A stretch of DNA of 64,000 bases from Mytilus trossulus (taxonomy: Eukaryota). Made by a program: the position numbers and the translations under genes. Within the stretch, counting starts at the first letter, position 1. Every line of letters starts with the position of its first letter. Below the pieces are notes generated by a model, which saw nothing but the letters and a program-made list of their open reading frames with translations, was not told where the DNA came from and searched no databases. This document shows, piece by piece, positions 1 to 64,000 of the stretch. The stretch is from contig NC_086374.1 of the NCBI RefSeq assembly GCF_036588685.1, positions 40,796,001-40,860,000 of the forward strand. Reading direction: 5' to 3'.

Positions 1-1476
1 TTTACATGCATGATCTGTTTTGTCGTCAACATGTTGTTCAGTCTATTGGTAACTTTCAGTATTGAACGTAGTGACAAAATCATCACTGATTAACTAAAAC
101 GAAATCATATCTTATAGCAATGCAGTCCTTACGTTGGTTTGGATGATAGTGTGTCGAAGGTCGTACGATGATCTTTAGTTGCTTATATCCATGTTATTTG
201 AACAAGTTTTCTCATTGGCAGTGATAGAACAGCTCTCATTTTTTATTTTGGTATTCCTCATTATATTTTGGTATGTTTCTTAATCTGGCTTAAGTACTAC
301 AAATTTAACATAAAAAAAGTTATGAAATATAACTATTAATACGAAGAAATCTACTAATAATATGTTTACCTCATTGCAGTAATAACTACGATATTTTAAC
401 CCTTTAATTATTTAAAATTGACAAGTATTACGTCAGTATTGATCCAAAGTTTCCATTTATTTTGTCGTTATATAATAATTCTTTCATTCTTATTTATAAT
501 GTGTATGGGTTTATGGATTCTATATAAACCGTTGCACCGTCTGGTTACAAAACATTTGTGACTTACTGCAGCCAATCTTTGCCTCTTACAGCTATAAAAT
601 TCGAAAATTGCACAAAATCACCTTTTTATAGGCTATATCGCCAACTTTTAAGTCTATAAATAATGCTCCTATGACGATATTTGCTGCACCTAGCTTTAAT
701 GTGTTTGAAATAGATCCGTTGAAAACCAAAGGTGTATCTTACTCATGTGTTCTAAAAAAGTTGAAATTCAAGGCCTTATTTTGCAAAAAGTGAACCTTGT
801 CCTTTGATCTTGTAGAGAATGCAGAATTAAAACATAATAGTGATCGAAATTCCAACAACTTACCTCTTCGTCTGGTTCCTTGTAAATAAAACAAGTGATT
901 GAAAAGCATTAAATGGTAAATATTTCAGTAAAAAACATAAAAATATTTTTTAAATACGGAGTTTGTTTTATAGAGAATAAAACCAGTGGCACTACATTTC
1001 GCCCACGAATGGTTTTATTATGGTTGATAAAATACTTTCTTTTTGTTATATTCTTTACTTTTAAACCAAATCTTTGGTTGGGCGAGTGATGGTGCAACAT
1101 GTCATATCATAAAAGATGTCGAAAAATTGACACATTTCCAGTGAAATGCATTATATTACTGTTTCAGGATTATACATTTATGAATAACGAAGCAAATTTA
1201 CAACTGCTCTTATATGACTTTCAAAAATATTACTTTTTGCAAAACATTCACACAATATTTACTCAAACAATTCAATAGTGATAATAAAATCTTATTGGAG
1301 TTCATAAAACTTTTAAATCATTTTATCAAAATGTGTCTTCGACCTGTATGTAGTTCTTGGTCGTTGTTTTTTTTAACAAATTTACTGTAAAAACAGTTTC
1401 AAATGTCAAAATATCCTGATGTTATTTTTGAAAAACAATTATTATATTGCTAACAAAATTCTATGATATATGTTAC

Positions 1477-4400
1477 CTTAATAGGTCCACTGTCGTAAAT
1501 AATAACTGGTCTTGTTGTAAATCTCCTGTTATATATGTAATTGTAGTCTCTATGTTTCATCTCTAATGTTTCTGTAAAACAGAATTCAACCTTTTAAAAT
1601 CGAGTCTTCCTGATAAAATTGGCACAAAAAAGGAGATTTTCAAAAGTAGACAAAACAAAAAATAAAAACAAAAAACAAACAGAAAACGACAAGCCTTTGT
1701 GTCCATTTGACACCTTGTTACTTTTTTTTATTATGTTCAGTTAACTTCGAAACTTGGGATATGTTTTGGTATGTACACTACATATTGTTATATCCGTTAA
1801 AGAATAACAAATAAATAAATAAATTAGGAGTTGTTTCTATAATTATAATTCAGTTTTTTTCAATATAAACTATTCATTTTGATATTAATATTAAGATAGA
1901 GCTATAACTAACCTTTGTTTACACGCATGTTTTGAAAAAGAGACGTCTTCCTGTCAAGCTTTATATTCCATTTGCTCTGAAAATAGTCTTTGAATTTTAA
2001 AGTTTTCAAAATATTGCAAATGTCTTAACATATGATACGAAACTTGTATATATTTTCATATGTTTTATATAACGTTAAACGCTTATTCATTTATCTTTTT
2101 CGATAATGAATAAAATTTCTTATAAAAAAGATAAAAGAAGAAAAAGATAACGTATCTTATTTCAACATTGAGTTCACAAGAGTTAGTGTAAAGATCTGTT
2201 CTTGATACAGACGAACTTTAAAATTTCATTATATCAAAATGTATCTAGGCTATTCAAATATAATTAGTATTATACTCCTAAATATACAACCTACTCGAAG
2301 CTCGTTGTCAACAAATATTTCAGAATAATACAATTGGTCACTTTCCATATCATTTATCTGTCGATGATTCACCATGTTGAATATCTCTTTCGCATATCCA
2401 ATAAAAGCTGGAACAGAAAATAAGAAAAAAGTAAAATCACAAAAATACGGAACTCAGACGAAAATCAATTTGGAAAGTCCATAATCACATGGCAAAATCA
2501 AAAAACAAAACGCATCAAAAACGAATGGACAAGAACTGTCATATTCCTGACTTGGTACAGGCATTTTCAAATGTAGAAAATGGTGGATTAAACCTGGTTC
2601 TATAGCGCTAACCCTCTCACTTTAATAACAGTCTCATCAAATTCCGCTACATTTACATGATGCGTTAAATAAACAGTCACAATTAATAAAATAGTCAAAA
2701 TATGGGTACATCAGTCATCATCGTTTAACAATTTTAAAAGGAACAATTTAACAGGACACAAAAACATCTACTATCTACGAACACATGGATTGATTTGAGT
2801 GTCTGACGTCAGAAAACCGTGTTATACACTAATAGCAATCACGTGACATATGCGATTTATCTAATAGCTCGAACTACTCGCGGTAACAGCCCGGTACATT
2901 AGAGGGCCATGTCAAGTGGGTGATAAACATGTCGGTTTCTTTACGATTTTATCATTTTTCTCTGATCGAACTGCTATCCCGGGGATGATAATTTTGTATC
3001 AAGCAGAGTGTTCACTCTCCTTCTAATATAACCTCCTTGCTATAATCAAGAGAGGATTCGGAATTTTAGTTTGATGCTCACAACGTATTGAATATTTCAA
3101 TACCTGGTGCCTTTTGTTATTCATTTTGCTATTATTCATGTGTTTCTTTGTCTAATATGTTTTCCTATTAATTGTATTGTAGTCCTGTAATGTTATGTTG
3201 TCATTTTCATGTTATATTTAACATTGCCATTAAAGAGGGAGGTTTGGCATGCATCAAAAGCAGTTTCAACCCTCCATTTTTTCTTTTTAAAATATGTCCT
3301 GTACCAAGTCAGACATTTATGGCCATTGTTAAATTATTATAGTTCGTTTCTGTGTGTGTTACATTTTAACGTTGTGTCGTTTGTTTTCTCTTATATTTGA
3401 GTGTGAATTCGCATTACTATAAGACGTTTCACCGTACTTTTCTACCCCAAATTCATGTGTTTGGTTTTGATGTTATATTTGTTATTCTCATTGGATTTTG
3501 TCTAATGCTAAGTCCGTTCCTGTGTTTGTTACATTTTAATGCTGTGTCATTGTTCTCCTCTTATATTTAATGCGTTTCCCTCAGTTTTAGTTTGTTACCC
3601 CGATTTTGTTTTTGTCCATCGATTAACGAGTTTTGAACAGCGGTATACTACTGTTGTCTTTATTCAAAACAAATAAGAAAATAAAGATAGGATAACAAAA
3701 TTGCATGGCATACGGTTTTGATAAGCAGAGATATGGAAACCAGGGTGTATAAAAGAAGAGACATTTGCATTAAAGCAGATCTATGTAAAATAAATTCAAT
3801 ACTATAGACAAATTGTGTATCAAACAAACCTCCTGCACTAAGAAATCTATTGTCAAATGTACCAACGGAAGGATATTGTGACTGAAAATATCAAAATCGT
3901 GAATTATCGTCAACATAACAAAAGTTGAAGAAAAAAAAAAGAAGATCAAATACATATATATATGATGTAAAGAACTTTGTTCTTCTTCTTCTTCTTCTTC
4001 CGAATACGGGAGTAGACTCCTAGGTAGGAGTGTAAAACTTCCCGGAACTTGTGTGCTATGTACATATGGACTTAATTTAAAAACAATATGACAAAGAAAA
4101 ATCGTTATCAATAACATATATACATTATGTACAGTGGCTTTAAAGTTTAATAAGTTGCTGTGGATCCTTCAAGTGTTAGAGTGGATATGCCACTTTTGAA
4201 GGATTCCAGGGTGTCAGACATACCTATTGCTTCAGGTTGTGAGTTCCAGTCCGAAATAGTACGAGGATAAAATGAAAATTTATAGAAATCTTTATTTGTG
4301 GATATTTGCCTAAATTTATGTTTCCCCCTAGTGCGTCTATCAGAAATTGTTAAGTTGTCCTTAGGAACTTCCACTAACCCCCAATTTATTTTATACAGCA

Positions 4401-7400
4401 TAGTTAATCTAGCCTTCTTCCTTCTAGATTCTAAATTTTCCCATTCCAATGATTTTATTAAATTTGAAACTGCTCCAGGTGATCTGTCTTTATAATCATT
4501 GAAGACAAACCTGGCTGCCTTACGCTGTACCTGCTCAACCTGAGTGATGTGTTGTTTTTTGTACGGATCCCAGACAGGGGAAGAGTATTCGACGACCAGA
4601 CGGACAAGTGATGTGTACGTAAGGTTTTTAACCTTACGTGTGCAGTTTTTTAAGTTCCTACGAAGAAAACCTAAGGTCTTATTTGCCTTACAAGTAATAT
4701 TGTCAATATGCGTTCCCCAATCAAGATCATGGCTTATAGTTACGCCTAAATATTTGCTGTCTTTTACTGCTTCTAAAATATGATTATGTAATATATAATC
4801 AAAAGTTGAAGGTTTACTTTTTTTAGAAATATGAATTACATAACACTTCTCAGGATTAAAATTCATTTGCCAATCCTCTTCCCATTTTACTAAACTAGAC
4901 AAATCTTTTTGAAGTAATTGTGCATCAGAACTATTATTTACATTTCTATATAATAAACAGTCATCTGCAAAAAGTCGTGCATTGCAAGTTACATGTTCGG
5001 GTAGGTCATTTATAAAGAGTAAAAATAATGTTGGGCCTAAAACTGTTCCCTGAGGGACACCAGAATCAACTGCTAATTTTGAAGATTTTACACCGTTTAA
5101 TAGTCCTTGCTGTTGCCTGTGAGCTAAAAAGTCATTTATCCAATTTAAATTTTGATTTCTAATACCATTGTTTATTTAATCCAGATTCCAATTCAAAAAC
5201 GCTACTCAATTGTATTAATCTTAAAATCTGTATACTTTTTGGTGATTATTAAAAGTAATATTTTAGAGTTATTGATTTTTTTGTATTAAAAAAAGAGGGG
5301 GTTTCACAATTCACATGTCGCGCCGAATCTCAAAACTGATTTATGATTATTGCTTAATGCTTTACACACTACCAACTTATATTAATCTATTAATCTGTAT
5401 ACTTTTTGGTGATTATTCAAAATCTAATTTTAGAGTTATTGATTTTTTTTTATTGCATAAAACTTCACACATGCACAAGACGATAGGCGTATCACTTTTA
5501 TATGCCCTTTGTTCATAGTATATGCAATTACATTTAGTTTGTTCTTAGGCCAACATGAATTATCGGTAGCAAAGACGATACGGGCATCAAAACTCTTAAA
5601 TTTCTTTAAAATTTCCATCGACGAATCCAAAATGACAGAGTCTGGACTAAAAGAAAATAAGTACAGTTATACACAAATGAAAAAAAACATAGCAAAAAAC
5701 AAAACTTTTAAACAGTTTGTGTGAAAAAAAATCACGAACTTTGTCTGTCTTAATAAGTATATATCACCATTACATGATGTGTATTGTTAGAAACACAGCC
5801 GAATGTCTTCTATTTTGATCATTAAACAAAACTTTAAAAAAAGTTCGAATTTTTTTATAGATTTAAATTGCCTTTTATTATGTCACAACAGAAATAATGC
5901 CGTTACAGACAAGACTCACCCATCAGTGATCAAAATTACAAGATTTTCTTTCATGGCATACTCTCCAAGATTTTCTTTCAATACGTTTACTTTATAACCA
6001 CCTTCTGTATACACTACTGCATCATAGTTTCTCCATGGCTGCTGAATGTCGAAAACCTAGTGCGAAGAAATACATTTTGTCATAGTGTTTTTTTCAGAAT
6101 TTCAACACAATCCATGTCAAAATTGGCAATTTTAAGAGAACATATCTGATTATATTCTAGCCCGGAAAAGCAAATATTTAATTTTGCGGCTCTGGAAGAG
6201 GTGTCTAAGGATTTATTGATATCAATTTGTCCAACTGTAACACTTACTAAGAATAATGATTATACTCATACCTTGTATTTTATTTTGTTTGTTTCTGCAG
6301 ACAATTCATATCTTCTTAGTTTTTTTGCATCTGTTACTCCTGCTGTTATTACCACAGCCAATAGCTCTGAAATTATCAGAATAAACTATAATAAAATTTC
6401 AATAATGACATAACTGACCAGTACATAGACATGACGGGATTTTTTTCGGAGTCCTTTAAGGCTTATTTCAAAATTGCTATATGGTCCCCATGCAATACCT
6501 ACCTAAAGAATGTTGAAATAAGGACTTGTGGTATAATTGCCGTTGAGACAACTTTTCATCCAAGATCAAAGGATATTGATCGTTTTGATACCAGTTGCTA
6601 TGTCTCAGTGCTACAACATACTATAATTTACTAAAAACAAATACACATGTCAAAATGCATCATCCATCTCTGAAAAAAATATTTAATTCTCAATTTGCAA
6701 ATAAAAAAAAACAAGGGACCATTAAAACCATACACGGAAGGATATGGTGACGGTTGCGGTTTGTGAGTACACATTCGCATCCGTATTTTCCTGACCAGTC
6801 AACAGACAAAGAAGTACAGAGTTCGATGTTTTGGTGTATATTCTCTGTCAGCAGATTTCTTAATCAGCAGTTTAACTTCATTAAGCTACAAGAATCCTCT
6901 GGCATCTTTTTGTTTTGTTTTACTTCTACATGTGTTTTGTCTACAGAGATATACACGCATAAATAGATATGAGCGGAAACTGATTACCAAAGTAGTATTA
7001 TTCTTGGCCTATTCAGCATAAACTTGTACCAACTGCAAGCGTCTAGTAAGTTTCTTACAATCAAACTTATGAAATCATTTTAATATATACTGCATGGAAT
7101 ATAATATCTCTGAGGTTGTATAACTTATTTACGTTTGAAATAATAGCATATACTATTTTCTCTGTTGTCTTCTCATGCATGTAGTTTATGTACTTTGGTT
7201 TTGGTTTTGCAGATTCAAGATTTTCGAGAGAAAAAATATGCATTCATTCATTCCTTCAGAACCTGTGACTACTATACTATAGTATAATATTCCCAGTTCA
7301 GAACACAACAATGAAGACAAAAACTATATCATATCGAATCTGTGAATACTACTAGATGATAAATGTATTATATTTCGTGCACAGAATAAACAATGTTTCC

Positions 7401-8657
7401 TACATGAAATCGCTGTTTTCTTTTCGCGTTTTTTTAACCACATCACCGGAAACCTTCTGTATTTTATGGTAGTCTGTTTTCATATCTATTTCATTTTCAA
7501 GACATCTTATCAAATTAAGAAAATATGTAATTTACTAATAAAGTAAATAAGATGTCTTATATAATTTCAACTACACCTTATAAACTACATACAATATAGC
7601 TATCTAAAGAGGGGGTATCCAACATAGTCAACATTGACAAGGGCTTTAGCCAGAGGGGAATTACCATTGGCAATTTGGGTATCCCCCGACATACGATCGT
7701 AATTGTTCTACCATATCAAACAACTATTGGGCAATGGATAATTAGGTTAATTGCCGGCGATGAACGAATAATCATAAGTTTTTCACCGGACGGTTATTTG
7801 GCAAGGTCATTCACATGTCGATTTTGACGAAAATAACCGAATGAATTCACACAGCATGATCTTTGTTGGTAAATGAATTTACTCAATTATACTGTGAGGT
7901 ATAGTTATACAAGATGTCTCATGAATTATTTGCCCGAAACATATATCTTTCAAGCATGCTGAATTTTGAAATAAAAACAATTTGAAAACAAAACCAATTT
8001 TTCCACATTTGTCGAAACATTCGAATTTTATAATGTATTTTACTATTAGTAGCAATTAAACTTATTTCGTGTGAATTGTTTAAAATTCTTATCTCTCTGA
8101 ATATATCAACAAAGTCATCATTGGAAACGTTGCTATACTTATCATAATTTCTTACAGTATTGAAGATGGGACTTCTGGACATCTTTACGCTTATCATTAT
8201 ACCGCACATACAATAAAACTGTTATTTTAAAAAAAAAACCCGTTATTTCATATGTACCAAGGGAACAATTTGGAATTCCCTATTATTTCGGTTTTTTTTA
8301 AATACTAACACAAAAATTAGAATTCCTATTAGAAATCAAACTTCTATTGGTGTGAGCTGTTTCAAATTCTGTTCTATCTGAATATGAATATAGGTCTTAT
8401 CAACGTCATCATTGAACACGGTGTCGGACTGGTCATCATTCAGGACATCATTACTTTGCGGTGTTGAAGTTCTTACTTCTTCAGGTCTATGACGCGTTAA
8501 ACATTATCCTGGATACAAATTAAAAACGGGCAAAACTAGGGGAAAAACAGAGGAAGATTTCTTGGCTTCAGAAAAATGCAAACTTACCTATATCTGAACT
8601 AACAGCAACACACAAATCAAATATCAAACCAAAAATACATATGCAGAAATTATCCAT
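1477..8657 (-). CDS. PLOD (procollagen lysyl hydroxylase/glucosyltransferase)-like N-terminal glycosyltransferase-domain protein, spliced; 3' end unresolved
   Basis: Phase-consistent GT/AG exons with no stops: 6366-6272 (ELLAVVITAGVTDAKKLRRYELSAETNKIKYK), 6056-5920 (VFDIQQPW...GGYKVNVLKENL...VILITDG), 5646-5532 (PDSVIL...ILKKFKSFDARIVFATDNSCWPKNKLN), 3881-3830 (SQYPSVGTFDNRFLSAG), 2407-2295 (AFIGYAKEIF...DMESDQLYYSEIFVDNELR), 1976-1913 (SKWNIKLDRKTSLFQNMRVNK), 1571-1477 (...PVIIYDSGPIK). These follow the PLOD GT motif order (GGGQKV, FxDSYD, CWP, KRFLNSGGFIG, DDDQLFY, LD..S.IFQN, HGNGP). Putative signal-peptide first coding exon 8657-8588 (MDNFCICIFGLIFDLCVAVSSDI, phase 1, fits the next exon) is less certain. 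Candidate last exon 93-43. Confidence 0.8.
2425..2815 (+). repeat. High-copy interspersed repeat (aaaagtaaaatcacaaaaatac...cctgacttggtacaggcattt family)
   Basis: Related copies near 18945-19290, 33548-33745 and 28915-29000; reverse copies near 19737-19865 and 24830-24903. Confidence 0.7.
3250..3665 (-). repeat. Interspersed repeat (aataaaggcaacagtagtataccgctgttc family)
   Basis: Homologous to 20086-20445 and 22104-22146 on the plus strand. Confidence 0.65.
3980..5175 (-). mobile_element. 5'-truncated non-LTR retrotransposon (CR1/L2-type LINE): RT C-terminal half, 3' UTR and tail
   Basis: Frame open from 5175 to 4147 with RT motifs SGVPQGTVLGPTLFLLFINDL, LFADD, WQMNFNPEKC, KYLGV and FSFYPRTISDWN. 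3' stem-loop at 4016-4031 followed by a (GAA)n tail at 3980-4000. Confidence 0.9.
4147..5175 (-). CDS. LINE reverse transcriptase fragment (partial ORF2)
   Basis: ORF-track 4147..4902 extends in frame upstream to include the FADD catalytic motif. No endonuclease domain or start codon. Confidence 0.85.
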   Translation of the reverse strand: MNNGIRNQNLNWINDFLAHRQQQGLLNGVKSSKLAVDSGVPQGTVLGPTLFLLFINDLPEHVTCNARLFADDCLLYRNVNNSSDAQLLQKDLSSLVKWEEDWQMNFNPEKCYVIHISKKSKPSTFDYILHNHILEAVKDSKYLGVTISHDLDWGTHIDNITCKANKTLGFLRRNLKNCTRKVKNLTYTSLVRLVVEYSSPVWDPYKKQHITQVEQVQRKAARFVFNDYKDRSPGAVSNLIKSLEWENLESRRKKARLTMLYKINWGLVEVPKDNLTISDRRTRGKHKFRQISTNKDFYKFSFYPRTISDWNSQPEAIGMSDTLESFKSGISTLTLEGSTATY

Positions 8658-10394
8658 TATACCCTCTTTCTATTTTATAAAAACATACGTGTATTATCTT
8701 ATGATAGACAATTGCAACATATTGTTCGTTTTATATGAAACATATTTTTACTATTGAAAAGATGTTACCACAAACGTAAGGCAAGAAAATGATTGTATAT
8801 TAAACATGTTAGATGATTTCAACATTTCATTAATTTATTTTGTAAACTGTTTTACTCACGTTACAATGAGTAGTGACGTTCTCTTGTTGATAAGGTATAT
8901 TAAAGACTGTGGACGCCAATAATCTGATAATGTTAGGAATATTCACAAAAATTGATCTGACATTACAAATTGAAATAAAGCGTATTAATTATACTGGTTT
9001 CTACATGATGAGTTAGGTAGATAGAGAGATATTGCAGTAATGTTAAGAAGTAAACTATGCTTTATTTTCATTTTTTTATGCAACATATTAAAAAAAATGA
9101 CAATGCAATGTGAAACTGTATCGGATGAACTTATCATTTTTTTTTTAATTCTAATACTATGTATTCAGTCGGTGCGCATTTTCGTAGACTCGTGCTGGGC
9201 AAACAATATTTTTGGTCACAGAGAATTGTTTTGGATAGAAAAGTATAGGCCCTACATAGGTCATTATAAAAAAAATCATGCAAATGTCTGTTATTTGGTT
9301 TTTTTAAGTCACAGACATAGACATGTATATAAAAAATAACACTTGAATATGTTAAATATGAATGTTTTGTGATACACTATAAACAGTTTACAGTATGAAC
9401 TGTTATAAAAAAATCCTTAATGATTTCTGAAACCCTTGGATACAGAGAGAATTAACTGTTTTTTTTTAATTATACCTTTCAGACCTAGAATAGGACTATT
9501 ATTCATACTATTTTTTATCAGGATTTATCACTATTTATAGAATTTTGATACATACAAACAGTTTTTTTTTAATGATTTAGGAGGACTGGTGTATGTTGGT
9601 TTTATAGTTATAAAAATTCAGAAAAAGGAAGAGTCTCATTTTTAAGTCACTGGTGTAACCAAAAGGCAAATTGGTTGGGTAAGAGTTATCTTTCTCAAGA
9701 TATTAGCATTTACAATAGTTTCTCTCCTAGCAATGTTACCTGTAAGCATGTTATGCACACAAACAAAACAACAATCTAATGTTGAAAATTAGTGAAAAAA
9801 TGTTAAAAGTAAGTAAAAGCTATTTCGTAAATGAAAATAGTGTCAATGGTGCACCGTCATAAAAATCATTTTCCGTAAGCTTTCCTTATATTAACTTTGA
9901 TTGAAGAAAAGATGTTGTTTGTAGAAACATGCACCAGGACAACATATAGAATAAGAGAATGGTGCACTTATTTTGCTACTAAATTAAAAAAATATACCTG
10001 TAAATCATTGGTGTTACTGTCAATATAATGTATCACCTATACAAATGTTTTCACAAAATGGTGCATGCTTGTATAAACACCAATGACACTATTTAGTAAC
10101 ACTATTGACATTTTTAGTTATTGATGTTATGTTAAATAATTTAGGATTTTAGATATACTGTTCTCAAATTTTATATATCTATATCAAGATTTACCGTGTG
10201 TTCAGTTTGAAATTCCGACACAAATAGATGTTTCACAAATTTGTGATTTTTAAATAGAAGGTGTTTTTGGCCACACCTTGTGCATGTGCATTTTTTTTTA
10301 AATTTGGACCATGGGTTTATTTGTAAAGCGATGAAGATATTAGAGTATAAGATAAACTTTCACTGATGATGTTTATATTTTTAATTTTTCATTC

Positions 10395-11080
10395 TTTTTT
10401 TATACGACCGCAATTTTTTTTTTTGCGTCGTATAATGCTATCATGTCGTCTGCGTCGTCGTCCGAAGACACATTACAGTGAATGGATCTCTATAAAGTTT
10501 AACCAGAAGGTTCAATACCTCTAAAGAAAGGTTGGTATTGATTTTGGGGGTTATGGTTCCAATGATTTAGGAATTAGGGACCAAAAAGGGGTCCAAAATA
10601 AGCATTTACGTAGTTTTCAAACAATGACTTGTGTTTATGTATATGAATCTCTCTGAAATTATATCACAAATTTAAATACCATAAATACCATAAAGGGATG
10701 GTTAGTGTTGACTCTGAGAGGTTAAGGTTAAATATGTTGGGTATGTTCGGATTTACCTCCCTTACAACTACTTGCAAATGATTTATAAAGAAATGTTAGG
10801 TTTTGGATTAAATCAAAATAAGTGGCATGGTAGTAGTTTTCATTTATTTTTTTTCAAATTTCTCAAATTCTTAATTTTTTGAAAAGAAGAAATCTCTAAT
10901 ATCCCAATAGACTTGTGAGATCTTGAAATTGTCTTGTGTCATAAACTCATATTATGTCAAAAATTCTGATCACAATCCAAATTCGGAGCTATATCTTAAA
11001 TGTTGTGTTCATACTTGTCCCAACTGTTCAGGTTCGACCTCTGCGGTCGTATAAAGCTGCGCCCTGCGGAGCACCTGGTT
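10395..11080 (-). mobile_element. Non-autonomous Helentron/HINE-like element
   Basis: Subterminal inverted repeats tatacgaccgca/tgcggtcgtata, (GTC)n tract, T-run flank. Same family as 35995-38844 in the opposite orientation. Confidence 0.7.
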
Positions 11081-12006
11081 AAATTATAGCACAAACAAAA
11101 TGTGTCTTCCAATCTTAATTTCATTTACGAAAAGTAATAGGGTACCAACTTAGTGAACAGTGAATTTATCCCGTTCTGACATACAAATGGTTTTCAGTCG
11201 ACGTTGCCCCTTATTTTTGTAGTTGTTCTGAATAAAACGGAGGAAAATAAACAGGTAAGCTGTGTAAGAAACTATTTCCGGTTATGAATGTAAACAATGG
11301 ACCAGCTGATGACAGATGACAGACACGAAATACCCTCCGGGAAAGACAGTACAAAGACAAAAGCAGTGACAATGACCAAGATATTGTGAATATAAACGTA
11401 TGAATTATATTTTTTATTTGCATTCATCTAAGTTGCAAATAACTCATGCACAATGAACATACATGTATGTTTTGTCAACTTTTGGAGGTGTGAACATGGC
11501 CAAATTATTTTTCCAAAAGTTGATGAACTCTAGGATAATATTTTATGCATCTGAAGCCATATCGGCCTTGTAACAGTATAAATTTCATTTACTTTGGTAT
11601 CCTAACCTATATAGAGCCATACTAAACTATCCTTTACACAAACTCTAAAAGACTATACCCCCCTCGAATATCCCTAACTTTCTTACCCTGAATGTTTCCT
11701 AATCCTAACCCTAACTCTTACAGTGAAAGGCTAGCACACAGCGACAATCAGTAAATAGGACAGGCAAAATTTTTCTATTTATGCACTCACATGTCAAGGA
11801 AATAAAAAGAGCTGGAAAATAGAAAATAGGACAGATATAATTAATGTTAATAAAAATGCCATGCATACATGTACAATGAAGGATCCCTCCTTTTAATTAA
11901 ATTGTTTTGATTCAATTAGCAGAGAAAGATATATATATTATCCTACCCTGTGACTATCATGACTATGTTACATCTTTCTCCTGTCAAATTATGACCTTTT
12001 TTATAT

Positions 12007-12190
12007 GAGGGGGATAGGACCTTTATTGGGACTCTGGGGTCGGGTGATTTAAGGTCAGGATTTCTGGACCCTTTCAGGATCCAGGAATTCTTTTTTCGAA
12101 TCTCTGGATGTCTGGATTTAAATTTGGGACCTCAGGATTTTGTGTTTTTAAGCCCAGGAATTTCTGAATCAGGACCCCTCCAACCCCCTC
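12007..12190. mobile_element. Short MITE-like element with GAGGGGG termini
   Basis: gagggggat... at 12007 and ...ccccctc at 12190, with AT-rich flanks. Confidence 0.4.
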
Positions 12191-12321
12191 TTATATGACA
12201 CAAATTAAATTTATCTTGTTTAAATATTTGATATCATTTCTCTTTGTAATAGAAGTTTTAATGATAATTTGAAAAATTCTTTTAAGTGTTTTAAGTGAGT
12301 AAATAACGGGCAGAAAAATGA

Positions 12322-12456
12322 AGATTAGAGAAAAAAGGGGTTAAATTTTTTAAGATTAGAGAAAAAAGGGGTTATTTTTTTTAAGATTAGAGAAAAAAGG
12401 GGTGAAAATTAAATGTTTACAGAATAACAGACCCCCCCCCCCCCCCCCCCCCCCCC
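12322..12456. repeat. Three copies of aagattagagaaaaaagggg followed by a C25 homopolymer
   Basis: Directly visible; poly-C at 12432-12456. Confidence 0.8.
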
Positions 12457-12976
12457 TCCATCCAGACCCTCATAATTGAGTGACAGAATTAGACCAAATA
12501 AACAAATCTGTTAATGATGGCCCTTATTGACCTTCAAGGAAGGCTTTTAGAAGTCTGTTCCTAGTCCTGATAGTCATAAATTCAAAATTATATCTATTAC
12601 AGTCCCATATACATGTATATGCACTCTGGTAAAATTCTTATTTTATTGGTCTTCTAAGATAGCCTAAGAAACATAGATGATACAATTATGAATAGCTGTA
12701 CTAGTCATGCTAGTGGTAGCAATTGCTTTTGATGAGGGCCTTTATATCACGTCACTGACTCACATTAAGGGCTCAACTTACATGTACCTTGTTTCTCACT
12801 TCTTCAACGATAACCTAAACTTAGCAATGAATGTAATTTCAACACAAAGCAACATAAACACATTTGTGACATACATGTACCATTAATTGTGTATATATAT
12901 AATATAAGAAATACAATGCACCATTAATTATATAAACTTACATTTGTCCTTTCAGATGAACTAAATTGCTGATGAC

Positions 12977-15887
12977 ATGGAAACGAATGAAAGCCTGGAA
13001 TTGAGATTACTCAAGAAGGTTATTAAAGATGGAAACTTTTCTGAGACAAAAAGATATATAACTCAAAAAACATCATTGAGTAGCTCAGGTATTTGTGAAG
13101 CCTTCTTTGAAACTATTAAATCAAAGCAGCAAAAAATATTTGAATATTTTGTTGAAGAAGTAGACTTACTAAATTTAAGGTATTCAGATGAGGAAGGCAG
13201 GAGAGCCCTTCATTATGCAGTAGAAGTTGGTAATCTGGATATGGTTAGGATACTCATGAAGCATGGGGCTCCTTTGAATTATTCAGACAACAAAGGGTAC
13301 CAAGCCATCCATATAGCAACTCAGAATGGAGACACTGAAATGTTAAATTTTTTGATCAGCCATGGTGCTAATGTGTCTAGTGCTAAGACATTAAAAGAAG
13401 GATACACACCTCTCCATATTGCAGCTTTGTGCAATCAGCCACAGGCTTTAGAGGTACTTGCTGATGGTGTTGGTTCTTTGAACGTTCAGACCAAGCGTCA
13501 GTGTGACTGTTTGACATCTTTACATTTAGCTACTAAGAATGAATATGTAGATATTGTCAAAATTCTTTGTGAAAAGGGGGCATGTTTGGATTTGGCTAAT
13601 TTAGATGGACGTTCACCGTTACATTATGCTGCTGACAGAGGTAATTTAGAAATACTCAAAATTTTATTAAACCATGGGGCATCTATTAAAATCAAAGATT
13701 CCAGTAGAAGAAGTATCTTGCAATATGCTGTTTTTTCAAAGTCACCAGAATGTGTTCAGTTGTTAATTGACAAAGGAGCTGATGTGAATAGTGCTGATTT
13801 ATCAAACCACACACCTTTAGTGTCAGCAGTAACAGTAGGATCAGCTGATATTGTGGAGATCCTTATAAAACATGGGGCTGATGTAAATGTAAGGCCAGGC
13901 CATGAGACCCCATTGCTATTAGCAGCTTCATCGGGGAATATTGATGTGGCTAGAAAGCTTATTTCTGCTGGTGCAAATCTAAAGGCTGTCAATCGTACAA
14001 GGGAAACAGTGCTACATAAATGTCAGAAAGTGCAAAGTAAGTTGTTTAATTGAATATAAAGCCTATACAGTCTTATGCAGATTTTTCAAATTGATTTATT
14101 CTAACATGCTCGTTTATACATGTATTTACTTAAAATCATATCAATTAATGTATTCAAACTTTGAAATTCATTGTTATGTACGCATGCTCTATTTGAATGT
14201 TAACATTATTGGACATTTAAAAAATATACCTCTTAATTATTTAATATTGAAAGAATTGATATTATATAAATTGTAATTAAGGTTCAAATATATAATATAC
14301 AGTTTATATGCATACATGTAGATAAACATGATATAAGAAGATGCGGAATGAGTGCCAATGAGACTCCATCCAAGTCACAATTTGTAAAAGAAAAACCATT
14401 ATAGGTCAAAGTATGGTCTTCAACTCAGAGCCTTGGCTCACAATTCATGTATATAGCTATATAGTAAGCTATGTAGGGCCCTTAAAATGACAAGTGTAAA
14501 ACCATTCACACAGAAAAACCAACAGTCTAATCTATTTACAAAACGAAAAAAGTATGTATATTTTTTACATTGTAAATCAACAGTATATGTTCATAATTTA
14601 TATTTTTATGGTAAGATCATTTGATGCATCAACATGTATTGTTGACATAAAATGTTTGAATATGTAGGGATGACTTTTTATTTTTATTTTTACATTTATT
14701 TAAAGAAGAAAAAAGAGATCAACTGATGGATTTACTAGTACAATCTGGTGCTGAGCTGAATGTGGTTGATGCACAAGGATTCACACCTTTACATACATGT
14801 GCATTCCAAACAGCACTGAATAACTTTGCTCTGTCTACTCTGAAGATACTGGTTGAAGCTGGGGCACACTTATCTATAAGAGAAAGGTAACTGAAGTTCA
14901 AAACTCTCTATTTTAATTGTTTCAGTATTATTTATAGATATGGGAATACATAATTAAAATATTTTCCATATCAATACATGTAATATAAATAGAAACAGTT
15001 AACTTACAGATCTCATCAAGTGTTAGATGATACAGGTCACACTTCAATCAATTGCCCTGTATTGTCAGGTGTTAGGCCACACATAAGGGTCCGTCCTTTA
15101 ATTTGCAAATGTCCTTTCCTAATATATAAAATTTAAATGACATGCAAGTCAACCTTTACAATCAAGTTTGACTCCTAGGAGATGATGCTATTGTGTATCT
15201 TAAAACACTTCTAACAGACTGTCACATTCTTCATTTAGGCTCTACTAGAAATGCTTTGAAATACCCAGGCCATGTTTACTTTAGAAACAAAAAATGTTAC
15301 TGTTCACACATAATTAAGAAGGTATGAGAGTATAAATTAAAAATGATAAAATGCAAAAATTTATGTTTCCCCCTCTAGATATTTTATGTTGGTTAATGTT
15401 ATTGTTGGGTTGCTGATTCATTACTGTATACCCCACATCTCCTTTTTTCATATAAACAAAAGCATTAAATACTGTGATCTAGTTGAATTATGCATGAACT
15501 TAAGCTCATTGCTGTAAGAACTGTTATTATTCTAACCTGATCTTTTCACTTGTTTTTGTTAGCTCTGGTGTAGCATCTCGACACTCTCCACTTTGTATGT
15601 TAGTATGGACAGGATATTTTGAGGCAGGCAAATATCTGATTAACAGTGGATGGAATCTTTACCCTGAAACATGGATGTATTTACCAGGGAAAACCCCTGA
15701 ACAAGACCAGTTTCACCAGTGGATGAGAGATATATGTAAAGAGCCACCATCATTAATAAGACTATGCAGAGCTTCCATAAGGTATCACTTCATTAGCAGA
15801 TGCACATTGGGATGTGAAATGTTGAGCTCTATATCAAAATTGGAGTTACCTAGGACTTTAAAAGACTATCTTATGCTGAAGGATTAA
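12977..15887 (+). CDS. Ankyrin repeat and SOCS box (ASB-like) protein, 521 aa
   Basis: Exons 12977-14036, 14706-14886 and 15563-15887 join in phase (1566 nt). About 10 ankyrin repeats (GxTPLH.A pattern) and a C-terminal SOCS box PPSLIRLCRASIR...LELPRTLKDYL. Acceptor ttcag at 12955; probable 5' UTR exon ending at 11254 (ACAG|gtaagc). Confidence 0.92.
14335..14550 (+). repeat. High-copy interspersed repeat (aagatgtggtatgattgccaatgagacaac family)
   Basis: Related copies at 24133-24365, 31478-31510 and 59078-59262. Confidence 0.7.
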
Positions 15888-17218
15888 CTCGGTTGTTATT
15901 ATCTTACAAGTTATAACTATTGTAAAAATAAGACTGATTATCACTTTTCAATGTAAACAGTGTAAAACAAAAGCAAATGTTTAATCAAATTATTGTTCCT
16001 TACTTTCACTTTGAAAGATCAAAATTTGTTTAAGGTTTGTGACGAGGAATTTCATAATCAAATTTGTCATAATTACTGTAAATTGTTTTTAAGAATCAGG
16101 TCTGACCCTCTGGAATTGAGATCAGCCACTTCGAAGGATATTTGGTACATATAATTAAGGTGTAAATATTGTATTTGTCTGTCTGACAAGACTTGTATCA
16201 TAAACTCATCATACATACCAGGATTAAATTTTGTATTTACACCAGACTACATAAGACTCATCATTGATTCTCTAATCCAAAATAGTTAAAAAGGCCAAAT
16301 GAAGTTCAGAGTTAAGGACCAAAATTCCTAAAAGCTACATTGTATGCCAAATACAGCTAAAGTAATCTATTCCTGAGGTAGAAAAGCCTTATTATTTGAA
16401 AAATTCTAAATGCTTGTAAATAGTTAATTTATAAATATGATCATATCAATATATAATAATTCATGTCAGCACAGAATATGGTCTTGACCTCCAGATAGTC
16501 ATTGTGGTTAGCTTATGAATCCTTACAAAAATCAGCATACAAAAATATCCATGACCTGTCGTGCAACAAGGGTTATTGAGGAACAATTAAACCAAATCCT
16601 TAAAATTTAATCATAAGTTTATTTGACCACTAGTACTGTATCATGGAAATAAGGTAAAAGTCATATGGCAGATAAACATATACTTCTATTTCAAGATATC
16701 TGAAATTGATTTGTTTATTTGATCTTGACCTCAGTTTCAGAATTTTTTGACCTTTTAACTAATTCAAGTATTAGAGCAAGAGGGACATTTTAGTGTGTCC
16801 GCTCCTGTTTTTTGTTGCCTTGTCATATTTCTTAAAACTCATAACGTAACATTGTTATTCCTTTTGGTGGAAGTTTATCAAGTACAATATATTACCGATA
16901 TGTATGAACAAACCTACTTATTATGTAACCGAAAATAGCTTTGCTATTTACGGTAAAGGTTTGCTTTTTTGTCTTATAAATCTTTTAACACCATTTGTAT
17001 TTATCAATTTTTTACATGTTATTTATTGATATTAATTTTATGGCCTATTGTTTGTTATCAATTGCTTGTTAGTGCATTTTCCTAGTCAGCTTACATTGAA
17101 TTAATTTTTATTTCAACTACGCACCAGAAAAATTGAAAGATGGTGTCTTTAACTGAAGTGAGGGAAAAACTGTTGCAGATAGATTTTTGGGACCAAGTGT
17201 ACAGTTTGTGAATAGTGT

Positions 17219-17398
17219 TGTGGATTCATAATTATTCATTGAATACCAATTTTCTTGAGTTGGTACAGATGAACCATGAATTTGAATATTCAACAAACTT
17301 CAATTTTCTTTATGAATGTATGCATAAATCAAATATCTAAGAAAATTTAATTTCTTCTCAATCCACGAAAATTGGTATCGAAAAAAAGAGTGAATCCA
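17219..17398. mobile_element. MITE with tgtggattca...tgaatcca terminal inverted repeats
   Basis: TIRs visible; second copy at about 52905-53100. Confidence 0.6.
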
Positions 17399-20300
17399 TA
17401 TTAGATTGGTAATATGTTTAATGCTACATCAGGGTGTATTCCTTTATTCAAGTTGTTGCCTTTTTTATATATATTTAATTGATAATTCATACCAATTTAT
17501 TTTAGTTTTCCTTTATCTTTTAATGTTTTATTTATTTATTTATTTATTCATTATATTAAAATATATAAAACTTTAGTCTATAAATGAGATTTTCATTGTA
17601 TTAACTGTCTATTTCAAAGACTTAATTCTTTCTATTTTAAATTTGCGTTGTGAGCTTACTTTATAAAAATAAGTAGAAAACAACTGTATGGCTTCAACAA
17701 TAATCAAAATAAATACTGGACAGTTAATAATTAAAAAAACAAATATGAAAGACAAAGACCACTGAAAAACAGGTTGAAATTATATGGTTGTATGTTGTTG
17801 ATGTATATCAAACAGTCACATAGACAATATGGTAGAGCTGGGTTATACTCACAGTGGACACTAAGACAGTGAAGAAACTAAATATCAGTTGAAAAGGGCT
17901 GAAGTTATCAGATTGGCTTGAAATGCAAAATACATGATTTACCTATCTAAAAGTACTCACAGTTAATGAAAACTACTAGTAGTTTAAAGCATAAAAAATG
18001 CATGTACAACCTGCTGTCCAGTGTACTTACATAGGAACATCAACATTTTGGTTTTTGTACATAATCATTTTAGCAATAGGGAATACCTTTACCAAATTTG
18101 GACTGCTAATGCTCAATGGCTAGAGAAAGAATTGTAGTGACTTAGGGGTAAAAGGTCAAGTTAGGCCAGCTATTGATAGACAGAAATTTTAGAGATTATT
18201 ATTTTTCTCAAGAAATCATCTTTTGAATCCTATGTGTTACAAATGAAAGTTTACCATAGATGTATGAGTTTACAGATCTTGGTTTGATATTGTCTATGAG
18301 TTTAGAAAGACCAATTTTGCTATCATATATGAAAGGTCAGAGGCAGTGCATTAATCTAGTTTGTTGAAATTTTAATTTTTTATTTATTATAATAGGTGTG
18401 ATCTTTGAACTGTATGTCCAATTATTACAAAACTTTGTTGGATAATGTCTCGTAGTGTTGGAACAAACCCCATCAATTAATGTTAATGGGATAGTAGATC
18501 AACAAAGGTCAACTAAGCTTTTATTATATGGACACGGACAAAATAAGGGTTTCTGTATATTAATTGTAAATTGTATGTCAAAATTTACCAACAGTGGTTT
18601 CTTTATACCTCAATAGGATTTTTGGGCCAAAGATTTGGGACTCAATAATTTTGTCAATTTGGGAAACAGTTTGGTGTCTATACGTTTTCTTTTGGACCAA
18701 ACTTTTACCAAACTAAGCTGGAGATTGCCATTTCAAAATAATCTACCTGTTCAATAATTGGTAGATTATTGGTCAAGCGCTTAGTACATATAACTTTACA
18801 AGGAAAATAAAGAAAAAATATGTTTCATGACAATATATTTGCGTCATATATCGGATCTTTCCCGATCTTTGGTGGATAATGCATTTTATAAACTTGTACC
18901 GTGACAGGATTCAATTTTTAAAATTACAGCTATTTTAACCAAAGGCGAAACTACAAAAATACTGGTATCCCGATGAAAGTTCCAAAACAGAAAGTCCCTA
19001 TAATCTAATAGCAAAGTTAAAAGCACAACTACATCAAACGAATAGACAAGTCAACAACGTCATATACCTGACTTGGTACAGGCATCTTCTTATGTAGAAA
19101 ATGATAAATTGAAACTGGTTTTATAGCTCTAAACCTCTCACTTGTATGACAGTTGCATCAAATTCCATTATATTGACAACGATGTGTGAATAAAAAAGCA
19201 GACATAATAGGTAAAAATGTCAAAATAGGGGTACAGCAGTCAACACTGTATCACAAGCTTAATCACAACAACAACAAACAATTAACAAAGGACCACATTA
19301 TTAATTCGTAGGAAGATGATACCCTTTGCGTAGTTCATCAGACAGCAAAGTCTTCTCTGGTAGTAAATCACAATTACAACCATCAATTAACATCAGAAGT
19401 ATCAACTAATTCGATAATAATGCCTATTTACATTAACAGTGCTTAAGGATCTGATCCATTGGTTTAGAGGTATATGACATGTAAATCACAATCACATCAA
19501 GCCAAACATGGACATTGGAGCAGTTGATGTTTTGTTATACCATGTATACCCATCCATAAAAAGCTGAAACATTGACTATTGTCTTTTGTTTTTGCTGCTA
19601 TGCTTTGTCATTTTGATTTTTCTTTGTTTACAAAATTGTTGGTGTTATGCCGATGAAGATTATTACACAATCATGAATGCTGTATATCTTTTGTTTTGTT
19701 TCCACATCGTTTTCAATTTAACTAAATCCACCGTTATATACATAAGAAGTATGACAGTTGTTATCCATTCGTTTGATGTGTTTTAGATTTGTTTTTGCCA
19801 TTTGAATACGGACTTTCTGTTTTTGATTTTCTTTGAAGCTCGGTGTAATTGTTATTTTACTTTTTACAATGACACCAATCAAAACATCTGAACTATTGAC
19901 TACCTTGGGAAGAATGCGACTTTTGACAGATGCCACTTATCAATAAAGAACTGAAATATTGAATAACTTGGAAAGGATGCCCCTATTAAGGACATCAGCA
20001 GGGTATTCATAGATAATTTATCAAGATGACAGCATTTCATAAAAAGTTGAAAAATTTAATACTTTGGAAAATATCACCTTTTAGAAATAAAGGCTACAGT
20101 AATATACCGCTGTTTAAAACTCCTAAACTGATTGAGAGCAAACAAACTAAAACCACCGAGGAAACACATCAACTCTAAGAGGAAAACAACGAAACGACAG
20201 AAACACTTAAGTACAACAAAAAACAAACGACAATGCAACATACATAGAAACGAACTATTAGATAAGAACTGCCATTTTCTGACTTGGTATAGAACATTTT

Positions 20301-21196
20301 AAGAAAACAATGTGGATTGAACCTGGTGTTGTGGCTAGCCAAACCTCGCGCTTTTATTGCAATGTTAAATATACCGCTAAAATGACAACATATGTGACAT
20401 GACAGAAATACAGTACAAATAAAATGCAATAACATTCATAAAACAGTACATCTGCAGTGTATCCACTATTTGTATTTGTAAATCTCATCCGTAAATATGT
20501 AAAATATTGATTACATATTAAACGATGCCCCTTTTTGATCTTCGTTTAGTATAGGCAATACTGGTACGTAAGTGAATATGATTTATAGCTTACAACACAT
20601 TATTCCATCATAATATTTTGAAACTAATTACTATTTTGTGTTTTTCTTTCAACCTTTGTATGTTTGATTTTCAACGAATATTATATGAAGCCTACTACAT
20701 ATACCAAAAACAATACACAACAGCTATTTAACGATATGTAAAGCATATGATAAATTTCACATGTTGACGGTGGCACTCATTGATCCATACGACTGCATGT
20801 TAAAGTGTTATTATTAAATTTAATAATGATCATTCATTGTATCTATCTTGTTACACAAAAAAGGCTTATCACAATAGTATTAATTTCATTACTTTTAAAA
20901 AATAACCGTGTATTTCAGTTAAATAATGTAAATATCAAGAATACATTATAATCATTTATCAATAATCGAACTTGAAGAAGTGGAACTTGTGGAATCATTC
21001 ATATGAAGAATTGTTAACATTTCACGTTTTAAAGTTGATTATTTATGAGTTTTAATGTTTTAGAATAACAACTTAACAAAATGTTCAGATAGATGTAAAA
21101 AAATACATTGGAAATGTTGGTTTCGTGGAATTCAAAGGACAATTGTACTGACGGGATTTCAATTATAAGGGAATATTTCAAATTATTATTCAAAAA

Positions 21197-21859
21197 ATGC
21201 CTATAATATTTCGTCCGAATAAAGTTGGATCAGAACCTGATTCCAGTGCCATTCCGGAAAATTGTACTGCGCAGTTAATGCATTATTTTGACTGTGTTTG
21301 CTCAGTATTAGATTTAGACTTTATAGAATACAACATTCAGAAACTTAGATCTTACAGAAGTTATTACAATTTGACCGACGGTGAAAAAAGAACGCTCTTC
21401 ATGTTATGTGGATTATTTTCAGTAGACGTTATGCGAGATAAATGTATTATCGAGAACGAGGCTTTGTGTGATGATGAACATGTGAAGTTCTTTTCGTTGC
21501 TTGCTGTTAAGACAATCGTAGAGCCAATCAAATACATTGAAATAGGTGAACTTCAGATCAAGGTAATACAAATAATGTTCTATAAAGAAAGTTGGATAAA
21601 GAAATTTTATCATAAACCTATGGAATACTTTCATGCATTATATTCTCATCTTAATGAACATCGAAAACCGGCAACTACTATTGACGCATCAATTGTAAGG
21701 ACGACTTCTTCCCCGGTTCAGCATAGCGATAGAAAAGATTTTATAGAAAGCACCAAGGGAAATAGCAGAGGTCACAAACACAAGGGATCTCTGTCATGGA
21801 AGAAAGCGAATGACACGTCTCGATCTCATACTTCGTGTTGCTCCTGTAGTATTCTATAG
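21197..21859 (+). CDS. Uncharacterised protein, 220 aa, intronless CDS, C-terminal CaaX (SCCSCSIL); paralog A
   Basis: Complete ATG-to-stop ORF. Aligns with 25506..26192 (NKVG/NRVG, IPENCTAQLMHYFDCVCSVL vs VPENPLARLMYYLNCMCTVL, IMFYKESWIKKFYHKPM vs IMFYNIAWLNRNYIEPM). Confidence 0.85.
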   Translation: MPIIFRPNKVGSEPDSSAIPENCTAQLMHYFDCVCSVLDLDFIEYNIQKLRSYRSYYNLTDGEKRTLFMLCGLFSVDVMRDKCIIENEALCDDEHVKFFSLLAVKTIVEPIKYIEIGELQIKVIQIMFYKESWIKKFYHKPMEYFHALYSHLNEHRKPATTIDASIVRTTSSPVQHSDRKDFIESTKGNSRGHKHKGSLSWKKANDTSRSHTSCCSCSIL

Positions 21860-22794
21860 AGAAGTTATAATTTATAATGAAAGGAACGATCAAAAACGCA
21901 GGACACTGCAAAATAATTATATAGACAGAATAATGAGAAAGGAGAATACTTTTCTAACTTTTATATTAAGAATAAGTTATTACAACGTATAAAATACCCA
22001 AGTTAGAATTAATGGCCAATAAATGAAATCCACACTGGCGTATCTTTTTAACTATTATGCTGAATAGTCAGCGGTTAACGGCGTCAAATGTTTATCTTGG
22101 TATAAATAAAGGCAACAGTAGTATACCGCTGTTCGAAAGTCATAAATATGTTTGTAGTTGTTCTATATCCTAGATAGATCTACTCTTAAAAATATTCATG
22201 TAGTTGCCATGGTTATTTCTGGAGATTTTCGATTGGCTGAAAGTTTATAATTTTATATTATGAGCTCCTTTATGTTAGGAAAGCCGTTTAAAACAACATG
22301 GAATAACCTCTTAATTTTGAAGCTTCAAACGTGCGTTGTTGTCTCGATCCAATGAACTTATAGCAAAAACAGGTACGCACTGAAATAATACTAATAGGAT
22401 TAACACAGTCAATGATTCAGAATCTTGATCAGTTACCTAACAATTGACGAAATTCTTGAGCAAACAAATATAAAGTAGTATGTTTTATGCTTCCTGTTTC
22501 ACTGAGTTCAAAATTAAAAAAGAAAAAAATATATAACAGTTAAAATTTAAATTACTTGTATTTCAATTTGATTTAAAATAATTTAAAATAATTTGACAGA
22601 TAAAATCTGAGGTATTTTAAATGCAATATAATAAATTAGAAATGAAATATTTTGACGGGATTGAATTGGCAAAGTCCCAAAAGAAGGTATCGAAGATTAC
22701 TTGGAAGTTGTACACTTTAATGAGTAAAACCAACTTCCTGTTTTAATATTACAATGTGATGATATAGTGAAATCAAACTTTCGAAAACACAACC

Positions 22795-23465
22795 TGGCAC
22801 TGCATGGTGTCGAATCGAAAAAGAGTCGGTATAGAAAAAAATACAACAGCTGAATTCCATCAACTATTTGAACTGTATGTGACTGTATGTTCTCAGTTTA
22901 CACGAACCAAATATGAGTAAAAGAATGAACTTTTGCCGCCAAGAGTCAAACAGTCATAAATGACTACCGTAAGCGTCACATAAAATTTTATTGTGATTTC
23001 TCTGAGGTCAAAAATAAATATCTGTTACCGTTATTTTTGGAAAAAAATAAATGTCATTGATCAATTAAAATCAGTCGATTCCTTTTATCGTCATCAAAGA
23101 AATTTAATCATCATGCACCAAAAATTACCGTTAACCATATTTGTCAAATTGTTTTACAGTTTTTGTCATGACGGTAACCCCTATTGCAACCTTCAAATAT
23201 TATGAGACTGTAGTATTGTTTTCGAACTCGGTGACGAGGAAAATGTTTTGCTATTACTTCTATGTGCAAAATTAAGTCATATGTGGCACAAAAAGGCAGA
23301 ATCATTTTCATAATGAGGACGTTCGATGACGTGACACATGTGTTTTTCAACATAAATACAGAAACATTGACATTTGCAGCATCAGCGTCAGTCATAGAAG
23401 AGAAGAAAAATGTGGCAGTAAAAAATATAATATTTCGCAGTATGGCATGGTTAAATCGATATTGA
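22795..23465 (+). pseudogene. Pseudogene of the same CaaX-protein family, closest to paralog B
   Basis: Nucleotide similarity to about 25506-25925. Start region altered, deletions and frameshifts, an insertion of about 280 bp at 22915-23193, and no C-terminal tail. ORF-track 23262..23465 retains FFNINTETLTFAASASVI...AWLNR. Confidence 0.85.
22915..23193. mobile_element. Short transposon insertion with target-site duplication
   Basis: caaatat duplicated at 22908-22914 and 23194-23200. The intact paralog has the empty site ccaaatattatgagact. Confidence 0.75.
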
Positions 23466-24549
23466 CTTTTGCATTTTTGTTTTTGATTACGAATTTATCA
23501 GCTCGAATATCAGATGTTCTTGCTGATATAGTCAGTAACAAGACAAAAAAATGTCAGTATTCTATATTTTTTTGTAGAGCCTTTCCAATAAAGCCCAAAT
23601 AGAACGACGGTTTAAGGGTAGAATAGGTTACTTAGGAAGTGACTTTTGAATGGTCAGAGGATGACCTTGTGCTAATGATCTTGAATTTGTATCTGTGGAG
23701 CGTAAGGCATTGGATGTATTATTTCATTCTTAGGAACTTATTTGCGGTATTTACGCCATTTCATTTCCACATTAGCGAATGCTTAGTTCTTCGGCTTTTA
23801 CGATTACACATATTCTTATCGAGTTCTTGAAGTTTAAATGCATGTTAAAATTGGACGTATTATTGTCCCTTTTTGACATTTCAAATTATTTAAAAAAACG
23901 TGATATTCAAATTATGTAATTTCCATACACTAGTTGAAATAAGATTATAAATGTTTCTCGTGTATACATTATAATTTACAGTAGAATAAAAGAGCGTCTT
24001 TAATAACAACATATTTTACCGTTCGAATTGATGATCATTTTATTATCTAGGTTTGCACGATAATGAGTTCCCTGTAATAACATGACCATATGGATCGTTT
24101 CTATGTTATTTCTTTTTCCAAGTCAATGTCACAAAGAAGTTGTGGTATGATTGCCAATATGACAACTGTCCACAAGACCCCAAATGACACAGACATTAAA
24201 AACTATAGGTCACCGTACGGCTTCCCACAATGATCAAAGCGAATTGCATATTGTCAGATATAAAAGGCCCAAATAGACAAATATAAAACAATTCACACGA
24301 GAAAACTAATGGCCTAATTTATGGACATAAAAAAGATAACGAAAAACAAATATGTAAAACATGAACAGTTTATTTTCTATCTATAACTTTGAATGTCCCT
24401 CTGGTATCTTTCGCCGCTGTTCTTAACTGCGAAGTTTTACTTACTCGTGTTGAAGGAGAATTATGTTCCGTAAAGGCGACAAATGTAAAACTAATAATAA
24501 TGTATTTATTGATGACATTTTGGATGCTTTTGTGCTAAAACTGTTTTGG

Positions 24550-24661
24550 TTTGTGCCAGTAGTTTTCAAAATACCTAGCATCGTTTGTGCCAGTAGTTTT
24601 CAAAATACCTAGCATCGTTTGTGCCAGTAGTTTTCAAAATACATAGCATCATTTGCGCCAG
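24550..24661. repeat. 34-bp tandem repeat, about 3.3 copies
   Basis: tttgtgccagtagttttcaaaatacctagcatcg at 24550, 24584 and 24618; partial copy at 24652. Confidence 0.9.
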
Positions 24662-25374
24662 AGTTTAAGTTTTACGATTACATAATTCGTTAATAAAATC
24701 TTATTTTTATTTACACTCGAGATGTAATTTTTAAAAAGATGATTCGTTAAAGAAGCCATTGGAGGCCGATATGGGAGTCTCGGGAGGATACCATGGCCAA
24801 TATTGAAAAGGGTTGTTATAATCTATTTATCATTTGCCATTTGATTAGAGATTTTCCGTTTTGAATTTTCCTCTGCGTTCGATGTTTTTGTGATTTTACT
24901 TTTTATATGGTAGGTTTAGAAACAACGAACAAAGACAATTGAAACCACAAAGATGGAATAACAACTTTTTGGTTATACAATTTCGCGTATGTATGTTTTT
25001 GTCTCTAGTAGTGGATCCGATAACGAAATTCGAACAAACACACGTGTTATCAAAATAATAGGATCAACCAAGTCAAAACTGTTACTTATGATAAATAAAT
25101 AAAAAGTTAAATAAAAAACATAACAAATAGCAATATCAACTTATTACTATTTAAATAAGGTTGTTTGGTTTTAAATATCCTGTTTACTCGAATTTAAAAT
25201 TTTAGAAGGCAAAATATAATAGTTATACCTAGACAAATTATCTTTGGAAATTTACACTATTTTAATTTGATTTAAATGAATATGATATATATTTTTAAAT
25301 AAGGTCTAGAGTATTTTAAACGCAATTTGATAAACAATAAAAGATAAAATTTGACATGTTTGATATATTAAACT

Positions 25375-25490
25375 GGCATATTTCCAAAACTCTATGGAAG
25401 ATTACTTAGAAGTTGTACACCCCACTAGGCAAACTTCCTGTTTCAATTTTAAAATTTGAAGAATTAGACATTGTGAAACTGAACGTTAAA
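25375..25490 (+). promoter_or_regulatory. Putative promoter module shared between paralog B and the pseudogene
   Basis: gaagattactt(a/g)gaagttgtacac at 25397 and 22692; ETS-type acttcctg at 25433 and 22733. Both lie at the same spacing upstream of the CDS. Confidence 0.45.
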
Positions 25491-25505
25491 ACATAACCAT
25501 CTAAT

Positions 25506-26192
25506 ATGGCACTGGTACTGAATCGGAATAGAGTTGGTGTTGAAAATACTTCAACAACGGTTGGAGTCCCGGAAAACCCTCTAGCAAGATTGATGTATTA
25601 TTTGAACTGCATGTGTACTGTTCTTAGTTTACAGGAACCAAATATTATGAGACTAATTAACTATAATAATTTTTTCGATCTTGGTGCTGAGGAAAAGGTT
25701 TTATTATTACTTCTGTGTGCAAAATTAAACCCTGTGGCACTGACAGGACAGTGTTTATTTCACGATGAGGACGTACGATCAAATGCAGGTCGGGACAATG
25801 AGTTCTACAACATAAATGCAGAAACAATGACGTTTGCGGCATCAGAGTCGGTCATAGTTGGTGAGAAAAGAGTGGCAGTTAAGAAGATAATGTTTTACAA
25901 TATTGCTTGGTTAAATCGGAATTACATTGAACCAATGAAGTTTTTTTTAGAAGACGAAGAAGATGAAGAGCCGTCATATGTGCAAAACAGGCCACAAACT
26001 GCAGCTTATTATCATCAAGCTGTGACATATTACCATCAACAACCAACACAAAACCAACGACCAGCAATCACCTATAACCAACAACCATCCATAACATACA
26101 ACCAACCAACGACTCAACAGTCATCCTACAACTACAATGCACCATCGTATCAACGTCAGAACTCTTGCAGTAGCTGCTGTGTTATCTTATAA
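25506..26192 (+). CDS. Uncharacterised protein, 228 aa, intronless CDS, Q/Y/P-rich linker, C-terminal CaaX (SCSSCCVIL); paralog B
   Basis: Complete ORF, paralogous to 21197..21859. Confidence 0.88.
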   Translation: MALVLNRNRVGVENTSTTVGVPENPLARLMYYLNCMCTVLSLQEPNIMRLINYNNFFDLGAEEKVLLLLLCAKLNPVALTGQCLFHDEDVRSNAGRDNEFYNINAETMTFAASESVIVGEKRVAVKKIMFYNIAWLNRNYIEPMKFFLEDEEDEEPSYVQNRPQTAAYYHQAVTYYHQQPTQNQRPAITYNQQPSITYNQPTTQQSSYNYNAPSYQRQNSCSSCCVIL

Positions 26193-26249
26193 ATCAGATT
26201 TAACACTTCCGGTATATTTTTTTTTATTTAAAATTCGTTTATTGTTATT

Positions 26250-26569
26250 AGTATATATAGCAATTATATTTAGCTGATCTGTAAAAATAACATCTTCATG
26301 CCTTATATATCATGTACTGTAGTACGCCGCTAGATTAAAACTGACGTGGAAAGGTAACATATGGCCACCGAAAGCTCTTTTATTGAGAGCCCAGGTGGTC
26401 GTGTGGTCTAGCGGGACGGCTGCAGTGCAGGCGATTTGGTGTCACGATATCACAGTAGCATGGGTTCGAATCCCGGCGAGGGAAGAACCAAAAATTTGCG
26501 AAAGCAAATTTACAGATCTAACATTGTTGGGTTGATGTTTAGACGAGTTGTATATATATATATATATAT
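26250..26569 (+). mobile_element. tRNA-related (Pol III A/B box) interspersed element in a (TA)n context
   Basis: A box tggtcgtgtgg at 26396-26406 and B box ggttcgaatcc at 26463-26473. Degraded reverse copy at about 60040-60145. Confidence 0.65.
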
Positions 26570-27541
26570 CTTTTAAAATATTTATCTCGTTTAAAACAAA
26601 AGTATACAATGTATTTATATTTATATATTATGCTTATACAGTGTCTATGACGCAAAAAAGGAATACATTATTTCTGTTTTTTTCCCAACTCAAATGTCAA
26701 AATAAAGTGTCTAAAATTATTCAGTTGTCATCATTCCTATCACACACACTACACCATCTATGTAATTCTGTTATATGCATGCAACGTTTCTTTTTAAGAG
26801 TAAATCTTGTTTGACTCTGAGTCAAAATAATTTGTCTAATTTGGTTTACATGTCTATGAGAGGACTGCATATAAAACAATCCGGTCACCTACATCGGTTA
26901 AATGCGAAGTAGAGTGTTTTGTGTAAACTTTATTCAAATGACCTATTTGTGTTAAAATGTCTTTTGAGAATCTAAAATAATAGAGATTCCAAAACCCAAG
27001 TCGAAGACTAATTAGCAGCTCCATTACAAAAAAAAAATGATGAAAAGACCAAGCAGTGTAAAACCAAACATAGAAGGCCAAACACTTAGCAATACAAAGC
27101 GAACCCCATCACAAATCGGTTGATTCGGAATGGTTGGATCCTGCTCTATATTTAACTCAAATGAAATACGTTGATAAGTTATGATTTAAGGAATAGCAGA
27201 TGTACCCTTACTTAAATTATGACGATACAATAATTTCGTTCACCGGGGCAAAACAGTTTAAAATGCACTAGTGACTCTGAATAATTACGTTAAGCTTTAA
27301 ATAAAGAATAGGATTTCATTATTGTTGTTCTTTTATTTTCCTCTTATAGTTGGTATGTTTCCCTCAGTTTTGGTTTGTAAGCCAAATTTGTTATTTTCCT
27401 CAATCGATTTATAACTGTTGAACACGATGTACTATATACCTTTATATACCTTGAAAATTATATAGTGTCGACCTCAGTCCGATGTCGTACTTTCTTACAA
27501 TTATGTGGAATTTTTTTGTGTGTAAGGATTCCAACTTCAAT

Positions 27542-27894
27542 TTAAGGGGGTATGGGTGTCTTCCTCCAACTTGAATGTAAAAAAAGAGAAACAAAGGTGA
27601 TTAATTTTTTTTTTATTATGGCATTTCAAGGGGAGGTAAATCTAAAGCAGTGCATTTTCTGAAGGAATCTACATGGAATTTTCCTATATTTTTATTTTAA
27701 AAATGGTGTTTTTTCCGGTATAATCCATACAAAATGTGTCATTTTGTCACGTCCTGTAGCTTGAGAAAATGCGCGGTGACCTATCATTTTTATTATATTT
27801 TTCAACATACATTTGTATATCAATAGATACTGCGTTTTTGCAAAGTATGAACGAATTCTATCATTTCTATTTTAAACTCACATACCACCTTTAA
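27542..27894. mobile_element. TTAA-flanked MITE (Kolobok/piggyBac-like)
   Basis: ttaaggggggtatggg... and ...cacataccacctttaa form imperfect TIRs. Confidence 0.45.
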
Positions 27895-29330
27895 GATGGA
27901 ATTAATATTTTTTTAAGAGCTTGCAGCGTAATAAGACACAACAACTTGCTTAAATAGAAATTTGCTGAAATCTTACAGTTGAACCATTTTTAAGCGTAGG
28001 ACATATAAGTTTTTTTCAAAATATTCCATAAATGCTACTGCCATGTTTGTAAGTTTTTAGTTATCAACCAACTGATTATCGTTAACCTCGTGATCCTGTT
28101 GGTTTATGACGTAACAGGCGTTATAATGCAAGCCTACATGATATACATCAGCTTACAACTGTCATCAATGTTGAAGATGGCTAGGGAAGGAATGAAGAAT
28201 AATTCAATACCATAGTGGCATACACTTGTGAATAGTGTTTTGTAATTAATAAAACTTAACAACATCTCTCTCTCGAAATTAGGTATATTTATACATTGAA
28301 TGAGGGGTCTTGAATATGCTGAATTTTGCATAAAATTTTCAGTTGGTATATACTCAATTGTCTAGGCTACCACGTTGGGACAACAGAAAACAAAGAAAGA
28401 TAAGATAATATAGTATTGTCCAATTGTTCTGTTCTCTTCAGATACCGTTGCTTAAGAAGAATGCTGAACTCATGAATATCATATTTTGGAAAACTCAGGC
28501 TTATAGAATAAATGTCTTTCCTTTGATTAAATTTAGAGGTTTATATACAATTATGCCAACAAGTTTTCACCTGCAAAATTCAATTTCAAACATCAATTTT
28601 TTTCATAAAATGTTCGATTTCAAAAAGATTAATTTCTTGATTAATGTCTTTTGAACTTTTCGCAGCAATACATGATGTCAAAATATCTGGATATATACAG
28701 TTTAATAATGTGATATGGAGAAATCTTGTACTACTCTAGACAAACACCAGGGTTTGATTTTTTTCAAATTACAGTATCTCAGTGTACCCATACTCATTTC
28801 AATGACTCGAAAACAACCAATAAAGAAGTTGTTTTAACATGGCTAAAAAGTAATGATAAGTAATAGATATTCCACACAGGTCAAAGGTACATGCAATCAT
28901 ATAAGAACTGAAAAAGTAGATAGTAAAACAACAAAAATACCTAACCCTGAGGAAAATTCAAAGCAGAAAGTCTGTAATCAAAAGGCAAAATCAATCAACG
29001 TGATGGAAATCACCCATGGAAAGATTAGAAGAGTAGTTTGAATTATTTCATATTAAGGTATGGTGGGGAAAATGAACATTTATAATGCACTATTGCTGAA
29101 AATTGCATTAACAACAGGTCTTTAGAAGGAACTTGCTTTTCCAGAATGAGGATAAAATGAGCTCAAAATAAATGATATGGGTCTCTTAATTTGCACAATT
29201 TTATTTAAACTGCAGTTTATATCTTATCGAAATCATGTTGCCTGTTCTGGACTTGTTTAAAAAAAAAATTGCAAATCAAAAAATTCTTCTAGCAAATGTT
29301 ATTTGTCCTTTTTAACTTTTTTGGATTCGA

Positions 29331-29374
29331 GCGTAAATGATGAGTCTTTTGTAGACGAAACGCGCGTCTGGCGT
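29331..29374 (+). ncRNA. Minimal type-I hammerhead ribozyme relic in a Penelope-like repeat
   Basis: gcgtaa-ATGATGA-gtc ttttgta gac-GAAA-cgcgc-GTC-tggcgt. Core C3 is mutated to A. Confidence 0.6.
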
Positions 29375-30144
29375 ATATACAAAATTTAGTCCTATTATCT
29401 ATGATGAGTTTATTTACCAACTATCCTCGTAAGACATAGATCTAGACCAACAGCTAAAAACTTTAGAGTGTCAACAAAAATTATCTAAGAATGTTGTTTC
29501 GGGGCATTTTGTAAGTTGAAACAGAGGTTATATGACATTGAAGATTAAAAGTTGTAGAGTGCCTATAGATCAATTTTTAACGTCTTTTTCAACACAGGGC
29601 ATTGAAAATGTACTTTTTCAACGTACACCAATTAAAAGCTTAATTTATTGAAATGTGGATTCTTTCTTGATTGCAAAAATATATATTCACTTCTTATAAA
29701 AATTCAAATGACTAAAATTATAATGATTGATGGAAAATAAAGTAATAAGCAATAGTTTGTTATAACTAAAATATTTAAAATATTAAAATGTGAAACTGTT
29801 ATCAGATACAATTTACAGAATCACTTTATGTAATGTAGATCAAAAGTAATTGGCAATAAATAAATCCATCATCCTTATAAACATCAAACATCTAATATAC
29901 ACATTTGTGTTTTCAATTATGAGGTCAAATTCTTGTGTATTAAGAATTAGATGTATATTGAGTAGTCTGTATAATTATGTAAGACTGAGGTTGATAGGTA
30001 ATGTGGTTAATTTGATTGGCAGTTTCGGAGGTGTGTCATTGTAATTAAAGGTCCACCTTGTCTCTGATTTTTTAGTGATAATGACAGTTGTCAAGCAAAC
30101 TAGTATTGTATCAATACCCACTTACCTTATCAAAATGTTTTAAA

Positions 30145-30817
30145 ACTAAAGGCTCTAAAGAGCCTGTGTCGCTCACCTTGGTCTATGTGTGAATATTAAA
30201 CAAAGGAAGCAGATGGACGCATGACAAAATTGTGTTTTGGTGATTGTGATGAGTTTGTACATCTTACTTTACTGGACATTCTTGCTGCTTACAATTATTT
30301 CTATCTATAATGAACTTGTCCCAGTAGTTTCAGTGGAAAATGTAAGTAAAAATTAAAAAAAATTATGAAAATTGTTAAAAATTTAATATTAAGGACAACA
30401 ACTCCTTAGGGGATCAATTGAGCATTTCGGTCATGTTGACTTATTTGTAAATCTTACTTTGCTGAACATTATTGCTATTGCAATTTATCTTTATCTTTAA
30501 TTATATTCAAGATAATTACCACAAACAGCAAAATTTCCTTAAAATTACCAATTCAGGGGCAGCAACCCAACAAAGGGTTGTCCGATTTTTTTTTTTTAGT
30601 TATAAGCCAAAAACTGCTTTTTACCCCTATGTTCTTTTTTTTAGTCATGGCGGCCATCTTGGTTGGTTGGCGGGGTCAACGGACATATTTTTTAAACTAG
30701 ATACCCCAATAATGATTGTGGCCAAGTTTGTTTTAATTTGGTCCAGTAGTTTCAGAGGAGAAGATTTTTGTAAAAGCTAACGACAGACGACGACGACGGA
30801 CGCCAAGTGATGAGAAA
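30145..30817 (+). mobile_element. HINE-like non-autonomous element, second family
   Basis: 5' hairpin aggctctaaagagcct and 3' (GAC)n tract. Related fragment near 55560-55840. Confidence 0.55.
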
Positions 30818-30820
30818 AAA

Positions 30821-31196
30821 TGATAGATTCTAACAACCTCAACTGGACAGATTCAAACAATACAGAATTCTAACAACCCAAACGAAATAGATTTCTAATA
30901 ACCCAAACATGATAGATTCTAACAACCTCAACTGGACAGATTCAAACAAGACAGAATTCTAACAACCCAAACGAAATAGATTTCTAATAACCCAAACATG
31001 ATAGATTCTAACAACCTCAACTGGACAGATTCAAACGAGACAGAATTCTAACAACCCAAACGAAATAGATTTCTAATAACCCAAACATGATAGATTCTAA
31101 CAACCTCAACTGGACAGATTCAAACGAGACAGAATTCTAACAACCCAAACGAAATAGAATTCTAATAACCCAAACATGATAGATTCTAACAACCTC
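30821..31196. repeat. 89-bp tandem repeat, about 4.2 copies, built from ~22-bp subunits
   Basis: tgatagattctaacaacctc recurs at 30821, 30910, 30999, 31088 and 31177. Confidence 0.9.
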
Positions 31197-31532
31197 TAGG
31201 TATTCTCTACCAGTCATGGGTTTTAAAATATATGATTTTTATTTTGCAATCTGTTTACTAGTACATACAATTTTTAACAAGTATAATAAGCCGAATTTCA
31301 AGATATTGATATCAAAATATATGAGATTAGTCATCTCATTATATGTTACCATTTTTATCCTTGCGTTTGCCTCCTAATAAATTGAATTACCAGCATTCTT
31401 GTATTAGTTTCACTCTATTGGTTACCTTATCATTAGGTGTTGATCTCATCGCATGTGACCATATACTTAATCGAAATAAGATGTGGTATGTTGCCAATGA
31501 GACAACTATATAGCCAAGTCGCAATGTGTAAT

Positions 31533-32116
31533 AAATTGGTTCGCTGAGTGCAGCCTGATACGACTGCAGATGTTGAATCCTGAACAGTTGGGGCAAATTT
31601 GGACACAATATTAAAATTTTGATACCCTTTGAATTTGGATTGTGATCAAATTTTTCGCATAGTATAGGTTTCTGACACAAAATGAATGTCAAAGATCTTA
31701 CAAATCTATTGTGCAATACTGTGCAAATAAAGATTCTACTTGAAATCTTTCAAAATTTGAAACCCCCTTACTTTTTGAATACCCCTTGGAGCAATTAACC
31801 CCACACTCAATCCTAGCCTTTCCTTTGTAGTATGGAACCTTGTAGTACAATTTCCATGAGTAATTTCTGAGCAATTGAAATACTTATACACAAGTTATTA
31901 TCCTGAAATTAGAAAAATGCTTGTTATTGAGCCCTTTTGGGCCCCTAGTTCCCAGCCTTCCCTTTGTGGTATTGAACCTTCTTCTTAAATTCCAAATAGA
32001 TCCATCTATGTAAACTGAAGTGATTGTCTGGAAACTAAATGTGTTTTTGGAAGACGACACAGACGACATCATCCATTATATGACCCAAAAATATTTGTTG
32101 CAGTCGTATAAAAAAT
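31533..32116 (+). mobile_element. Degraded HINE-like element (family of 35995-38844)
   Basis: atacgactgcaga ... tgcagtcgtataaaaa ends with shared internal sequence. Confidence 0.6.
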
Positions 32117-34125
32117 AAACCTAAGTTAACAATTATAGGTACAGTCCTCAATAGAGAGCCTTGGCTCACTCCAAACAGCAAGCTTTATAGGGCTTCATAA
32201 TGACTGGTGTAAAACCATTAAAGCAGGAAAATCTCGTCTAATCTAGTTCTAATCAAAAGTAAGATTATTAAGCTGTCATTGAAAGTCAACTGACAGATAT
32301 GAATGGATGTACAGGAGGACCCACTAAAGTGTCCAGATATTATACTCTTGTTATTTTGTAGATATATCATACAAGCCACTTAATAATTTATGGAAAGGTG
32401 AATAAGTATGTAATTTTATCGTATAAACAGATAGGTAGGGAAATCAGATAATACAGATGTGAGTCAGAATTCTTTTATATACATAACCCGTTTACATTAA
32501 GAAAGTCAGATATTAGGGATGTCAAAAGATATGAAATTTTTAATACTTAGATACTTGGTCATGATACTCTAAAATACTCAGTACCTGGATGAATCTTAAA
32601 CTTCTATTGAAAAGTTGAGATTTTAGGTGGCATGCGTTTTTTTGTTATAACTTTCATAAACATATTAACGAATGACCAACATACTTCAAAAATAACTTGA
32701 TCCTCTGTTATAAGTATCAGTTTGTGTAAACTAAACAATGAATTACCGACCACAGTTTCTTAAAATAACCTATCATAATAGAAAATTCTGTTTGTGTATG
32801 TGTTCATGAACCAAATTAGAAACATGCCAATTAAACCATAAATATTTGCATATGGAAGTCCAATAAAGTAGACAATATGTATCATCTGTTCCTGTTGAGT
32901 TGGTAATTTTTATATTACCACTTGTTCATTAATTTGTCAACAACAATTTTGGACTTGTTTCTGATGCTCTCAGTCTTAAGTTTTCAGTTAACAAAATTGT
33001 TCTCGAGCACTCTGTTTTTCCAAGCGAGTACCTGAGTACTCCAGTACTCTTTGCCATCCCCATCAGATATCAATAATTGTCTTTAAATTATATATCTTAG
33101 GAACATACAATGTGTATAAAATGAATGGATGAACTTAAAATTCATATGACAAAAATAACTGTATAGTAACCTTAATATTGTCGAACAGGGTAAACTATAA
33201 AAATAAAAAGTTAACAATATTACTTTACCGGTACGTTTGTCATATATGTATCTTTTAGAGTTCCTTCTTTCATATCATACACATTGTATTGTCCTATTAT
33301 AAAATAAAATAAAAAGATAGGGCATAGTTAGTCAAAAAGTTTCTTTTAAAAATGACATTGTACTAAACAAAAGGATTGAATATGTGTAACATCACTGATA
33401 TGTGACAAACAGATATTGACCTAAGCAAACAATAAAATTCATCTGGGATGTATTTACAGACTGCTGGACAAAACCACAAGGCTAAACTTATATGCTCCAG
33501 AATCATACATCAAGAATATATTTACATGCCCTAGAATCATATAATAGGAAAAAGTAAAATCACAAAAATACTAAACTCTGAGAAAAATTCAAAACCAAAA
33601 GTCTGTTATCAAGTGGCAAAATCAAAAGCTCAAACACATCAAACAAATGAACTACTGTCATATTCCTGACTTGGTACAGGCATTTTCTTGTGTAGAAAAT
33701 GGTGGATTAAACCTGGTTTCATAGCTAGCTAAACCTCTCACTTGTATCTTACAGCATCATATATTAGGAAACAACTTGTATGTCCTTGGATCAAATATAA
33801 GAATAAAATATGCAGTGCATTTACAAACTTTAATGTTCTCATGTCATGTTTTTGCATATTTATTAATTTATGAAGGATTAAACAACTATCAATCTATATG
33901 GCATTCTAAAAAAACATTGCATCAAAAAGGCATTCATTTTACAGTAGATTACTTGTACTCCTAAAGTGCATAGGCACATATTGTTAAAAACATGTAACAA
34001 TCTGATCTTTTAACAATTTAGTTCATTTTCAGTTGAAGAACTGCATAATAATCTTAAACTCATACAATTCATATTTTTTGTAACTAATCAACTGTTTTAA
34101 TATTCATATAATTCATTTTTTGTTA

Positions 34126-37100
34126 TCAACTGTTATAAATATTCTTTCCTGTTTCAGTCATATCTAAAACATGTGAGAACTGATCACAAACTTTGGCAAA
34201 GTGTGAGCCTTCCCAGAATACTTTACCACAAGTTCCACAACAAAAGAACGTAGTAACCTTATCAAACATAGGCTCTGGTATAGAGTCCAACTGAAGCGGA
34301 ACATTGTTATTTACAACAGTCATGGTTGACCAATTAATGCCATATTGTACATTGGGCTGTGTGATTGGTTTATCTTGGTCAGTGACTTTCCTTAACTTTA
34401 TCCAATTTTCTTTAAATACATTGCATGGTACTTGAAGATAGACATTTCCATTGCATACCTGAAAACAAAAAGTATCATGTATCACTTCATTATGATGATA
34501 ACTTCTGTTAAATCAGCCTTTCAAAATATAGCACCAATATATCCTTCACAACATGTTTTAGAATTTTTTCAATGATTGTTTGTTATAAAATTTTTATAAT
34601 TAGCTTTTTCACACCATTTCTATGTTAAGTTATTTAGCAGTGGCAGCCAAGGTTCTGAAAATTCAGAAATTATTGTGTGCATTTATTATTGTGATTTTGT
34701 CATTTTAGACTAAAATGCAATTATAATATTTGCAATATTGAGAAAAACTTGGTTTAATTTATATAAAATATTTTAAATTGTGAGTTTTAATTATTACTAT
34801 TATAACCCTTTCGCATTTTTCAAAATAATAATAAAAAAAACATTGCTATACTTTCTGAATTTACAGTAGTAAGGGACAGAAATGATAATTTAAAAAAGGG
34901 AGCACATTTCTCATTTCCTAAAGTTGATTGTTGTCAGACCTTTAAAGGTTTCAGATTTTTTTTATTGTATTTTTAGATTTTTGGAAGAGCATCTATGATA
35001 ACATGATGTTTAAAGAGTCATTAACAATAAGACCTCTAATAATCATTTAAAGTTTTGTTACACTCAAATATCTCTTTAATCTTACATACCTTGCATCTAC
35101 TAAATATGTCTTTTTCTGTAACCTTGACATTAAAATACTGTAAAACCTCTACCACTTGTTCTCTAGCTGTGGTTGTCTGGACATTATAACACATCTTATC
35201 TCCTACTATTCCTTGTACCTGAATAAAAAGATCAACCACTAGATGCACACTACATTTGATGTTGAGTCTCTTTATACTATACATTCCGAGATATTCCACA
35301 GTTTTGATTAATGAAAATAATGCAACTGATATCTGAAACATGTGTTAGGATGCAGATTTTTCTGAAATCGCAAAAGTTCATCTTGCATATTTGGTTATTT
35401 GTAATCAATTGCATCAAATGCATGCAATAATTTCTTAATTTACAGTATAAATATAAATAATGCAAGGCAGACATATATTGATATTTGTCAACACACAATA
35501 ATACTTATATCAAATGGTAATATACAAAGATGATGTTAGAAAGTCGTGTTGATAAATATTTCAGCTGAAGAAATAGCCTTTGTGATTGTCAAAAATTTTA
35601 ACATTCTTATTGCGTTTGTTATGAAAAATAGCTCAATAATACAGGCAAGTTTTGGACTATTGATTTAAACTAAAATCTTGAACCTCATTAGACTAATAAA
35701 ACTCAATACTCTAAAAGGTAGCTGCTTATATAAACATCATAAGTGTCAAAATGCAGTAGTATGTATAAAATAAATATATGTAAAATAATAGAAGACCCCG
35801 CCATCTAACTGCTAGTACTTTCCTAGTGATGTAATTTGAAATAATGGTGTTACAATAAGCAAAATATGATTTATTTACTTACCCTCATGTAAGGCAGTCC
35901 TGAAGTGAGAACTACACGTTTCTCTTTTTGACAGATCTACAAATTGAAATGTTTGCTAAATGATTATGAAGAAACAATGGTGGAATAGGTTCATAACCAG
36001 ATGCTCCGCAGGGCGTAGCTTTATACGACCGCAGAGGTTGAACCCTGAACGGTTGGGGCAAGTATAGACACAACATTCAAGCTGGATTCCGCTCTAAATT
36101 TGGATTGTGATTAAATAGTTGACACAGCATAGGTTTCTGACACAGAATGAATGTATTCAAATGAACTTAAAATTTTTGTTTTCTCTTAGAGCAATTCACT
36201 ATGCTGTTGAATATTAATCCTCTCAAAAACATGTTTGAAGAAATTTTCTTTTTATTTATGAAATTTCAAATGAGAAAAATTGAACCCAATTTTTTAATCA
36301 CATCCCCCTTTCCCTTATTCCAAAACTAATTTCAATTAAAATATTCTAATGGAGTTTGCAACAATTACTACTCATTTAAATACATCATAAAATATTAGGC
36401 CTTTTTTTTTTAATTAGTTGGTTTACGGATCCGCCGACCCGATTTTGTTTAAAAGTGAAATAAAATTAAAATTTTGATTTCGTGTTGTTTTTTATTCCGC
36501 CGACCCGATTTTTCGAGTGCTGTGAATAAAAAAATCTGAGGCGTTCCAAAACGTTTTGTCTGTGTCAATAAAGCGTTTGTAGTGAACGGCGTATTTTGAA
36601 AAGCTTCGAAATGACGCAGACGAATTCAAAAACCCAACGAGGGAGGACCATGGAGTCTGACGGCTTCATCTACTTTCAGTTGAATATTAACTTTGATGGT
36701 CAACGTACTGAGAGCACTTTTATCAAATGCAAACCTAAGACCACGTGCACCTTAAATGTGATGGTATTGTGTTCACCTGGAGAGTGAGAGATCTTGGGTT
36801 TGAACCTTGACCCGGTCAAATCAAAGACTTAAAAATTGGTATCTGCTGCTTCTTCGCCAAGCACGCTGCAATTGCAATTATTAAAGGAGTCAGAATAATG
36901 TGTTTGGGTAAGGTAACATATCTTTGGGGGAACTGTTACCTTGTGAGCTAGCACATTTAAATTCTGGCTCAGTGTGTCAGTTTAGCATTTCATTTCTCAT
37001 TATCATATTCTCATCCTAATTATGCATCTGATTAGCCACTAGACATTAAACAACAATTGACCATCCATCCATCAAATGCAAAGCATATCAAGATAAGAGC

Positions 37101-40100
37101 TAAACTATTTCTCCTCCTCAACCCCTGTAATGTCATGAATGAACAGCATTTTTTTTTTTTTTTCCTCCGACTCAAATTTTTCAGAACAGTTAAACGTGAA
37201 CAAAAAAAAAATCTAAGATTGCTATTTTATTTTTATTTTTTTTACCTCCTCCGACCCTAACCTTTGACACTAGTTGTCCGTAAACCAACTAATTAAAAAA
37301 AAAAGGCCTTAAGATGTAAAAAAACTGCTTGTTATCACTGAATGGTAAAGATTATTTAAATTTATCAGTTGGTAGTAAAAAAGTGAATATACATTGTATA
37401 TTGTATACAACAAAGATTTAAGTTGATTCTGGACAAAGAAAGATAACTCCAATTAAAAAAAATTCTTGCAGATATTTCTTGCTTACTATACTGGACAAAG
37501 AAAGATAACTCTTAATTAAAAAAAAATTTGCTATTTCACAATATTGTGAAATTAGATATTTCTTGCCATTGCACAATACTTAATATAATAATTTTAGATC
37601 CTGATTTGGACCAACTTGAAATCTGGGCCCATAATCAAAAATCTAAGTACATGTTTAGATTCAGCATATCAAAGAGGCCCAAGAATTTAATTTTTGTTAA
37701 AATCAAACTTAGTTTAATTTTGGACCCTTTGCACTTTAATTTAGACCAATTTTAAAACTGGACCAAAAATTAAGAATCTACATACACAGTTAGATTTGGC
37801 ATATCAAAGAACCCCAATTATTCAATTTTTGATGAAATCAAACAATGTTTAATTTTGGACTCGATTTGGGCCAACTTGAAAACTGGGCCAATAATTAAAA
37901 ATCTAAGTACATTTTTAGATTCAGCATATCAAAGAACCCCAAGGTTTCAATTTTTGTTAAAATCAAACTAAGTTTAATTTTGGACCCTTTGAACCTTAAT
38001 GTAGACCAATTTGAAAACGAGACCAAAAATTAAGAATCTACTTACACAGTTAGATTCGGCATATTAAAGAACCCCAATTATTCAATTTTGATGAAATCAA
38101 ACAAAGTTTAATTTTGGACCCTTTGGGTCCCTTTTTCCTTAACTGTTGGGACCAAAACTCCCAAAATTAATACCAACCTTCCTTTCATAGCCAAAAACCT
38201 TGTGTTTAAATTTCATAGATTTCTATTTACTTATACTAACGCTATGGTGCGAAAACCAAGAAAAATGCTTATTTGGGTCCCTTTTTGGCCCCTAATTCCT
38301 AAACTGTTGGGACCGAAACTCCCAAAATCAATACCAACCTTCCTTTTGTGGTCATAAACATTGTGTTTAAATTTCATTGATTTCTATTTACTTTAACTAA
38401 AGTTATTGTGCGAAAACCAAGAATAATGCTTATTTTGGCCCTTTTTTGGCCCCTAATTCCTAAACTGTTGAAACCAAAACTCCCAAAATCAATCCCAACC
38501 TTTCTTTTGTGGTCATAAACTTTGTGTCAAAATTTCATAGATTTCTATTTACTTAAACTAAAGTTATAGTGCGAAAACCAAGAAAATGCTTATTTGGGCC
38601 CTTTTTGGCCCCTTATTCCTAAAATGTTGGGACCAAAACTCCCAAAATCAATACCAGCCTTTCTTTTATGGTCATAAACCTTGTGTTAAAATTTCATAGA
38701 TTTCTATTCACTTTTACTAAAGTTAGAGTGCGAAAACTAAAAGTATTCGGACGACGACGACGAAGACGACGACGCAGATGACGACGCCAACGTGATAGCA
38801 ATATACGACGAAAATTTTTTCAAAATTTGCGGTCGTATAAAAAAGTAAATAATGGTCAATAAGCTTTAGAAGAAATAATATATGAATAAGCATCACATGG
38901 TATATAATGCTCACATCAAGCCAGATACCAAAATCATAGAAGCTCTGATTGATTTGCAGTTCCTAAAATGTAAAAGGAATTTCATAGGACAACCAAATGG
39001 TTGAACTGATGGACAGACAAGGGTTTTATCATTATTGTGATTCCAACAAGTCTCAAAAATAACTATAATGGAAAACATGTAAAATGGACAACAGATAACC
39101 TGTGCTTCTTTTAGGCCGGGTTATGGAAACAGCCAATGTATCAAGATAAGAAATCCCAAAAAGAAGTTTCCAACCTACCTCTATAGCCCTGTCATGACTG
39201 TCAGTATTATCAAGTATATGTACATCCACACCACAACTTCTTAGTTGTTTCCCAAGTCCTTGTAACATGGAATCCACCACTACTGTAAAGTCTCCTGGTG
39301 AGATTGGTGAGTCTGCATAGAGTGGTGATTGGTGGTTTGGACCTGGAGGCTGAAAACAGGTTTTTTTATTGATACATTACAACATGACCAGTGTTTCTAT
39401 ATCTTAATTTGATGATATGGCTGCTTGTATTTACTTGATAGAAAATGTTCAATATTAAATACACTTTTACAAATGGAATCCCAACTGAATAAACAATAAC
39501 TTCCATGTTTGCTTAAAAAATGTAATGATCCTACTCATATTTTAGTACTAGAATGATAAAATACATAAAATAAAAGAAGTTTATCTAAAAGGGTTTTTTT
39601 AATGCATTTTATCAAACTTTTGATGTGGATCACTGTCTCTTGTGGTTGAGACTGGACTTTACACCAACACGACCACTCCATTATGTGATAGACTTTGTCT
39701 TATGTGATAGACTTTGTCTTATCTGCAATGACAATTTTATAGAGACAGAACTACATTCTTTTAGTATCATGAAAAAGTTTTATTTTTTAAATATTTCTAT
39801 TTCATTATGGAATATTTCTTTTAGTTTAAAAAAGATGAAAGTGTCTCAAATGTCTTAAAGGCAGGGATCTTTTATGGTTTTAAAGATTTTTATATTGTAT
39901 ATAATGATGTATATTGGATCGTGACACTACAATAAACTATTTACTTACTTACTTTTACTTACTCTATTTAGGTGTGTTGATAATTTCAACATACAAAGAA
40001 TGAAATATTAAGTTTTATTTATAACTAAAATAGTAGACAGCAAATTAATTAAAAGTACTGACCAACTGTTTAGGAAGCCTTGGTTTTATTTTCTGACCCT

Positions 40101-43100
40101 TTGCCTTGGCCTTTTTCTTATCTCCTCGACTCATTTTCATCCATCTCATGGAAGTCAGTGGTTCCAAATCTATCTTTAGACGTTCTTCTTTTGCTATTTT
40201 CACAAGTTTGTCGTAGACCTTTAGGAGAATGTAGGCATCTAATGCTGTAATGATATAACAATACAATTTCTTAGTGCTCATGACAAAATGACAAAAACTA
40301 TTTCTGATCTTTTCAAAATGTTTTTTTAATTTATTACATCTATTCAGTATTTCAAAAGGTTAGATTATGAAACTGGTCTCATTATCATCAGAATTTTTAT
40401 GATTAATTTCGGGCTATTTCAAAATTAATTTTAGGAATTAGTAGACAGTATTTAAATCAAATGGGTAGTGATTCTTTTAGTAAGTATTAAAGTACTATTA
40501 TATAGAGAATATGTATTTGAAATTAGTATTATTCAATAAGATTAGCCCTAAAGGCATGTATATCGTTTTAATCGACATAATGTAAATATAATTTATGGTA
40601 ACACAAAATAAAGAATTGAAATATTACCTGCATATATGATCTGAGGTTGTCTAAGTGGTCTTCTCTCCCAGTCTGACATCTGTTCAGATTTATTTAAGGC
40701 TTTACCAAAACACTGACGAACAAGTTCACTTAGACCTCTTTCTTCTACTTTTTGGAACTTGAAGTTTATACCACTGTCATTATCATCTTCTTTGTCATCG
40801 TCTGATGCATCTTCTGTATCTGGCATAAAGTTTACCACTTTATCTAAAACCTTTAAAAGTAAAAAACATGATTTATTCTTTATGATGACAATTATTTTAT
40901 CAAGAAAATTTTCATGATGGTATATTATTTTTCTCATTTTCTATAACTGTATACTTGTGATACTGATTAAGCAGGCTTATTGTTTAAAGTTTTCATTTAT
41001 TGCAGGGATTGAAATACCCAGAATTCTTGGGTTCAATGTCTACACCAAAGACTGGTTTAGGCTGGTTTGCCAGAAGTTGGGGTTTAATTCATAATCCAAA
41101 GACTAATTGGCTGAGGGTCAGAACAATTTCATGTAGTATACTGGAAGGCAAGTCACCAACACATACAGAATAGTATTCTGACCGTCAGCTGACCATGTTA
41201 GTTTGTGAGCCAGCTAAACATGCCAGTATACATCAAATGAAAGTGTCCTGACCATGCATGTTAGATTACATTAAGTAGCCATGAATCAATAAGCCTCTTC
41301 CATGTTTAGTACATATAAGTCACTGATATATATTGTTTATACAAAATCATGTTAATCACTTTCTATTCTATTTTTCTTTTTTTTTATACTTGCCCACCAT
41401 GTCCTATTAAACTTTCAAGGGATATTGTCAGATTTTAATCCAAAAATATTAGGTATAAAGAAATTTAGAATCTGACTTAAAATTTGATGCTTTTCTGGCA
41501 AAATTTTTTTTTTAAGCAAAAGATTTGAATGTTGCAATTTGTGTTTGATTCTTTCAATGGTCAATTATACTGCTGGTGAAATATACAGTAAGTCTCATGG
41601 AGACACGTGAGATATCATACAACAATATCCAAGTTAAAACAGTTTTTCTCAATCCATAAAAGTTGATACCCACATAAATAAACAAATCCATAATATTTGT
41701 GATTGGCTTTGTAGCATGTGATCTGAAGATGTTGCTACTCATATTTTTGATGAACCTGTTTGTCAATCAAATCTTTTAACATAAACAAACTCACCTTCTG
41801 TGCCAGTTTCTCTAAATCAACTACTCTCTCCATCTTAGCTAGGGTTCTCTCCATAAATGGGAATGTCTTGGTAAACATTTTAAAATCTGAATCTAATCCA
41901 TAACCTTCAAAAAAGAGGTAATTAACTGAACCCACTGATCTGTTGATAAATATAACTTAAGTTTACAATGTTAGTATCTCCCCCACCTACCTAGTTAACA
42001 TTCATATTCATGTAAACTTAAACAAGAATGCTTCCTCAGTACACGAATGCCCCACTCACACTATCATTTTCTATGTTCAGTGGACCGTGAAATTGGGGTA
42101 AAATCTCTAATTTGGCATTAAAATTAGAAAGATCATATCATAGGGAACATGTGTAACAAGTTTGAAGTCGATTGGACTTCAACTTCATTAAAAACTTTAA
42201 CCTGAAGCGGGACAGACGGGACAGACTATCGTAGGTGGGGCATAAAAACCTCACTAAGAAAGGTTTAAGACCTCATATAGGTAGTTGCATTCAGAAGATA
42301 AAATAATACTACAATTGGACAAAAATGGCCAATATTTTTTTCTGTAACTCTACAAAACATTCGGAATTCCAAATGGTGATATATCCTGAATAACTAACAT
42401 GATAAAGATCAATTCTATGGAGTATGGTAGTTTACAGGGAAAAATCAAAGAGGGATAGTTTTCACAAAATTATACAGCAGATTGACCAAAAACAAACTCT
42501 TTTACAATGTCTCTCAGTTGCTGTGCAATTAATTTCCATGTAGAATAGCCATACCTACATAATATCAGTAAACTGTAATATACCTAATTTGACAATATCT
42601 TGATTACAGAAGATAGATATCACCATTAGCTGCCAATCATCTTCTGTCAGAATTCTCATTAAAGTCTTGACATCAATCAGGTATGCATGGTCATAGGTTG
42701 CTAACTGTATCAAAGCTACCCTAAAATACAAAGGAATGTATAAAGATGATTTTAAGGTTAAACATTCAACTATAAAATGTTTTAACTGGATGTAAAATTT
42801 CTTCAAATAAGTTATCTATAACTGAGGTATGAAGCATCCAAGTCTTCTACCCTCTGTAATATAATCCGGTATACCAATAGTTTACATCTCTACTGCCCAC
42901 AGGCACGACTAAAACAGGGAACTCTTTCATAATGCATGTTTATATTGACAATCTTGACTTTCAATTATTTATAGTGTAATATGATTGGTAAAGAATTAAT
43001 TTGCATGTACTTAGCACTATACAAATTTCAACTTACTTTTGTACTTGTGAACCAAAACTTGGTTTCCATTCTGCATCAATACCAATCATAGTTCCTGGCT

Positions 43101-46100
43101 AAAGAAAAGTCATGATTAATAACATATCTGCAGATCTTATATATATTATCTATCAAATAAAATTGATTGTAATAAATACTGAAACATGTATGACTTAAAA
43201 GCATTTTTCGGGTCATATTTTTTGTGAAGTGTCTTGCATTTCTAAAACAAGATAAACATTATGAACTAATGATTCCCCTGCTATATACATATCTGATAAA
43301 TAATAAGTTGATCAGTGATAGATATGAAATTCAATGGCATGGTATATTATGCTCACACAAAGCTTGGTAATTATGTTTAAGGATCTATATATTTAATCAG
43401 TGGAAGATGATAAATGTTAATTCTTTTCAAAATACATTGTACTAGATAACATTCTCAAATAAAATTTTCAGCTAATTTCAGGAAGCTCAGATTTGTAGTT
43501 CCTGAGAAAAATACTAAGATGGGATGTTTAGGGAGTCTCATGGGGGGTTCTGATCCCTAATCCCGCTTACTTTTTTTTCAGATTCCCTTATCCCACTTAC
43601 AATATGTACACAAGCAATTCTCATTTTTTTTGTAGTTTCACATGTCATGCTTACAAAAAATTGGCAATCCTGTGTCATGCCTAGACCTCAATGAGACCTA
43701 CTGTATAGAGGTAAACCAGTTTGATCCCCTCTTTCTAGGAGGGGTAATAATCTAGTTCAAAATTAAATGCAGTTATTTATATTTTTTCTTTTTAATATAT
43801 AGTAAAAATAAATCATCTCACATGTAAATTATGAAAAAGGATGTTTAATTTAAATCTTAATTTTAAGCTAACACATTGACATTTACAGAAGTTGTGATCA
43901 TCAAAGAAATAGTACTTTAACCTGTATGTCTCAACATGATGCCATTTTACTTATCTTACAAATTATTTAAAGAATTGGATTAAATACCTTTTCTAATTGG
44001 ATTATATACCTTCTTCATCTTTCTAAAATTGTTCATTAACAAATTTATAAATTATCAAGAAACTAAAGTTTTAACTCCCTTGAGCAAAGTTGACCTTAGA
44101 TGGATTTGGCTATTATTCTAAGGTCTTATTTGTCACAAAGCCCTTCAATTTAAAAAAAAAATTGTACATCTTTGGCTGTTGCATATTTCACTTGAATGTT
44201 CCTGATCAAGAAAAATGCTTTGGATGCATGAAATGTTGTGTTGCTTAATTTATTTTCAATAAGTTCATGAAGTTATAAATGTTTTTTGTCATACAAGGTC
44301 AGTTAATTGCACTAAGACAAACAGGATGGAAAAAATTGAACCTTCTTTTCAATAGATTTTTTTCAAAAACCAAATCAGAATGTGACATGATTTGAAACTT
44401 TGGACTGGTTCCTAAGTGTACAAACCTTTGTAAGAGTAGACAGACAAGCCTGGTACTTTTCTTTGGTATCTATAACAGTAATATGATCATCTGATAGGTT
44501 TAAAGTATAATAATGAGCAGACATTTCTGTTTCAGAATAACAGTCATCATCCCAATTTTCTCCTTCTGCATTTTGCTCTTGTTTATCTTCTCCTCTGAAA
44601 TACCAAGAACAGCATTTGACTGAAATCATGAACTAAAATGATGTTATAAGAATAATGAAACTGCTGTCTGAGAAAATGTAAAAGTTTTACAGAGTTGGGG
44701 AAAACAAAACTACCCTAAAACTGCATGCAGCTTATACTAACAGTGATCAGAAAGAAGCTATATTTATAACTGATAATGCTGTTTTTTACAACTGCTTCTA
44801 CTATGCTTAAATGTGCAAAAAATACTTGTTTTAAAAATTCCAATAAACCAGTCCTTAAAACATTTTGGCAACTGGCCTTCTTCAATTTCTTTATTTTTCT
44901 TTTTAACTACATGGTAGACATTTTATTTTCACTATCATTAAGATGTTAAAGATGTTTTCCATAACATTAACAAAGAACTAAATCTATAACAAACTTACTC
45001 ATCCATTTCCCTTCTTTTAACAGCAACCACTTCTGGAATACATTCATCAGACAACTGGAAATTTCTAGCCCATTTAACAGCTTCCGTAAGTTCATTATAA
45101 CACATTAATTGTTCTACTAACTGTTCCTTCAAATAGTCATTATCACTAACTGCATTCTGGAAAACAAAACCAGGCATTTATAAATCACTTTCATATTTGT
45201 GCACTTTCCTATAAATTCCCTATGCGACAATGCCTATGTTATCAAGTCATAGTCATAAACGATTGGTTGATGACTAAATTTTGTTCAGAATTCAATCAAA
45301 CTTCTGTTGTGGATCAATGGAAGTTTTTTAAATAATTGAAACAAAATCATACATAAACTGTACCCAGAGAAAATAGATGTCAAACTCAAAAATAAAACAA
45401 ATTGATAGCAATGTAAAAAGCAAATACATGTAAAAGTTTAAAGTGAAAAAGTTTATTTTTGATCACTCAATACATAATTCTTTTTTTAACATAACTATTA
45501 CCTCTACTAGTTCTTCCCAACTTCCTGTACCCATCTTCCCCTACAATAAATACAAACAAATTCTATGATCAATTATTACAGAGTAACTTAAATCCAGTAT
45601 TATCTGGATTTTTATTTTATTACAGGTTAGATATTGTAAGGATATAAATATCTATAATACTAAAATTACGAGGTCCAACTTGTCAGCCATCATCACATAA
45701 AAACGATGAATCAAAGATGACAATACCAATACTGAAAAAGGCACACGCATAGTAATGTATTTTAGTTCAGTCACGGACCCGCGATATCACGGGTGTGTTC
45801 TAGTATAATATATAATTGCCAAACCATTCTAAATATTTAATGATATTATTTATTCCTGTTTTGACCCTTTTTTATATATGTCAATGTAAATTTTTTATCA
45901 ACATAATGCATATGGTTACTGTGGTAAAATTCATGAATGTCATAAGTTATTATGTTGAATGCCTATTTATCTATAAAAAAACAATCTCAATTACATATAA
46001 TACATTTCTACCAGTTTCTCTTTAACATTCATTTACCCTGGTACAATATACTGTTATCATGGTTATTTTTTTCAGCCTACATGAAAGTATCATCCTATTA

Positions 46101-49100
46101 CCTCTATATATCTCCTGTACAAAAGATACCTACATGAAAGGATCATCCTATTACCTCTATATATCTCCTGTACAAAAGATACCTACATGAAAGCATCATC
46201 CTATTACCTCTATATATCTCCTGTACAAAAGATACCTACATGAAAGGATCATCCTATTACCTCTATATATCTCCTGTACAAAAGATACCTACATGAAAGT
46301 ATCATCCTATTACCTCTATATATCTCCTGTACAAAAGTCCTATTACCTCTATATATCTCCTGTACAAAAGATACCTACATGAAAGCATCATCCTATTACC
46401 TCTATATATCTCCTGTACAAAAGATACCTTCATGAAAGGATCATCCTATTACCTCTATATATCTCCTGTACAAAAGATACCTACATGAAAGCATCATCCT
46501 ATTACCTCTATATATCTCCTGTACAAAAGATACCTACATGAAAGGATCATCCTATTACCTCTATATATCTCCTGTACAAAAGATACCTACATGAAAGCAT
46601 CATCCTATTACCTCTATATATCTCCTGTACAAAAGATACCTACATGAAAGCATCATCCTATTACCTCTATATATCTCCTGTACAAAAGATACCTACATGA
46701 AAGGATCATCCTATTACCTCTATATATCTCCTGTACAAAAGATACCTACATGAAAGGATCATCCTATTACCTCTATATATCTCCTGTACAAAAGATACCT
46801 ACATGAAAGCATCATCCTATTACCTCTATATATCTCCTGTACAAAAGATACCTTCATGAAAGCATCATCCTATTACCTCTATATATCTCCTGTACAAAAG
46901 ATACCTACATGAAAGGATCATCCTATTACCTCTATATATCTCCTGTACAAAAGATACCTACATGAAAGGATCATCCTATTACCTCTATATATCTCCTGTA
47001 CAAAAGATACCTACATGAAAGGATCATCCTATTACCTCTATATATCTCCTGTACAAAAGATACCTACATGAAAGGATCATCCTATTACCTCTATATATCT
47101 CCTGTACAAAAGATACCTACATGAAAGGATCATCCTATTACCTCTATATATCTCCTGTACAAAAGATACCTACATGAAAGCATCATCCTATTACCTCTAT
47201 ATATCTCCTGTACAAAAGATACCTACATGAAAGCATCATCCTATTACCTCTATATATCTCCTGTACAAAAGATACCTACATGAAAGCATCATCCTATTAC
47301 CTCTATATATCTCCTGTACAAAAGATACCTACATGAAAGGATCATCCTATTACCTCTATATATCTCCTGTACAAAAGATACCTACATGAAAGGATCATCC
47401 TATTACCTCTATATATCTCCTGTACAAAAGATACCTACATGAAAGCATCATCCTATTACCTCTATATATCTCCTGTACAAAAGATACCTACATGAAAGGA
47501 TCATCCTATTACCTCTATATATCTCCTGTACAAAAGATACCTACATGAAAGGATCATCCTATTACCTCTATATATCTCCTGTACAAAAGATACCTACATG
47601 AAAGCATCATCCTATTACCTCTATATATCTCCTGTACAAAAGATACCTACATGAAAGGATCATCCTTAATACCTCTATATATCTCCTGTACAAAAGATAC
47701 CTACATGAAAGGATCATCCTATTACCTCTATATATCTCCTGTACAAAAGATACCTACATGAAAGCATCATCCTATTACCTCTATATATCTCCTGTACAAA
47801 AGATACCTACATGAAAGCATCATCCTATTACCTCTATATATCTCCTGTACAAAAGATACCTACATGAAAGGATCATCCTATTACCTCTATATATCTCCTG
47901 TACAAAAGATACCTACATGAAAGCATCATCCTATTACCTCTATATATCTCCTGTACAAAAGATACCTACATGAAAGCATCATCCTATTACCTCTATATAT
48001 CTCCTGTACAAAAGATACCTACATGAAAGCATCATCCTATTACCTCTATATATCTCCTGTACAAAAGATACCTTCATGAAAGCATCATCCTATTACCTCT
48101 ATATATCTCCTGTACAAAAGATACCTACATGAAAGCATCATCCTATTACCTCTATATATCTCCTGTACAAAAGATACCTTCATGAAAGCATCATCCTATT
48201 ACCTCTATATATCTCCTGTACAAAAGATACCTACATGAAAGCATCATCCTATTACCTCTATATATCTCCTGTACAAAAGATACCTACATGAAAGCATCAT
48301 CCTATTACCTCTATATATCTCCTGTACAAAAGATACCTACATGAAAGCATCATCCTATTACCTCTATATATCTCCTGTACAAAAGATACCTACATGAAAG
48401 CATCATCCTATTACCTCTATATATCTCCTGTACAAAAGATACCTACATGAAAGGATCATCCTATTACCTCTATATATCTCCTGTACAAAAGATACCTACA
48501 TGAAAGCATCCTCCTATTACCTCTATATATCTCCTGTACAAAAGATACCTACATGAAAGCATCATCCTATTACCTCTATATATCTCCTGTACAAAAGATA
48601 CCTTCATGAAAGTATCATCCTATTACCTCTATATATCTCCTGTACAAAAGATACCTACATGAAAGCATCATCCTATTACCATGATTACCTCTATATATCT
48701 CCTGTACAAAAGATACCTACATGAAAGCATCATCCTATTACCTCTATATATCTCCTGTACAAAAGATACCTACATGAAAGCATCATCCTATTACCTCTAT
48801 ATATCTCCTGTACAAAAGATACCTACATGAAAGGATCATCCTATTACCTCTATATATCTCCTGTACAAAAGATACCTACATGAAAGCATCATCCTATTAC
48901 CTCTATATATCTCCTGTACAAAAGATACCTACATGAAAGGATCATCCTATTACCTCTATATATCTCCTGTACAAAAGATACCTACATGAAAGGATCATCC
49001 TATTACCTCTATATATCTCCTGTACAAAAGATACCTACATGAAAGCATCATCATATTACCTCTATATATCTCCTGTACAAAAGATACCTACATGAAAGCA

Positions 49101-52100
49101 TCATCATATTACCTCTATATATCTCCTGTACAAAAGATACCTACATGAAAGCATCATCATATTACCTCTATATATCTCCTGTACAAAAGATACCTACATG
49201 AAAGCATCATCCTATTACCTCTATATATCTCCTGTACAAAAGATACCTACATGAAAGGATCATCCTATTACCTCTATATATCTCCTGTACAAAAGATACC
49301 TTCATGAAAGGATCATCCTATTACCTCTATATATCTCCTGTACAAAAGATACCTACATGAAAGGATCATCCTATTACCTCTATATATCTCCTGTACAAAA
49401 GATACCTACATGAAAGGATCATCCTATTACCTCTATATATCTCCTGTACAAAAGATACCTCAATGTATTACCTCTATATATCTCCTGTACAAAAGATACC
49501 TCAATGTATTACCTCTATATATCTCCTGTACAAAAGATACCTAATTGCTCCTACTCCTCTGGCTTTACTTATGTTTGGACATAATTCTGAAAATAAGAAC
49601 ATAACCAAATATAGTGCAGTCAGGATCCTACTTCGTCAAAATTATCTCCACCTTACGCCAGTTCATTTTCACAACCGTAGAAATGGAAGCCATTGTAGGG
49701 ATGACGCGCTACCAATTGTGCTCTTGGAAACCGATAAATTTATCCACATTGCACCATTACGATCCTTATATGTCAGTTGTATTTTAAAAGACAAATATAT
49801 CAACTATCTAATGAGCATCAGTTAATAATCTTGTCTGCATTGATTTAACTTAAAACTATTGTCTGATCAGTTGTCAGATGGAGTTTTCGAAAATTCATAA
49901 ACATTTAAAAAAAATCTAATTAAATATTTCGTGGAAGGGCAGACTAGATTTTTTTAATGTATGAAGACTATAAACCCTAGTTATCACACACAAAAAATTA
50001 GAATTTTTCGAAGATACGCATTTTCATCATCCAACTTGAAAGACTGTCGTCAAGTACTTTCAGTCAAAAAAATGCCATTCGAACACACCTGCTCTGTTTT
50101 TGTGACTCATTAGATGGGTATTTCGCTTGACCCATATATTTCATCTTTTAGTGCTGTGATTTTTTTGTGTTATAAAGTCAACCTGTTGCTTTAATATATA
50201 AAAATGATAGAATCTGAAGCGAGACGATGTATGAAATATTCTTACTTTGTACGATATCAAGACAAAATACTCAACTCAAACACGCCCTAACATAAAAAGG
50301 TGCACTCAGTTTTCTCTTTTCGATACAATTGTTACCCATTTTTTGGAATTTTTTCTTTAGTCACATAATGGAAGGGCAGACACGAAAATTACTGAACTAA
50401 TAGATTGACATGTTTTCCGTCCGTGTTATTTTTTCAAAAAAATTGGAGGTTATGCATTTTCTTCATCCAACTTGAAAGATACCCATGTCGTCGACTTGAT
50501 ATCTAATTGTTCTGCTTAAGTATGTACTAGATTAATTGAAAACTTATGCAAATGGTGTTTTTAAAATAAAACACCTAGTAATTGAGAAGAAAATTGCAAT
50601 TTTGTTTGTTTCTATTAACTGTTAAAAATTTTGTCACTATAGTAAACAATACAATAAACATTTATCGCCTTCTCTAACCATGTGCTTTGATTCTTTTGTT
50701 CTATTTCAACCTGGTTTCCGACTGAGTAGTTAGAATCAAAGACAATATAATATGTCTGGATGTATTAATGTATTGGGAAATAGTAGTGTGTGTCTAATTT
50801 TCACTCTACCTATTTTACTGCAAAATAACCCTACTCACACACTGAATTGTTGATAGTAATGCATTGTAAAATGCTATGTTATGTGAATAATAAATTCTTT
50901 AGTTCTAAGATAGTCTGTTGTACAGTGTATATTTTCATTTTTCAAATACACATCATGTGATAACATCAGAACTCTATGCTGTGTTGGGATAAGTACAACA
51001 TATTTTGCATGAAAACATATATCTATGGATGTCATCTTACAGAAGGTTTTCATCATGGTGAGGAGGACAAACTAGAATTGTGTGGTTGACTTTTTTTAGG
51101 TAGAAATATAATTTAAAAATCGAAAAATGTCACATGATACAACTTTCAATATTAACATTGACACGACTATAATTCAACTCTCAAATAATAGTGAATGATT
51201 AACCACCCCCTCACTGTAAACAAACCCCATAAACAACTTACATGTATATACAATATTGATAATTAAATTTTGTAAGATGAAAAATCTATTTGTAAAATTG
51301 CAATCAACAATCCTCCATACCAATTGGCTTATAACACAGAAAAAAACTTCTGAAAAGTTAACTACCTTTATTGACTTGTGAACAGCAGATATAATATATA
51401 AGTTACAAACTAATCCACATTTTCAATATATATATACACTATGTATTGATTTCATTTTTATAAAAAATCCTTTTCTATATCATACATTCACTGTTATCAA
51501 AGGGAACATTATAGTAAACACACTCTGTATTTTCAGTTAAATAATTCACTTCTTTAAATAGATCTATCCATACCTTTGTTCTTTTTTATTCATTGTGAAA
51601 TGTGTAGATAGGTTTGATACAAGTGAGTTAAATACATGAAATAAAATAATTAAATTTTGCAATTTTGGTCTATAAATGTGATGCCATGTGATTATAACAT
51701 TACCTTGTGGGATATCATACAACTTCATCAGTCTTGCTGCAAGTTTACTCAGTGTCTTTTTATTTAACTTCTCCCTCTTAGGATTGGTTACACCACTTTT
51801 ACTAAAATAAAATATGAATTTTACAGAATACTTTGCTTTGAAAAAATACCACAAAATCATACTATCATAGGTGGTAAAATGTTTATATTTCTGTAACAAC
51901 TCGATAACAGATTGTTTAATACACCAAATAAGACGTCTGTGATCATAGTCATACAATTGTTTTTGTCTTTAAAACTGAAATTAACATATCAACAAAAAAT
52001 CACTATTTCAGAAATTGTTGAACATTAAAGTGGAAGAAGAACAAATATTCTTATAGTAACGTACAGTACCTTATTACATCATCTATAACAACATCTCTAT

Positions 52101-54162
52101 CCACCAGACTATCCAACATTTGTACAACCATTTGTTGTAGTTTGAGATTACCAGTTGCATATTGTTCTAAAACATTTACTTTGTCCTGAAGAACTAATGG
52201 TAAGGCTATCTAAGGAAAAAAAAAACATGCTTTACATAACAACAAAGAATACAATGTATATTTCTTGAAAGTACAAAGTTTAATGTCACTTTTTTGCATG
52301 ATCTACATTTGTACATTTTAATTTATTACCAAATGAAATACTATATAGATCTACAGATAGACATATCAATGGTAATACAATGATGCACACACAAAAAATA
52401 AATGACCCCATCCTTATAACTGTCTAATGTAAAATAATGTCAAGATACATGTACTTACCTCATCTATAGTAAAATGATCTTGAAGTCTCAATTTACCAGC
52501 AACAACAGCAGCCTGAAAAATAAAGGCATCTTCCTGGTCATCTAAACAAAAGTTAATAAAAGTATCAGATTTTATAATATCAAAGAAAACCTTCAGAGAT
52601 TTTTGCCACAATGTAACAGTTTATGGCCATGGGCTATCCAGAACTTAGACATGTTAAAGAACATATAATTTAACAGGAACAGTCAGCAATCTGTTAATTA
52701 ATATGCTTTGCATTGTTATTACAAAATAACTAATTTCTTAGTTTTTGTTTTGGAAGTAAAAAGTGATTGATGATGACTGGACTATGTATCATGAATACAA
52801 AAATGGTGAAAAGACAGGGGACACATCAGCGAAATCCAATGATCATTTTTATATATTATTATATGTAATCAAATAATAAAATTCATTTGGGTTTATAGTG
52901 TATTGTGGATTCAATTATTTTCACGGGTACCAATTTTCGTGGATTAAGGAAAACTTACATTTGTTAATATTTATTTCTTGGTTTTGCCAAAGTTTGCCCA
53001 CAGGCCAATAGAAAATTTGTCATTTGTTGAATTTTGTGGTTCAACTTTACCCACGAAATCCACAAAAATTGGTATCCAATGAATAATAATGAATCCACGG
53101 TATTCTCTTTCCATTAATCTATTTATAAATTACCTCATTATATTTCTTTTTCTCCAAGAAAGCTTTTATCTGTGGCAACATGTATTCATTTCCATGCTGA
53201 TTCAATTGAAATGCTGTGACTGCCATAGGAAAAAGTGATGTATTATATCGTGTACAAGCATCTAATGCTCTCAATTTGATGTCCTCTGTTAATAATTCTT
53301 TCTGATTTACAATATGGGTATTTTTTAACCATGCTAAAAACTCCTTCATGAAATAGTAGCACAGTGATGATGTTTTACCTGAGTTATGCTCACGACAGTT
53401 TTCTATAAAATAAATAACAAGTGCATATGGATGACTTGATCTTGAATAATATTCTCTAATTAAAGTTGAAGCCTGGGATTTGTCTGTTGGATTTTGATCA
53501 AACCATTTATTCTCTACATATTCCAATAATCTCTGCATTTCTGATCGAGATGGTTCATAGACAGACTTCATCTCAAATGTTTTTTTTAACCACTTTTCAG
53601 AAACCTTCGGATTATTTTGTTTAACTTCACTCAAATCAAATTCAGTGTTACTTCCAATAACCTTTTTGACACTACTTTGCTTCATTTTCTTAGGATTTTT
53701 GCTACCTACATTTCCTCTAGATAAAACAGGAAATTCTTCTGTATGAGTTTTAGATGGTTTATAATTGTCTGGTGATTCTGGTGTCCTTTTAGCAGATGTA
53801 TAAGTCATTGCATTTGATGCTACAGTGTGCTGTAAATTATTATCTACACTAACACTTGAACTTTTAAATTGACTGGAATGAGGCTGCACATGTCTCAAAT
53901 TAGAAGATGGAAGTCCATAACTCTGTACTAAGGGATGTGGACGCATTTGGTTTTGAAATGGCACTGTGTTATCACAATTCTTCTGAGTAAATGGATGTGG
54001 TTGTATCTCATCATGTAATTCTGATTTATCTGCCCTTGATGTTTTACCTACAGTTGACAGAGTAAGCTGTGGTTCTGAAGAACAGGCTCCTTTATTAACC
54101 TGGACATCTGCAGGTGAGGATAAAATAAACCCTCCATCTTCATCACTTGATTCATCATACAT
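34126..54162 (-). CDS. EXD3: Exonuclease mut-7 homolog (DEDDy 3'-5' exonuclease plus Mut7-C PIN/zinc-ribbon domain), about 1053 aa
   Basis: 17 in-phase coding exons: 54162-53134, 52512-52459, 52209-52070, 51801-51704, 49586-49513, 45540-45502, 45156-44999, 44594-44426, 43098-43037, 42720-42584, 41904-41795, 40850-40628, 40244-40063, 39349-39179, 35936-35883, 35218-35090, 34458-34126 (3162 nt). Motifs: IGIDAEWKP, ALIQLAT, KLGYGLDSD, GLSELV..CFGKALNKSEQMSDWERRPLRQPQIIYAALDA, VDSMLQGLGKQLRSCGVD, RCKVCN, CGTCGKVFWEGSH. Probable 5' UTR exons at 54968-54909 and one ending at 56362. Confidence 0.95.
36398..37308. mobile_element. PIF/Harbinger-type MITE nested in the HINE
   Basis: TIR of about 30 bp ggcc(t)n-aattagttggtttacgga; TTA target duplication at 36395-36397 and 37309-37311. 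Confidence 0.8.
36755..37075 (+). mobile_element. Degraded tRNA-derived SINE (Meta/MESC-like core) nested in the MITE
   Basis: B-box-like gggtttgaacc, core aaagacttaaaaattggtatctgctgcttcttcgccaagcac, (CCAT)n tail. Confidence 0.55.
45651..45803 (+). mobile_element. 153-bp non-autonomous Helitron
   Basis: 5'-TC start, 3' hairpin acccgcgatatcacgggt (45777-45794), CTAG end, inserted between A and T. Confidence 0.7.
46076..49542. repeat. 53-bp minisatellite, about 65 copies, derived from an EXD3 exon 3' end plus splice donor
   Basis: Unit tacctacatgaaag(c/g/t)atcatcctattacctctatatatctcctgtacaaaaga. Two 41-bp variants lie next to the exon. Confidence 0.97.
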
Positions 54163-56566
54163 TTTAGTAGCTGTCAAAAAAAAAGGAAGATGTACTGTGA
54201 CTTTAAAAGTTAGAATGATTGCATGGGCAGAAAAATACTATAGAACAAAAAATGATCTACAAATATACTTACTAGACTAGTGGACTCCTACAACTACTAT
54301 ACAATGTACATGCTACATGTATATGGAAGTCAATCCACTAGAAAATATTTGGTTAATGCCATGGTGGGTAATCTTGAATCAGATTGTTTTCAAAAGAATT
54401 AATAGCAGCAGAGAATGGCACCTTGCTCCATACTCAGACAGAATGCATAGGGTATTTTTATTTTTTTGAATGATGGAGGTCTGACTGAAAGGGTGGTGGT
54501 CATGAATTTGAGGGATTTTATAGAGTAAGGGAATTTTAATATTTAAAAGATGATGGTCTGCATGGGGGCCATCAAGCACAAACACCTTAGGCATGTTATG
54601 GAAAACACTGAAACACTGAAGCCAATCAACATATTTGGATATTCTTCCAATTCCCAATCCCATAAGTTTTCTAACATTTTGACTTGAGTTCTCATATTTT
54701 TTCATTTAATTGGATTACAATTTTGTCAATGTTGACAATCATTGCCAGGCCATTTGAGACAGTTAGGACAAAGATCACTTATCATACTTATGCATATGTT
54801 AACAATCATATGAATGGTACACATGGTACATGTAATAGTCATGATAGTATTATTAAGCTGAATTAAAAAAAAAATTGAACAAAAAAAACAAGAAACAAGT
54901 TCCCTTACCTTCAGACAATGACTGTCTTGTTGTAATAATTGTTAGCTTATTGCTCTCTGTATCATCAGCTGAAAACATAGATTTATAAATACTTTAACAA
55001 TGAAGTGATTCTATTCAAGAACATTAAAACAATGCTATTACTCAGTAAAACACAAAAAAATTAAACTACATTTCCTAGATATAAAGTCTATCTCACTATC
55101 TGCACACTGATGCAACTACAGACTAGAGTCAAAATACATAATTTACAAAATCTTCTCAAACCTCATCATTTATTTATTTATAAAAATGGTGCTTCTCTAA
55201 ATAAGTAGTCCTTAAAATATTCTAAACAACCAATGAAATTATCGTTACATGTATATCAAAATAGTCATTTAATGTACATTGTACTAAACTTTCTTACCAA
55301 ATTGCTGTTACAACATCAATTCTCTTCAACTATTGTTTTCTAGATTCATTGCACATGTTGCAATGCTTAATAAACATGGTATAATTATAATTGGGAAGCA
55401 AATGAAACTTTTCCACAGAGTCAATTCCTGCTGTCCAATCTGTTTAAACTTTTGTCTGTTCTTTAAATTACATAGATTTCTATTTACTTAAACTAAAGTT
55501 ATTGTATGGAAACAAAATGACTAAATGTCTTTGAACGCCGCTGAAGCCACCAGCAGTCGTAGAATAAAAACTGCAAAATTTTCTTAAATTTACCAATTCT
55601 GAGGCAGCAACCTATCAACAGTTTATCTGATGTGTCTGAACATTTCAGGGCAGATAGATTTTCACCTGATGAAAATTTTTATAACATGTCAGATTTGCTC
55701 TAAATGCTTTAGTTTTAGAGCTACATGTATAAGCAATGATAAGCCAAAAGCTGCATTATACCCCTGTGTTCTATTTTTAATAGCCATGCATCTATCTAAG
55801 TTGATGGATGGGGTCATGGGATACATTTTATTAACTAAGGATAAAATGTATACTTCAATACATTATTTTATATTAATGTAGCTTTGTGGAACAAGCAAAG
55901 CTTTTTTTTATTTTCTGTCTTTTCTCGAATGATTTAAGTTCATACAGTATGCCAGTACATATAACTGACCCAGGTTCTCTGCTGAATTGAGGTTTATGAA
56001 ATGTGCTGATCTTCTTTACACCATTTCTATCTGTTTGATGTGATTGAACGTTCAGTCTAACAATGATATGCTCTTTTTTAATTTCTTCATTAATTCAACT
56101 AGAATTTGAATAAAAAAATGGGTGCAAACGTGAAGGGGGCAATCAGAAATATGGGGAGAACATGTGAGCATCAAAAGTGTCCTAGGTGTGAACAGACCAG
56201 GTACTAAAACAAAAACGTTATGATTCTGGTTCAGTAATGAGTTGGTGAAGAATTTTCAGTTGTTGTTCACCCTAAGACTAAGTATATGAATCATCATTCA
56301 AACACAGAAGGTGTTAGCTTACAGTTTAAAAACACAAATAAAGACTGAAGATTACATGTACCTATTTTTTCTAAATCCAAGAAACGGCAAAATTTCTCTT
56401 GAGTTTTGGCGTCAAACTGAACGCTTTTGACGTTAGTTTTCTTGTGAAAGATACTTGAGACAAAATCTTTAACAATAACCCATATAATTTGTACAAATAT
56501 TATCATTTCATGTACAAATAACAAGTTCTACCCTCTCTTGCGATTTTTTTTGGTTTGAAGTTATAA

Positions 56567-56574
56567 CCGGAAGT
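56567..56574. promoter_or_regulatory. ETS-type CCGGAAGT motif near the inferred EXD3 transcription start
   Basis: Exact consensus about 200 bp upstream of the putative first-exon donor at 56362. Confidence 0.35.
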
Positions 56575-56817
56575 TGTGATTCATACATAAAAATGTAATC
56601 AATGACGGACCATACAAGAGATTTTATGCCGGAATAAAATAGTTTATGCCGGTTTACTATGATCATAGCACAATGTCAATGAGGTCTTCTTCTTTCAGTT
56701 TCTAGAGATAAATGGCAACATAAAATTTTACAAAATAACACATTACGTAATACATCACAAAATTAATTTTTAAAAAACATGAATCTATGTACTTTTAATG
56801 TTAAAACGAATGAAATG

Positions 56818-57108
56818 CTGGCCAAAAGTATTCGTCACCTGTATTTTTTGCTATCATTTCATATAAAACACATTTTTTTCAAAAATATATTTTGGGCTCA
56901 TTTTTGGTTTGAGTTTAAGCAACTTGGTACCAATAAAAGCAGAATTGTCACAGGTTTATTTGTTTACTTTAGACATTTCTACGTCTTTAAATGCCTTAAT
57001 TGTTGATAAAAATCCAACCATAAATGCCCTCAAAATATTTTTTTGAAAAAATGTGTTTTTGTTAGAAATAATAGCAAAAAAATGCAGGTGACGAATACTT
57101 TTGGCCAG
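56818..57108. mobile_element. Tc1/mariner-like foldback MITE
   Basis: ctggccaaaagtattcgtcacctg ... caggtgacgaatacttttggccag; imperfect inverted arms extend about 80 bp. Confidence 0.75.
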
Positions 57109-57321
57109 GTACGTAATTAAAATGATGTTGCAAATTTATTTGCTGTAATTTATTTAAAGCCTTTTTCTGTAATAATTATGGAATGTATGCTAGATTCACT
57201 TACTGGAAATGATCAGATTTGATCGAAGGTTTAATTTTTCTCCTGGATAAGATATATAAGCTGGGCCGACTAGTATAATACTGAGTCCCAGATATATGAC
57301 ATAAATGGCATAAATATTTGT

Positions 57322-57441
57322 ATTCCTATTGGCATTAATTGTGGACCTTTGATAGCAGATTTATTCCTGGAAACATATTACTCCCAACTAGTAATGACCA
57401 CACTCAGTAAAGACTCGTCTTTGTTACTTTTGGTTCAGTGA
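57322..57441 (+). pseudogene. Penelope-like reverse transcriptase remnant
   Basis: Translates as IPIGINCGPLIADLFLETYYSQL...LSKDSS, resembling the PLE motif GIPMGTNCAPLIADLFL. Confidence 0.6.
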
Positions 57442-60400
57442 CACATTCAATCAACAATAAAAAATAAAAAATCTATAGTGAAATGTTCATGACAAACGAG
57501 TATATTTCTGTTTAAAAAACTTCTTGTAAAATGAGTCGCTGCGACAAAAAAAAAAATTAGTTATAGTAGAATGTTATATAGATATATGCTGTTTTTTGGT
57601 ACAGATCGTTTCGGATTTTCTATCTGCTGCTCAAACACTGAAAGCACATATTAAATCATATAGTAAATTAAATGATTTTTCCCTGCATATTACTATTAGT
57701 TCACAGGTGTTAACATTTTGAAATCTAGTAGAATTTCCTTAAATAAAAAGCCTCTGGATTATTCTTTCCTTTTGGGAATTTTATAAGACACGGGAAACTG
57801 AACTGACGATGTTTTAAAGGAAGATCGCATTCTCTCACAGTTAAAAACGTGAATAAAACGTTTAAGTTATACAATACAGCTGTAAATCTATATAACATTC
57901 TACTATAACTAATTAATCCGCAACTGGAATTTTACTTGAAAGACGCGCACAAGAAAAAATTGTAATGTTCAGCGGTACACCCTTATTTAAAAAATGACGT
58001 TATAGCAAAGTTGTCCAATTGCATAATTTACCAAGCACAAGCTCATCTATATTATTGATTTCTTTGGTTTATTTTCTTCCAAATGATATTCAGAACATTG
58101 CCGGGTATTTATTGTATAGGAAAAGAGCTTGAATTTGAATATCTATTGCATATTTCAAGAGCCTCGGATTTCCACGTTTCCAAGCCTCATCCTTGTATCC
58201 TTGTATCGTTGATGTGCCAGTTAATACACTGATTTTGTCTCACTATCAATGTGCTCATGCATGTTCAGAAAAACTGAAATTGCTTCAAACTATTTATTTA
58301 GCATACACGAGACTGAAAAAATCACAAGGAAGAACGGACAGATAAAGGAGAAGGATGTTTTATTCACATTAAAAGCTCAGTAAACATTTAACATGACAAT
58401 GAAAAAAAAATGAGATTTCGAAATAATAGTCAATAAAATCAAGGAATATATAACGTTCTTTCGTTAGTATGCACCTTAAGATTATGTACAAAATAAGTGT
58501 TTCTAATAAAAATAGAATTATATATATATATGTTACAGGCATTTTCTAAATTTACGCATTTTGTAAAATGCCTGAAAACTGTAGGCATTTTCTAAAATGC
58601 CTGCAAGATTCAGTTATTATACATAATGACTAGTATTTCTGTAAAAAGCCTTAAAAAATTGAAAGTTATTTTACAAAATGCCTGAAATTAATTTATAGAA
58701 TGAAATGTAAAAAAAAACAACAATTGAATGCATTGAACAACGGAGCAGTTCAATTTATAATAATTACTGATATAAAAAGAAGAGTTTTGGAGATTAAATT
58801 TTACTGAACTATTCCAAATTAACACAAGCACAGATCTCAACAATTATTTCTAATTTCTCAAAATATTTGGATGACAGAACTGATCACAATATTTGTCTTG
58901 ATTTTTTGCAAATAGAGATTGACGCAAAAATCTTCGACCACCTTTTGAGAAACCTGGATTATTTGTTATTGAGCACATATATTCATTACCATTTCTGATA
59001 AAACACTTAACATTCAACAACATTGAGTTTTGCAATGAGCACAAGTTCGTACAAGATTCAAATTATAAAAAAAAGCGGGAGATGTGGTATGATTGCCAAT
59101 GAGACAACTCTCAACAAGAGACCAAATAGACACAGAAGTTAACAACTGTAGGTCACCGTACGGCCTTCGACAATGAAAAAATCCATACCGCATAGTCCGC
59201 TAGAAAACGCCCCGAAATGACAATGTAAAACAATTCAGACGAGAAAACTAACGGCCTTATATATGTATCAAGTACATTAGCATGATTAGTTTTACTTGTA
59301 TCTTTTGGCTAATAGCTTTTAACGGACTGAACTCAGTGAATCAAATCTGCCATGCATAATGGGGGATGCATCTTTAACTGGAGTTTACTTGAGGCAATGA
59401 ATATGAAGATACTCATATATTGGCATCCCAACCATAAACCGCTTTGTATCGCATAACCCATGTTATAGATTGGCAAGTAGAAGTCGTTATTTATGTCCTT
59501 TATCCAGAAAAATCTACTGCAGAAAATAACCATATAAATTAATAACCAAACCATTCTCATCTTAAAAATGCATAAAATATTTGCTACTAAAAAGAAAACA
59601 ATCAGTCATTCATAAGAAAACCTTTTTTCTCTCTGTTACATGTTTCACTTCATTGTTTTGACAAGTGTGGACTTTCTGAAAAATCGTTTGGAAAGCTCGT
59701 TCTATTGAATGAACAATTTGTCCTCCTGTCATGTTGACCCAATAATCATAAATAAACTATCTGAAATACAGAGTGAGTACATACTTAACATGCATGTAGT
59801 TTCACTAAAAAGAAGTACATCATATGACATAGCCTATCGAACCATTAGTTATTTTCTTTGCCAGAAATAATTTATTATTTCTTCACTTTTGTCATATACA
59901 TCTCAATGATATTATTCTTCTACAAATTGCCTGAAACTGAACAGACAATGTGGAATTTTGTTTCAAAATTTCAGTCATTTTACAAAATAAGTAATTCGTC
60001 TAAAATAGTAATTCGTCTAAAATAGATAAGTTAATCGCAGCTCAACAATGTTAAATTTGTAAATTTGCGGAAGGAAATTTTTGTTCTTCCCTGACCGGGA
60101 ATTCGAACTCATGCTACTGAAATATCGTGGCACCACATCGCCTTGTTTTCAGACTTCCATCACCATCACTGGTGATCCAATGGATAAAATATATCGTAGA
60201 GTTGTCACTGGTTCAGACGTCCTTGGAGAACATTGACAACCACTTTATTTGGAAACAACAAGTTCACTAAAACACACGATCTGATGTAAAAGTACATCTA
60301 TCTACCTTTCATAATATTTTTTTTCTGTAGCTATGTGTTAGTTTATGAGAATAAAATCATTCTTACATTCATATAACTACAATTGCTAATAGTCAATTAT

Positions 60401-60691
60401 ATACATCTGATTGAGAAAGTTGTGAACCAACTGAGACAGGTGCCCCGTTACATAATATAGGAATAATAATAAAAAATAAAATACATTAGGGTTCTAACAA
60501 AACATAGTGTGATTTTATGTTTATCTGCGTACCTCATTAGTCCATAATATTTGTTGTATTTTACTCTTAAGAACTAACAAGACAATCAATTATACTACTT
60601 TCAATAGTGTTCTGAAGGTCGTTCAGATAAAATATAAAGTAATGTTAATTGGGAAATAATTCAGTATATCGGAAGCACTTTGACAGACTAT

Positions 60692-62388
60692 ATGACAAGA
60701 AACCTTATCACTAACTCTACAATGATTCCACAGGATAATCTGAACAATACTGAAGTAAATGATGATTTATTGAATGCAGTTTTCCTTTTTCCGAACAGCA
60801 CAAATCAGACGTGTCTACAACTGACACCACCTCATTCTTCTGTACAATATTTGGTTACATCATTGCTTGGTACCAGTATTTTTGTTTGTACAACTGTTCT
60901 CGTTTCCAGTGTTGTACTCAACAAAGATAGAAAGTTTCTAAATTGGAGATTCATTGACCGAGTCAGTTTGTATACAGCAGCATGTAACTTGTTTTTCTAT
61001 TTAACACAAGCTCCGTTACTACTGTTGCCCCCGCCTTCTAATGGTACAGAGGGTCTAGATGGAGCCGGGGATTCCATGATATTTGTTTCCACATTTACAA
61101 TACTGTTCATGGAGTTTGCGTTTGCCGAGATATTAATGAGTATATTCATTGCCATCTGCGTTTTATATTTGATATTCCAGAATTATTCCATTAAATTTGG
61201 TAGATACGATTGGAAACTACATTTACCTGTCCTTGGTATACCATTACTCATATTGGCTGTCTGTGAAACTATCAGCTTAACTAAAGAAAAAGTTAGCGAG
61301 TAAGTACCAAGTTAAAAATAAATTATTACATGTTGTGTTATCACTTACTTACATATAATATGACAGTTTTAACGGTGCCCAACGATCGGATGACCCTTCA
61401 ACCGAATACGACCGTTTTACCTTGTAAGAACTCACAGGGTCAAAATAGGAATGTTGATTTACCTATTTAGATTTTTATATTTAGAAGAAAAAAAATCTTT
61501 ATAATGCATCAAAAACTTTTTTTTAACATAGTTTAAAAATGAGAATTTTATCCAGCGCTCTACATTATTGATCAAGACATTTTTTTGTAAAAATTTTAAT
61601 GAATTTTAAAAGGATATTTTTTTGTAATCTATAAAACAGTGCATCACTTCAGTTTCAACCAAAGCTTTTGCAATTAATCCCCTTTTTAAATGGTTGTTGT
61701 TTTCATAAATATTCTAAATCAAAACTGTCTTATAAAAATGCATTTTGAACAATCTATAATAAGTAACTTTTTCTTATTGGAAGCAGTGTGAAATACATTA
61801 AAGGAAAATGGTCGTACCTCTTTATGATTTTTTTAAAGAAGAACATAACCTATAATATAAATAATGTTTACTATAATGCGTAGTAACAGATCCTGACTTT
61901 ATAAGGGTTGTAGACGTCATCAACCTTTTGCCTCTACATCACTTTTCGATAATCAGATTACGTCGTATATAATATCGAGTTATCTAGTGATATATATATA
62001 GTTAAGCTTTTAATTAAAACTTGGTTTATTTTCTTTCAGCTGCGTCGTTCATGAAATATTGGAATTTACAGTATACTTCTTTGTCATATGGATCGCATTC
62101 TTTTTTATCACAACGATATACATAGTAACATGGTTCCATGTGGCCAGAACGAGCAGCAGTATCAGATCGACGTTACATGGTCAATCCACCGTCAAGTCTA
62201 ATCGCCTTGCTCTCAAGTTGTCCATGTATGTTTTTGAATTTATAATTCAATTTGGTGGGAACGCAACTGTAGGAATTTGGCGATTATTTGCCGATCCTCC
62301 ACCAATAATCGATAACATCACACTGATCTTTGTAGTGTCAGGGGGTATGCTGAACGGGATGATATATCTCTTGATAAAGAAAATGTAA
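60692..62388 (+). CDS. Divergent seven-transmembrane (GPCR-like) receptor, 318 aa
   Basis: Exons 60692-61299 and 62040-62388 join in phase (GA|C). N-terminal NxS/T sequons, seven hydrophobic segments, KFGRYDWKL before TM4, GGMLNGMIY in TM7 (resembles cAMP-receptor-like GPCRs). Confidence 0.8.
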
Positions 62389-63051
62389 ACTAGAATGTGG
62401 TGACCGTCCATGGATACCTATAGTTATGATCTCTTGTTTATACTTTGTGTATTATTACTATTAAGTATGAAAAAAAATAAAATTATCAAATAATACACAG
62501 AATCATAAGTGCTTGAACTTATAATCCAATGCGACAACATTTAGAACGGGAGAAAGCTACAGATATTTTAAAGCATATATAGTAGAAAATATCCAAGGAC
62601 CAGCGCTTCGATCGGTTATTGACATAATTTTTGCATAGCCTATGCAGGCCCTAATAAAGCATACCCGTATGAAGGACAAGAGGGAGAAGAAATTTTACCT
62701 TACATGCTATACTCTCATGAGTCTGTACTTTGAATCCTCAATTGGTCCGGACCGCTGATCTATTTCAGTACAACAAGTGTTTCGGATGGATTGCACATAC
62801 ATTTCGATAAGCAAAAATACAGAAAAACATCAACAAAAAGATATGTCGTGATTCCCATTCAAGGTAGCAGAATGAATATTAGATCACAATTATGTAAAAT
62901 ACATCCAATAAGAAAAATCTCAGAAAATGCGTGCCTTCACATCCAATGAGCTTATGAAATTTATATTAAAAAAATAATACATAGAAATCAAAAATACAGA
63001 ATTCCTTGCATTAAATAATGTCACATTCTTTTGATATTCTTTAGAAATACA

Positions 63052-64000
63052 TAATAATAATCTCAAACAAGTTGCTGACATTAAACAATAATAATCTCAA
63101 ACCAGTAACTGACATTAAACAATAATAATCTCAAACTAGTAACTGACATCAAACAATAATAATCTCAAACCAGTAACTGACATCAAACAATAATAATCTC
63201 AAACAAGTTACTGACATCAAACAATAATAAACTCGAACAAGTAACTGACATCAAACAATAATAAACTCGAACAAGTAACTGACATCAAACAATAATAAAC
63301 TCGAACAAGTAACTGACATCAAACATTAATAATATCACACCGGTAACTGACATCAAACAATAATAATCTCGAACAAGTATAACTGATATCAAACAATAAT
63401 AATCTCACACCGGTAACTGACATCAAACAATAATAATCTCACACCGGTAACTGACATCAAACAATAATAATCACAAACCAGTAACTGACATCAAACAATA
63501 ATAATCTCAAACAAGTAACTGACATCAAACAATAATAAACTCGAACAAGTAACTGACATCAAACAATAATAAACTCGAACAAGTAACTGACATCAAACAT
63601 TAATAATATCACACCGGTAACTGACATCAAACAATAATAATCTCGAACAAGTATAACTGATATCAAACAATAATAATCTCACACCGGTAACTGACATCAA
63701 ACAATAATAATCTCACACCGGTAACTGACATCAAACAATAATAATCACAAACCAGTAACTGACATCAAACAATAATAAACTCGAACAAGTAACTGACATC
63801 AAACATTAATAATCTCACACCGGTAACTGACATCAAACAATAATAAACTCGAACAAGTAACTGACATCAAACAATAATAATCTCGAACAAGAATAACTGA
63901 TATCAAACAATAATAATCTAACACCGGTAACTGACACCAAACAAAAATAATCTCACACCGGTAACTGACATCAAACAATAATAATCTCACACCGGTAACT
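63052..64000. repeat. 34-bp tandem repeat, at least 28 copies, running off the window end
   Basis: aataataatctcacaccggtaactgacatcaaac and variants. Confidence 0.95.

What the first reader, a model, noticed from the sequence alone, without database searches (positions are those of the whole stretch)
21197..26192. Tandem cluster of an unrecognised family of intronless, lipid-anchored (CaaL) proteins
Seen: two intact single-exon CDSs and a pseudogene, all in the same orientation, in a region where every other gene is spliced. The paralogs share an N-terminal domain of about 145 aa (NxVG, PEN..A.LM.Y..C.C.VL, L...EK..L..LC, IMFY...W....Y..PM) that I cannot assign to a named family. Their linkers are unrelated and low-complexity, yet both end in Cys-rich CaaX motifs (CCSCSIL, SCCVIL). 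Established: CaaL termini are geranylgeranyltransferase-I substrates and adjacent Cys residues are typically palmitoylated. Inference: a membrane-tethered effector or signalling domain evolving by birth and death, possibly in defence. This is the best candidate for an undescribed system in the window.
Basis: partly seen in the sequence, partly recalled or inferred. Interest (0 to 1): 0.8.

Follow-up and report, generated by a model that had tools for sequence, protein, structure and literature searches.

The report
New lipid-anchored protein family in mussel
Two expressed, intron-free mussel genes and a dead copy belong to a large unnamed protein family, scattered across animals and protists, whose domain matches no known fold and is tied to membranes by a lipid tail or another anchor; what the domain does is still unknown.

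Summary
Window 21197-21859 and 25506-26192 are intact single-exon ORFs of 220 and 228 aa. They share a 150-aa N-terminal domain (32% identity, E 6e-23). Their linkers are unrelated and low-complexity, and they end in CCSCSIL and SCCVIL. A broken B-type copy lies between them at 22804-23465.

The family is real. The domain has dN/dS of 0.08-0.50, and RNA-like contigs cover both genes colinearly. This genome, which looks like a mytilid mussel, has 27 matches. An exhaustive HMMER search found 1145 clusters at 50% identity. Named members come from bivalves, bdelloid rotifers, a flatworm, a sponge, a ciliate and a parabasalid, and all are labelled 'uncharacterized'.

The C-terminal anchor is interchangeable. 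It is a CaaX box in 155 of 284 proteins (position a2 is I, L or V in 149), a hydrophobic tail anchor in 46, and a LITAF zinc ribbon in 9.

My reading is a cytosol-facing, membrane-tethered module that is probably non-catalytic and works by binding. A defence role is untested. This scan had not reported this family on other DNA.

The parts
21197..21859 (+). Gene A: intact single-exon CDS of 220 aa. Domain is about residues 1-150, followed by an S/K/T/H-rich linker and the end CCSCSIL.
   Evidence: ORF. Orthologues at 98% and 57-59% identity keep CC.C.IL. RNA-like contigs are colinear with it. 16 of the 17 listed variants are synonymous.
21845..21856 (+). Gene A CaaX box, C-S-I-L. Three more Cys lie within the 5 residues upstream.
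   Evidence: Read from the sequence. Family-wide CaaX statistics.
22018..22023 (+). AATAAA polyadenylation-like signal of gene A. An RNA-like contig ends at 22033.
   Evidence: Sequence. Contig X1 record 1 spans 21208-22033.
22804..23465 (+). Pseudogene of the B type. It has frameshifts, an in-frame stop, an insertion of about 280 nt at 22915-23193, and has lost the linker and CaaX.
   Evidence: tblastn pieces in three frames. blastn to B gives 66.7-84% identity. Profile match at 23319-23468.
25506..26192 (+). Gene B: intact single-exon CDS of 228 aa. Domain is residues 1-150, followed by a Q/Y/P/N-rich linker and the end SCCVIL.
   Evidence: ORF. Relatives at 90, 71, 59 and 53% identity keep C.IL. 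RNA-like contigs. AlphaFold models.
26061..26102 (+). Linker motif PAITY (26061-26075) and its repeat PSITY (26088-26102).
   Evidence: The motif occurs in 18 of 268 family proteins against 0.05 expected by shuffling.
26178..26189 (+). Gene B CaaX box, C-V-I-L, with a Cys directly upstream.
   Evidence: Sequence. Family statistics.

Best explanation
The two genes encode cytosolic proteins with three parts. The first is a compact alpha/beta domain of about 130 aa with a fold that has not been described. The second is a fast-evolving disordered spacer of 60-70 aa. The third is a C-terminal CaaL box with neighbouring cysteines.

By the established rules of protein prenylation, the CaaL box would be geranylgeranylated, trimmed and methylated. 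The neighbouring cysteines would then be palmitoylated. Together these would fix the domain to the cytosolic face of a membrane on a flexible tether.

The genes belong to a large, old, patchily distributed eukaryotic family. In that family the same domain is attached to whichever membrane anchor is at hand: a CaaX box, a tail-anchor helix, a LITAF monotopic zinc ribbon, or a transmembrane helix followed by extracellular BspA-type repeats. The domain therefore works at the membrane surface.

Among the columns conserved at >=90%, the only polar residues are one Asn and two Tyr. I therefore think the domain is a binding or adaptor module that recruits or holds a partner at the membrane, not an enzyme.

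In the mussel the family grew by tandem duplication and loses copies to decay, and this locus shows both.

Shown: gene structure, family membership, conservation of the anchors, purifying selection, probable transcription, and lack of any sequence or fold match. Inferred: lipidation, cytosolic topology, and the non-catalytic binding role.
For: Anatomy.

Family size: 27 matches in this genome, and 12 of 17 ORF-bearing loci end in CaaX. There are 1145 clusters at E<=1e-3 and 720 at <=1e-10. 260 of 281 metagenomic pattern hits were confirmed.

Taxa: bivalves, Rotaria, Macrostomum, Tritrichomonas, Pseudomicrothorax and Amphimedon.

Anchors:
- 155 of 284 proteins have Cys at position -4. Position a2 is I in 128, L in 14 and V in 7. 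X is L in 80.
- 87 have another Cys within 5 residues upstream, and 13 have a polybasic stretch instead.
- 46 have a hydrophobic tail and 9 have a LITAF-like end.
- Pfam zf-LITAF-like hits P0125, P0142 and P0145 at E 4e-10 to 8e-7. P0136 and P0147 have a TM helix plus DUF285/LRR.
- Both ends of LITAF are cytosolic (PMC5142333, passages read).

Structure: the tail has pLDDT <50 and the domain 85-93. The domain-only model has pLDDT 88.2 and pTM 0.85 with the same topology.

Topology signals: no TM helix or signal peptide in A or B; the maximum 19-residue hydropathy is 1.4-1.6.

Conservation profile: no His, Asp, Glu, Ser, Cys or Lys column reaches >=90%.

Selection: domain dN/dS is 0.08-0.50 in 8 pairs and linker dN/dS is 0.48-0.92 in 6 pairs. 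Variants are 16 synonymous to 1 nonsynonymous in A and 9 to 6 in B.

Transcription: in 4 of 4 runs, contigs cover the two genes at word depth 4-77, while much of the unique intergenic DNA (e.g. 23292-24027) has depth 0 in all four runs. 24 runs from 13 studies hold parts of the stretch.
Against: Prenylation, palmitoylation and membrane localisation were not observed.

The tool's 'RNA' label for the runs is a guess. My argument that they are RNA rests only on the coverage pattern.

Missing conserved catalytic-type residues is weak evidence against an enzyme. Cys35 is 82% conserved and K/R28 is 89%.

71 of 268 proteins in hand have no recognisable anchor. Many are fragments, but some are domain-only ORFs, such as L006, L007, L010 and L017 in this genome. 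Tethering is therefore not obligatory.

The protein sets include near-duplicates, so the counts are not independent events.

No partner, pathway or compartment is known.
Confidence: 0.6

Rival explanations
1. Immune or defence module. In this view the tethered domain senses or blocks intracellular pathogens at host membranes, and the tandem birth-and-death reflects an arms race.
For: The family is expanded and clustered with decaying copies in the mussel. The linkers are relaxed and fast-evolving. Gene B has 6 nonsynonymous variants among the 15 listed. In one metagenomic contig, a member lies next to a MACPF gene and an ART-TPR gene. Other, unchecked notes of this scan list CaaX ends on immune-type genes in this genome.
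Against: The domain is under purifying, not diversifying, selection (omega 0.08-0.50). Gene A has 16 synonymous variants to 1 nonsynonymous. I have no expression data under challenge. PADLOC gave only chance-level hits. The domain is well conserved from a parabasalid to bivalves at about 30-35% identity, which fits a housekeeping interaction better than an arms race. The neighbourhood evidence is a single anecdote.
Confidence: 0.2
2. A membrane-tethered enzyme of a new class, for example one acting on lipids or on a membrane protein, with an active site that simple column conservation does not reveal.
For: Several partly conserved polar or nucleophilic positions exist: C35 82%, C71 69%, K/R28 89%, N98 97%, Y32 99%. 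The fold matches nothing, so no catalytic class can be excluded by analogy.
Against: In 148 diverse sequences no column is >=90% His, Asp, Glu, Ser, Cys or Lys. The domain is small, at about 130 aa. Some members carry 2-4 tandem copies of the domain (P0013, P0015, P0021, P0027), which is more typical of binding modules.
Confidence: 0.13
3. A gene spread by a mobile element, a virus or horizontal transfer. This would explain the missing introns and the patchy taxonomic range.
For: All 27 genomic matches and the 80 metagenomic matches that were kept are single contiguous stretches. The range is patchy and includes bdelloid rotifers. A dispersed repeat of about 240 nt lies near several copies.
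Against: Flanks are shared only between recent tandem duplicates, and there is no common element structure. None of 66 pattern hits in IMG/VR and none of 8 in 185,579 prokaryotic species genomes encodes a relative. There is no BFVD fold match. In the tree, bivalve and rotifer sequences group together, apart from the protist, flatworm and unlabelled LITAF/BspA-type rows, at support 93/87, which the tool does not count as strong (starred). This is compatible with vertical descent. The viral and prokaryote scans each used one peptide pattern, so their sensitivity is limited.
Confidence: 0.06
4. Chance ORFs or misread non-coding DNA.
For: None beyond the lack of annotation names.
Against: E 6e-23 between the paralogues. 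Hundreds of homologues. dN/dS below 1. A confident fold prediction. Contigs of expressed-looking runs.
Confidence: 0.01

Closest known systems
CaaX-anchored peripheral membrane proteins with a hypervariable linker (Ras/Rho/Ral GTPases, PRL phosphatases, G-gamma)
   Same: The layout is the same: a globular domain, a disordered variable spacer, then C-a-a-X. Either extra Cys (a palmitoylation-type second signal) or a polybasic stretch lies upstream. The ends CC.IL and CVIL resemble Ral/Rho and G-gamma ends; that resemblance is recalled, not tested.
   Different: The globular domain is unrelated. No Ras or any other Pfam family was hit at E<=10, and no fold match was found. No nucleotide-binding motif was found by these scans.
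Ykt6 and other longin SNAREs (the same cytosolic domain carried on either a lipid anchor or a TM anchor)
   Same: An N-terminal domain of about 130-140 aa is tethered by CC-a-a-X in one branch and by a tail-anchor helix in others. This shows that anchor swapping around one cytosolic module is an established pattern (recalled).
   Different: The secondary-structure order here is helices first, then a 4-5 strand sheet, then a long helix. This is not the longin beta-beta-alpha-beta-beta-beta-alpha order (recalled). No longin structure appeared in the fold searches. The only SNARE hits were weak: 2 of 55 members, best E 0.0036, below Pfam's cut-off; the one I looked at (P0103) lies over its tail helix.
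LITAF/CDIP1 family (PF10601)
   Same: A minority of relatives end in a bona fide zf-LITAF-like domain. That domain anchors proteins to the cytosolic face of endosomal membranes (PMC5142333).
   Different: The window's two proteins have no LITAF domain. Canonical LITAF proteins have a proline-rich N-terminus, not this domain (PMC5142333, section 5 passage).
Uncharacterized database entries: Mya arenaria LOC128234104, Mercenaria mercenaria LOC128545856, Pinctada imbricata FSP39_013267, Tritrichomonas musculus M9Y10_036790 and M9Y10_040570, Amphimedon queenslandica A0A1X7TIR4
   Same: These are true homologues with the same domain, and most have a CaaX end.

Membership tests
CaaX prenylation substrates (GGTase-I type) | Cys exactly four residues from the C-terminus | tested here: met
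   A ends in CSIL and B in CVIL. Also seen in 12 of 17 ORF-bearing paralogous loci and 155 of 284 family proteins.
CaaX prenylation substrates (GGTase-I type) | Aliphatic residue at a2, and X = Leu (or Phe) for geranylgeranylation. The rule is recalled from established biochemistry. | tested here: met
   a2 is Ile and X is Leu in both genes. Family-wide, a2 is I, L or V in 149 of 155, and X is L in 80 and F in 7 of 155. X is S, Q or M in 49 of 155, which is the farnesyl type.
CaaX prenylation substrates (GGTase-I type) | An accessible, unstructured C-terminus | tested here: met
   Residues 152-228 of B have pLDDT <50. The linkers are low-complexity.
CaaX prenylation substrates (GGTase-I type) | Covalent prenyl group and CaaX-dependent membrane binding | not testable with these tools
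   This needs metabolic labelling or localisation experiments.
Ras-superfamily small GTPases | G domain (Pfam Ras/Roc/Arf models; P-loop) | tested here: not met
   No Pfam family at E<=10 for A or B. No GTPase model among the families listed for 55 members (the first 25 of 36 families were shown). Rab8a and Rab11 structures appear only at chance level in Foldseek, at E 2.2 and 2.7.
Tail-anchored membrane proteins | A single hydrophobic helix within about 40 residues of the C-terminus | tested here: not met
   In A and B the maximum 19-residue hydropathy is 1.4-1.6, and it lies inside the domain. The feature is met by 46 of 268 relatives.
LITAF-domain proteins (PF10601) | C-terminal zf-LITAF-like zinc ribbon with a hydrophobic insert | tested here: not met
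   Absent from A and B. Present in relatives P0125, P0142, P0145 and P0211.
Longin-domain SNAREs (Ykt6-like) | Longin fold plus a SNARE heptad motif | tested here: not met
Any Pfam, NCBIfam or PADLOC family, or any solved fold, for the N-terminal domain | Significant sequence or structure match | tested here: not met

The most novel reading that the evidence does not exclude
The domain is an ancient eukaryotic invention with a genuinely new fold. It works on the cytosolic face of endocytic, phagosomal or lysosomal membranes. It has survived, and repeatedly expanded, mainly in organisms that feed by phagocytosis or intracellular digestion, and it was lost from the standard model organisms, which would explain why it was never named. 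All named members come from such feeders: a ciliate, a trichomonad, a sponge, a flatworm, bdelloid rotifers and bivalves. Some relatives use the endosomal LITAF anchor. The [R]PAITY linker motif, conserved between phyla, would then be a docking or sorting signal.
Probability: 0.15. Interest if true: 0.8.

Novelty: categorically new. Interest (0 to 1): 0.62.

Why it matters
More than a thousand sequence clusters across at least six major eukaryotic groups share a well-folded domain that no database names and no solved structure resembles. That marks a sizeable blind spot in protein annotation.

The interchangeable anchors already indicate where the domain works, which is the cytosolic surface of membranes. 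That makes function directly testable by localisation, prenylation mutants, proximity labelling and a crystal structure.

For mussel biology, it adds a multi-copy family of at least 27 loci, evolving by tandem birth and death, to the set of lineage-expanded genes. It is also a candidate for presence/absence variation.

If the fold is truly new, it is of interest for structural genomics whatever its function.

Tried and rejected
Sequence libraries
- Pfam at E<=10 on A and B and on 55 members gave nothing for the N-domain. The hits were only to fused parts: LITAF, ZZ, DUF285/LRR, GILT and Flg_new.
- NCBIfam gave nothing.
- PADLOC gave only hits at E>=0.01, over different regions in different proteins. 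I took these as chance.
- A PDB sequence profile gave a best E of 0.044, to a phage baseplate protein. I rejected it.

Fold searches

ESM Atlas
- Two calls gave no usable hit.

Virus and prokaryote origin
- The pattern scans were negative. Each used only one peptide pattern.

Mobile-element origin
- Flank blastn showed homology only between recent duplicates, plus a short dispersed repeat.

SNARE lead
- The hits were 2 of 55 members, best E 0.0036, below cut-off. In P0103 the match lies over the tail helix. I rejected the lead.

Literature
- Five searches found no paper on this family.
- I read passages of PMC5142333 only. For PMC5095921 and the others I saw only the search listing.
- Supplementary files were not opened. 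The Additional files of PMC5142333 on LITAF domain architectures might list this fusion.

Taxonomy
- Three cluster look-ups named only 2 further organisms among 30 proteins. Most members come from unnamed metagenome or Logan assemblies, so absence from any lineage is not shown.

dN/dS between A and B
- Synonymous sites are saturated, so no value could be computed.

Full report
THE LOCUS

The ORF listing gives two intact ORFs on the + strand. Gene A is 21197-21859, 220 aa, ending CCSCSIL. Gene B is 25506-26192, 228 aa, ending SCCVIL. They align only over the first ~150 residues: 32% identity, 57% positives, E 6e-23.

The linkers differ in make-up. A's is S/K/T/H-rich and B's is Q/Y/P/N-rich. 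Neither protein has a signal peptide or a transmembrane helix; the maximum 19-residue hydropathy is 1.4-1.6, and it lies inside the domain.

A third, B-like copy lies between them at 22804-23465. It is broken. Its pieces lie in three reading frames, with an in-frame stop, an insertion of about 280 nt (22915-23193) and nothing after the domain. Its 5' flank (22559-22848) is 67% identical to B's flank (25258-25556), so the duplication carried the upstream region with it.

REAL, SELECTED AND PROBABLY TRANSCRIBED GENES

Close relatives of B (90, 71, 59 and 53% identity) end in CCVIL, CCCTIL, CCVIL and CWCTIL. Close relatives of A (98, 59, 59 and 57%) end in CCSCSIL, CCTCSIL, CCLCCIL and CCTCSIL. 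Their linkers drift.

I computed Nei-Gojobori dN/dS between paralogues of this genome. For the domain it is 0.08-0.50 in the 8 pairs whose synonymous sites are not saturated. For the linker it is 0.48-0.92 in 6 pairs. A against B is saturated.

The look-up of sequencing runs listed 24 runs from 13 studies and four coded organisms, each holding 10-22% of the 5.5-kb stretch. I laid four of them. Their contigs cover gene A (20908-22033) and gene B (25437-26269) colinearly, with no joint inside either gene. Unique intergenic stretches have depth 0, and repeats have depth in the thousands. One contig ends at 22033, 10 nt after an AATAAA at 22018-22023.

The tool labels the runs 'RNA?' as a guess. 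The gene-only coverage pattern is what makes me read them as RNA.

Of the variants the tool listed inside the genes, 16 of 17 in A and 9 of 15 in B are synonymous. A further 64 differences were not shown by the tool.

THE FAMILY IN THIS GENOME

A profile of 11 family members (A1) finds 27 matches at E<=0.01 in the 1.30-Gb assembly. Each is one contiguous stretch. They are clustered on contigs C2, C5, C8 and C17, with singles on C13 and C38.

Twenty loci were fetched. Seventeen have an ORF of at least 110 aa over the match, and 12 of those end in a CaaX box: CVIL, CSIL, CCIL, CNIL, CTIL, CCIQ and CVVM. L006, L007, L010 and L017 stop just after the domain. L020 is truncated. L014, L015 and L019 are broken.

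Flanks are shared only between recent tandem duplicates, apart from a dispersed repeat of about 240 nt. One copy, L003, is almost identical to a Mytilus coruscus protein on the tree: end branches 0.09 and 0.007, support 100/100. Earlier unchecked notes of this scan also call the genome a mussel.

THE FAMILY ELSEWHERE

The exhaustive HMMER search of 1.84 billion representatives returned 1145 clusters at E<=1e-3, 720 at <=1e-10 and 155 at <=1e-30.

Fifteen proteins carry an organism name, and all are 'uncharacterized', 'unnamed' or 'hypothetical':
- Bivalves: Pinctada imbricata, Mytilus coruscus, Mya arenaria, Mercenaria mercenaria.
- Bdelloid rotifers: four Rotaria species.
- Flatworm: Macrostomum lignano.
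- Sponge: Amphimedon queenslandica.
- Ciliate: Pseudomicrothorax dubius.
- Parabasalid: Tritrichomonas musculus.

The metagenome scan confirmed 260 of 281 pattern hits. Some contigs carry two copies about 10 kb apart. The viral scan confirmed 0 of 66 pattern hits and the prokaryotic scan 0 of 8, each with one pattern only.

A maximum-likelihood tree of 41 rows puts bivalve and rotifer sequences together (93/87). Tritrichomonas is outside that group. The ciliate, the flatworm and the unlabelled LITAF/BspA-type rows lie on the other side. The inside of the bivalve-rotifer group is unresolved, and several long branches make placements unsure. I left most unlabelled proteins out of that tree.

Absence from other lineages is not shown, because most members are unlabelled.

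NO KNOWN FAMILY AND NO KNOWN FOLD

- Pfam at E<=10 finds nothing in A or B, and nothing for the N-domain in any of 55 members.
- NCBIfam finds nothing. PADLOC finds only scattered hits at E>=0.01.
- A profile against all PDB sequences has a best E of 0.044.
- AlphaFold2 with 11 sequences models residues 20-150 at pLDDT 85-93 and leaves the tail below 50.
- With 148 sequences, the domain alone reaches pLDDT 88.2 and pTM 0.85. All five models score 85.5-88.2 and the topology is identical: helices 25-39, 47-50, 53-58, 61-73 and 76-79; strand 84-86; helix 88-93; strands 98-102, 115-118, 121-125 and 127-131; helix 133-150.
- Foldseek against the PDB gives no match at E<=0.001, with best E 0.63 and 1.2.
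- BFVD gives a best E of 0.52. The ESM Atlas gave no usable hit.
- AlphaFold DB and HHsearch were not on hand, so 'new fold' is a strong indication and not a proof.

THE ANCHORS

Among 284 distinct proteins (268 fetched plus 16 from this genome, near-duplicates included), 155 have Cys at -4. Position a2 is Ile in 128, Leu in 14 and Val in 7. X is Leu in 80, Ser in 29, Gln in 12, Ile in 9, Met in 8, Phe in 7, and another residue in 10. Of these 155, 87 have another Cys within five residues upstream, 13 have at least 4 Lys/Arg in the preceding 12, and 55 have neither.

Among the 268 fetched proteins, 46 end instead in a hydrophobic helix, 9 end in an H.CP.CG knuckle, and 71 have no recognisable anchor; many of those 71 are fragments.

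Pfam confirms zf-LITAF-like in P0125, P0142 and P0145 (E 4e-10 to 8e-7). It also confirms a TM helix followed by DUF285/LRR repeats in P0136 and P0147, and ZZ fingers in P0152 and P0232. P0013, P0015, P0021 and P0027 carry 2-4 copies of the domain.

LITAF is a monotopic anchor with both ends in the cytosol (PMC5142333, passages read).

A CaaX box with aliphatic a2 and X=Leu is a GGTase-I substrate. X=Ser, Met or Gln is a farnesyltransferase substrate. Upstream Cys or a polybasic stretch serves as the second membrane signal.

WHAT I THINK IT DOES

One domain is joined to four unrelated devices that all place an N-terminal part on the cytosolic face of a membrane. That says the domain works there.

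The columns conserved at >=90% in 148 sequences are A27, L29, M30, Y31, Y32, P76, N98, F100, M129, W135 and P143. These are mostly core hydrophobics. The only polar ones are one Asn and two Tyr. The domain also occurs in tandem arrays. I therefore favour a binding or adaptor module over an enzyme, at roughly 3 to 1.

The linker is a spacer. It carries a short motif, [R]PAITY, right after the last helix. The motif occurs in 18 of 268 proteins against 0.05 expected by shuffling. It is found in bivalve and rotifer members and in both CaaX and TM classes, and it appears twice in gene B. That looks like a docking or modification site.

Which membrane, and which partner, I cannot say.

RIVALS

A defence role is possible but unsupported. 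The domain is conserved rather than diversifying. The only contextual hint is one rotifer-like metagenomic contig where a member sits beside a MACPF gene and an ART-TPR gene.

An unrecognised enzyme cannot be excluded. A mobile-element, viral or horizontal origin is not supported by flanks, scans or tree.

COMPARISON WITH THE KNOWN

The layout is that of Ras/Rho/Ral, PRL or G-gamma tails, and the anchor swapping recalls Ykt6 against TM-anchored longin SNAREs. The domain is neither a GTPase nor a longin domain by the tests above.

Five literature searches found no description of the family. Supplements were closed.

VERDICT

I rate it categorically new as a protein domain. I rate interest at 0.62 because function is unknown and uncharacterised domains are common, offset by the size of the family, the clean anchor logic and the apparently new fold.

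This family was not reported earlier in this scan on other DNA.

Noticed in passing
window 26061-26075 and 26088-26102 (gene B linker); also P0006, P0018, P0161, P0165 and others: The short linear motif [R]PAITY lies directly after the domain's last helix in 18 of 268 family proteins, against 0.05 expected by shuffling. It is shared by bivalve and rotifer members and by CaaX and TM classes. It may be a docking or phosphorylation site.
   Followed up: partly
window 24133-24367; also about 22100-22150, 24764-24947 and 26268-26400: A dispersed repeat of about 240 nt recurs at 70-81% identity in the flanks of family loci L004, L008, L009, L013, L014 and L020. This and the other listed spots have word depth in the hundreds to thousands in the RNA-like runs, so they are probably SINE/MITE-like elements.
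   Followed up: no
L061 (metagenome contig ERZ778027 NODE-1063), 4417-5526 and 8245-10572: In a gene-dense eukaryotic metagenome contig, a family member is flanked by a MACPF (perforin-like) gene and an ADP-ribosyltransferase-TPR gene. In L034 the neighbour is Mss4. This is anecdotal context only.
   Followed up: partly
P0136, P0147 (ENA metagenome proteins): The domain sits at the N-terminus, followed by a TM helix and then DUF285/BspA-type leucine-rich repeats. This is a receptor-like type II layout that would put the domain on the cytosolic side.
   Followed up: partly
G000:C2:63454489-63455181 (L016): A paralogue in this genome ends in KKKDCVVM. This is a polybasic, farnesyl-type end like K-Ras4B (recalled), not the Cys-rich CaaL end, so paralogues may go to different membranes.
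   Followed up: no
window 46001-50000 and 62001-64000: Strong negative GC skew: -0.50 and -0.43 at 46-50 kb, and -0.21 with AT skew +0.22 at 62-64 kb. The first stretch is the subject of another note of this scan (s1-820822). I did not examine the second.
   Followed up: no
window 23108-23291 (pseudogene): Low contig depth (6-75) over part of the pseudogene in 3 of 4 runs at the 90% likeness threshold. I did not resolve whether this is residual transcription or cross-laying from gene B.
   Followed up: no

What the first reader, a model, noticed from the sequence alone, without database searches (positions are those of the whole stretch)
46076..49586. EXD3 intron filled with about 65 tandem copies of its own exon end and 5' splice site
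Seen: on the gene strand each unit reads ...catgtAG|GTATCTTTTGTACAGGAGATATATAGAG|GTAATAggatgatgcttt. That is the last 28 nt of exon 49586-49513 (YLLYRRYIE) plus 25 nt of the original intron start, apparently seeded by TAGG microhomology. The ancestral intron continues after the distal unit (46076). About 65 GAG|GTAATA donors of equal strength therefore compete, and only the most proximal keeps the frame (read-through gives GTA ATA CAT TGA). Most units also contain a TAG|GT junction resembling a recursive splice site or a 28-nt poison microexon. Inference: array length could tune productive vs NMD-targeted splicing of a small-RNA pathway nuclease.
Basis: partly seen in the sequence, partly recalled or inferred. 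Interest (0 to 1): 0.7.

Follow-up and report, generated by a model that had tools for sequence, protein, structure and literature searches.

The report
Repeated splice donor in mussel EXD3
In a mussel gene for an RNA-trimming enzyme (EXD3), the end of one exon and its splice signal are copied 65 more times into the next intron, while other mussels carry no extra copy or a differently cut repeat; the cell likely uses mainly the first signal, so this is likely a tolerated repeat of a kind already known from human and lancelet genes.

Summary
The array is real: 65 tandem units (3,411 bp, 86% of intron 7) repeat the end of EXD3/mut-7 exon 7 and its donor. The window matches the Mytilus trossulus protein letter for letter when the first donor is used. 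Every later donor puts a stop in frame. Public DNA runs show three states at this junction: a high-copy 53-bp array, an array-free allele, and a different 68-bp unit. The window's two proximal 41-bp units carry the Leu codon of other Mytilus alleles rather than the Ile codon of the exon beside them. So the junction was duplicated or re-cut more than once. This is a junction-spanning minisatellite like human F7, CBS and ABCA7 and lancelet 'mirages'. There the first donor dominates, with small leaks in some genes. RNA contigs show in-frame mRNA beside array sequence but cannot tell which donor was used. The TAG|GT sites are middling; a CAG acceptor (13-nt poison micro-exon) scores higher. No evidence of regulation; an array-free allele argues against a conserved device. 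The scan has noted at least 14 similar arrays elsewhere in this genome (unchecked notes). New member of a known kind.

The parts
34126..56506 (-). EXD3 / mut-7 homolog, 19 coding exons
   Evidence: Spliced GT-AG chain reproduces XP_063422909 (P0005, M. trossulus, 1124 aa) letter for letter; Pfam DNA_pol_A_exo1 and Mut7-C in exon pieces
49513..49586 (-). Exon 7 (74 nt, ends in phase 0; ...GAIRYLLYRRYIE; Ile-type allele)
49507..49512 (-). Authentic (first) donor GAG|GTAATA of intron 7
   Evidence: the only donor that gives the database protein
49501..49503 (-). In-frame TGA retained whenever any later donor is used
   Evidence: read-through
49431..49512 (-). Two 41-bp units: 6 nt intron start plus the last 35 nt of a Leu-type exon allele
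   Evidence: encode LRYLLYRRYIE as in the 7 other Mytilus proteins that cover this stretch; Leu-type exon letters seen in run X11 (table 5c)
46102..49430 (-). 63 units of the 53-bp family (25 nt intron start + 28 nt exon end), each with a pseudo-donor; most with TAG|GT, all with a CAG cryptic acceptor 13 nt before the donor
   Evidence: 53-bp units 98.8% identical to consensus
46076..46101 (-). Last pseudo-donor and copy of the original intron start, ending in TAGG (microhomology with the exon)
   Evidence: array-free allele in X10 runs from the exon straight through this sequence into the unique intron
45541..46075 (-). Unique remainder of intron 7 (561 bp in all without the array); holds a dispersed-repeat remnant at about 45642-45818
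45502..45540 (-). Exon 8 (39 nt, phase 0-0, skippable in frame)
   Evidence: joined to exon-7-end sequence and to exon 9 in 4 of 4 RNA runs

Best explanation
A polymorphic minisatellite repeats the end of EXD3 exon 7 and its splice donor 65 more times in intron 7; it likely began as a short slippage-type duplication across the junction, and the cell likely splices mainly at the first donor, so that the copies leave with the intron and are likely close to neutral. Steps: (1) shown: unit anatomy, single locus, three allele states in public DNA runs (none extra, 53-bp array, 68-bp unit). (2) Inferred: birth at short microhomologies (TAGG for the 53-bp unit on the Ile-type exon, AT for the 68-bp unit on the Leu-type exon), then expansion by unequal exchange or slippage. 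The 41-bp units show that array and exon alleles have recombined, or that they predate the Leu-to-Ile change. (3) Inferred from F7 and lancelet precedents: exon definition and 5'-to-3' donor choice favour the first donor. (4) Shown by translation: any later donor, and each of the eight micro-exon combinations tried, gives a premature stop. Inferred: rare leaks are removed by NMD.
For: Database protein needs donor 1. Array-free allele: 305-nt X10 contig from exon into unique intron. Different 68-bp unit in X11, depth 68.5 against 20-27 for flanks. High-copy array in X1: unit contig depth 1975 against 22 per flank allele. X16 and X18 (one sample, exon differs from the window at one position) hold in-frame exon 8-10 mRNA together with array contigs; X18's 83-nt contig spans a unit-to-unit junction. 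No exon-8-skipping joint in 4 of 4 RNA runs (contigs drop rare forms). Common unit types are interspersed at random (27 runs, 29.5 expected, p=0.30). Precedents: PMC1557585 (only the most upstream donor used in F7; one or two extra in CBS and 6-16), PMC3087553 and PMC3902484 (mirages do not disturb splicing).
Against: First-donor use on an array allele is not shown directly. Exon and common units share 31 nt before the donor, and the RNA contigs of X16, X17 and X18 have only 30 letters on that side. Array sequence is present in RNA of 3 of 4 runs while the unique intron has depth 0; 45-65 copies of nascent background can explain this, but partial retention can too. All six substitution alleles in the units (five among the 60 53-bp units; one in the 54-bp unit) lie in the 25 intron-derived positions and none in the 28 exon-derived ones (post hoc p about 0.011; about 0.05 if the two alleles also seen in other animals' single-copy introns are set aside). 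This may hint at constraint. In ABCA7, array length does track expression (PMC5954066).
Confidence: 0.74

Rival explanations
1. Leaky, length-dependent burden (ABCA7/CBS type): donor 1 dominates, but a measurable share of transcripts uses donor 2-3, includes a 13-nt or 28-nt poison micro-exon, or skips the 39-nt exon 8, and long alleles lower EXD3 output. A side effect, not an adaptation.
For: CBS and 6-16 use extra proximal donors (PMC1557585 introduction). ABCA7 shows one-unit retention with NMD and length-correlated downstream exon skipping (PMC5954066 passages). The CAG acceptor in each unit scores above 9 of 18 true EXD3 acceptors and at the 96th percentile of 733 intronic AGs, with a yUnAy-like motif upstream. 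Array contigs in RNA.
Against: No exon-8 skip joint in 4 of 4 RNA runs. In ABCA7 the retention isoform did not change with length. The same CAG lies in exon 7 itself, and no contig with a shortened exon was looked for or seen. The matrix rests on 18 sites.
Confidence: 0.18
2. Evolved control device: competing donors, recursive TAG|GT sites or poison micro-exons tune productive against NMD-bound EXD3 mRNA in the small-RNA pathway.
For: All distal donors are poison. Exon-derived part invariant. The junction has been amplified in more than one form.
Against: Array-free allele exists. Units are 98.8% identical, i.e. young. TAG acceptor and GTATCT donor are weak to middling. Adjacent donor and TAG are only 25 nt apart. 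The scan's notes list the same build in many unrelated genes of this genome (unchecked).
Confidence: 0.05
3. Assembly artefact (a few real copies inflated to 65).
For: X1 may be the assembly's own sample; depth suggests about 89 copies over both alleles, not 66, so the exact number is uncertain.
Against: 12 unit variants in irregular order. Unit depth about 90 times the flank allele in a short-read-type contig set. Tandem junction in an animal with a different exon allele (X18).
Confidence: 0.02

Closest known systems
Human F7 intron 7 37-bp VNTR (PMC1557585; abstract, introduction, discussion and found passages of the results read)
   Same: First unit spans the exon-intron border; identical pseudo-donors follow; copy number varies.
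   Different: F7 has 5-9 copies with 4 nt of exon; here 65 extra copies with 28-35 nt of exon, and three unit lengths among alleles. First-donor use is proven for F7, inferred here.
Human CBS intron 13 31-bp VNTR, 6-16, LMNB2 and PDGF minisatellites (as summarised in the PMC1557585 introduction; CBS unit c.1444_1467+7 in PMC2630376 passages; primary papers not read)
   Same: Unit made mostly of exon end plus a few intron bases (CBS: 24+7); 10-25 copies.
   Different: Extra proximal donors are known to be used in CBS and 6-16; untested here.
Human ABCA7 intron 18 25-bp VNTR (PMC5954066; abstract and passages)
   Same: Array starts at the donor; one-unit retention gives a premature stop; a downstream in-frame skippable exon exists in both.
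   Different: ABCA7 length tracks expression and exon 19 skipping; no such data here, and no exon-8 skip in 4 RNA contig sets.
Lancelet 'mirages' (Adh3, globins BflGb6/BflGb9, TnC, PGBD5; PMC3087553 and PMC3902484, passages)
   Same: Tandem copies of an exon-intron boundary in a highly polymorphic marine invertebrate; length varies between haplotypes; normal mRNA.
   Different: Here different alleles of one junction carry different units (41, 53, 68 bp); the passages read describe only copy-number differences between haplotypes.
Recursive splice sites / ratchet points (search listing and abstract starts only)
   Same: AG|GT junction inside an intron.
   Different: Here the AG|GT is a by-product of the duplication joint, with a short pyrimidine tract and a weak GTATCT donor, in a 4-kb intron; no lariat or intermediate evidence.

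Membership tests
Junction-spanning minisatellite (mirage / F7-type VNTR) | Tandem unit includes an exon-intron boundary of the host gene | tested here: met
Junction-spanning minisatellite (mirage / F7-type VNTR) | Locus-specific, born in place | tested here: met
   65 of 65 genome matches at this locus; array-free allele supplies both halves of the unit
Junction-spanning minisatellite (mirage / F7-type VNTR) | Copy number varies between haplotypes | tested here: met
   X10 no extra copy, X11 about 3 of another unit, X1 about 89 by depth; X2 nothing laid (3 of 4 runs informative)
Junction-spanning minisatellite (mirage / F7-type VNTR) | Normal mRNA made from the authentic site | tested here: inconclusive
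   in-frame mRNA present in 4 of 4 RNA runs, but contigs of array-holding runs have only 30 letters on the exon-7 side; database protein uses donor 1
Recursive splice site | Strong acceptor directly followed by a strong donor | tested here: not met
   TAG acceptor -1.9 (type D) or 1.1 (type B); donor GTATCT 1.2 against 3.0 for GTAATA; 18-site matrix
Recursive splice site | Lariat or splicing intermediate at the site | not testable with these tools
   only contigs were served, no raw RNA reads
Regulated poison exon | Inclusion gives a premature stop upstream of later junctions | tested here: met
   8 of 8 micro-exon combinations stop early; 11 introns follow
Regulated poison exon | Conserved across related species | tested here: not met
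   array-free allele and a different unit in other runs
Regulated poison exon | Inclusion seen and raised by NMD block | not testable with these tools
   no such data served
EXD3 / MUT-7 exoribonuclease (host gene) | 3'-5' exonuclease domain plus Mut7-C | tested here: met
   PF01612 and PF01927; source names 'exonuclease mut-7 homolog'

The most novel reading that the evidence does not exclude
The EXD3 exon-7 donor is a recurrent birthplace of junction duplications in Mytilus: 41-, 53- and 68-bp units with different breakpoints arose on different exon alleles, and alleles with 1, about 4 and 66 or more donors segregate. Long alleles leak into poison isoforms and lower a germline small-RNA nuclease in proportion to length, giving a natural allelic series for how a spliceosome picks among dozens of identical donors. 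(Separate origins alone, without an expression effect: about 0.5.)
Probability: 0.12. Interest if true: 0.55.

Novelty: new member of a known kind. Interest (0 to 1): 0.28.

Why it matters
As one locus it is a large but ordinary example of a known oddity. Two points give it some value. First, several unit types at one donor suggest that exon-intron junctions in mussels are duplicated or re-cut repeatedly, which bears on how mirages arise; PMC3087553 calls the mechanism unclear. Second, alleles with 1, a few and 66+ identical donors in related animals make a ready test of first-donor choice outside mammals, and of whether long arrays cost expression as at human ABCA7.

Tried and rejected
Dispersed satellite inserted by chance: rejected, single locus and unit identical to the host exon end. 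Coding use of the array: rejected, stops in the three gene-strand frames of the unit and in 8 of 8 micro-exon combinations. One search had an indexing error and its unit table was discarded; the frame table used exon 9 start 45155 instead of 45156 and was redone. Telling donor 1 from pseudo-donors by RNA contigs: not possible (30 letters on the short side). Run X2 laid nothing: no evidence either way. Unique-intron depth 0 in RNA runs is absence of cover and is not used as proof. JGI metagenome scan for the junction: 0 matches. Idea that only donor arrays are tolerated: dropped, because the scan's notes list 6 acceptor arrays among 8 shown (unchecked). A genome-wide enrichment test on 2 Mb of fetched DNA was considered and not run: no annotation is on hand and too few such arrays were expected. 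RNA fold of three units gave one long hairpin of -42.7 kcal/mol without a shuffle control; not used. No paper on Mytilus junction minisatellites came up in one search (Mytilus + minisatellite + intron + splice: 3 papers hold the terms, 2 listed, neither on the topic by title); the library lacks most subscription journals. No supplements were read; those of PMC3087553 (mirage alignments) may show unit variants between haplotypes.

Full report
Observation. The minus strand between 49512 and 46102 is a tandem array (TRF period 53, score 5904). Splitting at the donor gives 66 donors and 65 units in 12 variants: 60 of 53 bp, two of 41, one each of 33, 54 and 62; 3,411 bp. 64 of 65 units end in exactly the last 28 nt of the exon at 49586-49513, and the 53-bp units are 98.8% identical to their consensus. 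A 29-nt core has 65 matches in the 1.3-Gb genome, all here, control 0.

Host gene. The large exon found two clusters of Mytilus 'exonuclease mut-7 homolog' proteins. A chain of 19 GT-AG exons from 56506 to 34126 reproduces M. trossulus XP_063422909 letter for letter, with intron 7 from 49512 to 45541. The intron is 3,972 bp with the array and 561 bp without. That MUT-7 enzymes act in germline small-RNA production comes from the abstract of PMC11347159; it was not tested for mussels.

Reading-frame effects. Any donor after the first keeps GTA ATA CAT TGA. Eight combinations of 28-nt and 13-nt micro-exons all stop early. I scored sites with a matrix from the gene's own 18 introns, a small set. 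The repeated donor scores 3.0 (above 7 of 18 true donors). The TAG acceptor scores -1.9 in type D units (above 1 of 18 true acceptors) and 1.1 in type B. The GTATCT donor behind it scores 1.2 (above 3 of 18). The CAG 13 nt before each donor scores 1.8 (above 9 of 18; 96th percentile of 733 intronic AGs). So a 13-nt poison micro-exon is a better candidate leak than the recursive site proposed.

Other animals, DNA. Four DNA contig sets were laid on 45830-46153, which holds the last unit; three were informative and X2 laid nothing. X1 has a flank identical to the window at depth 22.2, a second allele at 21.5, and a unit contig at 1975, about 89 copies by simple division. The tool warns that depth is no copy number and that X1 may be the assembly's own sample. 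X10 has one 305-nt contig that runs from the exon straight into the unique intron: an array-free allele. Its exon is the Ile type, as in the window, so the TAGG overlap between exon and intron exists in single-copy state, and its intron start equals the window's minor unit type E. X11 has an 88-nt contig that goes back from the intron's 10th base to a point 58 nt before the donor, with 28 exon letters between (table 5c): a 68-bp unit, depth 68.5 against 20-27 for flanks, about three extra copies. Those letters carry the Leu codon (GCA TTG AGG).

The 41-bp units. Of 17 proteins fetched, 11 cover this stretch; 10 read GALRYLL and only the M. trossulus protein reads GAIRYLL. The window's two proximal units encode LRYLL and match X11's Leu-type exon letters without a change. 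Deriving them from the 53-bp unit needs a 12-nt deletion plus two substitutions. The window's haplotype is therefore most simply an Ile-type exon followed by two units copied from a Leu-type exon and 63 units of the 53-bp family. Three unit lengths at one donor mean separate duplications, or one older duplication trimmed in different ways, plus exchange between alleles or a later change of the exon; I cannot tell these apart.

RNA. Four RNA contig sets were laid on 44400-46153. All four join exon-7-end sequence to exon 8, exon 8 to 9 and 9 to 10 at GT-AG ends, one contig each; none shows a joint that skips exon 8. In X16 and X18 (one sample) a further contig continues from the shared 30 nt into the true exon, with one base different from the window, so this is another animal. 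X16 has a unit contig at depth 52.5 (mRNA 50.5), X18 an 83-nt contig across a unit-to-unit junction at 3.0 (mRNA 14.2), X17 excess depth over the unit (149.7 in the last bin, mRNA 61.3); X23 has none. Exon and common units share 31 nt before the donor and the junction contigs have 30 letters on that side, so they cannot show which donor was used. Unit depth near 0.2 to 1 times mRNA depth fits nascent RNA from tens of copies and is far below the ~30-fold expected if all donors were used evenly; a partial leak is not excluded. Of 226 pieces only 32 and of 87 loose ends only 24 were shown.

Signs of selection. Common unit types are mixed at random (27 runs, 29.5 expected). All six substitution alleles fall in the 25 intron-derived positions (post hoc p about 0.011, or 0.05 without the two alleles also seen in other animals' introns). 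Exchange between proximal units and the coding exon could keep that part clean without any function of the array; this is inference.

Known systems. PMC1557585 (abstract, introduction, discussion, found passages) describes the same build in F7, CBS, 6-16, LMNB2 and PDGF, shows by minigenes that only the most upstream F7 donor is used, and notes one or two extra donors used in CBS and 6-16. PMC5954066 (passages) reports for ABCA7 a one-unit retention isoform that did not track length, and expression and exon 19 skipping that did. PMC3087553 and PMC3902484 (passages) describe lancelet 'mirages' that do not disturb splicing. I took the term and these two papers from the scan's notes. Those notes list 8 donor arrays and 6 acceptor arrays, plus a gene with both, among 16 shown in this genome; I did not check those loci. 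No note lies near this one.

Verdict. Real, polymorphic, young, and of a known kind; most likely tolerated because the first donor wins (0.74), possibly leaky (0.18), unlikely an evolved switch (0.05) or an artefact (0.02). The one feature beyond the usual is that different alleles carry differently cut units at the same donor. Interest 0.28.

Noticed in passing
window 49431-49512 and run X11: Two-base Leu/Ile codon difference in exon 7 (TTG against ATT); the window's exon is Ile type but its first two units are Leu type. Both types occur in X11.
   Followed up: partly
window 45502-45540: Exon 8 ends in the same TAGAG|GTAATAG as the array donors and shares an 8-mer with the exon-7 end; chance or trace of an old duplication, untested. 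It is 39 nt and skippable in frame.
   Followed up: no
window 45642-45818: Both ends of a high-copy dispersed element joined directly; other genome copies have roughly 350-650 bp between the halves: an internally deleted copy.
   Followed up: partly
window 63053-64000: 34-bp tandem array (about 28 copies, higher-order 274-bp period) running off the window end, downstream of an ORF at 62014-62388.
   Followed up: no
window 30816-31196, 24549-24666, 37603-38737: Other tandem arrays (89 bp x 4.3; 34 bp x 3.5; 125-161 bp units in a likely mobile element inside EXD3 intron 16); none checked for exon edges except that the last lies inside an intron.
   Followed up: no
window 25497-26192 (+), 60638-61303 and 62014-62388 (+): ORFs without a Pfam match at E<=0.01: a 231-aa frame ending in SCCVIL (CaaX-like, recalled), and two hydrophobic frames that look like pieces of a multi-pass membrane protein.
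   Followed up: partly
P0002 and P0014: Two EXD3 models (1127 and 1153 aa) on what appears to be one 1.67-Mb M. coruscus contig: isoforms or a local duplicate, not examined.
   Followed up: no
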